A stretch of DNA of 64,000 nucleotides from Tricharina praecox (GCF_024521635.1 NW_026250403.1:1488001-1552000), one strand, 5' to 3'. Counted from the first letter of the stretch, positions 1 to 64,000 are shown. Numbers and translations: made by a program. The notes: generated by a model not told the origin, from the letters alone.

Positions 1-968
1 AGCTTCCAGCTGAGTTTCTATCGCAATATGGTAATTCACCTCTTCGTCAGTGAGACTATTGTCGCCGCTGCAATGTACACGCGCATCAAGCAAGGTGGTG
101 GCATCAGCAACCAGCGCGTCCCGTACAAGGATCTCTTCAGTCAGGTCTCCTTCCTCTCACAGCTCTTCCGTGGTGAATTCGTATTTCCAACTGAAGGTAT
201 TGTCAACAATCTTCACAAGACTTTGCGAGGTCTGGAGGCGGATCGCATCATCAAGATTGGATACAAAGATGCCGACAAGAACGAATTGGAGTACGTTGAA
301 CTCACGGAGGAGGAGCGCCAATGCGGGCGAGAAAACTACGACTTTTACTGCTTCCTCATCTGGCCGTTCATCGAGAGCGCGTGGCTGGCCGGCGTTGCCA
401 TCATCGGCCTCACGCCTCCGAAGGGCAACGAGGAGGTTTGGGTCGGTATCAAAGAGGCGCAGGACATGGCGCAGCTGGTATTTGCTTCCACCCTTTCCAC
501 TCTGCCATATTTCGTACTGACCGACAACCGCAGGCGGGGAAAACATTGTACCATCAAGGTGATCTCTCGTACTTCGAAGCGGTCAACAAGGAATCCCTCA
601 AAAATGCGTTTCAACGCTTCGAGGAGGAAGGAATCCTCATCACCAAGAAATCAAAAGCCGGCAAGAACCCACCCGTCCTCCGACTCTCACCGGAGTGGGT
701 ACCACAACGGGATCCGGCGACGGGGGCGATGCTGCATAAAGGTCAGCTATGGAACTACGTCGAGAGCATTGCCATCTCGAGAAGGGAGGGCAAGAACCGC
801 AGAGATTCGGCGAGTGTCGGGAGTAGAGTGTTGACGCTAGTTGAGAAACTTGGTGCCGAGCTGTTTGCCGACGCTGTAGAGAGGACGAGGGTCGAGGAGG
901 AGGAGATCGAGGTCGAGGTGAAGAAGGGGAGGAGTAGGAGGGGCTCAAGCTCGAGGGCGAAGTTGTAG
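1..968 (+). CDS. Glycerol-3-phosphate/dihydroxyacetone-phosphate acyltransferase (GPAT/GNPAT family), 3' part, truncated by window start
   Basis: Frame reading QLSFYRNMVIHLFVSE...FYCFLIWPFIESAW joins, via a GT-AG intron at 478..533, the frame AGKTLYHQGDLSYFEAVNKESLKNAF. This resembles the GPAT C-terminal domain. The protein ends in -SRAKL. Confidence 0.8.
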
Positions 969-2757
969 GTGGTGGAGACGACATATCGTAGGTATACTTA
1001 CTGTCGGAGGATTTAATTGGTTCGGATCATTTATTCTGCACCATTTGGTTGTATAATACTGTATAGAGCGGATCGCTGGCGAGAAAACACAGAACACGAT
1101 TCCCTTGCTTGAGTCCGCACGACTGTTGTGACGATCGACAGTACCCGCATAGGACCTCATGACTTTTCCAACCCCGAGTTTCCACGAAGATGATGCCCGC
1201 TCTTCACGGTGTGTAATGGTGAAGATTAGATATGCGAGCCAAGGAAAGGTTATCGTTATCGTTTCGCCTTTGCCTTAGCTCCCCCACGTTGACGATGAAG
1301 ATTCGGAAGCGAGGTGATGCTATGTAGAGTACTCTACATTGACATTATTAGGGTGAGTGGGTGGCTGGGGTATGCGAGACACCGCATTATCGCCTTAATG
1401 ACTAGATTGAGGCCCCGAGCAATTCCGTTCTCTATGTAGATGTCGAGGTGTTGGTCAGTTACATCGGACTGGAACAGCGGGTCAACCCCTCCTCCACGCT
1501 GAGCTTGAACCGGTACCAGCTGACGACTTCCCTTTTTTTTAGGACCAGTACATATGCTACTTGTACGCACTCGATGCAAAACTCCACTGAGCTTTATGGT
1601 TCAGCTAGATAACCGCAGTCAATCTTGCATCGGCGACTCGACGTGCGAGTGTGTTCATAGAACTGAGAGGGCTCGGCGGTAAACGATTGGCGGTTATATC
1701 TAGCCGCGATAGAAGCCAAGAACCTACCAGCCCGCCAAGTGATAAGGACCCCACGGCTTCGGTGATTACAGATTCGGCCGGATGATCGCATTGACGGGCC
1801 AACTCATGTCTCCGACTCTTTTCAGCCATGCCAACGAGAAGCTGGAGACGAACCGCTGCCAAATTGGGGATGTGGGTGAGGGTCGCTCGTGCCTGTATGT
1901 AAAACCATAGGCTTGGGTTTTCATTCCCTGGGTCCCTGCTCCGGGCGGCGCAGGCTGCAGCTTCCCGTCGCAAACTGGAGACTCTCTCTACTAGTAACCC
2001 CAATGCAGACAGCTGTTCCAGTCGTGAATTCTTATCGCGCCAAGTCACTTGCTATATCTAGCGCTGGAGTTCCAGATAAGGCTTCTATGTATGCTCCTTC
2101 CAATAATCAGCTCGTGATGCTCAGCTTCTGCAGCTGCCTCTACAATGCTGGGGACTGTCGCTCTAGAGATGGCTGGACTGGAGCTGGGCGTGATAACAGA
2201 CGACGGCGAGCACGATCCAGCCTAGGTAACTATGTCGATATCACACATTCGATATATGCCTAAGTAAGTACATACGCCACTCTTCTCTGACGATTCCTAC
2301 ATCTACTAAGCTCCGGTAGGTGACCAGCGCCGGGCCCGGTGTGAGTGCATCTTTGGTCGGTTATTTTTGGGTTCACTTTTGGGTACCAACCGTCGGCAAA
2401 TGCACAGTGAGCACCGGACCGGGAGTCGCACGTTTGGATCTGACATGCTTACGGTACCTACATCAAAGAATATATAACCCGCTGGCTGGACGAGATTCCT
2501 GCAAGTACCGTAGGTAAGTAAATTTAAGGTTCCTACGTATCCTTCAACCCACTCCGCCCATCTGGGACGCAACCCAAGCTGGTCCGGGCAGCAACCAGCA
2601 ACCAACCCCCCTACCCCTCTACCCTTCCACAGCCCCCGACCCCTAAGTCTTTCAACCCCCACCCTCTTTCCTAGGAACATTAAAACCTCCAACCTCCCAT
2701 TCATCCTCTCAACTCCTACTCCACCAGTACATTCCAAGTCATATCCGGTTTTCCAAG

Positions 2758-4410
2758 ATGAGTGAGGTCTGTCAAACTCGTCCCTACTCCTAATTCAACC
2801 TTGGTATTTTTGTTTGCACGATTACTGATGTTTGAATTGTAGCTTGAGTGGAACCCCGTTTGGAACACCAGTAGACCCGACAATGGCGGGGATCCCCATG
2901 TCGTAAACGTCAATGCTCCGTTTGATGCCAACGGGTATCACATGGTCTGGATTATGGTACGAACCATGGTGTTTTGATTGTGGTTTCGTGCAGATTTGGT
3001 GCTGAACATTGCGTCTTAGGCTTGCACTGCTGTCGTCTGGCCCATCATCCCAGGCATCGGATTACTATACGGTGGGCTTGCCAGAAGAAAAGCCTCTCTC
3101 GCCCTGCTCTGGCAGTCGTTTCTAGTTTCGGCTACCATTTCGTTTCAGTGGTGGGTCTTTGGATATACCCTGACCTACTCGCCAACCGCTGGACCGTTCA
3201 TCGGCGACTTTCGCCATATCGGTCTGAGGGATGTGGCTGCGAAACCCATCGGTTTCTTGCCGGAGATTCTGTTCGCCGTCTTCCAGTGCTTCTTCTGCGT
3301 TGCCACCGTGCAGATCATGATCGGCGGTGCTCTTGAGCGTGGCCGTCTCGTCCCTTCGTTGGTCTTCTCGTTCATCTGGGCAACCGTTGTATACTGTCCC
3401 ATCGCATGCTGGACGTGGAACTCGAACGGATGGTTGTACAACTTACCATCACTTGATTACGCTGGTGGAGGCCCCGTTCACATTGCATCGGGAATGTCGG
3501 CACTAGCGTATGCTCTGGTCCTCGGAAAGCGTAAGGAACGCAGCGTCAAGCATCGTCCTCACAATGTCACGATGGTCTTCCTGGGCACCTGCTTCATCTG
3601 GTTCGGCTGGCTGTGCTTCAATGGAGGATCGACTCTTAACGCGACTGTCCGTGCGATGTATGGAATACATTTGGATGCTTGAGGTTCTATATCTGACAGT
3701 GGAACAGGTACGCCATGTTCAACACCAACATTGCCGCCTCGACCGGTATTATGGGCTGGGTATTGACGGACTACTTCCGCAAGAACGGCAAGTTCTCGGT
3801 CGTCGGTGCTTGCGAGGGTGCCATCGCGGGCTTGGTTGGAATCACTCCTGCCGCCGGTTACGTCCCCGTCTGGTCTGCTGCCCTCATAGGATTCGTGACC
3901 GCTGCTGTCTGTGCGTCCCTCGAGGACGTCACTGACTGGATCAATATCGACGAGGGGATGGATGTGTTCAAGCTGCACGGCATTGGCGGCATTGTCGGTT
4001 CCATCTTGACGGGAATCTTCGCCCACTCCGATAGTATGTTTCTCCCTCCGCCTTGATTTATTCTATTTTTAACGCCTGTTCCAGTCAGCATGCTCGACGG
4101 CGTGACCAACGCCCCTGGAGCCGTCGACGGAAACGCCATTCAGATCGCCTACCAGCTGGCAGACGTGGTCTCAATCTCGGCCTATGCCTTCACCGCCTCG
4201 GCAATCATCCTCTTCGTGATGAAGTACATCCCCGGACTTTCCATCCGCGCACCCGAGAAAGTCGAAGTCATGGGCATTGACGCGCACGAGTTCCATAACG
4301 AGGAAGTCGGCGACTGGGGAATGGTACAGAAGGACCATGATATCCTCGGAAGCATGATGATCTCTCCGCCCAGAACTCCGCAGGGCGAGACGGTTGATAA
4401 GTCTGCCTGA
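2758..4410 (+). CDS. Ammonium transporter (Amt/MEP family), multi-exon
   Basis: Motifs DYAGGGPVHIASG, WFGWLCFNGGS, GAIAGLVGITP and HGIGG are spread over spliced ORFs. ATG at 2758, first intron 2767..2842, stop at 4410. Confidence 0.95.
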
Positions 4411-5608
4411 TCATTGCGTATTTGCGCCAAACGGAATTTTGGTTGGCTACTATAGAGCCTCCAAGAAGTGACTGCTGATATGATTCGCTTTACTTTGCTT
4501 TTTCAATTAATACCCCTCATGATATCTGTTCTGCATCTTTATTCTTGTTGCGTACTTTTGCGGCGGAGAATTGTAATGAAATGAAACGAAAGGTCTCACT
4601 TGTGTAGGTATACTAGCTCGAGTTGTCGTTTCTTATCCAGAACGTTATGGATTAATTGTCTTTCCAGAGGACGGTACGGTACGGGGCAGAATATAAAAGT
4701 CGGAAGCACATGCCTAACCAAGCTCATGGGCCAAGTTAATCAGCCCACCAGCATCCGAATCGAATAGAGTGGTTGAGCTTAACTAAACCCACAAGCGGGA
4801 GCCGTCTCCAGGTCCCAAAGATCCTCGTACTCTTACACAGAATTCCAACCGCCCGGCAACCACACCAGTCATCACCAGTGCCGGTGCCGGCGCCGGGAGC
4901 GCTATCTAGCCGCCATCCATCCATCCAACCCCGGCCGTACCAGCGAGTCGATACATGCGCGAAACCTCGCCACGTTACAGGCAGGAAGAGGATAAATTAA
5001 CGGCCATGGGAATTTCGGTTACTCCAACCCAGCCGTGCGACATAGCACTCTACCTCCGGACAGTTTGTGGGGGTGTCACTGTCTTCAGCTCCGCACTCCG
5101 CACACTCTGCACGTGGAAATGCGGAGTTGGGTTATGTATGTAGGAGGAGGTATGTACATACTTGGCCTCGATGGATGGAAATGCAGGTACCGTATGTATG
5201 CAACCTTGCCAGGGCTAGGGGGTGGGAGATGGGGACGGGGAGGCAGACGTGACGATGTTAAAACATGTTTTCCTTGTAGACTTGGGAGGATATGTCATGG
5301 TCCGATCTCGCAGCGACCACTTGTTCCTCCCCTTCTCAACAGGTGGATGATGATGAGGAGGAGCAGGAGTAGGGGGAGGAGAAGAAGGATGTGGTTATAT
5401 ATCCAGCCCGGAGTGTCGTCCTGAGTTCGTTCTCTCATCAGCCAGACACTCATTCCGCCCTCCCTCCCTTTCGATTCCGCATCACTACTTTCAGCCGGCC
5501 CAGGTGGTCTTATTGCTCTCTTTAAGTCTTTTAAAATACTTTCTTGTGGATATTTCTAGCCGTACCTTCCTTACCGCCTCCCGGTCCATATAAAATACCT
5601 ACTCGACA

Positions 5609-6775
5609 ATGCGTTTCTCCGCCTTCACCCTCCTCGTCGTCGCAGCATTGAGTGCCATAGACGTAGAAGCTGGTACGCACATATCCTCCCTAATGCTACA
5701 CCACCACCACGGCTGTATGGACTAACACCCATTCCAGCCCCCTTCGGCAGTGGTCTAAACCTAGGTTCATTCGCGCGTCTGCGCGGCAACCGTGGAAACC
5801 GCGGAAAACATGGAGGTGGCCGGGGGAAGACTACGACTGCGGCCGCGGAGGTGTCAACTACAGCAGCCGCGACGGTCTCTGAGTTCTCATCACTTGTGCC
5901 GACAGGTCTCGAGGGTATGATTCCCACGGCGGGAACCGGGACCGACGTTGTCTTGTCGGCTACGGGCACGGGGACGGGACTGCCGGCTCTTGCTACCGGC
6001 GCCGTCACTTTGACCGAGACTGTGGTGGGGACTGAGGTGCCGGTCGCTACGGGAGCGGAAACTGTCACCGAGACATCCGCTGCTACGGTGACGGAAGTCG
6101 CAGATTCTACTACTGTGGTCGACCAGACGGCTACGGAAGCCCCAGCTGCTACTGCCACTGCCACCGAGGGCGTGGAGGGTACCACGACCTTGGCCGAAAC
6201 ACCTGTTGCTACCACTGCTCTCGAGCAGACTGTGACCGAGACCGCCGCCGCGGAAACAACAGTAGCCGAGAGCCCCGCAGCCGACCAGCAAGATACCACC
6301 CTCGCTCCTCCTTCTGCCGTTACCGTCACGGCGACGGCGGAGTATACCGCTACCGTACCTGCTGCTGCGGCCGCCGCCGAGACACTTGTCAGCACTTCTA
6401 TCGTTACCGTGACAGCGGAGGCTACTGCTGCAGCTCCCGCCGCTGAAACGGTTACCGTCACTGCCGAAAACACGGCTGCTGCTCCCGCTGCCGAAATCGT
6501 CACCGTGACCGCGGAACCAACCGCTGCGGCCGAAAAAACGGCTGCTGCTCCGGCAGAAAACGGTTACCATCACTGCCGCGCACACGGTGACGGAGGCAGC
6601 TGGCGCCGCCGCTCCTGCTGTAACAGAGACAGTCACCGTCACCACATCGCAGCCTGCCGCTGCCGCCCTCGAGACATCGACAGTTACTGTCACCGTCACC
6701 GAGGCTGCAGGTGCGGAAGGAGGTGCCGCCGCCACTACGGTGACGGTCTCTGCCTGCCCCACCGCCACCGTTTAG
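5609..6775 (+). CDS. Secreted Thr/Ala-rich repetitive (mucin-like/cell-wall) protein with an apparent 1-nt frameshift near 6557
   Basis: Signal-peptide-like MRFSAFTLLVVAALSAIDVEA, an intron at ~5673..5737, then repeats of TVTVTAE..AAAPAA. The repeats continue in another frame after A4 at 6557-6560 up to TAG at 6775. Confidence 0.75.
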
Positions 6776-8025
6776 TCACTTCACATCTTCGTTGATCGTG
6801 GAAACTGCCGGCACAGTTATTTGCTTTTCTTTTCTTGATGTCCGCTGCGCGGAGTGGCTTCCATTTTACTGGTTTTAAACGGAAGGGATGGAATGGGAGG
6901 GGGTGCGCATCGCGGGTGTTGACTGTACTGTGAGGGTTTATGCAATGGGAGGCGTTGGTGCTGGGAGGTAACTTGGGCCTATTTTTATTACATTTCTGGG
7001 ATAGCGAGTATGGGGAATGAATTGAACACATACTGTATAGTATACACTATGATGGGCAGAAAGTTGCGGAGTGAATGTGATCGTGAGAAGGCGCACGTGT
7101 GGCTGGCTGGCTAGTTCCTGCGGGAGATCGACACCGACTGTAGGGCTAAATATTTGGCAGTTCTGCTTAGTTAAGTAGCCGTGTCGGAGGGGTTAAACTT
7201 CTGCAGTCACCAGTGGTCCATTACTCTATTGGGGGCGGTGCCGAGTTGAGCATGGACACTCACACGCAACGACAGGTCTGGCCCTCAGAAGGATACTCCA
7301 CACAGGTATATAGTTGGGACAGGCCGTGTACAGCAATGAATTGATGTTCTCTCTCTTTCTCTCCCTCCCTCCCTCTCTCGGTTATTCGACCTCCGTGGAT
7401 CCCGCAGCGATGGGATGAAGCAGTGACGACGAGGAGGAGCATGGGGTGCCTATGCAGAATGTATCCAGTGAATCGGGGTCTTTCCACCGGCCTTCGCAGT
7501 AACTAACTGCTTACTGTATCTGCCAAATGTTTGCCTCGTTTGCGCCTGCGTCGGGGGCCTGTTTCGCCGGCTGCTATGCATTTCACCGGTACCTCTTCCC
7601 GAGCCCCGCGTTGCCTTAGTTACGGGAAACCGACTCCCGTGGAGAGTGGACGAGGAGAAAATTCAATAAGGGTTTGCGAAAGAACGCGAGTGTCTACCTA
7701 GATGGCGTATTTATTAATCGCAGAGTACCTTTATATTGTTGATTGATAAGGCGAGGCTTGTCGTTCAATCGGAGGGGAGAATGGCTCTGGTACTTGATCA
7801 CCTACAACTGCTTAGAAATTGTACCAGATAGTCGCCATTCTATTCACCGCCGTTCCCGGCACCGGAGATCGGAGATCCAGGGCGCCAGATCATAGCGCGT
7901 CGCGCCCGCGCAGCAGTTCATTTGATTTATAACCACGACCTCAGCTCTTCCCTTTGCAACGCGATATCCATTCTCCTTCCCCGCCCTGCCCCGCCTCGAA
8001 AATTCAACCAACAAAGAAGAAAGCA

Positions 8026-9897
8026 ATGGCACGAGCTTTACCTGCGCCACCGGCGTCAGAGCGGGATGCGCTGCTGCCAAAGCTGGACGATATCGATCCC
8101 GAAGCCCAGGCTGGCTCGCCGGATGAAGATGACCTCGACAAACCAAAGATCCCCGGCGTCAAGATCCAGTATATACTCCCAGCTTTGGGTCTAGGGGTGA
8201 ACAGCATATCCGACTACCCTGCTCTACGATCTGTTTCGCTGATGCGGTGGTGATCTTGTAGATATTTCTTGCGGCAATGGACAATACTATCGTACGAGAC
8301 CGCTGACCTACCGCGCGACTTCCAAATACTAATCCGCCTGTGTAGGTCGTCTCATCGTACGGAGCTATCGGAAATGACCTCCACGAGCTTAATCGCACGT
8401 CGTGGATTGCAACCGCGTATCTCCTCACGACCACCAGTTTCCAGCCGCTATACGGAAAACTGAGCGACATTTTCGGCCGCAAGGCGAGCTTGTTGTTCGC
8501 ATACACCGTCTTCGGACTGGGGTGTTTGGGGTGCGGATTGAGCACGTCATTGGAGCAGCTGGTTGCGGCAAGGGTGGGTTCTGACTGGCGGTGATTCGGT
8601 TGGAGGTGGAATGTGTGGCTGATTGATGGGGTGTAACTAGGCGTTTGCTGGCATTGGCGGAGGCGGCATGACAACCGTCGTTTCTATCCTCGTGTCGGAT
8701 ATTGTGGGACTGAGGTCAAGAGGGACATGGCAGGGCGTGTTGAATATTGTTTTCGCGAGCGGGGCCGCCGCGGGGGCGCCACTAGGCGGGCTTATGGCGG
8801 ACACTATCGGCTGGCGTTGGTATGTGGCCGCAATTTCCACTTTGTTATTGATCACGGATCAACTGACTGACGAGAGAAAAAGGTCGTTTATATTCCAGTT
8901 TCCCGCAACACTATTGGCCATATTAATCGTCAGCGTCTTCCTACACCTGCCGCCGACTGAGCAGTCTCCAACGACGTTCAAGACTCGTTTCTACCGGGTC
9001 GATTTCCTCGGTGCATTCGTCCTCGTGGCAGCAGTCCTCAGTCTGCTGATTGGCCTTGACCAAGCCGGCAACCTCTCCCTGACCTCCCCCCTAGTAATCA
9101 TCAGTCTCTCCATCGCGCTCGTCCTCTTCCTGGCGTTTATCTACGTAGAGTCGCTCGTCGCAGCGGAGCCCTTCGCACCACCTCACATCGTCAAGGAACC
9201 TACCATCCTCGCCTGCTGCCTCGCCAACTTCTTCTCCTTCGGCTCGTATATGGCCGTTCTATTCTACGTCCCGCTGTACTACCAAGCGGTGGAAGCGCTC
9301 TCAGCGCGTCAAGCCGGCATGCGACTGCTCCCCGCCATCGCCGGCTCCGTAGCCGGCTCTCTCGGCGGCGGGATAGTAATGCAAAAGACGGGAAAATTCT
9401 ACTGGCTGACGGTGTGGGCGTACACGCTGCCCGTGCTCGGCTCCGTGCTGGTGGTCTACTTCTCGACCGTCACGTCGCACGTCGGCGTCAGCATGGGCAT
9501 CCTCCTCTCCGGCTTCGGCAACAGCATCGGCGTGACGACGTCGCTAGTCGCGCTGATCGCCGCCGCGGGAAGTAAGGACCAGGCCGTCGCTACGGCCGTC
9601 AGCTACCTCTTCCGCGCGCTGGGAACAGTGGCCGGTGTTAGCATTGGCAGCACCCTCGTGCAGGGACAGTTGAGGCGCGAGTTGGCCAGAAGACTGACCG
9701 GCGACGATGCAGACGAGATCGTGAGGAAGGTTAGGGAGAGCCTGGAGTTTATTGGTACGCTGCCGAAGGAGACTAGGGACGTCGTGAGGGCGTGCTATAA
9801 GGACTCAGTGCAGGTGGCATTTTTGTTCGCTATTGGACTCTCGGTTTGTGCGCTTGTTAGTGCGGCCTTTATTAAGGAGAGGAGGCTGGGGAGGTGA
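8026..9897 (+). CDS. MFS drug/H+ antiporter (DHA2/VBA-like, vacuolar basic amino acid transporter family)
   Basis: Spliced motifs FLAAMDNTIV, YGKLSDIFGRK and GPLGG-like (GAPLGG...IGWRW), plus many hydrophobic segments. Several short introns lie in the 5' part. Confidence 0.9.
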
Positions 9898-10179
9898 TCT
9901 GGATATGATTTCGGGTTCTGGCTTATTGGAAAAGTAGGGCCTACTTGGGTATGATCTATAGAATGGACTTTGGGTTTTTTTGTTGCGTACATAGAGAATT
10001 GGTTTCTATGGTTCTTGCCCTGTGCTGGTCACAAACGGGGTAACCTCGGTGGCATAAGGAACTTATGCACATTGGTTGCGTTGAGCACGGGACGGACGGG
10101 TGAAGCAGCATCATAGCCCATCACCCAAACTTTTGTTTTAACCACAAGCCAGATTTAAATACGCCCAATAATCCCCAAT

Positions 10180-12134
10180 CTAATCGTCGAAAGTGATCTT
10201 CTTCGCCTTGACATTTCTGTAGGATCATATAATTAGCACTGTATGCATCAAGAGCTAGCAGGGCAGGATAAAACAAACCCGTCGCTCTCCCTGTAGAATG
10301 CACCGTACGCCGAGTGCTCCTTCTTCTTCACCGTCGTTCCGAACTTCAGCAAACTTTCTGGTACGTCCTGCTTAGCCGCCTTCAGGATGTTCACGAGCGC
10401 TCCGGAGTGTGCCTATATCTGGTTAGCTTGGCGGTGCTATGGGGCGGCAATAGCAACTGACCTTGTCGTGCTCGGTAAAGAAGGTGTACGCCATTCCATC
10501 GGCACCGGCACGTCCGGTACGTCCGATCCGGTGAACGTAATCTTCGATGGTGAGGGGGAAGGTGACATTGAGAACGAGCTTCACAGCCGGGATATCAAGA
10601 CCTCTAGCGGCCACATCTGTCGCGACCAGCAGGGGGCATTGTCCGGACTTGAACTGTCCCAACGCCTGCGTACGTTGTGGCTGACTGAGATCACCATGGA
10701 TACCAGCGACTCTACAGCCCCTTGAGCGCAGGAAGCCCTCGATCCTGGAGGCTTCCTTCTTGTACAAGCAGAAAACGAGGATCCTGTCGTCCTTTTGGGC
10801 GCCAGACTGGTGTTGCTTGATCAGCTGCAAGAGGCGTTGCTCCTTCGCGCGCTGGTCGATGACTTCGACGGTTTGCTTGATACGCACGTTGGCACGTAGG
10901 TCGTCGCGCTCGCCGATGGTGATCTTGATGGGCTTTTTCATGAAGGTTGCGGCGAGCTCGCGGACGGATTGCGGCCAGGTGGCGGTAAACATCAGGGTTT
11001 GGCGGGTCTCCTTCGACGGGCAAGCGCCAATGATGCGTCGGATATCGTCCTCGAAACCTGTAAAGTACCATCAGCATCTTTTACCAAGGGTGACGGGTGG
11101 GAAAGCTCACCTTTGTCCAACATCCGGTCAGCCTCGTCGAGAACCAGATATGACACTTTGCTCAAGTCCGCAGCTCCCTCGTTGATCAGATCGTTCAAAC
11201 GTCCAGGTGTGGCAACAATGACCTGGGCAGTCCTGAGCTTCTGGCGCTGTTCGTCCTTCGGCACACCTCCGTAGAGACAGACGGCACGCAGGCCAGCATC
11301 CTTGGAGTACTTCTCCAAGACCTCGAAGATCTGCATCGCCAATTCTCTTGTCGGCGAAACAGCAACAACCCTCACGCCGAGCTTGTCCTTCTTGCCGGAC
11401 GCAGCCAGTGCCAGAACGTGGCGCATGGCAGGAACAGCGAACGCCAGTGTCTTTCCGGAACCAGTCTCCGCAACACCGATACAGTCGTGTCCGCCGAGTG
11501 TGAACGGCCATGTAGCGGCCTGAATCGGCGAGGGAGTCTTGAATTTAGTGAAGTCGAAGTTGTTTGGTGGCAGGTGGGAGAACTCTGTGATAGGGCGCAG
11601 GTTGAGCTTGTGAGGATCATCGACGAAAACGCCGTGCTCCTTCAGGAAGGCCTCGATAGTCTCGTTGGGCAAGGCAGTGAGCTCGGCGCTCTGAGTATAA
11701 CTCGCCGTCGAGCTAGCAGCTGTCGCTACCAGCATCGGGGTGTGTGTAGGTCGCGCCGGCTCTACAGGAGCATCCGTACTCGACTCGTCTTTCTCAGCAG
11801 CCTTCTTTGCCTCCTTCGCGGCCTTCTTCGCAGCTTTGCGCTCCTCCTTGGACAGTTTCGGCTCAGTCGCCTCGTCTTCTGTCACCGTCTTCTTCTCCTT
11901 CTTCTCCTTCTTCTCCTTCTTTTCCTTCTTGTCCTTCTTGTCCTTCTTCTTCTTCTCCTTCTCCACAACCAGCGCCTCCACGGACTCCGGCGCACCAGCG
12001 CCTATCACGACATCGACAACGCCGTCGCTCTTCTTGCTCTTACTCTCCGATTTTTCTTTCTTCGTCTTCTTCGCCTTGACTACCACAGGGGCGCCAGCCT
12101 CGGCCTCGACATCTTCAATTGGGCGTTTCGACAT
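10180..12134 (-). CDS. DBP3: DEAD-box RNA helicase DBP3
   Basis: Lys/Glu-rich N-terminus with KKEK repeats, [35 protein letters not shown], and C-terminal [17 protein letters not shown]...KITFDD. Three introns. Confidence 0.93.
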
Positions 12135-12578
12135 TGCAGTGGGGCGGTGGTGGTGGTGGGGGATGCGGGATGGTTGGTTCGCAACTGGCGGGACCTGTGT
12201 TTTTAGACTCGATATCTGGCGGTTGACTTTTTTTCTGTCGCGCGTAGATCAAGCGGACTAAGCCGGGCTTGGCGAACAAGGTTTTTCGAGGGTCATGAGG
12301 GTCACTCGGCGGGATTCGGCTTTGGGTGGATTGCTTTCGGGCCGGTGGTAGTTAGGCCCTTTCCGTAGTACTGGTGAGAGAAAACGGCCAGGAGAGTCCT
12401 GTGGGTGGAGCAATATACCCACGCCCATAAGGATGGCAAAGCCAACCAAAAATCTACGAGCCGAAACTAGGTATCTAAGTAACTACAGGATGGATCGCCG
12501 GGCACATGTCTACTCTACTACACTTATGTTACCGGTGCATGTGGAGGCCTGTAAGCTGTTGTCGCATCTACAATATTT

Positions 12579-12957
12579 CAGTGTTCTCCATCGTCTGGAC
12601 CGGACGGACGGTTGCAAAAGTTATCCGTCAGGTCCGAGGTAGTGCCGGACGGGTCGATCCCCGTCCAACGGTGGAGGACGGTCGTCCAAGTGACGTGAAT
12701 ATGATTCGGCTGATTGATGATTTCTTAGCACCGATACCCTACGCACCACCGCGTCAGTTCATCCCTCACCGCTCCACAAGCTGTGAAAAGTAGCAGTATT
12801 CTGACTCGGACGCCCAAGGTGTGGCGCCTGGCCCCTATCACAGCGCTCTAGGCTCCATATCTCACTCGGACACCCAAGGTCCACGCCCGAAATCAGGTTT
12901 TTGCCCATGGCTTGGCGGAAGGACGTCGACGGACGGACCGGACGATGGAGAACACTG
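12579..12957. mobile_element. Non-autonomous TIR element (MITE), hAT-like ends, 379 bp
   Basis: CAGTGTTCTCCATCGTC at 12579 and its perfect reverse complement ending at 12957, extending with mismatches. Internal GGAC/GTCC motifs. Flanking 8-mers caatattt/catcgttt match at 5/8. Confidence 0.75.
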
Positions 12958-14169
12958 CATCGTTTGGATTTACGGTTTTACTGACCGGCGTAACTATACT
13001 CGAGCGTAGAGTGCTTTTCACCAGCTTGTCCACAAGCCAAATATTCTCGTCGATTTACGGTAATCATCCCCTCCACGAACAAAAACGCCAGCCAGATACG
13101 ACCGTAGGGAAACTGCCCATTACCCCCCATAACTAACGTTTAGACTCGCAGTTGCGTTAGCCGGCCGTACGTGAAAATTGTCTCCCGTCCTTTCCCGAGC
13201 CCGAGGTGACCGTGACAGTGAGGCCGAGGTGCGGATTGGTGTAACACAAGTTGAGGTATGTATCGTGGGCGACTTTCATGTGGCGGTATATAACTCGTTG
13301 CTATTGCATTCATAATCAAGGCTTCAATGGGCCGTCTGTGTCTTTGATCCAACTTCCAAGATTCATGAGTAGGTGAAATTGTTTCAGTGTTCCGTGTCTC
13401 CCCCAGTACGGATGTCGGGCCCGATGCGCTGGCTCCTCGTGCTTCACATATTATCTGTGCTCGGTAACTCTCCAGTATTGAATCTAGTCTTTTATTTGTT
13501 TTTGTTTAATCGTTAATTGCTTGCGACCTACATTTGTAGACCATAGCAATACACACCCCGCCTCCTAACTACAGTCCAACCAACTTTCGTCTCTCGGCCT
13601 GATGAAGCTCCCACCGCCCTCCGACCCGACCTTTCCCCAAGTAAATATCGAATCTGGCTTTTTCGATAACCGCAAATTCTGCCATACTGCATCATCTCGA
13701 GTGACGACCTATGGCCGACCTGCAGTTCCAAATTCCAAATTCCAATCGGCCATATGTAATATGTAGTGTGACACCAGCTGACCTGAATCGCTCCAGCTGG
13801 CAAATCCCGACGCATCCGTAGCCATGTGTTTACGCGCACGGCCTAATTTAATTAATTATTTTATTTTTATTTCTGCCATTTCTGTTCTGCATTGGTATTC
13901 GACGCGCGAGCCCAGTTTTTACTCATTCACTCACTCACTCAATCAATCAGTATTTATCCCCCTGAAGTCGATACTGAGAGTGCGCCGCCGGATTCGGCTT
14001 TCGTACTCCCTTCCAAATCCCAAATCCCAAACCCGCAACAAGCGGCCGCGGGCGGACCGACTCGGATTGTTGATTGTTGTTGGAGCTTGAGCAACGACAT
14101 GTACCGTCTGCACTGTATGTGGCTTTTTTTGGCGGATGCGGGCGGATGATCCACTCTTCTCTTCTCCAA

Positions 14170-14556
14170 TAGAGGGATTTTGCAGTCGAGTTGGGGATGT
14201 AAGTTGGCTACGATATTAGTGCAATTTCCCGTGTCGAACCCAAACTTCAGAAAAAGAGGTTTTGCAAATCCCGGGTTGGGGATGAGGATAGTATGGCGCT
14301 ACCAATGGGACTTACGCAAGCCAAGCTCACCATTTCAACGCTATTCCTCTGCCATTCCTTATGTGCCCTAGAAGAGCATGTTTACTATTCCCAACACAGC
14401 CAACTATAACTTTTTAGCGGTGATTACAGGTTCGGGTTGCAACGCCAACCTGTGGAGTTTGGGATGTGTTGTGGTTATGTAAATTAACCGGTTGTCCCAG
14501 TTAAACCCCATTTCTCATCCCAAACTCGATCCCAAACCCGTTGCAAAATCCCTCTA
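14170..14556. mobile_element. Non-autonomous TIR element (MITE), 387 bp
   Basis: TAGAGGGATTTTGCA at 14170 and TGCAAAATCCCTCTA ending at 14556 form a 15-bp perfect inverted repeat that extends imperfectly. Recurrent internal CCCAAAC/GTTTGGG/GTTGGG motifs. Confidence 0.75.
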
Positions 14557-14794
14557 ATGTATCGTCCATCGTCGCAGCAAGGCGGCGAGGGCGGTGAGGG
14601 ACGAGGGCGGTGAGGGACGAGGGACGAGGGAGCCAATTGGTCGAAACTTGAAAGACATTTACATTTATCCTGGGGTGGGAAAAGGATTTCGCTAAATATG
14701 AGAATTAGATTGTCAGACCGACCGATCTGGACGGTGGAAATGGCACCGCTGGACTTGGGACTCGGGAGGGCGAGTATAATTAGGCCCTGCAGAG

Positions 14795-16021
14795 TAGAGG
14801 TCCTCAAACCTTGCTGGGTGACCTGGCCGGCTAGGTGATTAGGTGTTTCTATTGGTTTGGCGATCTTTCAGGTTTCCCGGCACCGCTATGGTTGGGGACG
14901 CCTATAACCGGAGTAAATTGCGACATTCATTTTGGCTGACAAATCACGAGTGATTATAGTGTGTCTACGCCAAAAATGGGGGTTAATAACTGCGCCGCAG
15001 GCAATTTTTCGAACACAGAGCAAGTAATTTTCGTAATTGTGAAGATTTTTGGGCCGTATGGCCCCCAATTTTGACCTATTTGCGTGTGTTCTGAGGAGGT
15101 CCAAGTCGAATAGCACTCATGCGCGAGCTCAGTTGGGGTGAGCAAGGATCAATTGGCGCTAAGGCTTGAATACGGCTCATTATCCGTCACTCGTATTATC
15201 GCTTTATGAAATTAAAAGAGCGCTAGAGCCTTAGTGCATGCTATTGTTTGCGACATTCCCAAATCCTCCCCATACAAATTAGTTTTTTTCAACCCGCTTA
15301 AATTAATTCACCACGCTTTGTATTTTTATTTCGCTTCTATAGCGACCTACTTTAACCCTTCCTCTATCATGCTATAGAGCTCTTTTAATTTTACTGGGTG
15401 TTGTGCTCCAGCTCAGAAAAAGTCGTCTGGGTGACTTCAGGAACTCTAGCTCGCCTCTAGCCCGCCTTTAGTTTGCCGTAATGGGTAGGTGGGTTGTGAG
15501 TAGTTTCCGGGATTAAGAACTAGTGTATCTACAAGAAAATTTGTGCTTGAGTTGCCTGATACTCCAACATCCGCGCGCAAACTCCATTTTCGAACCCGAT
15601 GATGGCGAAGAGGATGTGCAACTCAGCAAGCGACGGAGTGTTACACCCAGCAAGCTGGCGATATACCTCATACACATGGGAATACATTAGTATCGGTACA
15701 GATACCATTGGCCTTAGACTATTGGCAGTTGCCCAGGAAGCATTGCAAGAGTTAATCAACTCGCACAGTTGGAGTCATTCAAGTAATGACTCTAGTCACC
15801 GAGCAGGATTGACTCCAGTCAGCGGGCAGGAGGACTGGGTGGTGTAGAAAGGGCTCAGAAGTCAGGGATGTACCCTGGATGTACTCGGAGCTACTCACCT
15901 GGCCAGCCCCGCAGGGCAAGGTCCTCAAACCCGAATTTCATGGCTGGACATCGTTATTGGTCAATCTTTCTTGATGGGTTTCCAGCCGGTCAGATCACCC
16001 GGCAAGGTTTGAGGACCTCTA
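14795..16021. mobile_element. Internally deleted DNA transposon, ~1.2 kb, with ~40-bp TIRs
   Basis: TAGAGGTCCTCAAACCTTGCTGGGTGACCTGGCCGGCT at 14795 matches the reverse complement of 15984..16021 (TAGAGGTCCTCAAACCTTGCCGGGTGATCTGACCGGCT) with 3 mismatches in 38 bp. An internal partial TIR copy lies near 15919. Confidence 0.8.
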
Positions 16022-16791
16022 GTATGTAGGCTGTCGACCCTCGAGTGTAAGTAGACCTGGGAAACGCGGGTGGCGGGCTGTTCCGCGGCTATTCGTGGAA
16101 TGTCAGCTCCGCCCTTCACCGGCGTGACAGTTTGTAGTACCGTAGGGCTCCGTCTTCCCTCTGCTGTGCGACTCTAACTACTGGGGACCTAGATGAAATC
16201 AGGGTTTCAGATCTCGAGTTTTCGGAATTTGTTTTGGAAAAACGGTCCTTGCTTGGCCAGTATAGACGCAGAGATCTGCCCTTGTGTATGACCGCGGCAG
16301 TTTATGGGAACCATTCGCCTGTGTGTAGTGTAGGATGTGGGACAAATGTCGGGTTCGAACACGAAAGCGACTCTTCCGAGGACATCGAAGATCCGCTCTT
16401 GTCGCAGGTCCGCCAGAAAGTTTTGATTTGGCCTGGGTAGGCGTTGTAGGGCACTTGGTTGCATGTACTGCGTGCATGCCCCTATTATTTCACCGTGTGC
16501 ACTGTGCACAATATGTTGGGTGAGATTATGCTGCCTTGTGGAGCTGTATGCATACCTGTATAACTTCTCGTGAACAAGATGCCTAAGTATTGTACAATAC
16601 ATACTCATTACCACCGGTCCGGGTGGAGTTTCGGCTGCTGCAGTTGGTGACAACAATGCCACACGTAACGTGGGTATATGTAGCTGCAGCTCTGTAGCCT
16701 TGTCAACATAGGTACATACAGCTAAGTATGGTCGTATGGCGAGTGAAGGGAATAGTAAGCAGTATCTATATAGTACTCGGGTGTAAGGGTA

Positions 16792-16943
16792 AGTGCTGCC
16801 TCACCAGGTTTTCCCCCATACAACTTAGCGTTTTTCCCCCACACAACTTAGTCACAACCACTCACTCATTTCATTATATCTGGCTTAGTGCGCTCCCAAC
16901 ATAGACTAGTGCTTATAATTCGTAATGTTGGTGAGGCACCACT
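16792..16943. mobile_element. Small MITE, 152 bp, TA-flanked (Tc1/mariner-type signature)
   Basis: TA|AGTGCTGCCTCACCA ... TGGTGAGGCACCACT|TA is a 15-bp TIR with 1 mismatch. An internal direct repeat TTTTCCCCCA(T/C)ACAACTTAG occurs twice. Confidence 0.65.
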
Positions 16944-19613
16944 TATTGGCAGCTCCTGGTACATACCCAGCTCTGCACTCGTTCTGCGGATAGCTACCGG
17001 TAGGTATTGTACTAACTAGCACCTACATATTTACCGATAACCATGTGGCTGCTATGGCCCCTTTCTCATCATTCGTTTGTGGCGCGGGCCGGGCAAAGGA
17101 TGACATGCAGAGTTCATCTGCTGCATGCACTGCATTATGGACCATGGCTGCAGCGGCAAGATCACGGGTATTGGCATATTCGTGTATGTAGTAGGTACAC
17201 TACAGTACCGCAGTCAACCATGAACGGCCCACGGGCCCGTGGACACTCGCCAGCTTCGTCCTGCGCATCAGCATTCCTCCGAAGTTGCGCGGCGGGGGGT
17301 GGGGTGGGGTGAGGCGAGGCCATTCACTTCCAGCTGTTGACGATCGAAGTTGTAGTTATGTAGGCGCTGCGCAGAACACAACGAGGCGGGCGGCAGCTGT
17401 TGGACTCGTGGGTTATTGGCCCCTTCGTAGCGCTGGATGGACTTGAAACCGTCAACTGTACTAGTACTAGCAGTTAGCCCTGTGTGCATGCTATACGTGC
17501 CCTGGATCATGGTTGCATCCCGCCTGGGACGTCTGATGTGTGCCTGAAGATATTCCTTGCCCGAGGACGATGCATCCGCGATGAATGGCGATGACAGGAG
17601 GACGAGGGGGAGGGGTGTGAGGCAGCTCATCTCATTTCACCGTTGTCAGCAGGTAGTCGAGGCCAGCCAATCACAACTGACCGCAGAAAGGGACGTTCGG
17701 TTTCCATAGAGAAGGTAGGTAGAGATGTAGGTAGCTTCCAGGCTGATATCGTCACGGCTAAGCCGTTTTTTCTGCTTTTTCCTCCCCTTCCTTTCTTTTT
17801 CTTCGCGCTGTCTTTGCATCATGAATATTCATCATCGCGCAAAGCGAAAGCGAATGCAATAGTGAAAGTGAAAGTGCTAATTCCGCTGCCAACCGGCTCG
17901 AGTCTGGATCGATCGATCCAGTGACCAGTCGAAAGTAATGTCGATACTCCACCAACGCACAACGTTAAATAACTGACCGAGGTATCTACTCACTTATCTA
18001 TAGATGTATCCACTGTCCAGAGCACAACCACGTCTGTCCGCGTAATAAGACCCAGCAAGCCCGACAGCTGCAACCGCGCCACTTCGCGCCCTCGGTCGGT
18101 ATACATGTGGAATGGTGTAGGCCCTTTGCATAGGTACATGCCATCCGACTTCCCACATGGTATGTATGTCGGCTGGAATGGATAATAAGAGGCAGAAGAG
18201 GCTTCTTCTTCTTCCTCTTCTTCTTCTTCCCAAGCTGCGCTCCGCCTTCCGCTCATCTATCGCCTCGCCTGTCCCAGCCATATCCCCCAGATTCCGCATC
18301 TTTCGATCCTGACACGACTCCGGCCGGAACTGTTCTGCAATCAATCACTCAATCCACTCGTCCCCTTGCCTCTGCCTCTGCTTCAGTCCCGATACCTGGC
18401 TCAATAGCACCGATCGATAATGCTCGTTGTTTCGCCTTGATATTCTTCTCGACATAGCAAGCATATCCCGCCATCTCCCCCCAATCGCACAGGCAAGCAA
18501 TCCGAACAACCGTCGATCGTTTGGAATTCGCGAAGTTCCACTGGACAATCTGAGACCGGAATCCCCCCACTCCCCCCTTCTCATATCCTCTTGTAGGTTG
18601 AGACCGTGCCGACTTCCTTTTACAATTGCGCCCCCCGTCGTCGCCGCAATTGGCGTCACTTGGTCAGAGGACATATCATCATCCGTACTCCGCTCCTCCC
18701 CTACTCATCCTTCACTACCCGACCCGACCTGCCCAAAGAGGCGCAGGTGGTGGTAGATCTAGTTATCACATACTACTAGAGCAGTAGTAGCATCTCGAGT
18801 CTGGTCCGGCGTGCGTGGTATATCGAGACTCGACCAGTGCGAAAGAAGAAGAAGAAAGGAAAGAAAAAGGGCCGGCCAGAAGAGAGATAGAAGGAGAGAA
18901 AGAGAGAGAGCGCCGGGACCGAGACGGAGGGACAGACCGAGTGAGGGCAAAAGACAGAGACGGAAGCAGACGCGCAGGCGCGGAGACGGAAGCAGAGACA
19001 CACACAGAGAGAGAAGCCTAATCAGCTCAGCTCTAGTGACGCAAGTGAAACCCCGAGGTACGATGATGTTATGGACCCAGCTGTGAGGTCGGTCGGTCGG
19101 TTGGACTTAGGGACTAAAAAGAAGAAGTGAAATCCGCAGCGTGGCCAATACGGTAATCGACGTAAGTTTTGCAGCCAGGCCATCACTTGCATCCGCCCCA
19201 ACTGTTGCTGCTTCTCAGCTTCAGGGGTTCCCGTGCGTGGCCCGGGCGTTCAAAAGAGACAGAGAGAAAGAGAGAGACAGCTCTCAGAGAGAGAGAAAAG
19301 AGAAAAGAAAAAGAAAATACAAAATACAAAATACAAAAAAAAACGAAAAAAAAGAGTCCACCCTCTCCGTTGGTTCTAGCTCCCTCTCCAGTCAAATCAT
19401 CCTTCATCTCCAAAATCGCTGATAACCCACAGAGTTCCATACCGTCCGCCTGCTGCCCAACACCGAGAGGTCAGGTCTCAGGGGGTAGTTAGAACGAATA
19501 TCTGTGTAAGCCACGCTATCGTCGTTCCACCACTCACGTTCTTCGGGCCCCAACGCCCCCGGAAGGAAAGACCCAGCTTCTACCCAATTGAGCCCCAGCG
19601 AAGTCCGAAGGGA

Positions 19614-22600
19614 ATGGTGCGCTCAAGCCGAGTCCCTCCACCTACAGCAGTAGCGGCAGCATCCTCATCTTCGTCCTCTGCGTTCCCCTCATCGCAGCCG
19701 TCATCCACTGACTTTCATCATCACACCCCGCAGGGACCTCCGGGGTCCACGGCCGATCTTGGAAAATCCAACAACCCAGCGCCTTTCCAAAGGGGACTGC
19801 CGGAAGGCTGGAGTCTGCCAGAAAGACCGCATACGAGACAGGCAGGTGAGAGCAGTCGAACACCAAGGGGACCGCATCGCAGGACTTCGAGCCTCGTATC
19901 CAGCAACACCACCACCACCACCACACGGAGCAGCTGCGTCGACCTTGGCCGCACTCCAGCGATCGCTACAGCGACGACTGCCGTGAAAGCCCGGCCGGTA
20001 TTGCATGTGAATCCCAAGAGTGTCTCGCGTACCAGTCACTCCGTGTCATCCTCGCCTCTACGACGGAACCCGCACCCTCCGAGCACCAGCTCTTCGAATA
20101 CGACGCCATCGTCTGCTACTGCTGTTGCCGTTTCAACTGACAGTTACCTCTACTGGAAGCAGGTACCAGCTCTGCCGGTGACACCATCGTTGCCTCCCGT
20201 TCTCCCAGACCTTAATCTACCGCGACCCGAAAGCGACGATTTCTCGAAAATCCCGGGAATCACGACATCGCCTCTGCTACCACCGTACCAGGAAGAAAGC
20301 ACTCCTAGGACACACGCGAAGACCGAGCCTACACCGCCGCCGCCTCCACCGCGCGTTCAGCCGGGTTCTTCCACGCCGAGTCACGTTAGAAGCGGATCGC
20401 GTAATAGATCACAGTCTCAAAAGGCCATGTTGGGATTCGCGCTGGAAAAAGCCCATACGGCGGTCACCTTGGACAATGCGGGGAACCTTGAAGGGGCCAT
20501 GGAGGCCTATCGTGATGCTTGCGCATTGTTGAGTCAGGTCATGAACCGGACTGGCGGGGATAACGACAGATCAAAGCTTCAGGCAATTGTAAGCACCTCA
20601 GTAGATCATGCTTTTAGGAGTTGGGGACGTGGCAAAAAAAAAAGGGAGAGGAGAATACAAGGCTTGAAATCGAGGCGTGATTGTGAATGCTGATTGCGAT
20701 TTTCGAACCAATAGAAGGATGCCTATATGGAGCGGATGAACGAGATACGAGCAATGCCGCCTCTTCCACATAAGGAGTATGAACGGAGTCTTCCTCCGCG
20801 CCCTGTGACGGAAGAGTTCACGGATGGCGCCAGCTTATACACTGTTGAAGACGATGAATCGACTCTTGTGCCTTCCACTGCACCCTCGATAGACGATCGT
20901 TACGGCAGCCCTATACGAACGGCGGTGCCGCCGCGGCGCGATTCCTTGTACACGAGCCCGGATGGTGTGTCGGAAGAGCGTTCGCATCCTCCTCCGCATC
21001 CTCCTCCTCTACCGATGTCACGCAACATAATGGCGCATAATTTCGTTCCGGCACCATTGTCGCCTGTGCGGTCGATTCGCTCACCGGTATTGGAACCTGT
21101 ACTGGAGCCAGAGCATGACCTTGGGTTTGACATGGGGCTTGGTCAATCTCTACCTGTTCCTGGAAGCAGGGAGTCATTCACATTCGGTGCTGCCGCTCTG
21201 TCGCCACGGTTTTCTCCGAGGAAGGCTGTGGATTATGGCATCCAGCGGTCATCGTCCGGCGCCTCCTCGAGATCTTCCAGGTCATTGATGCAAAGCCATT
21301 CGCGACAGGCGAGTGAAGAGGTTTCAACGTCGTGGCTGAACACCATTGATGAATCTGGCAGCTCTGTTGGCGAGCCATCGCCTCTTTGGACCAGGAAGTC
21401 GGTTTGTTCACCGGAGCCAATAGGTCCGGCGGATAACCTGGATGACGATTTCGACGCGCAACTCGACGCGGCCGTTGAGGCGGCGTACGACGAAGGATAT
21501 GTGATCGACTATTCCTTCGAAGATACAGATTTTATGCACCAAAGCCCGCGGGAAAACCTTGAAAGTGCGAAAGAACGGGTACGGCAGGTGGAACTCGAGA
21601 TGGAGTTGGAGATACAGAAGGAGAGGGAGAGGCGCCTGAGGATTGAAAAGGAGCGGATGTTCATCAAGGCAAAGAGGGAATCGGATGTCGATTTCTACGA
21701 CGACGCCGATGACGACGAGGAAGATGACGAGGACGACGATTCCGAGGAGGAAAGAATGATGGTCGAGGAGATGACCAGAGGGTACACTCTGGACTTCGAT
21801 TTCGATCTCGATACGAAGACGGCTCTACCCCGGGAGTCAACCTCTACGCAGTTTTCGGACGGGACGTTGGCAAGAGGTTCTTCGTCAAGTGGCTATTCAT
21901 CGGGCACTACATGGAATTCCGGGCATATGACTACAAGCATGTCTTTGACAACAGTTGATGAGACTCCAACGACTCCTCCACCATTGCCCCCTCCTGTCCC
22001 ACCGGAGGATTTAGAACATTTAGATATTGGCCCGTCGCCAACCATGCCTCCACCTCCGCCACCGCCGTCAAACGGAATCAAACACCCAATTATTGCTCCT
22101 GGGTTGGCCATAACTGGGCCTGCCGAAATTGCACCTGGGATTGACTTACCCAAACCGACTGGAATCACCCCCGGACTGACCGTAAACAAGGCCATCGGCG
22201 TGCGAGGCCGCAGACTTTCAAACCTGTCCGAGCCTGTGGAACCGCTCACGATCGAGACTTCAAGCACATCCAAGTTGGCGACCATAGACACGAAGCCAAT
22301 TCCCACCACCGTGGTACAGGGGCCATCGCCATTGGCCACTGCAGCAACAGAACAGCCACCATTACCGCCAATCCAACCGTTGAGCATCCCCCCAAAGTCA
22401 CCCTCGTATGATGCTTCTAGGCCTGGTACATCTCACGACCAGGACACCGACACCGATGCTCCCCTAACAATGAAAGGGGGCAGGCCGCTATCGCCCCCTA
22501 TTCACGAACATGGCGGGTTTTCGACAGCACCCCTGCAGAAAACTTTGTCCAACGAAATCGCGATGGCATCGGGGCCCGAATCACCGGCCCGGATAGGGTA

Positions 22601-23829
22601 CACCCCAAAGATACCCGGGATTCCTTCGTTGCGGCAAATCCACTCCTCGGCCAGCTTGCGGAGTAGAAATCTGACAAGTCCTGAATTCGATGTTCCCAGT
22701 ACTCCAAAGAGTAGTCTGTTCTCATCTTCAAGCACATCCAACCTCCGCAAAGGCTTCCCTCGGTCGGTAACGCCCGGCAATCCTAATATTCCGATGACAC
22801 CCCTTTATCCGCCGCAAACGGCTGGTCTTTCTGGTAGCGGAATGGGCCTTTTCGACAGCAAGATGCATTCCCCAACCATGCCAGCCAACGGGGCCGATCT
22901 ATCAGGACCAGCTCCTCTAGAGCCTTGCCCTCCGGAACCTCTGTCTCGGCCATTCTGGCTGATGCGCTGCCTCTACCAAACGATTGCCCACCCTCACGGC
23001 GGATATGTCTCGACGAAACTATTCGTTCCGCGAGAGGTGTGGTACATCAAAGGAGTAAAGATAAAGGCCATCGATGACAAGATCAATGCCTGCGACCTGG
23101 TTACTGCCGCGTTACAGAGACTTGCGAACGTCAAGCAAGAGCAAGTCAATTCCGTGTTCGAGGAGATGCAGGCCCTAGAGGGCGTATTGGACCGTGCACA
23201 AGCGGTGCTGTCAAAGAAACTTGGGAACGAAGTGGGTGGCATCGGCGCGAGGTCGCTATACGGCGACAGTTCGACGGCCGAGAGCAATGACAACATGGTG
23301 ACCACGAAGGTTGGGAATGCCGGTGGCGGCGGAAAGTATTTCTCGCTCAGGAAGTTACGTACCAAAGCGTCAAGCAATGGTCTAGGCTCGACTTTTGGCG
23401 GCTCGGGGTCCGCGGCGAATGGTGAATCGTCGTATAGCGGCCTGCCGATGGCGGGTGCTGGCGTAAATACTTCTTTGCAGCCGAAGCGCGATATAGACCA
23501 GGTGACGTTTGGTGGGCCACAGGCGAATTACATTGCTGCTCTGGCAAAACTGTTTGACTCGGCTCAAATCTTAGGTTTGCAGCCTCCGTCCTATGGATAG
23601 ATAGGTATAGGGAACTGTCGCTAACGATACCCGAACAGATCGCTTAACGGTTTTTGACGAAGCAGCGATGCCGCAAAAAATACCCATAAAACTACGCATA
23701 GGCTTGGAGCTGAGCCATCGGCATGCCGCAGAGTTTTTTGGCTTTTACATTTGTCGTTTCGTTCTGGCGGATGTTACGCTGCTCCTCGACAAGTTCGTCA
23801 AGAGGGGCGGTGAGTGGGTCTCGCAGTAA
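19614..23829 (+). CDS. Large MIT-domain protein with long Pro/Ser-rich disordered region and conserved C-terminal domain
   Basis: QKAMLGFALEKAHTAVTLDNAGNLEGAMEAYRDACALL is MIT-like. C-terminal RPFWLMRCLYQTIAHPHGGYVSTKLFVPREVW and FYICRFVLADV. Introns at ~20589..20713 and ~23575..23638. Confidence 0.85.
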
Positions 23830-25010
23830 TGTATCGCCACTCGTCGCCATTTTCTGCCTCCGAGACAGTTCTCGGCCGTCCGTGCTTCCGCGACAGTTCA
23901 AGACGTGGTCGCCGCATCGATGATGCAGCACTCGTCTTGATGGATGGAGAAGGAGATGGAGAAGGAGAAGGAGCAGGTGACGGAGAGGAGAGGAGAGGAA
24001 GGGAGAGGAAGGGGGCGGGCGAGGCGGTATGTATTGTACCTATTATACCCTAAGAGCTTCTTTCGTCGCCATGGACGCATGTATCGTTTGTTTCCTGCGG
24101 CGTCGGCTTGGGGCTTGGGGCTTTCCCTCTCCAAATCAGCCTTTCTTCTCATTGCATTCTGGATTGGAGCGCGCTTCATATGCTCTGTCATTGGCAAGAG
24201 CTTGTACTGTAAGATGGCGATGATGGGGGTGAATTGTAGCTGGATGAGATGGTTGGTTGGATGGATGGGCGGATGGATGGTGAAATTTCGGTGCATATTT
24301 TTGCGGGGGTATGGGCGTGACGTGTGCTTTTTTTCTTTTCTTTTCGTTTCGGGGGGTTTTCATTTTTTTATCTTTCGGTAAATATCCTTTGACGATGCGA
24401 TCCGGATACCAGGGTCACATCACATCACATTGTTTTTCTTTATCCGCCTGCAGTCTTCCTTCCTTCCTTCCTTCCTTCCATCCTAGGGGAGGGGGGCTTT
24501 TGGGATTCTTTTTTTTTGGCATTTTCTGGTTTTGTCTGGTTTTTTGTACTGAGATATCACGGCACGGGTAGAATGGGGGGTTTTTGATTTGAATCTTGTG
24601 CATTGTGCACACTCGTATTTAGTGTGTACGGTGCCTACGCCATGGGCGTGGTTGCGTGGTTGCGTGGTGAAATTGGAGAGGTGGAGAGTGAGGCGGAGAG
24701 TTGGCTGAGGGTGTAATGGTGTAATGGGCGAGACTCGAGGGTGCTCCGTCTCCCTGCTGTGGATGGAGGTAGGTATTCTCGAGGAACTTCAAGGTGGCGG
24801 TGACGCCTTTAGACGTTGCTACGGTATCTGCGTGTGTACTCGTACACAACATACATGTAGATCTACAGTACTCTACTCTTCACAGTACGTGTAAGTAGAG
24901 TACTCATCCCTTCAGTCCCGGCGAAGATCAATCGACCAATGCACTGCAGTGGGAACGGGTGAGTTGATCTGACAGCCAACACATGTCATACATATCAAGT
25001 TCCTGGCACC

Positions 25011-25049
25011 TGCGCCCAGCTCGCGCCCAGCTGGCGCCCAGCTTGCGCC
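25011..25049. repeat. 11-bp tandem repeat, ~3.5 copies (NGCGCCCAGCT)
   Basis: tgcgcccagc-tcgcgcccagc-tggcgcccagc-ttgcgcc seen directly. Confidence 0.8.
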
Positions 25050-25838
25050 TTACCCAAACAAGGGATGGGCCTGTTGATCTCCCGCGGAACTAGAGTAGAG
25101 CAGACCATCGCCAGACGCCAGACTTTGTGGCTGGCCGCTGGCCATCACCATGCCATGCTGTCTTCGGCATGGAACAGGAACAGGAACAGGGTGCTCCAAG
25201 ACCTGCTTCCTTCTTACTGTGACGACTATGTATGCGTAGAGTACGTGTACATAGATGGCGTCTGACGATCTGACGAGCGCTCGCTTCCGTGGCGGGCGGG
25301 CGGCCTGACCTGGCGGGCGGGGGGCGGGGGCGTTGCGTCGGCCCCCTCCGAGCCATCCATCGATGGCGACTTTGGCGAAATCGCACCGGCAGCGCTCCCA
25401 TGCGCTCCCGTTTAGGGCAACCAGCTGTGCGAGTGTCTCCCTTAGGCTTCACGGAGTCGGCCCACCATCCGTCACCCGCCGCACCTATGTATGTAAAGTA
25501 GTTCCAGAACATCTCCCAAAGCGGCCTAATCTTGGGTCCGTGCTCGGCCGGTTCCTGTTTGTTTCCTGGCACGGGCTCTCGAGGCGAGGCCAAAATTTTC
25601 GGCTCACACGGTCGATGCCCACCCACCCAACCCAGCACGCCATCGGACCCTAACAGTAGGTAACTGGAAAGAATTTTCGGGCCTGGATTGCGTGCTCGCG
25701 TGCTCGTGTGGTTTATTAGATGTCCGACTCCCCGTGGTGGAGGCGGCCGACTCGGACTTGAAGCTTTCGTCGATTCGGTTCTCTATATACGCCCCAAGTT
25801 TCTGCATAGGTAGCATTCGTTGGATCAAAAAGAACGGG

Positions 25839-27792
25839 ATGTGGGATACAGGAAAGATTGCGGATGCGCCGAGTGGGTCGGCCAGCGTGCAGGCCCACGG
25901 TCCCGTCAGGACAGATGCCATCGCGGCGGTTTGTGAGTTCACCTAAGTTCTAACTAGCCTCGACACTCCAGCAACGGGGGCGGCAGCGGCTGATACGTAT
26001 TCCGCACGCAGTGGATGGCGAGGTCTTTGAGCAGACTACAGACGAACGGCGGCAGATCGGGCTCGTCAGTGCGTGTTTTCTGATCTTCAACCGCATGGTT
26101 GGTACCGGCATCTTTGCAACACCAAGTGCCATTCTCGAGCTGAGTGGGAGCGTGGGCCTCGCACTGCTGCTCTGGGTCGCGGGCATGGCTATCTCGGCGA
26201 CGGGAATGGCGGTCTACCTCGAGTTCGGCACTGCTATTCCTCGGAATGGCGGAGAGGTTAGCTAGAGTGGCACATCCGCAGCAGCCCTCGCAGCCATTGA
26301 CTAATCTCTACTGTGCCCAGAAAAACTATCTCGAATATGTCTACCGACATCCCAAGTTCCTCGCGACGGGGATGTTTGCTTCGTACGTGTTCCTGCTCGG
26401 ATGGGCGGGATCCAACAGCGTCGTCTTTGGCGAATACATCCTCCACGCCGCGAATGTCGAAGTCGACCGCTGGAACCAGAGGGGCGTCGGATTGGCATGC
26501 ATCACCTCGGCGTTCTTGATCCACGGACTGGCGCTGAAGTGGGGACTCCGGCTCCAGAACTTCTTGGGCATCGTCAAGCTGTTGATCATTCTGATCATCG
26601 TTGTGTCCGGTTGGGCGGCTCTGGGAGGTGTATTGAAAGTCGAAAAGCCAGACAACTTCTCGAATGCGTTTGCTGGAACTACCAATAGTGCTTACGGCGT
26701 GGTCAACGCCCTCTACAATGTCATGTGGTCGTTCATTGGTTACTCGAACGCAAACTATGTATGTACGGTTCGGTCTTCTGGATCCCTAAAGCTGACATTT
26801 CCAGGCCTTGAGCGAGACGCGGAATCCAGTGCGAACTCTTAAAATCGCGGCACCGTTGGCTCTGCTACTCGTGGGAATACTATACATGCTGGTTAATATT
26901 GCATACTGTGGGTTTCCAACTGTGCTATGGCTTGAGATTTACTCTCGCTGACTGATGCAGTTGCTGCCGTACCAAAGGAAGAGATCCTGTCATCTGGCCG
27001 TATCCTTGCCGCGTCGTTCTTCAGGAATGTCTTTGGCGGAACAGCCGAAAGAGCTCTTAGTGTCTTCGTCGCGCTATCGGCGTTTGGCAACGTGCTCAGC
27101 GTTATATTCTCGCAAGGACGAAGTAAGGCCGCCGATCCCCCGTTGACAATCCAGATGCTAATCGACTTCTTCTTATAGTTGTTCAGGAGCTTGGACGTGA
27201 GGGCGTCCTTCCTTTCTCTGGATTCTTCGCATCCAACAAGCCTTTTGATGCCCCGCTTGCCGGTCTCTTCGAGCACTGGCTGGTTTCGGTCATCATCATG
27301 CTTGCTCCACCTCCCGGTGATGCCTACAGTACATCCCCCCCACGCCCTTGATAATGAACCGTACAAAACGACTAACGCATGCCAGATTTCATCCTAAACG
27401 TGATTACGTACCCGCTCTCGATCGTCAACTTCTTCGTGTCGGCAGGTCTGATCTACATCTACCTGAACAAGTCGTCATTCCCGGACTTCAAGCCAGCGAT
27501 CAAAGCGACCCTCCCAATCGCCGTGATCTTCAACCTCGCCAACGTATACCTCATCGCGGCACCGTTCGTGCCTCCCGCCAACGGCGGGAACATCTACGAC
27601 CACTTGCCGTACTGGCTGCATTGCATAGTGGGCATCGCGTTTTTGGCCGCCGGAGCGGTGTATTGGCTCTTCTGGGCTGTCGTGCTGCCGAAGATGGGGG
27701 GCTATACGCTCGTTAGGGAGACGGTCGTTCAGAGGGATGGCTGGAGTAGGAATGTCTTCTCGAGGTTGTATCCGGGTGGGGTGAAGAAGTAG
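25839..27792 (+). CDS. MUP1: High-affinity methionine permease-like APC/LAT amino acid transporter
   Basis: RRQIGLVSACFLIFNRMVGTGIFATPS, YLEFGTAIPRNGGE(KNYLEY), WSFIGYSNANY and VQELGREGVLP across several exons. The start codon is approximate. Confidence 0.85.
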
Positions 27793-28402
27793 TACATACA
27801 GAGGCGGCGTTTGTTGTAAATAGATTTGTTTGAGGTCCGTGATACCAGTTTAGACTATAGACTACTAAATGAGATGATGATTTCACTTCGATTTTGGGTG
27901 TGCATACTAGTAATTCTGGGGGTGGGGAGGAGGGTGACAGGTGTAAAGTAAACCTTCCGTAGACTGGCCTTAAATATGCAGCAATATTCTTCCGCCGTCT
28001 GAGAAGTTGCCTCTACTCGTTGGACACTGATTGCTCCTGGACCAAGTCCTGGATGTGGGGCCAGACTGTGGGTAGGTACCGTGAGTGATGAGTGTGAAAA
28101 CCGAGTGAGAATAGGGAGTTGATGCTGCATCCCCGTGGTTACTACTATGCCTGACACGTGATTCAGGGTTGACGACACTTATTCACGATCACGTCGCGTC
28201 GCCCCGGAACCAACCAACCAACACCAACTACTCATACTCCCATTCACCCCACCCACCACCTCTTATCCAACCCCCACCACCTCCCCTCACTCACCCACTA
28301 GCTCCAACACTCCCTCCACCTCCGCCTCTGCCACATCTCCATATTCTTCAGACACAACTACCTCTTACCACAACTCACTCTACAACTCACACCACAACCA
28401 CC

Positions 28403-29100
28403 ATGGACCACCCGCAAAGATCCCTCGACACTACGCGCCTGCGCCTACAGCAACTAGTTCAATCGCTCGACTCCTTCCGGCGGACCCTAATCCTCAGCAA
28501 GCCGAACGAGCTGCCTCCATGGTGAGCCCCGCACTCCACCCACTCCACGCACACCCCGCCCGCTCACCCCCACCCAGGGAGCAGATGCAATCGCACTTCA
28601 ACGTTCTCTCCTCGACGATGGACTCAGTGACGTCGGCACTGCACACGCACTTCCCATTGCACTCCTCGTCCGCGATGACGACGTACCCCTTACCATCGTT
28701 CCCGGCGTCCACACACGAGATCCTCCTCACGACGCTCCTGACAAAGAAGCCGCCGCCCGAGACGTTCGACCTGGTCTGGTCAGCGCTGCAGGCGCCGGCG
28801 GTCGACGTGCGCGTCGAGGCTTTGTGGGGCTCCGCGGCTAAGATCGTGGGGGACGTGCAGGACAGCAGGGAGTGGGTTGATGTGGTGGTCACGAATGAGG
28901 AGCGGGAGGGGGGCACGGTTAATGAGGACGAGTGGGTCGTGGATGAGGGCGAGGATGATGAGGGAGAGAAGGAGCGGAAGAAGAGGATGGATGCTGAGAT
29001 GGAGGTGCTGCTGGCCGTGCTGAGGTTCGGGGAGACGGGTATTCCCGCTGGTGAGCAGGTGCCGCTGCCGAAGGTGCAGGCTGTGAGAGGTGCGCGTTAG
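28403..29100 (+). CDS. MED8: Mediator subunit Med8
   Basis: SLDTTRLRLQQLVQSLDSF...LPPW, then intron, then EQMQSHFNVLS...YPLPSFPASTHEILLTTLLTKKPPP. Confidence 0.85.
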
Positions 29101-29394
29101 GGATGCGCTCCCCAGTAAGCATGCATGGTTCCGAAATCGGGGGATTGTGGTGTAATCGGTCCACTGGCAACGGGCGATTCTCACGAGAACGAGTGATGGC
29201 TTGCGAGATTCACAAAAACTATTATTCTCGTTGAAGGTGTCATGACTTTTGATATTGCAGATTAATGTCCGGGTATCATTTCGCTTGATCAAACATAAGT
29301 ACATCTAATTTACACGGCCGGCTAGCGCTGAACTGCAGCTGCAGTACTCAAACACCCCTTCCTGCCATCACCAGCGGGCTAGGCCCTCGATATC

Positions 29395-32300
29395 CTAAAT
29401 CTCCAGCATCTCATCCTCCAAGACACCGTAGAGCGCCTCGACGGCGCACGTCAACTCATCCAGACCCTCCGAGATCCTCGCCGTGACCAAGACTGCATTC
29501 GCCGTATTAGCTTTGCCCCATCGTAGGTATCAAACACATGCAGTCGAAAACTTACCGTAAGCGTAAACCATGGCAAAGTCCTCATCGACTTCTCCTTCGG
29601 TCCCTCGCACTTGCGTACGGTATTCGTACAGCTTCGCGAGCAACCTATCGCGCGCCCTGTCCGGACTCGGCAGGTGCTCTGGCACCGGGAAGGCCAAGCG
29701 GATGGAGCTGGCAAGAACATAGAACAAGTGGCTGAGGCGGGCGCAGAGGGCGTCTCGTTCCTGGATCATAGTCAGTTCGCCAGATCGGGGAAACAACCGC
29801 TCCTTCCTATGGGGGGGGGGGAGGATTCACCTTCTTCGTGTGGTTGAGAATATCCGTCTCCCTGCGATTCGCGCGCGGATCCTTTGCGATCATGACGCTC
29901 ATTCCGTGGAACGCATCGAGGATGGCCTGGTTCGCTTTCAAGATGTTCTGGTACTCCTTTGTTGGGAACGGGCCCTTGAGTCTATACTCGTGCGGGGCCG
30001 CCGCAGCCAGGCCATTCAGCCGGATCAGCGCCTTCTGCAGCGATGGCACGTCCGAGATGCTCCTGTACTTCTTCTCGTGCGTGTCCCCGCCGCCGCCGTC
30101 GATGAGGCAGTTCAGCGGGTCCTGGCTCCAGATCAGCGCCATGCGCAGCCACAGCACGCTCAGTCCCTTCCTAAGCTGTGAGCGCGCGCTGAGAGGCCAG
30201 ATCATGCGGTTGATGAAGAGCCCCCAGAGCACGCCCACTGTCACGGCGACGAAGCGGTGCAGTACGATGTCCGAGATGATGGGGTTCACGCCGCCCTCGT
30301 CGTCGTCCGGGTCGTCTTCGTCCGTGTCCGACAGGGAAATCGAGTACGCGTACAGTGCCGACAGGTTGTATGTCAATAAGATAAAGCGTCCAAACGTGGC
30401 TTGCTTCCAGTTGAGGATAATCCAGAAGCACGGCAGAGACACCATCCAGCCGAATATCGGCAGCGCATAGGGGTTCTCGGGAAACGTGATCCAGGCAGCC
30501 AGTGCGAGGACCGCGCCGACCATGGTACCCACAACACGTGCTTCGCCAGAGCTGTTGGTTTGGCCGAGCGTCATGGACATGATGATCATGTAAGAGACGA
30601 GACCCCATTCTCCACGCCATAGTGTGAAGGTCGGCCTTGTGGCAGGAATGAAGGCAGGGGCTGCATACAACGCTGCGCCGACTCCGACTTTCACGCTGAA
30701 CTTGATGTGATCCTGCCGGAGGGCACCTAGCGCTTTCCACAGTTTGTATGTGACCGGGACCTTAGCCTCCGGTGGCAGAACAACGTTTGGAATAGTGCGT
30801 CGTTTTTGCAGAGAATAGATCTGTTCCTGGCTTGGAGTGCGCAGGAGTGCCTCTACATAGAACATAAGCCGAGTCTATCCCATAACGCATCGTGACGACT
30901 TACCTTCCTCCATATCCCTCACGGGCGTCTTCTTCCCCAGCCTCTTCCAAAACTTCAGCCACTCCCACGATCTGACATTGTTCTCCTGGAGCCTTTGCAG
31001 TTCCTCGAGCACACTTAGAAACGTCTTCATCTCCTCGGCAAAGATTGTAAGATTGTACGAGAAGTAGCCACAGCTCGCCGCCATCTCCTCGACATCTGCA
31101 GCAACATCTAGCGATTGCGCCTTGGTGATTACCTCGCCTCGGTAGAGGTTGTTCAGCGCCTCGGCGCGCTTCTCGTTGAACAGATTGATGGCGCTTTCCA
31201 GACTCTCCTTGAAATTCGGGTTCGTTTCGATCCTGTACGCTGGCGCGGGCCCGAACGGCAGCTCGTCGAGCATTTCGCGAAGCGTGTAGGCGAGTGATTT
31301 CTGAACGCGGATTAGAATATCTCATACACAAAATCCTAACGGTTAGACTTACCATAGGGGGACCAAGGTGATAAATGAATTCCTTAAAAACAATAGACGA
31401 TGGCGAGAGCGCATCCTCGTCGGCAGACTCTTCCGCGGGGATATCCGAATCCGAGGTCTCCCCGAACGCCTGCTCGGCGGGCATGTATTCCATGATGGGC
31501 GACGGCGGGGTAAACAGCAGCCTGGCCTCTGCATCTCTCTTCGTCTGGGCATCCAGCGGGATCGGATCCGAGCCCTGGCGCTCGCGGACCTCCTTCAGGA
31601 GCGAGAACTGTGTTATAGCCGCGCTCCGGAGGGCGCCAATGTTCTGCGAGAGGCGCTGCATGCTCTCGACCAACAGCATTTCCGATCTGTGCTGCTTCTC
31701 GGTGCCCAGGACGAAATGCTCATACTTTGCCTCTTTGAGATGCTTGAGTAAGGAACTGAACACCGTGCGGTGGCTGGCTTCGATCGATGCGAACTTGAAG
31801 CTGTCGATATCCTCGTTCGAGCCGCGCAGAAAGCTGTGGGTGATCCCCCCGAGCGATCCCGAGAACGCATCCATCGAGTCGATCATGAGCTGGCGGAGCT
31901 CGCTGACGGCCGAGGTCGGCCACAGGGCGAAGGATACAAAGTATGATACGCCGATTGCCATCAGCAGGATCATCGATACTTGCGCGATTTTCCCCGCGTT
32001 GAAGTGGCCGAGTTGCACGGAGCCTTGAGCAAATCAGAAACAGAAATCAGACAGACTACGAGTTGGATGAGCACCTTCTTTGGTCAGGATCGTGATGATC
32101 GATATGGAAGCCATCGAGCACGCCACATTGACGGTAGGATGGGCCTTCGTATGTTTGACATAACCAATTACTCCCAGACCGCCGCCGCAAAAGATGATGA
32201 GGATCAACGCGTGGCCTTTTATAAAAATCAGCCACTGCCCAGAAAAGTTCCGGCTCACTTGGCGGATTACCTAGTTCTATAAGATCCATACTGGCAAACA

Positions 32301-33339
32301 AAACCGACAGTCCCATACTGCAAGATAATCAGACCTCCGCTGAAAAAAAGACGTGGACTTTCCCCGCCGACGACGACTTACCTGCCGAAAGAAACAAGCA
32401 TACTGTAGCCAAACGCTATGAGGGCATATATCGTTGCTTGATGCATACTTCCCGCAGTCCTCGCTAGTAGTCGACCACACATCAGTCAACCGTATGCCCC
32501 ACACATCACCATTCCGCCATGTCCGCCATGTCCGCATACCTGGATGGAAGTAACAAGCAAACGTAGCAACCTGCGTAGTTTCGTAACCCGTCAGAAACCA
32601 CCCAACAACCATCCGCATTCTCGCTCGCTCGAAGAGACCCACCAAATGTTTGCCATCATAATGCCCCAGCAACCTCGAAATCGGCGTAACGTATCTGTCT
32701 CCCTTCCATCAGCCCCCCTTCCCCAGCCTCCAGCCTCCCCAGCCTACCACGGGCAAAGAAGAGGAAGAATAACGCACGTCGCCAAACTGCCAATAAAATA
32801 CGCCAGCGAGCACTTAAGCACCATCTTCGCCTTCCTGCTATTGGCAAACCTCCAAGCCTTCGCTCCGAGCCGGCGGATGCCGGCACCGGTAGCGCGCACC
32901 ACACTCCCATTCACGTTCCCCGACGACACGCTCGCGCGCCCAAACAGCGAGCTCGTCTCCGACGGCTCCGGGACGCGGGGGGAGTGCTGTCTTTTTGTTT
33001 TCGCACCCTGTTTAGCTACACCCCACAGCACAGCAGAAGAAGAAGAAGGAGGGGGGGGGGGGGGGGGGCGGTACTCAGGAGCCAGCGTGTAGCTGCGATC
33101 TTGCACGCGCGTGTTGGTCGACGGAATGATGACGGAGGATTTTCGGCTCTATGGGCGGCGAGACACACGGACACACGCACGTGAGCCTCTGAACGGGTGG
33201 GGGATGTTTTTACGGTAGGCACATGGGCGCGCGAGCGCGGAAAACTTACCGGTCCGCGATTGAAGCGTTGCGCTCCTGCGCCGCTGAGACCGCCACCGCT
33301 CGACGGCGCGCTTATCGAGCCGTACGTGACTCCGGACAT
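29395..33339 (-). CDS. Aromatic acid exporter / fusaric-acid-resistance-like (ArAE_2/FUSC) multi-pass membrane protein
   Basis: MVLKCSLAYFIGSLAT, YFHPARTAGSM, FSVKVGVGAALYA...WRGEWGLVSY and EYRLKGPFP. Many short exons between 32050 and 32800. Confidence 0.85.
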
Positions 33340-33359
33340 TGTTGCTGCTTTGCTGCTGT

Positions 33360-33360
<1 letters not shown>

Positions 33361-33406
<46 letters not shown>

Positions 33407-33420
33407 AAACTCACACACAC
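33361..33420. repeat. Compound (CT)n(CA)n microsatellite just upstream of the ArAE gene start
   Basis: ctctctctct cacacacaca... seen directly. Confidence 0.9.
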
Positions 33421-34302
33421 GCGTCAGGCGGGGGAGGGGGAGGGGGCGGGGGGCGAAAATGGACGAGACGACCGAAACACACAACAAAAGGATGGTTTGG
33501 ATTGAGTGGGAGTTTGCTGCTGCTGCTGGCTGCTCTCGCGGCGACGGCGGCGGCAGGGAGTCAAAACTTGATGATGACTGCTTCCAAGTTCCATGCGATG
33601 GGATGGGATTTGCAGGGTGCGCACTGCCCAGGGATTTGCAGGGTGTCCAGGCCCGGCGTGCAGGGACCACGGATGGAGTGATCGACACCGTTAGTTCCCG
33701 TTAGGGAGGCTTGACTCTCGACTCTCTCTAGACTCTCTTGGCTCTAGTTGGAGTAAGCACGACAACATTCTGCCGATAATAATAATCGCGATAACTATCG
33801 GTGATGTCGGTGGTACATATCGTCTGGGTGGTGGAGGCGGGGCGGGGGCGGGGGTGTGGGAAACTACTCCAGGCATCTACATACAAGTTTCTAAATACAG
33901 AAGGTCTGATTATCTACTAAAGCTCAATAACCAACCTGGTGATCTCGGGGGCACTCCGAAAGATCCTCTATGTAGAGTACAGGAGCTCGACTGATCCTCC
34001 AAGAGCCTGGGCAAACCATCGACTCGTAGTTCGATCGTGAGCTCACCAAGCCATGCAGCGTCCTACGCGAGCGGCAGGTAGCACGAGCTTATTTTCTCAT
34101 CACCACGTCTCACCACGCGTAAGCATCATCACCCGATTCACAAGAGTGGGGCAATAGTTGATTATTCACTTCGTAAATCGTCAAGCAAGGCAAAGTAAAC
34201 TACTACTATATTCGCTCTCTTCAGAAAAACAACATCGCCTTCTTAAAAAGTCGCAAACAACAAAAAAACCAGGTCCAGATCATGCTTCTAAAAGTCCGTG
34301 AA

Positions 34303-36723
34303 TCATTCCTTGTTTTCCGAGTCGGTGTCGTTCTCGCGACCTTCGACACCACGGTCAAAGTGGTACAGCGGCTCAAGTCTCGCAGTCTTGTTCCTCAAGA
34401 TGTAGCGCTTGACCCACCACGGCAAAGCCTTGGTAGTCTGGTAGCTCATGAACTTTCTGAGAGGAACGGCAAAGACGTAATCCAACTCTTCAAGTGTCCT
34501 CTGCTTGGTCTCGGGAACCTGAATCGCAAAAGATTAGCGGATGTCGTAGCAACAGTCTAGCCCGTTGGGGGGTGTGTGAACTTACGAGCAGGAAGATCAT
34601 GACGAACGCGCACACGTTCAGTCCGGCATAGAAGCCAAAGGCACCAACCGGCGAGAATGCGGCTAGCAATCGTGGGAAGGTGATGGAAAGGACGGCCGCC
34701 CAGAACAGGCAAGTGGCGACGGCGAAGCCCATTCCAACCTCTCTGTGAGACAAGGGGAAAACCTCGGCACTGTAGGTGAAGGGCACGGGTCCTTCACCGG
34801 GCGAGTAGAAAGCGGCGAACAGGAAGATGAAGAACGCAATGAGCCCCAGATGCGCCTTGCTTCCCTCCGGGATGTAGAAACAGAAACCAGCAGCGAGAAG
34901 TGTCCATGCCATTTGAGGGAAGGTGAAGAGCAGCAGTGTTCGTCGTCCGTACGTGTCGATGGTGAAGATAGCAGGCCATGCGAAAACGAAGTTCACCGCT
35001 CCGAAACCGAGAGAAGCCAACAAGGCCTCCTTGTTGGAGGCACCAGCCTGAACGAAGATCGTGGAGGAGTAGAAAGCTGTGAGAAAGGATTAGCTTGATG
35101 GGGCTATCTGGGAATTCTGGGGGTTGCATACCAATGATGTTGATACCGCACATCTGCTGGGCAATCATGACGGTGAAGGCGGCCAGGGTAGCTCTGCGGA
35201 TACGAGGAACGGTGAAGAGCTCGATGAATCTTGTCGCGTAGTTGGTCTTGCCGATGATGGCGGACTCAACCTCCAACTGTGCATAGATGTAATACAGATC
35301 ACTGCGAAGAAGGTCAGTAGGTGCACGAGGTAAGTATGTAACCCCGCCGATCAAACCTACCGAGCTGCTTGAAGTTCCGAGTTTCGGAGTCGCTTGAGGG
35401 AGCGGTAAGCATCCTGGTATCTCTTCTTCTTGATGTACCAGCGAGGCGACTCCGGGCAGAAGTATATGCCGACCGTGAGAGGGATAGCGGGAATGAATGC
35501 AGAACCGATTTGCAGGCGCCAGGCAATCTTTCCAACATCGAAAACGGCTAGATTGGCACAGAAACCCAGAAGGATGCCGAATGCTGTCCACATTTGCCTG
35601 CATCTTCTATCAGCAACCGTACGTTTCTTTTCTTCTTTCTTTTTGGGGAGATCTCAATCCGAAGCACATACCAACTCATGACCAGAGCTCCACGAATGAC
35701 GGCGGGTGCGTTCTCGGCAGCGAAAATTGGAACGCAAGCGCCCTTCAGGCCCATTCCGATACCCATTAGAATACGTGTGATGAAAAGTTGTTCCCATGAA
35801 CGCGAGATTGCTCCTCCGATAGGTGTAATCAAGCAGAAAATGGCCGAGATGAAGATTGTACCGCGACGTCCGATGTAGAAGTTGATGGGGTCCGAGAGCC
35901 AGCATCCACTGTCGTACAGTCAGCCAATCTGGTCCACTACCCTCAAAACAACAACCCGATATGTATAGGATGGTACGCACATGAAAGCAGATCCGATGTA
36001 AGGGGCGGCATTGACCAAGCCCACGAGCCAATTGTCCCTGTCGTGGTTGGGTTGAGTTGGGTCATCGCCATGGCCGATACCGAATTCTTTGGGGAAACTG
36101 AGGTTTGCGCCGTTGGAACCAGTCTACAGCGGGGGAACCGGTAATCAGCATCGCCAATCCACTTCACCTCGAAATTGCCACTCGGGGGTGGGGGGGAAGT
36201 AGCGTACCTGATCCCATCCTTGGACAGCAGCTCCGATCGAACAGATGATGATGGTCATGTACAGTGCGTTGGGGTGCTTCCACTTGTGTGAGATTTCGAA
36301 GCGGAGATGTTCCTTCTCCTCCTCGGTGAGCTCCTTGACGGACTCGAAGTTTGCCGGATCCTGGGCAACCAGAGCGCCCCGCTGCAGCAGTCCCGTAGCC
36401 TCCTCCAGGCCATGCTCGGTCGCAAAGGCAGAGACGTCACGCATCAGCTGCTCGCGAGGAATATCGGCCAATGGGTTCTGGATCCTATTCGGGAGAGAGC
36501 GAGAGCGTCAGTCACCTCTGCACTACCAACCAACCAACCAACCAACCAACCAACCAACCAACCAACCAACCACCCGTCGACGCATGCCTCCGAGTGAGTG
36601 AGCAAGGGGGACTTACTTGGCCTCGACATTCTTGTTGAGGTCGACATGGGCCACGCCGCCGCGATGTTCGGCGATGGCGGCATCATGATGGTGGGTCGCC
36701 GGCTCAATCTTTTCGTCTGCCAT
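34303..36723 (-). CDS. MFS sugar porter (myo-inositol/polyol:H+ symporter-like)
   Basis: [53 protein letters not shown] and [12 protein letters not shown]. About 8 introns. Confidence 0.93.
36525..36573. repeat. (ACCA)n tetranucleotide microsatellite inside the first intron of the sugar porter
   Basis: accaaccaaccaacc... seen directly. Confidence 0.9.
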
Positions 36724-39681
36724 GGTTCCGGATGTTTGATGTGTCTGTGGGCGCAGACAGTGGACGGGATGGTGAGATACAACGAAAGGATGAAAGTGAA
36801 TGCGCGGGGTGGGGAGGAATATATACCCCCTGCTGCGGACGGCCGAGAGAGAGCGAGACAGCGAGGGAGGGAGAGGGAGATACAGAGAGTGGAGGCTCGA
36901 CTACGGCATGGGAGACCGGGAATGCAGATGCACATTGAATTCTACATACGGGGGTCGCACAGGATGCCGGCTAGTATTCAGAGACAGGCTAACTACCTAA
37001 GCCAAGCTGCACACATAGAGCAGAGCAAAACGAATCATATTTCCCGATTGATTGCATGACACACGAGCGAGCGTGTATATGGAGCATGGGGTGGATTCCT
37101 GGAAGCGGAGCATACAGGAAACTGGACCAAGGAGGCAGGTGGCGAGAACAACGGTGGTGGTTAGTGGTGGTGATGGTGATGGTGATGGAGGTGAATGGAG
37201 GCGGTGGTGGGATGTGGAATCGACGGGTCCCCAGTAACTAGAATAGTACCTAGCCTGCAAGTTGCAACGTCGAGAGCTCTCCGCAGTAGTGGCCTCCATC
37301 ACTGTCGACAGGCAAGCACTGATGATCCGCCGAGTGTGTGTAGGGTCCTAGTTAGCATGATAGTAGAGTGGGTATGGAGGATGCTTCGGCCTGCAGGAAG
37401 CGGCGGCGCTTTCGAAACCTGCGCGATTGCACATGCGGCAGCCACTGAACGCCATGCATACGGATGCGTTACCGCATATCGTACCTGTTCTACGCCTTGG
37501 CTGTGGCCACAAGTAAGATGTAGTTATCGCACAGCGATGGAAGCAAAGCAAGCCTTCCAAAGTTGCGAGGGACACACATGGCCGGCACTGGGCAGACTGC
37601 AGAACCGCCCTGCCCAGCATCTACTGCGCATGCGTGAATTCGAAGTTTTGCACTCTTGCTCGCCACCGCCATCACCACCTCCACCGCCATCACCACCACT
37701 ACCTGCTATGTACGGCCAGAATCCAGCTGTGTTACGGAGCGGGGAACCCGACTGACTACCTACGCCGCTAGTAACGTTACTGCCTGGACTCTTGGAGATT
37801 CTGGCCCGGTCGAATCCAGCCGTACCGGTGTCGATCACCGTGGGGTCTTGGGGGCTAGAGTAGTTAGAGTAGAGTACCTAGTGTATCGGTAAATAAGTTG
37901 GAGTAAGTAATTAGGGACTTGGGGACTTCGTTAAGAGTACGATAGGTGGCTTAGGTTGAGTGCCTACATCGAGAGTGGAGTCGATAAGCAATTGGACTAT
38001 TTACCACTATGTACTTTGCGTATATACCAGTAGCGGCACTTCTACGCTGTATACACACCCAGCCTCCAGGTAGGTAGATACAGGTACCCAAGTACTTGCG
38101 TGGGTACATACGCTTACACTGCTCATCATGATACCGAGAACCGGTCTCGGATTCCTGCTGATCGACCAGAGTTGCGGAGAGCAACCTCAGAACTCGGGGG
38201 GGCAGTTGAAGGGTGAGTCGAGAAAGCAACATGGGAATGCCCATCATCATCCACCATGCGCAGCATCATTCGCAGCAGCAACAGCAGCAGTAGCAGAATC
38301 CCCACATCCCAGATCGCTCGGATGTCAATGTTCTCGTATGACTTGCGTGCGCGTCCGCATTCCCCACGAAAGGGAAGAATACAGCTGGGGAATGCCCGTC
38401 TGGAGGGGATTCCGACACAAGGGTGTATCCCTACTCCCTCCCTCCAGAGTCCCATCTACTATATCTATCGCATGCGTGCCAACAAGGCGAGAGGATGCAT
38501 GTATCATACACATATGTTCACACATAGCATGGCATAGCATGGAATAGAGTAAGTAGTACCCTACCTACGTTCCTACCTGCATACATCTTACTTACTCTAC
38601 CGACGGCACTCTAAACTGTGAAGGAAGAAAAAAAAACGCACAGTCCGTTCAGTGATCATCGTTCGGTTCAGTTACTGGGGTGTATGGGGGTGTGGGAAGG
38701 ATGGGGGCTTGAAGACACCCCGATAGCACTGCACATGTCTAGGGTACATATGATACACACATACGCTCGCACTCTATGTACGGAGTAAATGACGGCCCCG
38801 CCTTCGGCTCGCATACGGATTGGCTCACTTTTGACGCAGCCGGGCTGCGGCGGCGGGGAGGCGGGGAGAGGCCTGGAGCCTGGAGCCTGGAGGGGAGGGG
38901 GGGGGGGGGGGTGTGGCAAGGTGGGAGACGGTACCCGTGACATCTGCGCGTAAGCCCCCCCTCCCACCCTGGAAATTATCCGCAATCGGCAGGTGAACCG
39001 CTTTCCGCGAATCGAAAAATCAAGGATGAGCGAAAAAAAGGCGGCAGGTGGAATATTTCCGCGAATAAAGGATTAGCTGAAGAAAGAAGAAGCCGGGCGG
39101 CGCTGTGATGTGCCTTGGTATCGGGTGTTTGCCTGGCTGTCCGTCTGGCTGTCTGTCCGTCCGTCCGCCTGTCTCGGTGGTGGTGGTGCGGGTGCGGGTG
39201 TGGAGGTGGCCCAGGGAAGTGGCATAGCGGCATAGCCTCGTCAAACGTACCGGTAGTCTACTCTTCAGGCCGAACATTGAAAGGTTCATTGTGCATCACT
39301 CGCCACGTGCAACGTGCCACAGCGGTTTTTGCGCACCTCGGCTGCACGATGCCGCAGCGGACGACGACAAATCAGCCGCTAAGGTACTCGGGCAGGCTTA
39401 CTTCGAGGCTTCCGCAGTGCGCACCTCCTCCTCCTCCTCCTCTGACGACGACGAAAAGGCCATCTCACTTCCTGTTCACAAACCTGACGCCTAGAAGAAG
39501 AAGAAGAACGCAACACCAGGAATAAGAACGATCCCACAGAAAAAACAAAAGTCAAACATAAAAAACAAAAAGTCACCAACAAGTACGGTACGAAAGCCGC
39601 TCGACCGATTCGTCCCCGAGGGTATCGACCGTGGAGCCACCACCACCACCACCACCACCACCACCACCCGCCAATCCGGCG

Positions 39682-39735
39682 TCAGCATGGATCCCGACTC
39701 AGCATGGATCCCGACTCAGCATGGATTCCGGCTCA
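39682..39735. repeat. 17-bp tandem repeat x3 (TCAGCATGGATCCCGAC)
   Basis: Two identical copies and one copy with 2 changes. Confidence 0.9.
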
Positions 39736-39870
39736 CTCAAACTTAGGGATGTGCAAGTTGCAAGTTGCAACCGTCCTCCGTCAGCAGCAGCAGAGCGGGC
39801 CATCCACACATACATACGGTAGGTATGTTCAATGCAAGTATTGTGATACGTCAGAAGACCCGTCTTCTTG

Positions 39871-40000
39871 TTCTTCTGCTTCTTCTGCTTCTTCTTCTGC
39901 TTCTTCTTCTGCTTCTTCTTCTGCTTCTTCTTCTGCTTCTTCTTCTGCTTCTTCTTCTGCTTCTTCTTCTGCTTCTTCTTCTGCTTCTTCTTCTGCTTCT
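39871..40000. repeat. 12-bp minisatellite (TTCTTCTTCTGC)n, about 10 copies
   Basis: Near-perfect array seen directly. It explains the poly-Leu, EEEA and KKKQ pseudo-ORFs. Confidence 0.95.
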
Positions 40001-43000
40001 GGGACGACGATGCATTCATGCATGCATGTCTATCATAAAGGGAGTGGAGCTGAGCCAAGTTGCCAACTCCTCCCACTCTCCCCCATCCCCCGGGCCCCAG
40101 GTTTGTTAGATTTCTCCGCGCTGCTGCTATGTACGCATCACGCATCACGCATGCATACCCGGGCGTTGCAACTTGCAGCTGCATTTGTTTGCGAAAGGGT
40201 TGCGAAAGGGAGGGGAGGGAAGGGTCCGCCAAGCCAGCGTATCACGCGGACGGCATCGGGAGGGGCGAGCGGTTACTGGAAGAGCGGTCGTCGCTCGTCG
40301 TACTCGCAGTCGTAAGCAGGCAGTCGCAACTTTGTTCGCAACCTCACTGGAGGGAGACGCTACATGGTACACTATCATGCCGTAGTCTGATCCAAACCCA
40401 ACTCAAACCCCTACCGACGACGAAGAGCAGCAGCAGCGCGAAAAGAAAGATGGCGGGGTAGGTATCTGTGGAGAATCGACATCCTGGATCCCTGGTATCT
40501 TGCACGTCGCCATCCATCCATTGGCTGGCCCACGGCAGAACGGATATATTGCCACTAACTAGCGCACCGATGACCGCACACGCGCTATCTAACTAGAGCA
40601 ATACGCTAGCGCCGCCGCGGGGAAAACGGAGGTGCCGAGTTTAAAATTTCAACGTCCATCCGCTAAACTACGGAGTCCGGACAGGTCTGCGGGCGAGTGA
40701 TACGTACCGTACCTCATATGCACATACACGCATACATACCGGTATCGAAGAATGAGCGGCAATGCCGTACGGTGCTGGACTGGCATTCATTACAGGAGTG
40801 TGTGCGGAGAGGTGGCGTGGCGGTGTGCCCACTCCGATATCGAATGCACGCAATGGAGGAGGAGAGCGGGATGAGGGGATTCTAGGTTCGGAACTCTCGT
40901 CTCCTGTTTGAGATTTGAGCGGAGTCGAAACATCTCCAGTTACGGTCTAGACTGCAGACTCACTCGACTCCGAAAGCCTCCCGCCCCTCCCGTTCCACCG
41001 GCTACGGTACTCGTCCGAATGTTACCCGCTACCGGTAACTGTTGGCTGATAGGAAGGATACGTACCCAAGAACTCACCTACTCTACTCTACTCCGCTCTA
41101 CTCACGAGTCTAGACAGGTAACTATCTCAACTACCGTACCAAGGAGTCGACAAACACCGCTATGTACATACACACCTACGACGCTACGGTGGTTAGCTAT
41201 GGCATCGAAGTGACTATGACTGTGTACACGACACATTCTCTGACTATTCAGTCGGAGTCCGCCGAAAGGAATGAAACGAACGGACATCGAACGGCTACCG
41301 GAAGTTGGAACCACGGATCGCAGTGCAGTGCCAGGCAGGCAGGCACACATGCCTTCTTGGGTACCGGTATGTACGGTATGTATGTGTTGTGGAACTTCTC
41401 AGTCCCATAGACATGGTCCACGATGCAGTTTTGGAATTTCCAGACAAAGTTCTACCAGGTTTCCATCGGGGAGGGGGGCATCATCCTCCCCCCACCAACC
41501 CCCAGCCGTTTGGAAAATCATTGCGTTTCGCTTGTATGTATGTAGGTAACTTGCAAGGCTCACGCAGATTGAGACTCTATATATGTATTGTACTCTATGT
41601 ATCTATGGGTGTATACCGGTATCCTGCTGCTGCTCCTACTCACCAATCACGCATCACGCGAGCTGACTCCTGAGTTGTGCGGATGTGTGTGCCGTCCTAC
41701 TGGTAGCGTAATTGGGGAGCGATCATCGGGGAAGTCTCGCTGGGCGGGGGGCGGGGGACGGGGTGAGCGCTGTGGGGAGGGAGGGGGAAGCGCTGTGGGG
41801 AAGTGCTGTGGGGGAACAGACTACCGTATGTACCTCCCTAAGTACCCACTAGTAGTTGCCGCTATGTATTGTACCTACATACCGTTTCATCTATCTATCC
41901 ATCATGAGCCTAATTCTTATTGACGGAAGACTTTCCTTCCGAGTCAGTCGCCTTTCCTTCCGGCCGGATTAATACCCACGGCCTGCGGCAGCATGCAATA
42001 GCAGCGGTGCATACGGTAGTTCAAGCGCAAATACAATGTTCCGAGGCTATGGTACATCCTATGTACCGTACGTACCTACCCAGCACTATCGTATCCTGCG
42101 TATCTATGTACTTTCGTTACTCCGTTGGGAATAGTTGTCACAGTACGTACGTTAGTTAGCGGGTGCCCTGCCCAGAGTGCTGTTGCGGCGCTACGTTCAT
42201 GTCCGACAAACGCCACCAAAATCATAATAGTTAATCGGGGCGCCGTCTACTCTAGCTCCGGATGCTTTAAACAGGCTGAATGGCAGAAGTCGGTATGCAA
42301 GCCCTCTTGCTAGCAGGATACTGCTAGTTAGGGTGTGGCCGCAGAGTCGCTAGAGCGGTGCATGGTAGTGTGTTAAGCTCAGTCAAGCTTTGTGACATGA
42401 CAACGCTAATCATACAACACCTCACCTTCGAGTCGAGAGTCGAGATATCTTGCAAAAGTTCACAGTTTAAACCCGCGGGCTTAGGAATCTTTCGTGTTGG
42501 ACAGTGCGTGCAGAAACAGTTCTCGTGGCCAATACGGCGCAAAAAAAAATGCACACCGCATCGCGTGGACCACGTTTCTTCCTTCCGGAATGCTTGGTGA
42601 CATTCTATGTAGGGAGAGAGGGGGCTTCGTGAATGAATATCTTCATCTTACCTGAAGGCGCCGAGGACTCGAAATTTCTTGGCCTCAGTGCCTTCGATAG
42701 ACCAGTGCAGTCCGTTTTTTCGGTATCAGTCGGACTGGACTGTGCAGTCTGCGCGGCTGATAACTAGGACTGGACGGACGGCAGTTTGAATAGAAAATCT
42801 TTGAACTCAGTGATGAACTCTTTTCTATACGTCTATAATACCTACAGCTATTGTAAATCCTCCGCACACAGTGCAACCACACAGTGGTAGTCTCCCGTAT
42901 TGATACCGCCCTACCAGTATGTATGATACCAGTTCCAAGACCATCCCGTTACCAGCTTCTGAGACATTCTAGTGCCTCTGGTGCGTCATCCATCACCCAT

Positions 43001-44131
43001 GTTTGCTGCAGCGCCGGCGGCCGTAGCGGCGATGAGAGAGAGAGAGAGAGAGAGAGTAATTTTAGCCCTACTTAACACACGTTCCGTCTCTGCGCTCAAT
43101 GCGGGAATGCTCAAATACCTTAGGTAGGTACTCGAGTGCGATTCTGTCAAGATCTTGCCAGCCAGAAGTTGGAACCCTCGATCATGATTCATATATCGAT
43201 GCTCAAGTTGCAACCCGTTGGAGTGTACGCCGATTACGGTCCCGTTAGTAGCCACAAGGTGGGTAGTTCGACCCCCACAGTCTCGGAAAGTGGTAGTCGA
43301 CTGGCTTCGACTGTACGGTAGTCCGGGCGGCAAAATGTTGGACGGACTGACTACACACCACCCTTCAATTTTATGGACTGGATAGTCCGGACAGCAGTCC
43401 GGACTCCGGTCTGGACTATCGGGAGCACTGCCTGGCCCCTTGTTGTGATTGTTGCGTGTTCAGGAAAGGGGTTGTTCAACGTGTGGAACTTTGGGATACA
43501 CGGACTCAGACTCGGATTCGAAGGGAGGGTTCCGTCCAGACTCCAGAATGGCTTCTGGAAGCCTCTTGAAGTGCACTGGAGTCCAGGTGGCAAGGCGGTA
43601 CAACGTGCGGGAAAGGCGTTTTTTCACACCTTGTAGGACGGTATGTAGGCGGCTTCGTGATGTACATGCCTCAGGAATGAACCTGAAGGAATTGCCCCTT
43701 CGGCCCCCTGCCGTGGACCGTGGTTGCGACCACGAGCACGAGCACGAGCATGTTTTTCTTCCGCCCCGCTGACGGACTACGGTGTTACATCTTGGATTCT
43801 TGAGCAGATGTAGGCTCTCCCGCATAGGAGTGAGAATTGAGCAGAGGGGGGAAAGATGATGTGAGAGTGATGGTGGCGTGTAACGGAACGTGCTTCTCCG
43901 TCAGGGAGGCAGTGGTACGTACTCATTGTTGTATTGGCACTCAAAGATGGCTGTCGAGGAGTGTGTTGGCAACTTGGCGTGCGCTACTCTGCCAGCATCA
44001 ATGCACTCGGACGGCATTACTGTCGTATATACCTCACAGGACGGTAAGTATCAATTAGGTACTTAGCTAATGTCGATATCTCATATCTCGTATCTATCTC
44101 TAGAACATACTATGTACAGTAGTCTATGACT

Positions 44132-45222
44132 CTATGTTAATGTTTTGCAAGTCTCCACCGCCTCCATTTCCCCCTGTTTCCTTCTACCAACGGCCGCCCT
44201 TCTTTCCTCCTCTTTCCGCCTCCAATGTACCAGCGTCAACTTCAGATGTACGATGAGCAGCCCCAAGAAAACAATAAACACCGCACCGACAATCCCTACA
44301 ACGCCATATATTGTGATCATCGAGAGCTGATAGCCAACCCCCTCCAGCGCCGAGCCCTCCTGTGTCCCCTGCGCCGTTCCCAGCGCCACCTGCAGCGCCG
44401 TCAAGATCACCGTGATGTACGCAAACACCAAGATCAGCCAGCCCAGCTTGCGACCAAAGAAGTGTCCATACTCGGTGTAGATATAGTGGTATCCACGCAT
44501 CATCTCGCCCGAAGTGAGGCGGTAGATCCAGTTGAGGCGATCACATCTTAGCTCGCCGTAGACGTAACGTTTATTCAGCTGGTCGCGGGCGACCAGGTCG
44601 AGGTGCGCACGGATACTCCCCGCAAACGCCGCCCACTGCGGCCACAGCATGTCCGCCGGCAGCAGTCCCCGCTCCACCGCGATCCGGAAGTCGCTCTCGT
44701 GCAGGATCATCTCGACGTAGGAGGCCAGGAGGCCGCAAGCGCTGGCGTGCAGCTCTGCCGCCGCCGGCGTGCACAGGTGCGCGGCGAAGAAGTTGTAGTC
44801 CATTAGGAAGAGTGGTAGCGGCTTGATGTAGATCTTGCCGTGCTGGTGCACGAGGTGCAGGTCGGTCTGCTCGGCCACGACGATCTCGCGCTCCATCATC
44901 CGCTGTCGGTGCAGCTGCCGGATGTGGCCGGCTCGTCCTGCGAGCCAGAGGTAGTCGTGCACTCGGTTCAACCGTGAGACATCGAGCTCGGCTGTGAGGT
45001 GGCTGGATAGTGTGTGCTTGGGTATGAAGATGCTGCCGGGGAGCTCGATGTGGTCGCTCGAGTGCACCGGGAGCTCGGGGATGTTGGCGAATGGTATGCT
45101 GTGTGTCGCCGCGAAGGGAGGGAAGAGGTGGGAGGCCGGCTGTAACTCAATCCGCCGTTAGAAAACATCCGGTTGTTAGATTCGGGATGTCTGACCTCCA
45201 CGGATATCATGCTTTCCAACAT
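44132..45222 (-). CDS. DUF6601-like protein with two C-terminal transmembrane helices
   Basis: ELDVSRLNRVHDYLWLAGR, LHRQ...REIVVAEQTDLHLV...IYIKPLP, RYVYGELR.DRLN.IYR and FAYITVILTALQVALGT match my recollection of DUF6601. Short first exon MLESMISVE, intron ~45195..45140. Confidence 0.75.
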
Positions 45223-45416
45223 GGCTATCTCTGCGCAAAAAGGTAACTATAGTCTATATAGTAGGTACGTGCTGAAACGATTTCGGTAGATGATGCTTAA
45301 GGAGAGGAAGATGTTGATGCACGATCTGGAGGTTTGGGGCGCACGCGAGGGGATCCGATCCGAAGGCAGTCGGAAGAAGAAGAAGATGTAGTTCTTATAG
45401 TCGTCCCAGATGAACT

Positions 45417-45517
45417 AGAACCTTCCTCGTGAGCCGTGCACAAACCTCACTCGCCGGACAAACCTCACTCGCCGGACAAACCAGAACCTTCCGCGTGGGC
45501 CGTGCACAAACCTCACT
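45417..45517. repeat. Compound direct repeat in the divergent DUF6601/NLR intergenic region
   Basis: A 35-bp unit AGAACCTTCC(T/G)CGTG(A/G)GCCGTGCACAAACCTCACT occurs at 45417 and 45483, around an 18-bp tandem ACAAACCTCACTCGCCGG x2. Confidence 0.85.
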
Positions 45518-46037
45518 TGATCAAACACGCCGCTCCGACAACAAAGGCCTTACGGGCCGCAACAGAAGACAGCCGCGGAATGGTAGAAGAAGAGAGAGTC
45601 TGGAAGGGAAATGTACCGATGGCAGCCCTTTAGAGCTCCATGCCTTCGTCCTAAATAACAACAACCATCCTCCTCCCCTATATCTCGCCGGTCGTGAATT
45701 AGCGGCAATGGGAATGGTGCCGGTACACTGCTTAACCCGCTTAACGATTCCCAAGAATAGCCGTTTCATAATGCTTGCTGGTTGAGGTGGTTGCCGCCTG
45801 CTGATTGGGCCGGCCCGCCAGGGCGGCAATTAGTGTGCGCGTTGGCGCCTGATTTCGCGCAACCGCAACAGGGGCACTGCATGAAGAGTCCCACCAGTTG
45901 ACTCGTCGACAAGCTGCGGCGCGTAAAAGTCGTCACACACATATCCAAGTAGTCGTATATATGTAAGGGTTCGGCCATCAACTTTGAATTTTGGCAATTG
46001 AATTCGAAATCCACAGCTGAGGCCCGATACAGTGAAC

Positions 46038-49000
46038 ATGAAATTCCCGCTAGACTTGAGTAATGAACGCTCTACCGGAAACGGCGCCGAAGAGCAGGAA
46101 GACAACTCAATGTACACCATGAGGATAGTGGCTCCCGGAACTGGGGTAGACGGCAACGAAGAGCCAATAGTCGAGTAAGCGCCTAATTTTCCGATTATTC
46201 GTATAAAGTCAGCCTTTACTGATTGTGAATAGCATCATCGGAATGCAAGGGCTCGGGGCCGATCCTGATACCACATGGCTTTCGAATGGAGTGCACTGGC
46301 TGCGAGACCTACTTCCACAAGATGCGCCTCGGGCGCGTATAATGGCCTGGGGGGATGACACCAAGTTCTTCAGCAAAGCACCCAATGCAAAAATGGAAGA
46401 CTACGCAAGAAGAGCAATTTTGGGGACTTTTTGCAAAAGGCGAACGAAGCAAGTAAGGATGATTACGTTGGTGGCACATAACAAAGAGATGGATTTGTAA
46501 CGGTTTCTAGGAACGTAGGAGACCAATCATATTTATCGGGCACTCCTTCGGGGGAATCATCACCAAGCATGCAAGTAAATTCGGATGGATTATGTACATA
46601 CTTCATATTGGGACGATTAAATTCTAACCACAATTCATAGGCATTAATCGAATCAGCTGATGATTCGTGGTATAAGAACATCACCGACTGCACCGTCGGA
46701 ATCATTTACCTAGGGGTACCGCACTACGGACTTGCGATCCTGCCGTTTGTGGCTGGAACATTTGCTAGAATTTTAAACGTCTTCACCAGGTCGACTCCAG
46801 ATGGTTTATTCCGAATTTTGACAAAAAACTCGTCGAAACTGCTTGATCTTGAAAAAACCTTTGCCAGCAAGGTTCCAGCCTGCAAGACCACCTGTTTTTA
46901 CGAAACGAGGATATCAAAGTACAAAGTACTCGTAGGTTATATAGAAACCCCCGTGAGGTCTTCGTCGCTGACTCAAAGATTCCAGATTGTTCCGAAGGAA
47001 TCGGCAGTGCTGAAAGGTCAAGAGGGTATTGCATTGGATGTGAATCACTCGGGCTTGAACAAGTATGGATCCAGAGATGATCCGAGCTATGCGGCTGTCC
47101 GTGATGTCATCTTAGGATGGATACAAAGCCTACCGCCACTCATAATAGCGGCAGCTGAGAAAGCGACTGATGCCGATGAGGCATCTAAAATTCGGCCGGA
47201 TACTAACGATGATCTGAGTGAGCAGGAGGACAAAGGCATACAATGGTTCGTGTTTACCGCTCTTACTCACCTCGAAGATGACTGACGGCAACTTACCTCG
47301 TCTCCAAATCAGGGAAAGTGTTGCTCTCGATGAGGCCCCGGAGTCATTTTGTGTCCCTAACGACACGCCGGCGTATCGTTGCAGCCCATTCATGGGTAGG
47401 GAACAAGATATCCAGCGATTACACGACTTGATTAAAGACTGTGATGGAGAGCCCGTGGCACTGCTCGGTGCTTCGGGAATTGGCCAGACTCAACTGGCCC
47501 TATAATATGCTAAACAGCACGAAAATGTTTATCCGTATCAGGTTTTTGTGAACTTGGATACCAAAAATCTGTTTTACGAGTTCATATACTGGATGCTCGG
47601 ACTTTCTACGGGTTGGGAGTGGGAATTCCGCGTCGATATCGCGGAGCGTTGGATGAAGAACGAACACGGGGAGAGAAAGGGGAACTTACTTCTGATACTG
47701 GACGGAGTTCCCGAAACAATGCGGCAGCTTGTCGCTCAATTCCCTCTGGGTATAAGGGAGAGTCAAATCTTGATGCTCACCTCGGACAGAGTAGGGGATG
47801 TGCGCGAGAAGTTCAATATCACCAGATGTTTGGAAGTGGGACCTTTGGAGAATGAGTCGGCATTGGCGATATGGTCCGACTTGGTGGGCAAAGAGATCAC
47901 TGGTGCAGAACTTCAAAGCGCCAACAGGATGCTCAAAATTTTGGACAAAAACACAGAGGCAATCGTTCCAACTGCCGAGTATATGACGAAACATCAACTC
48001 GGCTTTCAAGAATTTGAGAACCAAATCAGTCCGGACGGTTTAGATTCCTCGGTAATTTCTAGCTGGCACTCTACTCCATGTTATCCTATCTAACCAGAAA
48101 GCAGAAATCTGAACCTGGGGACGGTGATAACGCTCTGTCGGCGGCGATACTTCTGGTCCTCGGGCGGCTATCTCTACAGAGTGGAGACCTGCTCAACATC
48201 TTATCTTTCTTTAATCCCAACTACATCCCGGTTGATATGCTTCACAACGGTGCGGTTCGAGCCTTTACCGTCACATGCTCAGGACAGGATGGACGGCCAT
48301 TAGATCCATGGCATACGCCGATAAAGGAACTTTTCGAAGTTCTCAAAATGCCTACCGATCTTCATCGGGCTCTCGGGAAGCTTCAATCACTCTCGGTGAT
48401 TGAGAAACCGTTATGCGAAGGCGATACTGTGCCTTTCATCCGCTTTCATCCACTCTGCGGAATACCCTCATCCTCCTGGTTATACCCCGATGAGCTTCCC
48501 TACTGGATCGAAGCCGCTGCAACCATTGTTCTCGGGGCATTGGAGAAAGGGCTAGAGGAAGCGGGTGGCAAAATCTGCGCACGAAGCTACAGGCTACGAC
48601 CGCATGTGCTCTCTGTTTTGAAACACATGAAAACTGATCCTATACGCGAATACCAACCGTTCTTCTCGCATATTCTCGCTGAACTGGGTGCTTTTCTGCG
48701 GAGCTTCTGCGATTACTCGGAGGCTCTTGACATGTTTCAACTCGCGGCTTTTGCCAGTACGAACGATCGCAATATAGGTCCCAACGATCCATACACACTG
48801 CACCTTCAAGAGCAACATGCAAACCTATGTGTAAACCTAGGCCAGTACGAAACCGCAGTAACGATACACAGCGAGGTCCTCCAGAAGCGAAAGAAATTGC
48901 TGGGCTGTTTTCATCCGGACACAATCCGCGCCTACTGCAATATCGCGACGCTATCGGCTGCCCGCGGAAGGTACGAGGAATCGGCGAAGTCGTTCAGGTG

Positions 49001-49975
49001 GGCCGAACTTCTGATGAGATGTCTGTCGATGAAACGGATGTGTCCGAGACCATTCGAGCTTTCTTACATCCCGGAGGGCCTTGCACTCGCCTTGTGGAGG
49101 CTGGGTCAGGATCGAAAGGCCCAACGGTTACTCGAAGGAGCCCTCAGGTACGGCAGGAGGCCTTGAAGTCCTCGACAGAATACCGGGATAGTTGGGATGG
49201 TCTTCAACCTCTAGTCTCTATTTATTGCATACAGGGGCAGTACGATAGAGCGGAGAACATCTGCCATCAGATACTCCAACAGGCCGAGAAGAGATACGGT
49301 GACGAGCACTCAGAAACAATGCTTTTGAAGCTACATCTTGCGAATGTCTTGGTCGACCAGAGCAAAATCACGGATGCTAGGGAGATCGTGTCTTCCTCGA
49401 AAAGATCACTCGAGACGTACCAGGGCTCTTTCGATCCCACCATGCTCCTCGCAAAGGAACGTCTGGCGGATGCATTGGAAAAACTCGGCGATACTGAAGA
49501 GGCTGGAACATACTACGAGAAGATCTACCAGGAAAGGAAGACGCATTTCGGACCAGCCGATCACACCACATTGCGCGCGTTGGAGGGAAGTGCTAGAGTC
49601 AAGGGAAGCCTAGGATTGGTCGATGAAGGACGAGATTTGTTTGTTCGTGTTATCCAAGGGAGCACCGATACGCTTGGAAGGACACATCCCCGGACGTTGG
49701 AGAGCTTGCAGACGTACGGGGAGTTTCTAGTGCAAAGTGGAGCGAAAGAGGAGGCATCGACAGTATTTACTGAAGTACTATCAGTACGGAAGAAGAAACT
49801 CCGGAAAGGTCACCCAGACACGCTCAGAACGATGCAACACCTAGCCAACTGCACCACACAACTTCATGGGTAATATCCTTCTTAAGTTACGCATCGGATG
49901 TCAGTCAAGTAGCTGACAACCCGTAGCTCGACGAAGAGGCGCACAACGCTCTTGTCCGCCGAGGTTTCCGAGTAG
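46038..49975 (+). pseudogene. Fungal NLR: SesB-like alpha/beta hydrolase + NB-ARC + TPR repeats; hydrolase intact, NOD/TPR part disrupted
   Basis: HWLRDLLP, RPIIFIGHSFGG, GIIYLGVPHYG and NHSGLNKY (hydrolase). FMGRE, GASGIGQTQLAL*YA and LLILDGV (NB-ARC, in-frame TAA at 47503). LGxxHPDT-type TPRs with a frame switch near 49150. Confidence 0.85.
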
Positions 49976-50333
49976 CACGCCAGCTGTGAAAATTCCCCTG
50001 TATGTCCCCTTATTCCCATCTTTATGTGTTGTTGCTAATGACTTGAAGATCTTTCAAACCAGGCCATCATTACCATGGGTCCTATAATTAGAGCACACGA
50101 TGTTGGGTGCTATGAGCAATACAGGTCTCCTACGAGCTCTCGATCTGTAGCAAGCGGTGGTGGATCTAGCTGTAATATTTATGTATGAAAGTGTTGGAAT
50201 ATATACCTAGGTAGACAGATGATGATATTCTATTCGATACAGAAAGAAGAACCTATCGTCCACGGCGAAGACCTCTATTTAAGACTGAGACGCCACCTAA
50301 GGTTGGCCGCTCACCAGACTTCGCCTGGCCATC

Positions 50334-50384
50334 GAGGCTCTTCCACCGTTGAGACTCTTCCACCGTCGAGGCTCTTCCACCGCC
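50334..50384. repeat. 17-bp tandem repeat x3 (GAGGCTCTTCCACCGTY)
   Basis: gaggctcttccaccgtt / gagactcttccaccgtc / gaggctcttccaccgcc. Confidence 0.9.
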
Positions 50385-50945
50385 AAACCTTGACTCGTGC
50401 CGAGATCTCCGGGCGACCAAAATTTGACAGAAAGAGAGAGACGGTGAATAAACCGTTAAACCTCACCCAAACAATGAGGATCACTAGTGGAGTTCGCGAA
50501 TGACAATCCTGAGTGCAGTCTTCGAATTCCAGCCATAAATTTCTCTTGAATTGCAAGTGATGTTCCAAGGTTCGATAGGTATGGGATTATGGGGCACCTA
50601 CCCATATCGTTTGCCACTGGGCACTTGGCGAAGTTGGGTAGGGCTGAATGGGAAGCGCCAAGCCCTCTGGTAAGTGAAGGTCCCAGGCCATAATGTGTAG
50701 TAAGCTTTAATTCAACCTCACCTCTCCCCACCCGCACCGACCTCCCCAAACCCTACTGCACCACACGCACATCATACTCACTAGTGCACCAAGCTCTCAG
50801 CAGCCGGGCTGAAATCGTCTCTCTCGTGAACAGCTCACGCGCACGCGTCTAGTTCCACCCACAACCCTCGTTTTACATTACCATCAGGGGGTGGCCAGCA
50901 CTTCTACAGTTGGTTGGGACAGAACTCACGCGTGGGGGATGCAGA

Positions 50946-52283
50946 ATGGACCCATCACAACTCACCAAGAACCCACCACCCCTTCCATCGGCCATGTCGT
51001 CGGCATCCTCGAAAGCGGCAATCAACGGCTCGTCGCCATCGCCCACCACCGCGACGTCGAACTCACAGAAGATGGCTCCGCCGAGTGTCGCGCCGCGACT
51101 CGAGATCCAGCCACATCATGAGGCGCTCAAGGGCGCGCTTACGAAGGAGAATTGGATGACGTACACCGAGGCCTTGAATAAATTCCTCCGAGGTATGTCC
51201 TGCTGCTCCGGAGCGGTGACGGCGGTGTAGGCTGATCTGTGGGGAATGTGTAGGCAGACTGAGCGACCAGGAATTACTCGAGGATATAGGACCGTTTATC
51301 AAAGGACCCAAGATCCGGCTACATAATAGCCTACTGATGGCTCTAATCTCGAATATTACTAGGGATGCTCCGCAGGTCGATGTGGCCACTTGGGTTTCGG
51401 CGAGTGATAAGCCGAGCTCCGTGACGAAGTTGCCGGCTGGTGATATCAATGAGCGGCGGCTGAAGAAGGAGATCATGGCGATCTCGGCAAGGGAGAGGAA
51501 AAGGATTAAGGAGGTGCCGGAGAAGGTGAGCATTTGGTCCGCGTTGGGTGAATTGGGGGTGCTGATATTTGTGTGGAGCAGAATGAGAATATCGAGGATA
51601 TGCTCGGTAATGCGCTCATGGAATATCATACGGCCAAGCAGGTCAAGCCGCCCGATCCTCCTCCACGTAGCGCCACAATCAATAAGACCAGTGAGTTCCC
51701 ACTTCAACGTTACCCGAGTTGCTTGGCCCACTCGCTGACATCAACAGATTGGGAATCCGAAATTAAACAGCGCTACATGCTCCCGCTCGCCAGTGAAACC
51801 GGCGAGTTTCCTGACGTGGACAACATCCGTCTCCGCATGCTCCCTATCTGCTACGAGGAGGGAATTCCCGGCGGCTGCTCAGTGGAAACCGCAAACTTCA
51901 TGAACGTCGCCGCCGAAACGTTCGTTAAAGAAATACTCACAACCATCATCGGCCGCGTGCGCTCCAACGGGCCAATCTACGTGCAGACAGATGCGTACCG
52001 CAAACTAGCACCCAAGGGCCGCTGGGTCCCACGCCAGGAACGCCCACTTCTGGGAATGCATGATGTGAGGTTGAGCTTGACGCTCGGTGATAACTTGCTC
52101 ACGCAGATGCCCACGAGTATGAAGAAGATTATGGCTGGAGGGTGGTACGAGAGGGATTACGAGGTAGATACGGCGTTGCAATTTGAGGATACAGTTGATG
52201 TCGGCGAGTGGCAGGGCGGCGCTCCCGAGGATAGAAAAGAGCTGAAGGGTCTATTGGACGATTGTCTGGCGTTAGGGACTTAG
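50946..52283 (+). CDS. HFI1: SAGA complex subunit Hfi1/Ada1
   Basis: W..Y.EALNKFLRG-RLS, LHNSLLMALISN, ERRLKKEIMAISARERKRIK and LASETGEFPD...RMLPICYEEG. Three introns. Confidence 0.85.
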
Positions 52284-52745
52284 TATCCTGTATTGCACCG
52301 CGCACTGCACTACACTGCACTTGCAGTTGCTGGCGTTTTCAACTACTACATCTCGACTTGGGTCTGTTTGTTTCTTACTCTGGGCTACCCTGTATTATAG
52401 TTTTTTTTCTTGTTTCTACCTGGTCATGGCGTTGTGGATATGATTTTCTCTGCTTTTAATCTTCTAAGGCTTTGTGTTGAACGACTTTTCTCTAGATAGA
52501 AATCTAGCTTGCCGATTGCATTCTTTGAGCAACATCATCACTTACGAGGTACGGCCATACGATCTGCTTCCATCACTCGCACATTCCGTTCACACAAAAC
52601 AACAAGGTTAGGTCTCGACGGCCTTTGTCCCGCAAAACCCAACACCCACCAACACCACCACCACCACCCCAACTCTCCCTCCCTTCCCCAACTCACTTTT
52701 CATCACACCACATTCCTTTCCAACCTCAATTCACAGCAAACCAAA

Positions 52746-53310
52746 ATGCCGCCCCTCCTCCCCCCTAGCTCCCACCTCCACCCTCCGCCGCCAGCTCCGG
52801 GCGCAACTGGTCGACGCCAATCCCGCCATCCGCGCCACCGCCATGGACACCATCATATCCCTCCAGACTCCGCGGATCGAGACCTTCATGGCGCTCCCCG
52901 TGGTCCCTCCCACTCCATCCACGCGGCACAGACTGCACCGGTGCTAGCTCGCGCTGTCGAGAATGTACATTCCGGCTGTGAGGCTGTGGACGTGGATTTC
53001 CTGCTGGCGCGGGGCAGAAGAGAGGGAGAAGAGTATCAGAGGATTCGCCGAGTATCAGCGTGCGCTGGATGAGGCCAGTCGGAGAGCTCTGGAAATTGGC
53101 GACGAGGAGATCGTCATTGGCCGCTGGGAGCTGGTCGGTTGGGCGGTGGTGACGTGCGTGTTGGGCGTGTTTCATTTGCCGGGTTGGCTTCTTGGAAAGG
53201 TGAAGAGCTTGGTGAAGAAGATCAGGGGGAAAGAGGTGAAGAGGACGTTAGAGGAAGGGAGGGAGAGGGAGGGAGAGAAGGTGCGTTCATCGGATGGGAA
53301 AACGGTCTAG
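52746..53310 (+). CDS. Orphan small protein with a hydrophobic C-terminal segment; reading frame interrupted by TAG at 52945
   Basis: C/A-rich leader and AAAATG at 52746, a second ATG in ideal context at 52843, and the same C-rich to G-rich profile as neighbouring real genes. The coherent frame runs ...RLHRC*LALSRMYIPAVRLW... Confidence 0.5.
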
Positions 53311-53827
53311 GTTTGAACTAGAAGGTTACCTGCCTCTTGAGAGGTATTGCCAGCAGCAAGTTGTCAACGAACACGAATGTTTCTATTCGGAGACAGAGAT
53401 CATGGATATCAATGGTGCCGTCATTCAATGGATTGTTTGTAGAAATAATCATGTGCAGTCACTCACTTGACCTCAGAGATCCCTGTTGAGGATAATGTCT
53501 CTGTTTATTGATTCATTCGCAAAACACAGCGGATGACCAGCTAGACATACCAGACAGAAGGAGAAGCAAGTGTGAAATAACAGGATTCTCCAGGTGTGCA
53601 AATATTACCAATATGATAAATGTGCAATATCTTGAACGAGTGACGACGGTGGCTTTTCAACGAGAATCGCAACAATCCCTGTCCCTCCCGTGCAGCTAGC
53701 CACCATGCCACCACTAACTAGCGTCAAAGCACACGCGCATTCCACTAAAACTTTCTTCATCAAATTGCCCAGCTCCCCCAATCCTACCTTCGCACCCCAC
53801 CACCCACCCCACCACAACCACCCAACG

Positions 53828-54592
53828 ATGTCGTCAACCCTCCGCAACGCCGTGCAACGGCGTAACCACAAGGAGCGGTCGCAGCCCGCCGAGCGCGCGA
53901 AATACGGTCTCCTCGAGAAACGCAAAGACTACCAACTGCGTAGCCGCGACTTCAATGCGAAAAAAGCGAAAAAAGCCGCCCTCACCCGGCTGGCCAAGGA
54001 ACGCAATCCCGATGAATTCTACCACGCGATGACGAGCGCCCGGACGCGAGACGGCGGAGTCCGAGTCGCCGACAGGGATACGGCAAAGGTGTTGACGCCC
54101 GGGGAGGTCATGCTGCTGAAGACGCAGGATGCTGGGTACTTGCGCGTGCAGAGGGATAGGGAGAGGAGAGCCATTGAGAGCTTGGAGGGGAGGCTAGCGT
54201 TTGAGGCTGAGGGGAAGCACACGGTTTTTGTGGAGGAGGTGGAGCAGGCGAGGAAGTTCAAGCCCGAAGAGTTCTTTGGGACGCATGAGGACCTGGTGGA
54301 TAGGAGGTTTAATCGCCCGAGGATTGAGCAGTTGGCGGAGGGCGGGTTTGGGGAGGATGTGGTGAAGGGAGGGGAGGATCCGGAGGAGGCGGAGGCCAGG
54401 AGGAGGGCTGAGAAGAGGGAGAGGAGTAAGCTTGCGAAGGGACGGGAGCAGGCGTACAAGGAGCTGGAGGCGAGGATGAAAAGGGAGAAGGATTTGAAGA
54501 AGCTCGAGCGAGAGCAGGAGATGCAGAGGGCGAGGATGGTCAAGGGAGGAAACGCCACCATTAACAAGCACAACAAGGTCCGGAAACGGTAG
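53828..54592 (+). CDS. UTP11: U3 snoRNP protein Utp11
   Basis: MSSTLRNAVQRRNHKERSQP..R.KYGLLEKRKDY, ERNPDEFYHAM, LLKTQDAGY, RRFNRP and terminal RKR. Confidence 0.96.
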   Translation: MSSTLRNAVQRRNHKERSQPAERAKYGLLEKRKDYQLRSRDFNAKKAKKAALTRLAKERNPDEFYHAMTSARTRDGGVRVADRDTAKVLTPGEVMLLKTQDAGYLRVQRDRERRAIESLEGRLAFEAEGKHTVFVEEVEQARKFKPEEFFGTHEDLVDRRFNRPRIEQLAEGGFGEDVVKGGEDPEEAEARRRAEKRERSKLAKGREQAYKELEARMKREKDLKKLEREQEMQRARMVKGGNATINKHNKVRKR

Positions 54593-54919
54593 TGGTTATG
54601 ACCGTCTTGGGTGGCAGGCGTCTGGGGGTCAAAAGTGATTTTTCTTGAGCGATAAAGATTCTGTACGGTGACCCGGTCTGATAATGGAAGCTCATCTGAA
54701 AAAAGCAAACGCTGGTATGTCTTACAATACACAATGATTATAACTGAATTGAATCGAGAGGTAAGATACTATAGACACTGGAAGCCCTGACCAGCGGCGA
54801 TACAAAAAGAAAGAAACCCAATACACCATAGCCCATCCCGTTTGATTTGTCCCAAACACCTGAAGAAGAAAAGTAAGAAAACAGCAGTGAAATACACATG
54901 TGCGTTGAAGAGCAGCGCC

Positions 54920-56244
54920 TCAGATTATGACCTGCTTGGCCTGAGCCAGCGTGCTCTCCTTTGGACAATACGGGCACTTCAACGATGGAGCGCTCCCGCT
55001 CCTTGCCAATCGCTGCAACGACTCCAGTGCAATGACGTGGCCACAAGGAAGCATCATTGGAGGGTTTTCCTCCGTTGTCTGGTCCTTGGAAACAGGACAG
55101 ACGAAGATGGAATGGAAATGGTATGAGGGAGGCAAAGGGATCTCGACCTGTAATGATATTAGCAAAAGTGACAATGTCGACACACAAGAGCAACACGTAC
55201 AGGCAGCTCGTTCTGCGAGGTCCACTCGGTTTTCTTCTCCTTCATGATGCTCGTCATCTTGAGCAGCGTCGGAAGAGCAATTGCACCGGCTGTAGCCGCA
55301 AGATACAACGGCGACTGCGCCGACAATCCCAAAAGCGAACAAAACTCCTTGGTGAAGGAATGTGCCACATCTTCCCATGTCTTCTCTGGCTCCAGAAACG
55401 GCCTTCCATATGGCGACTGCTGCAAATTATCGGTGTACAGGAAGGCAGTCATCAGCATCTGCACCTCCTTGAGATGCTTATCTTGGAATCTCCCAAACTC
55501 CCTCCTAGCATACTCCATCGCATGTTTCCTCCCATCCATACCGTTAACGAACATCGCCACAAACTGTAACTTGCACAGATCAAACTCCAGGTTCGAACCG
55601 CGCTGTTCCAGCTGCCGAGCCTTCTGCCTAGCCCACGCTATGGCTGGATCCAGATCCCGTTGTTCCTTCATCGCCTTGAGGATCTGGTACATCTCAACGA
55701 ACTCGTCCTGTAGCTCGGGTGGGATGTCGAGGTCGCCGGCTTCTTGGACGAACTTGCTGGCTACGGTGAACTGTCCCTCGCGGATGAGGTGCATTGCGAT
55801 CGCCCGATTAATCAAGTGGCCTTCGTTCGATAGCGCATCATAGTCGGACGAGGAGAATGCAGATGCCGCTTTGAATTTCTCTAGAAGTGTCAGCACAAAG
55901 ACCAAGTACCTCACCCTCGACCCAGTCTATTGGCTATACTGACTTTATCGAGAGCTTTCCCGTACCGGTTCAGGGCCGTGTAGACTTCCTTATGATCGCC
56001 GCCGACCTTCTCAAGCTGCGAATTCACAGATTGTTGTAGCCGTGCCAACGTCATTCCACGTGAAGACGGTTCTAAACAGCTGTCAGACACCCCCCTTCCC
56101 GCCTGCAGACAATAGATCCGAACCTTGGGCAATCTGGTTCCGCGCATTTTCGAGAAGCGCGATGCACTTATCGATATCGGTGACTGCCTTCGACAGGTTA
56201 GACTTATTGTTCAGCCGGTCGAATTCCGCCTGGATTGCATCCAT
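54920..56244 (-). CDS. RMD5: GID/CTLH complex RING subunit Rmd5/Gid2
   Basis: LisH ([15 protein letters not shown]), [37 protein letters not shown] and KCPYCP. Three introns. Confidence 0.93.
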
Positions 56245-56583
56245 TTTGATGGTAGTTATGCAGGTAGAGTAAAGTAATTGCTGTAATAAGTTGTCGTCGC
56301 GCTCCGCTTTGTTGCGTGTGTGTGTGGTGTGTGTGTGCAAGAGTGTGGGGTAAAGGGAGGATCCTCTCTCTGTCTCACTCTCTTGCTCTTCAGCTCTTGC
56401 TTTCCCGAGCTCGGGAGTGAATGGCTGGGCTCTGGGCTGTTGCTATGTGGATCATCGATCGCATCATGTGCGGCCACCCCACTTCCGCCGGGTAAACTTC
56501 GCCCAAAGCGAAACCCCCGATGGGGGAAGGGTGCGAAACGCGCGAAATTTCCGCCACACTTGAACAATCCCACCACCATCAAA

Positions 56584-57217
56584 ATGCCGATCAAGCTTCA
56601 CCGCGATCAATTCCGCTGGACCAACGGTCGCGGTCATGACCAGAAGCCAGTACTGTACTCTCAGAAGGCGAATCAGCACGGTCTCGGTACTTCGCTCCCT
56701 CCTTAGCAACATGCGTTTGTTCTTCCGCTGACACTGAGCAGGAAAGAAAGAACACAACGCCGACGACTGGTGGGCTAAGGCCTTCGACAACCAACTCAAG
56801 TCCCTCGATGTGTGCAACTCCTCTACTGGTGAGGTCACCGTCAAACAAACGAAGATGACCGCTACCCCGATCGGAATGCACATTGCGAACCGGTATTATA
56901 TCAAATTTGTGCCTGGAGGGGTTCTGAAGGGGGACGTCGAGACTGCACAGGAGGAGGCTGCTGCTGCGGCGGCGGTGGTGGCGGAAGAGAAGAGGGCTCA
57001 AGAGAAAAAGGACAAGAAGGCGCGGAAAGAAAAGAAGGATAAGAAGAGCTCACGCAGCTCACGGGAGAGCACGGCGGATGGTGGGAGGCGCAAGGAGAAG
57101 AAGCAAAAGAAATCCAAGGTCGACGAGACGAGGGATGAGCGCAAGGAAAAGCGGCGATTAAAGCGGTTGTTGGAGAAGGAGATGGCATTGCTTCAGATGA
57201 CAGCGACGGAAGCGTAA
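56584..57217 (+). CDS. TMA23: Tma23-like nucleolar protein (G-patch related)
   Basis: KPVL...HGLG, then intron, then KKEHNADDWWAKAFDNQLKSLDV, FVPGGVLKG and a Lys-rich tail. Confidence 0.7.
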
Positions 57218-58371
57218 CGTTGACTAGATCTTATTTTCTACGGAGTTTGGGGCGTTTACAAAAGTGGGATTCTGTACATACACGGGCGCACGCTACATTC
57301 GCTCAAGGTGGTTGACGGCGGTCTTAATATAGGGTGGAGACGAATGGCTTGACTACTTGGATGGCCTATTGAGATTCCACCTGTCGTGTAGTGGACTGTC
57401 TTCGTGTTGTCGGCGAGCCCATTAATTAGTCACGAGTCATGACTCGTCGGCAGACTGAGTGATCGCAACTCAATTCCGGACTGCATAAGATGATGATTGA
57501 CCTTCCTACGGCGGGGTGAGTAGACATGATACCTGGCTGACTGTGAATATATCCACCACAAGGATACTGTTGGATGGGGGCTGATGGTCTCGAGTCGGAG
57601 TGAATCGATCCCGAGAATTCTAACTGCCCAGCACCCAAATGCAAGACATTCTTGCTACAAACGTCCGTTCGAAATCCATCTCCTTCCGCATCAGTACTTA
57701 AACCCTTTTGTAAGCAACCGGTCATTCCCACTCGCTCGCGCGAACCAATCCTTTGCCTCGTCAATCCGTAATCTCGATCGCCGCAGTCCAGATATATGCG
57801 GTAATAAATTGATGTTCTCTCTCTTGATCCGTAATATCCACTTACGTACATCCCACATCGCGCCCTCCGCCAACAGGAGTGGACGGTGGGGAGGAACCGG
57901 AATATAACTACTATGATCTACTAAGGTCGAATGCCCTGATGATAGAACAAAAAACAAAAAACATCCATTTGCATTTGATTCCTTTGGGCTTCCCTAGTTA
58001 TCCCGCATTGCTCAGCCTCAAGGAGGAAGCGGAAATAGAGCTGAACGTTGGTGCGTCCCGAATCTCACATATTATCCATGGGTTTCATGATACACGGGCT
58101 ATGCATGGCAGATCGGTGCCGAGAAAGCCGTCTATAGAACGTGATTAGAGTAAAAGCATAACAGCTGTGTAAAAATGGTGTTGGATCATGATCATCAGTG
58201 TATGTTAAGTAGAGTAGTATACAAGAAATGAAAAAGGACAGGGGATGATGCCCCAGAATCAAGCAAGTCTCCGTTTCGCCGTCTCTCTCCGCCGTCTCCT
58301 CCGTAGTTTTTATACAATCCCAGCTCCCAACTCCTCTGTCTATACTCAATTCACCCTCCCTCTCCTCCGGC

Positions 58372-58840
58372 TTATGGTGGTGCTGAAGCCGCTGCTTCCC
58401 CCTGCTTAGCTTTCCCCGCCGCCCTCTTCGCCTCGGCCTCTAACCGCTCTCTTGCTCGATAAATTTTCGACTGCAGGTAGAAACTTCCGCCCTTCTTCGG
58501 ATCATTTCGCTCGAACAGGATCTTGTAGCGCTCGGCAACAGCCTCCATTGACGGACCCTCGGCGGCGGGCTTGACACTCAAAATCTTATACGCCTCGTCG
58601 ACGGTAAGCCCCCCACGACCTCCCAACGCTGCGCTGCCATTGCCCGAGACCTGTCCGTTCTGAGCTGCCTTTGCGTACTTTGCCGAGGCTTGCGCTTGCC
58701 GATAGGCTTCGACAAAGGCACGGCCGACCACTCGGCTGCCGACGAGCACGATCTGGGTTAATATTCGGTGTGCCTGTGGAACTGGGTTAGAGTGGCCAGT
58801 TTGCCGGTGGCGGGGTGTCGTGTGTGGGGTTACTGACCAT
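58372..58840 (-). CDS. PAM16: Mitochondrial import motor subunit Pam16/Tim16
   Basis: ATG-only first exon, intron, then AHRILTQIVLVGSRVVGRAF...LTVDEAYKIL...NDPKKGGSFYLQSKIYRARERL. Confidence 0.95.
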
Positions 58841-59321
58841 TGCTGTGTGTTGACGTTGTCGCGGTAACGAGTCTGTGGACGTCGACAGAGAGAGAGCGTG
58901 TTCTGTGCTCGTCGTGCGCGGGAACGAGAGACTGTAGGGGTGGTCTGCGTGGCGGTGGATGAGGTAGTTGCAGTGGTTGGTGAGCTCTCCGTGCTTCCGT
59001 AGGTTGTTCCGAAAGTCCTTCCAAAATTTCTGCCGAGCCACAAACAACCCTTCACCCTTGCCGCCAATCAACCTTTTTGACGTCTGCGAAGGAAGAGTTG
59101 CCGCCTAATATGGAGTAGTTAGCCTAAGCCTCTCTTGGCTCCGCCTCAATAGCTACTAACACCGCGAGAGAGAACGGAAGGGAAGGAAGCCTCTTGACTT
59201 GTCTGGGCTGAAAGCTGAACCGTCTCGCATCATCACCTCGCGGTCAGATAAAGAGGCCTGCCCCACTATTGTCCACCCTCAAAAAACGGGATTCGCCAAA
59301 CATTCTCCCAGAACCTCAACC

Positions 59322-61131
59322 ATGTCCGTGAGAATCGAGCTCGACAATCCCAGCGGCACCGGCCATGTGTTTACCTGTCTAGACTATGTGTCGGGGAAGG
59401 TACCTAGTCTACCTTGCCTTACTTCCTCACGACGCAACATGGAGTGCTGACGATGGTGATGATTGCAAAAGGTCGTTCTGAGCATCCCTTCCGAGGAAAC
59501 AATCTCTTCGGTTACCATCAAACTGGAGGGAGTATCCCGGACCCGGCTAGAACCTCCGCGTTTGGAGACTCCGGGGGAGAGAGCTCGGGACAAACGGCGG
59601 GCTGAAGTCGAGATCCATAAGGTATAGCAAGCATCACCCGTGCGGGGCTGGCGGGGGTGCAGCGTTCACTGATGCAAAAAGCAAATAGTTCCTCTACATC
59701 GTTGACACCGTCTTCCCCGCCGCCGCCATCTACGCCGCCGCCAAGGATAACACCACGGGCTTCACGTTGAAAGCAGGACAATACTCATACCCGTTCAGAA
59801 TCCGTATACCGATCAACTCGGCGTGTACCGACACCTCCGGAGGTTTGCTGCAAAAAGTGAGCTTCGATATTTCGAATAGGACCGTAGACTATGCGAAGCA
59901 CTCGACGCGACATGTCAAGGGGACTCTACCACCGAGCTTGAGCGGTATTACTGGGGACATCGCATGGATCAAGTACTTCCTGAAAGCGACGGTCAACAGA
60001 CCTGCGTTCTACAAGACCAACCTGCGTCAGTACGATCCATTCGTCTTCCTACCTATCGAGCCTCCTCGTCCGCCGCCAACAGGCGCGGAAGCTTTCGCCC
60101 GGAGAAAGCACGAATTCATCCCCGCAGATCCTCTATCAGCGACCAAGAAGCCCGGCGGTATATTCTCCTCCTTCCGCAAGCCCGAACATGCCGCTGTCGG
60201 CCCACCAGTCCCGGTCCGCTTCACGGTGGAAGCCCGCCTTCCCTCCCCACCGATCCTAGTCCCTAACGAGCCCATCCCCCTTCGCATCCTTCTCACCAAG
60301 CTCGATGACTTCCGTGATGTCGTCGTGATCCGCTCCCTTCAAATCATGCTCCTCGCGACCACCCACATATCCGCGCATGAGTTGGTGAAGGACGAATTTA
60401 CGGAGCTCTGCCTCCTCAGCGTAGCAGACCTCCGGATACAGCTCGGCGACACAAACTCGCCGCCGAATGTCCCGCTCGAGGTAGACGCCTCCATGTGGCG
60501 CGGAAAGTATCTACCTGAAACGCTGCCGCCCACTTTCACCACCTGCAACATCAGCCGTGCCTACCAATTGAAAATTGAGATTGGACTGAGTCGGCCGGAT
60601 GAACACCACGTCGATGTAAGCTCCCCGTGTACTCGTCCCGAGAACCCCACTAATAACTAGTAGATACTTCCCCTCCTCTTTCCAGTTCAAATCTACTCCG
60701 GTATTAAGCCTCCCGCGCAACTCATAGCCTCGGCGGCGCCTCGAGTGCCCCTTCAATCCGCCCCACCCCGACACCCCTCGTTTCCCAACGAAAAAGCACA
60801 AGCGCAGGCCTACGGTAGCAATCTTAAAGTCCCGCTCGCCCTTCCGACCGGCGGAAAAACCGGCTCCTTTTCGGCCAACACCTCACCGGTATCGAGTCCT
60901 GTCACACCATACGCTCCGCCACTGCCAATGCGTCCACACTCTAGTGCTGGTCCTGCCACTGTTCACCAGATCCCGAACGATTACAATGAGTTTGCTGATG
61001 ATTCCGTCCCGCCGCCGACGTATGAAGACGCTATTGCGGACGATATTGCGCCGGTTGATGGGCCGAGACGCAGGTACCAGCAGGAAGGCGCGTATTATCA
61101 GCCGCTGCCGGACGATGTTAGAGATCATTGA
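59322..61131 (+). CDS. Arrestin-domain protein (alpha-arrestin-like) with C-terminal PPTY motif
   Basis: MSVRIELD, ITVKLEG-like (VTIKLEGVSRTRL), YSYPFRIRIP, LPPSL, IKYFLKATVNRP, LPPTFTTCNISRAY and PPPTYEDA. Three introns. Confidence 0.88.
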
Positions 61132-63067
61132 TGCGTGGAGAAGGGATGGGCATTGTGATTTAGTTGAGATTGTGAGGAGGGGACATCGTAATGGCGGTGG
61201 TGTGTACCTACCTACACAATGTGCTCTGGTTGACCATTTTTACCGCGACGTTGAAGGTTTTGACTTTCATCACTCGATTTCTTGCTTGCTTTTACAGTTT
61301 AAACTAGTATATAATTCATGCTTCAATCATATTCGTAACTTCAAACAGACCAGCACATAACACCAACTTACCTCTAGTACACTCCGAATAACTGACCGAC
61401 CATCGATTGTTTCAGTCGTTTAAAGACGACAGAGGATTCGGGGGAGCCCCCATAGTTGTTGATAGAGGTAGATCTCGATGGCGGGCTGATCTCGTTCGCA
61501 ACATAGGTGTATCTACAGGCCCGTCCCACAGCTGTGCTAGAAGTGAGGCGACTGAGGGGAATAGCTGCTGATGATTCAATTTACCTCGGAACTTGCTGAT
61601 CGCAGAGCTGAATCAAGTTTGACCGGACGAGAAAAGAAAGTGGTGCCATACTCGCCAATGTACATAACAGTCATCATCACATAGTGTTTGCGCCCGTAGT
61701 CTCGAGGTTGAGCTCGAGCTTGTGGAATTAAGAGGGTAGCTTCGACCTCGTTACTCTATAGCGGTCTGGCCGTAGCGTCTGGAGGCTGCCATTTCATGAT
61801 TCATCACTTTCTTCGGCTTTCGTAATCAAATCTTTGGTTGGCGAGCCCGACGCTTTCCGAGTTGGTGGTGTTAATGACGACCATACTCCTTCCACTCGTG
61901 GCGATTTGGCCGTAACGGTGTAGATAGGAATTGTGACAACAGGAGGAGGTGCTAGTCGGCCGATTTATTCGCGTTTCGGTGTCTAAGGTGTAATTATGCT
62001 TCCTCGCATACACGGAGTCGACAGTGTGAATGACACTGTCAAGCCCAATCTTGAAACTCGTTTCATGTTCGAGGTTCAATGGAATCTCAGAGCGCTTGAT
62101 AATGTTCATGAATGACACCAACCACGATTTGGAATTATACGGTGCAGCATTGCTAAGGCCAATTGAGTAATGTTTCTCCCTTGGAAGAACCCATTCACCC
62201 TGGACCTTATCACTTGTATTTTCTTGAGAACGGGGGATGGTTGGAGGCGCGATCATATTATATCACTCGCGCCGACCGCTGTATACATCAGTGTTTGACG
62301 CCCTCAAGATTTTTTTTTGAAATTAACGGAAATGGTCAAATGCAATGAGAGAAATATAAAAAGGAGTATACTCAAGCCGACCGGAAATGGGGGGATGAGG
62401 CTCTCTAAACGAGCTAAGCCCCGCCTAGGCAGCCCTCAAACGAAGATGAGATGTGGACTGGTCATCTCCGGTCTCGTGATCGGAAACGGTCGATTACAGA
62501 ATGACACTTCCTCAAGCTCTCTGCGATCGGCCGAATAATAGCGTTCAATCGCTTTCCGCTTGTGGCATTTGTCCCGGTCGTTTATGAGCTTCAGTCACAT
62601 CGGGTTGCGCTGATTTGTTGCTGAGAAAATGCTGCCTATCGATTGGCGCTGATTCTCCCGCCTTATTTTAGGTGTTAATGCAGTACGTCATGACAATCCC
62701 GCCTTGTGCATCTGTGTGCCGGCCGGAAACAGAACACAGCTGTCTTTGGTAATGAAACTCCACCTCCACCGCAGGGCGAAGATCCGCTATATCCGAAGAT
62801 GACATAATTGTGCACAGAGAGAGGGAGAGAGATACAGAAGAGGGTGCCAATCCAAATGCATGAGAACCGAAACCGAAACATAAGCAAACACAACCTCGAC
62901 AACATATCATATATCATCAACCCCGCTCCGACTAATTGCTTTGCATGCTTCGTTGCCGCCTTCTCCTCTCTCCTCTCCAACGTGTTACTGTTCCTCTATC
63001 ACACACGCGTCCTACACATTTCCCGAACTATAGCTACATCTCGAGAAGCTTCAATACGACCCCAAAC

Positions 63068-64000
63068 ATGACGGCTACAATCCAACAGAAGGAGTACAAG
63101 CTCAAGCTCGACGACTTCGACCTCAAGAACGGCGACAAAGTCGAGGCCGAGATCGACGGGCTCGAGGGCGCCAAGGTGCTGTTGCTGAAAGCTAATGGCC
63201 AGTTGAGAGCTCTCGGGCCGAGGTGCACTCACTACGGTATGTGAATCCCAATTGTGTGGAAGCTGTAAGACGTGCTGAGATGTTACCTGTAGGTGCGCCT
63301 CTGGTCAAGGGCGTGGTTTCCGATGACGGCCGCATCACCTGTCCCTGGCACGGCGCCTGCTTCGATACCACCAACGGCTTCGTCGAGAACGCTCCGGCAC
63401 TGGACCATCTCACTTCATACCATGTCACGGTGCGTGACGGTGCCGTGTACGTTCGCGGCGACGAGGAAACTTTTAAGGCCGGCAGACGGGTCCCCAACAT
63501 CGCTTGCTCTCCGCGTGCGAACGAGAAGGTCTTGATTGTTGGAGGAGGATCAGGAGCTATGGGCGCCATCGAGGGAATCCGTGAGAAGGGATACACAGGC
63601 CAGGTTACAGTGCTTTCGAAAGAGGCGTATCTGCCGATTGACCGTACGAAGCTCTCAAAGGCTTTGATTCAAGATGTCGCAAAGGTCCAGTGGAGGGACG
63701 CGGAGTTCTACAAGGCGGCTGGAATTGACTTTCATTTAGAGAAAGAGGTCGAGTCAGTTGACTTTGCAGGACATAAGCTGAAGACTAAGGATGGAGAGGA
63801 GTTTGAGTACAACAAGGTCATCTTCGCTACCGGAGGCACCCCGAAACGGCTACCGATGGAGGGGTTCAAAACGCTAGGCAATGTGTTCGTTCTCAGGGGC
63901 ATTAATGATGTGGAGAGGATTTTGAAAGCGGCCGGCGACCACAAGAAGAAGATTGTCGTAATTGGTGAGTGCGGCCCAAAGAGAGCTAGACAAGCAGGAA
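63068..64000 (+). CDS. AIF-like Rieske [2Fe-2S] / pyridine nucleotide-disulfide oxidoreductase, 5' part, truncated by window end
   Basis: CTHY-GAPL..G....G.I.CPWHGACF (Rieske), VLIVGGGSGA, PIDRTKLSK and FATGG.P. Confidence 0.92.

Follow-up and report, generated by a model that had tools for sequence, protein, structure and literature searches.

A divergent pair of a DUF6601 membrane-protein gene and a decayed lipase-type NLR gene in Tricharina praecox and related pairs in other fungal loci

A divergent pair of genes, encoding a DUF6601 protein (gene A) and a hydrolase-type NLR (gene B), was analysed in a 64,000-nucleotide stretch of Tricharina praecox DNA (GCF_024521635.1, NW_026250403.1:1488001-1552000; hereafter the window). 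With a probability that we put a little above even, the locus represents an old and widely kept divergent pair of filamentous ascomycetes, in which DUF6601 would be the membrane partner of a lipase-NLR effector. Functional coupling and the membrane-partner role of DUF6601 are proposed on the basis of sequence and would take the following form. DUF6601 would consist of a cytosolic domain without a relative of solved fold, anchored by a two-helix hairpin, and the N-terminal effector of its partner NLR would be a sesB-like (DUF676/PGAP1-type) serine hydrolase. DUF6601 would work with this hydrolase effector at the membrane, as anchor, co-effector or substrate for the activated lipase-NLR. Gene B of T. 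praecox, still transcribed, would encode at most a hydrolase stub of 386 aa.

The DUF6601 gene and the shared spacer

Gene A occupies 44132..45222 on the minus strand, with the start ATG at 45222 and the stop codon at 44132-44134, and encodes 343 aa. Its coding exons (45196-45222 and 44132-45139, minus strand) are separated by a 56-nt GT..AG intron (45140..45195), the joint of which (45139->45196) was observed in runs X2, X3 and X5; RNA contigs of the same runs extend the transcript to at least 44086-45416. The gene model was identical in splicing to that of protein P0001 (343 aa), at 99% identity. Against Pfam PF20246 (DUF6601) the product scored 247.1 bits (E 2.7e-73, cut-off 27) over profile positions 3-239 of 240. 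This score and the hydropathy profile bear out an earlier sequence-only reading, which had described a DUF6601-like protein with a soluble N-domain, two transmembrane helices and a basic tail.

The soluble N-domain (residues 10-235; 44462..45139, minus strand) was predicted with confidence by AF2 (pLDDT 91.5, pTM 0.89). Its invariant residues in a 36-sequence alignment (H, K-P-L, G, D, A, R, G and R) are all present in the window protein, as is the Gln invariant at position 259 in the first transmembrane helix. The near-invariant Trp of LHLVW is replaced by His in gene A, likewise in the relative P0002. Following hydropathy, the membrane hairpin was placed at 44243..44446 (minus strand), with TM1 at residues ~241-263 and TM2 at ~281-308; a separate delimitation gave helices at 242-265 and 271-342. 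The inter-helix loop holds no K/R, and the C-terminal tail (44135-44242, minus strand) carries 10 K/R in 35 residues. Judged from sequence, DUF6601 of T. praecox is intact and under purifying selection (dN/dS = 0.29 against the syntenic relative L003).

Apart from DUF6601, no Pfam family was common to all 36 aligned members at E values up to 5, and HeLo and gasdermin domains were absent from gene A in the Pfam scan. No solved fold resembling the N-domain was found, the best VIA Z being 2.9, with zero Foldseek matches at E <= 0.001. Structural comparison hinted at a possible, faint echo of plant DUF247 proteins (Atlas TM 0.36-0.38), which are self-incompatibility determinants of grasses. Pfam holds nothing on the function of PF20246, and in the full-text literature searched DUF6601 occurred only as a table entry.

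The divergent genes are separated by an ATG-to-ATG spacer of 815 bp (45223..46037), confirming the distance and the repeat structure read earlier from the sequence. Direct repeats at 45406..45523 (plus strand) comprise a 46-nt unit present twice (45406-45451 and 45472-45517, at 66-nt spacing) and an 18-nt unit present three times. Within the window the repeats are confined to the spacer (2 matches, 0 expected), and they had no Rfam match. A spacer variant 67 nt shorter (joint 45445->45513) was found in runs X1 and X3. Contigs of gene B RNA begin at 46012-46022. A promoter common to both genes, probably bidirectional, may be shorter than ~300 bp, since RNA depth was zero in both RNA runs at one bin alone within the spacer (45726-45939).

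To the right of the pair, Pfam identified SAGA-Tad1, Utp11, CTLH/RING and Pam16 genes. The block of housekeeping genes proposed earlier therefore stands on this side and not on the left, where no Pfam-recognisable ORF was found at 36-44 kb. The 30-44 kb stretch showed no similarity to the syntenic relative.

Structure and decay of the NLR gene

Gene B (46038..49975, plus strand) was reconstructed from RNA contigs of 3735 and 3759 nt, the joints of which define exons at 46038-46174, 46233-46452, 46511-46570, 46641-46931, 46986-47245, 47313-48051, 48105-49869 and 49927 onwards. The intron at 46571-46640 is of the GC-AG type. The TPR frame ends at a TAG (49973-49975) reached via the observed splice 49870-49926; the transcript extends beyond 50182 and contains a further intron (50000-50048).

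Exons 1-5 (46038..47245, plus strand) encode the hydrolase part. Hydrolase models matched at 46207-46497, 46511-46624 and 46641-47282 (E-values 6.8e-13, 9.6e-10 and 6.2e-5), and a nucleophile elbow of the GxSxG type, GHSFGG, lies at 46538-46555 with its Ser codon at 46544-46546. When the exons were scanned singly, Pfam gave no hydrolase match at E 0.1, the domain being split over five exons. Homologous ORFs of three other loci exceeded the Pfam DUF676 cut-off of 20.3 (L066, 25.6 bits; L068, 26.0 bits; L040, 21.3 bits), and DUF676, Abhydrolase_6 and PGAP1 were the families matched on the partner domain. The label 'sesB-like' is used here following published descriptions, as far as these were available (PMC4986451, PMC12258605), together with the DUF676/PGAP1 matches, rather than the published sesB HMM. 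The C-terminal repeats matched TPR_12 (3e-24 and 1e-14) and TPR_10 (7.4e-16).

The hydrolase-NB-ARC-TPR architecture assigned by the sequence-only reading was thus recovered, while the gene itself proved not to be intact: gene B in T. praecox is a pseudogene that is still transcribed. At the Walker A site it reads GASGIGQT against GLPGIGKT in L003, so that the lysine of GxxxxGK[ST] is replaced by Gln (CAG, 47485..47487, plus strand). Just past the P-loop, an in-frame TAA (47503..47505, plus strand) occupies the place of a His codon (CAC) in L003, and the sole long ORF opened by the start codon stops there after 386 aa. The contigs spanning this TAA, from X2 and X3 (RNA) and X1 (DNA), showed no difference at the site; since the stop recurs in all three runs, one of which departs from the window elsewhere (47536), it is not a private error. 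Within the decayed NB-ARC exon (47313..48051, plus strand), the NB-ARC region scored 20.2 bits (E 3.9e-4) with the stop read as X, below the Pfam cut-off of 23.5, whereas the orthologous region L003:7446-8216 scored 31 bits and exceeded it.

The winged-helix and TPR exon (48105..49869, plus strand) is represented by one unspliced contig piece (48104-49868). Compared with L003 it has lost 1 nt at 49146-49147, and the shifted frame runs into an early TGA (49164-49166), after which the TPRs resume in the next frame up to 49869; an intron at 49148-49191 was absent from the mRNA contigs. The spliced transcript hence carries stops at codons 387 and 923 and does not form a single-ORF NLR. All three lesions are missing from L003, where the corresponding sequence is GLPGIGKTQLALHYAKK and where LLEGVLAVRQEA lies within a single frame. 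The NLR switch and sensor died recently in T. praecox, by Lys-to-Gln substitution, nonsense mutation and frameshift.

Expression of a working full-length NLR, by read-through combined with frameshifting, or in other strains than the one represented by the window, would be aided by the good transcription of gene B and by a TPR part that, past both lesions, is 70% identical to L003 and free of further stops. NLR pseudogenes are moreover often polymorphic among strains of one species, according to the part of PMC13449251 consulted. Against three separate lesions, one of which removes the catalytic Walker A lysine, and a TAA seen in RNA and DNA runs alike, we consider this very improbable. Because gene B is a pseudogene, a working two-gene immune module is at present absent from this window.

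In L003 the NLR occupies the same syntenic position and looks intact, so it is not an independent insertion at this place, the alternative raised beforehand. Gene B and L003 share 37-55% identity for the most part, with 70% in the final TPRs and 85% in one exon of 20 residues; three flank genes compared with L003 are 80-92% identical.

Recurrence of the pair and its alternative explanations

Adjacency of DUF6601 and NLR genes, proposed as a test beforehand, was analysed in 79 metagenome loci encoding DUF6601 relatives, grouped into 45 clusters, 27 of which had enough flank to be assessed. The hydrolase HMM matched 21 of the 79 loci, or 14 of the 45 clusters, so that 14/27 assessable clusters were paired; the clusters need not be phylogenetically independent events. 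Distances to the DUF6601 match were 523-1448 bp throughout; the hydrolase stood upstream on the opposite strand (head-to-head) in 13 of the paired clusters and downstream on the same strand in one, and nowhere else in the 793 kb of loci was a match found. For the position control, the flanks of the DUF6601 loci themselves served as comparison base. Over the 45 cluster representatives, flank within 1.5 kb made up 25.8% of the total and contained all 14 matches, the remaining 271,165 nt being free of them (P 5.7e-9 under uniform placing), a strong enrichment as predicted. A broader hydrolase model gave the same picture; other NLRs (twice in L003, and in L066 and L071) matched its NACHT part only.

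Switch and repeat types of the partner vary. NB-ARC/TPR was found in the window, L003 and L077, and NACHT, either alone or with ANK, in L025, L033, L040, L050, L066 and L071; the paired hydrolase gene of L036 apparently has neither switch nor sensor. With a variable switch and a constant hydrolase, it is apparently the effector domain to which DUF6601 is linked. DUF6601 accompanies the hydrolase whatever the switch or sensor, from which we infer that it may act with that effector at the membrane.

The same observations bear on a guard model, in which the repeat domain of the NLR would watch DUF6601 as host target or as decoy, damage or non-self binding being the trigger. DUF6601 is conserved, membrane-bound and also found without a partner, as a guarded housekeeping-type protein might be; close linkage between a receptor and its guardee would be advantageous, and the partner NLR evolves fast (mostly 37-55% identity against L003, versus 80-92% in the three flank genes). 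However, the constant feature across pairs is the N-terminal hydrolase, combined with TPR or ANK sensors and NB-ARC or NACHT switches, or in L036 with neither. The guardee role suggested earlier fits this pattern poorly, and we regard it as unlikely.

Thirteen of the 27 assessable clusters had no hydrolase neighbour, and DUF6601 is therefore not dependent on the NLR. In L074, DUF6601 was kept beside a broken partner, as in the window. DUF6601 might alternatively shield the membrane of the cell itself against the linked lipase, or keep that lipase inactive, and the two would then travel together as in toxin/immunity pairs. Strict adjacency with divergent co-transcription, both genes being transcribed in the same RNA runs, would suit such an antidote, as would retention of DUF6601 where only a hydrolase stub is still encoded. 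An effector fused to an NLR is, however, already restrained by its own switch, the 13 unpaired clusters have no lipase to counter, and no antidote appears among the known fungal NLR modules in the parts of two reviews that were available (PMC12881547, PMC5485727). We judge an antidote function to be improbable.

On the DUF6601 tree the pairs are dispersed: over the 28 rows with an assigned state, paired or unpaired, at least 9 changes of state occurred, and there was no more clustering of the label than after shuffling (339/500 shuffles as low). Distances of DUF6601 and hydrolase were correlated (Mantel r 0.68, 0/5000 permutations as high), also without the two closest pairs (r 0.51, 19/5000 permutations as high), a correlation that shared ancestry alone can produce. 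Both this and the many losses of pairing are compatible with the absence of any functional link, adjacency then reflecting a compact bidirectional promoter or the residence and duplication of both families in variable NLR-rich regions; other NLR or HET genes do occur in the paired loci L003, L033, L050, L066 and L071. Yet the other NLRs of paired loci lack the hydrolase and lie farther from DUF6601. Only the hydrolase N-domain is found head-to-head, at the same distance and orientation in 13/14 clusters, between DUF6601 copies that in many cases share no more than 35-60% identity. Nor do NLRs abound in the unpaired loci: of the 13 unpaired clusters, 12 were represented among the scanned ORFs, and NLR-type repeats turned up in L075 alone. 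The absence of a functional link is a rather unlikely explanation in our estimation.

Comparison with known NLR modules

In the published parts consulted, sesB-like NLRs of Pezizomycotina are predicted lipases/esterases with a GxSxG elbow, followed by NB-ARC or NACHT and then by TPR or ANK. The sesB-like/NB-ARC/TPR and sesB-like/NACHT/ANK proteins have the same architecture as gene B and the partners in the other loci; the window copy differs in being a pseudogene. Of the common N-domains, the sesB-like one alone is reported in combination with every switch type (PMC4986451, PMC12258605), in keeping with the partners observed beside DUF6601. The NLR is treated as an all-in-one protein in the portions of Dyrka et al. 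2014 (PMC4986451) and Bonometti et al. 2025 (PMC12258605) that were available, which mention no fixed non-NLR neighbour; the head-to-head pairs covered by the latter there were of the NLR-NLR type only. A published table for Curvularia clavata, as far as seen, lists a DUF6601 ORF adjoining a 1014-aa NB-ARC/TPR ORF, uncommented. No description of a DUF6601-hydrolase-NLR pairing was found in the literature searched, and the pairing seems to be undescribed. A weak search for a fused DUF6601-NLR protein found none.

In Nectria haematococca, the ses locus (SESA, SESB and HET-eN) likewise combines a lipase, a membrane-acting partner and an adjacent NLR, and hellp/sbp/pnt1 of Chaetomium globosum shows the same trio arrangement, the lipase not acting alone. 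In the sections of PMC5485727 consulted, SESB and SBP are described as free lipases, encoded alongside the membrane-acting SESA and HELLP and placed under a single NLR, and lipase and HeLo-like partner are activated via an amyloid motif shared with that NLR. In the window pair, by contrast, the NLR itself carries the lipase, there is no evident amyloid motif, and DUF6601 as the partner is a predicted integral two-helix membrane protein of a different family. The het-S/nwd2 and gasdermin/protease-NLR clusters, as outlined in the available part of PMC12881547, are also linked and recurrent combinations of an NLR with a small membrane-directed protein. Gene A differs from these in lacking a HeLo or gasdermin domain, and gene B in having a lipase/esterase-type hydrolase as N-domain instead of an amyloid motif or an S8/CHAT protease; only DUF6601 was matched on gene A, and only the three hydrolase families on the partner domain, so the pair does not belong to the gasdermin/protease-NLR type. 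Amyloid-signalling motifs were sought in short N-termini (Wojciechowski et al., PMC9815663, as far as consulted), unlike the folded hydrolase domain that forms the N-terminus of gene B. There is no indication of activation through cleavage or templating.

In a further step, which we propose only tentatively and consider doubtful, DUF6601 proteins could supply sesB-like NLRs with their missing executioner at the membrane or with an obligate membrane receptor. Among NLR effectors of Sordariales, the sesB-like hydrolases form the most frequent class, and to our knowledge no mode of action has been established for them. If the proposal is true, the pair would constitute a third type of two-gene death module of fungal NLRs, non-amyloid and non-proteolytic, in which an NLR-borne serine hydrolase would have a two-helix membrane protein of new fold as its dedicated target or mediator.

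Gene A, gene B and the spacer between them

Gene A, on the minus strand at 44132-45222, encodes a DUF6601 protein (Pfam PF20246, E 2.7e-73). Its ATG at 45222 opens a stretch of 9 codons, followed by a 56-nt intron (45140-45195), whose splice was present exactly in contigs of three sequencing runs, and a long exon reaching the stop codon at 44132-44134. The model equals database protein P0001 (343 aa; hypothetical protein of Tricharina praecox) letter for letter, with 99% identity over the exon. Membrane segments were located by hydropathy at residues ~241-263 and ~281-308. Lys and Arg are absent from the intervening loop but make up 10 of the 35 tail residues; by the positive-inside rule, this distribution would place both the tail and the 240-residue N-domain in the cytosol.

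Gene B, the hydrolase-NB-ARC-TPR NLR gene (46038-49975, plus strand), starts at an ATG at 46038, 815 bp from that of gene A. Runs X2, X3 and X5, though recorded without an RNA label, were spliced against the window and are therefore RNA-derived. X2 and X3 each yielded one contig of ~3.7 kb, extending from 46012/46022 to beyond 50182, which placed introns at 46175-46232, 46453-46510, 46571-46640, 46932-46985, 47246-47312, 48052-48104, 49870-49926 and 50000-50048. The intron at 46571-46640, within the hydrolase region, has GC-AG borders in both RNA contigs; the transcript extends beyond the NLR stop, and its 3′ region has an additional intron of 49 nt at 50000-50048.

The joined message encodes a hydrolase with the elbow GHSFGG, followed by GASGIGQTQLAL and a TAA at codon 387. 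Past the TAA, an NB-ARC-like part is followed by a winged-helix/TPR part that ends in another stop at codon 923; further TPRs are encoded in a different frame. The TAA was identical in X2, X3 and the contig of DNA run X1, all of which cover the site; X3 differs from the window at 47536 and therefore represents another haplotype. A candidate 44-nt intron at 49148-49191, which would have restored the reading frame, was rejected, as an RNA contig piece covers 48104-49868 unspliced. Pfam matches to TPR_12 and TPR_10 were strong; with the stop read through, the NB-ARC scored 20.2 bits against a Pfam cut-off of 23.5. No relatives of the NB-ARC exon scored among longer database proteins, and in the window the hydrolase models hit the three hydrolase exons and nothing else. 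Gene B is a transcribed pseudogene. The sequence-only reading of a head-to-head DUF6601-NLR pair was largely right, except that the NLR here is broken. Such decay is ordinary, since in Podospora, according to the available part of PMC13449251, many NLR genes are pseudogenes carrying stops and frameshifts, and these are polymorphic.

Gene A and gene B are co-transcribed here, and by RNA depth the untranscribed core of the spacer may be less than 300 bp; the depth of the contigs cannot rank the expression of the two genes. An Rfam scan of the spacer gave 0 matches. The RNA contigs skip 97 nt at 45415-45511, with GT..AG on the minus strand and a short side of 28 nt. Gene A may thus have an intron in its 5′ leader, whose splicing removes the tandem repeat. 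A form shorter by 67 nt (45445->45513), present in both X1 and X3, may differ in repeat number. In X1, depth and loose ends point to related sequence elsewhere.

Comparison with a syntenic relative

Metagenome contigs were scanned with a DUF6601 alignment, resulting in 79 loci, denoted by L-numbers. Locus L003, part of a 62-kb contig, encodes a DUF6601 protein 69% identical to gene A over the best aligned segment and is collinear with the window over CTLH, Utp11, SAGA-Tad1, NLR and DUF6601. The NLR was therefore in the common ancestor; it occupies the same place in the relative, which speaks against an independent insertion in the window.

None of the three gene B lesions (Walker A Lys to Gln, the TAA after the P-loop and a 1-nt deletion in the TPR exon) is found in L003. 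This locus reads GLPGIGKTQLALHYAKK, with the Lys present and a His at the TAA of the window, and LLEGVLAVRQEA in a single frame, where the window has two bases versus three in L003. The NB-ARC ORF of L003 scores 31 bits in Pfam, above the cut-off. Relative to L003, dS was 0.70 for gene A (dN/dS 0.29), 0.62-0.93 for the flank genes and 0.79-0.92 for the TPR half of the NLR (dN/dS 0.22-0.43). Because dS of the TPR half is near that of the flank genes and its dN/dS is low, most of the NLR divergence would have accrued under constraint, and the inactivation of gene B looks recent.

In the 5′ half of the NLR (46038-48051 versus L003 7476-9367), the proportion of synonymous differences was 0.68-0.79, near saturation, versus 0.42-0.53 for the flank genes and the TPR half. 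Old allelic lineages or paralogue exchange, rather than plain orthology, could account for this. On the other side of the pair, window 36000-44100 (~8 kb left of DUF6601) contains no Pfam-recognisable ORF, and window 30-44 kb has no similarity to L003. There L003 carries two NACHT-ANK genes in tandem, at 11999-14921 and 17934-19854, whose Pfam scores are identical and which are offset by 4933 nt. As the left flank is thus unlike that of L003, DUF6601 lies at a synteny break.

Recurrence of the DUF6601-hydrolase pairing

Clustering of the 79 loci by their DUF6601 part, with a threshold of >=90% nucleotide identity, gave 45 clusters. A Pfam scan of 200 ORFs of at least 140 aa from 27 cluster representatives detected NLR-type domains in 11 (L003, L025, L028, L033, L040, L050, L066, L068, L071, L075 and L077) and none in 16 (L004, L005, L016, L019, L030, L036, L038, L042, L046, L047, L054, L057, L058, L063, L065 and L073). 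A tblastn search with the window exons located relatives of the first hydrolase exon immediately upstream of DUF6601 in loci with otherwise unrelated NLRs. An HMM built from those hydrolase pieces matched 21 loci, representing 14 clusters, once each and at 523-1448 bp from DUF6601 throughout; no other match occurred in the 792,962 nt of loci. The hydrolase lies upstream on the opposite strand (head-to-head) in 13 clusters and downstream on the same strand in one (L033/L060).

Clusters were considered assessable when their upstream flank measured 1.5 kb or more, or when they had a match. On this basis 14 clusters were paired, having a homologous hydrolase domain near DUF6601, 13 were unpaired and 18 were not assessable; the assessable set differs from the Pfam-scanned set in having L032 and L037 and lacking L004 and L038. 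In the cluster representatives, all 14 matches fell within 1.5 kb of DUF6601 (94,177 nt) and 0 in the other 271,165 nt. A wider model from 40 NLR N-termini gave the same adjacency result; other NLRs in L003 (two), L066 and L071 match just its NACHT part. With 14 of 27 assessable clusters paired and no match farther off, the adjacency of DUF6601 and NLR genes is enriched, which had been the key prediction of the sequence-only reading.

The part behind the hydrolase varies. Switch and sensor are NB-ARC/TPR in the window, L003 and L077, NACHT (NPHP3_N) plus ANK in L033, L050, L066 and L071, and NACHT (NPHP3_N) with no recognised repeats in L025 and L040; in L028, ANK is the sole recognised part. 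Contig ends were too near for a reading in L032, L046, L058/L069 and L068. The paired hydrolase gene of L036 (8647-9330) seems free-standing, with no switch or repeat domain after it on the same strand. The L025 hydrolase has 4349 relatives at E <= 0.001 in a representative library. Following Pfam scanning of 35 of the 150 listed, a NACHT-type domain (NPHP3_N) was found in 28, most of 950-1550 aa and one of 2091 aa; two had ANK repeats only, one (P0199) hydrolase families only and four no match.

Because Pfam DUF676 matched three paired hydrolase ORFs above cut-off, the paired hydrolases, judged by sequence, fit the published sesB-like class of NLR N-domains. According to the available portions of PMC12258605 and PMC4986451, these domains are predicted lipases/esterases, and no other common N-domain is joined to every switch type; they occur in about one-fifth of ascomycete NLRs (summed for Sordariales, 964/4613; PMC12258605). 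Many NACHT-type partners carry, before the hydrolase, a conserved extension of ~110 residues (consensus start VYRLR..LP) with no Pfam match, as in L025 (4178-4498), L050 (8882-9217), L028 (8645-8923), L022 (4-249) and residues 1-110 of P0081 and other database proteins; it is absent from the NLRs of the window and L066. In L022, a locus not assessable for pairing, it lies 284 bp upstream of DUF6601, at the contig end.

A quick maximum-likelihood tree of DUF6601 was constructed from 81 rows, comprising the window, 35 database proteins and one representative for each of the 45 clusters. Paired rows are scattered among unpaired ones, with at least 9 state changes among 28 scored rows, and the pairing label is no more clustered than in shuffles (339 of 500 as low). 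Named-protein neighbours of paired loci belong to Chaetomiaceae, Hypocreales and Xylariales; together with the pezizalean window, this suggests, without proving, a wide taxonomic range of the pairing. Pairwise distances of DUF6601 and the hydrolase N-terminus are correlated (r 0.68, 0 of 5000 permutations as high), also after removal of the two closest pairs (r 0.51, 19 of 5000). Joint inheritance of the two genes would produce such a correlation, but so can common ancestry by itself.

Partner decay is seen a second time in L074, close to the paired L071: the hydrolase-exon stretch has given way to ~3 kb of unrelated sequence (L074 683-3742 versus L071 8155-9023), and DUF6601 and the rest of the NLR are kept. 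L065 carries two DUF6601 paralogues (2365-3381 and 10001-10954) on the same contig, separated by 7.6 kb; neither the interval nor its surroundings hold an NLR-type domain.

Predicted role of DUF6601

AlphaFold2 models of DUF6601, based on 36-42 relatives, reached a pLDDT of 89 for the whole protein, and 91.5 with a pTM of 0.89 for residues 10-235. Foldseek against the PDB gave 0 matches at E <= 0.001 for the full model and the N-domain. VIA-align found no similar solved structure for the N-domain (top Z 2.9 among 48,161 chains), and matches of a VIA search with the full model were confined to the long C-terminal helix. The top score in the Atlas feature comparison was 0.75, a lead only; in the Atlas structure comparison, DUF247 versus DUF6601 gave a TM of 0.36-0.38, below the bar. 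Besides DUF6601, a Pfam scan of 36 family proteins at E up to 5 returned only scattered membrane-helix noise, and no fused DUF6601 protein scored among proteins of 598-2000 aa, a negative of weak weight. The invariant polar residues are a His, a Lys, an Asp, two Arg and a Gln inside the first membrane helix; because these are invariant, DUF6601 may carry a specific binding or catalytic site rather than being a mere anchor. Two public names are likely misleading: 'succinate dehydrogenase/fumarate reductase cytochrome b subunit' for the DUF6601 protein P0035, and 'subtilisin-like serine protease' for the best match of the Curvularia DUF6601 ORF(-4), as given in the accessible part of PMC10512319.

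That paper was the only one in which a full-text search found DUF6601/PF20246. In its available table, which covers ORFs flanking the KK-1 cluster of Curvularia clavata, a 166-aa DUF6601 ORF adjoins a 1014-aa NB-ARC/TPR ORF; HET, ankyrin and a second NB-ARC/TPR ORF lie close by, and the adjacency is left uncommented there. The fungal NLR literature, in the portions available, treats amyloid clusters, gasdermin/protease clusters and NLR-NLR pairs (PMC4986451, PMC9815663, PMC12258605, PMC12881547, PMC5485727, PMC13449251). The accessible text of Dyrka 2014, Wojciechowski 2022, Bonometti 2025, PMC12881547, PMC5485727 and PMC13449251 contains no mention of a partner of sesB-like NLRs. No description of DUF6601-NLR pairing was found in the literature as available, in which supplementary tables S2 and S4 of PMC9815663 could list pairs unremarked; as far as these searches go, the pairing is apparently undescribed. 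The nearest precedent for a lipase working with a membrane partner is in the available part of PMC5485727: SESB and SBP, both free lipases, each have a membrane-acting HeLo-like protein encoded alongside, under a single NLR.

The head-to-head geometry is fixed, the two genes are co-transcribed here and the hydrolase stays constant while switches and sensors change. We lean, by a modest degree, towards DUF6601 working with the hydrolase effector at the membrane. A complex prediction of the L066 NLR N-terminus (304 aa) with the L066 DUF6601 protein (379 aa), made with alignments unused, returned no verdict (score 0.00) and weighs neither for nor against a link. Obligate coupling is disfavoured, as roughly half of the DUF6601 genes that could be assessed have no hydrolase neighbour, and in the window DUF6601 outlives its partner. 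Readings of DUF6601 as a guardee, as an antidote or as a neighbour with no link to the NLR each appear rather improbable to us, and about equally so. The two-gene immune or cell-death module proposed earlier is upheld in part, its predicted enrichment having been observed.

For sesB-like hydrolases, the pairing supplies a concrete partner candidate in the form of a dedicated neighbour gene retained in distant lineages. It is also a first functional context for an uncharacterised Pfam family, with a fold that is confidently predicted and has no solved relative, and it adds to the fungal NLR gene clusters known so far, which are of amyloid and gasdermin type. Decay of gene B in the window indicates that the pair is separable, with DUF6601 surviving, which limits the possible models.
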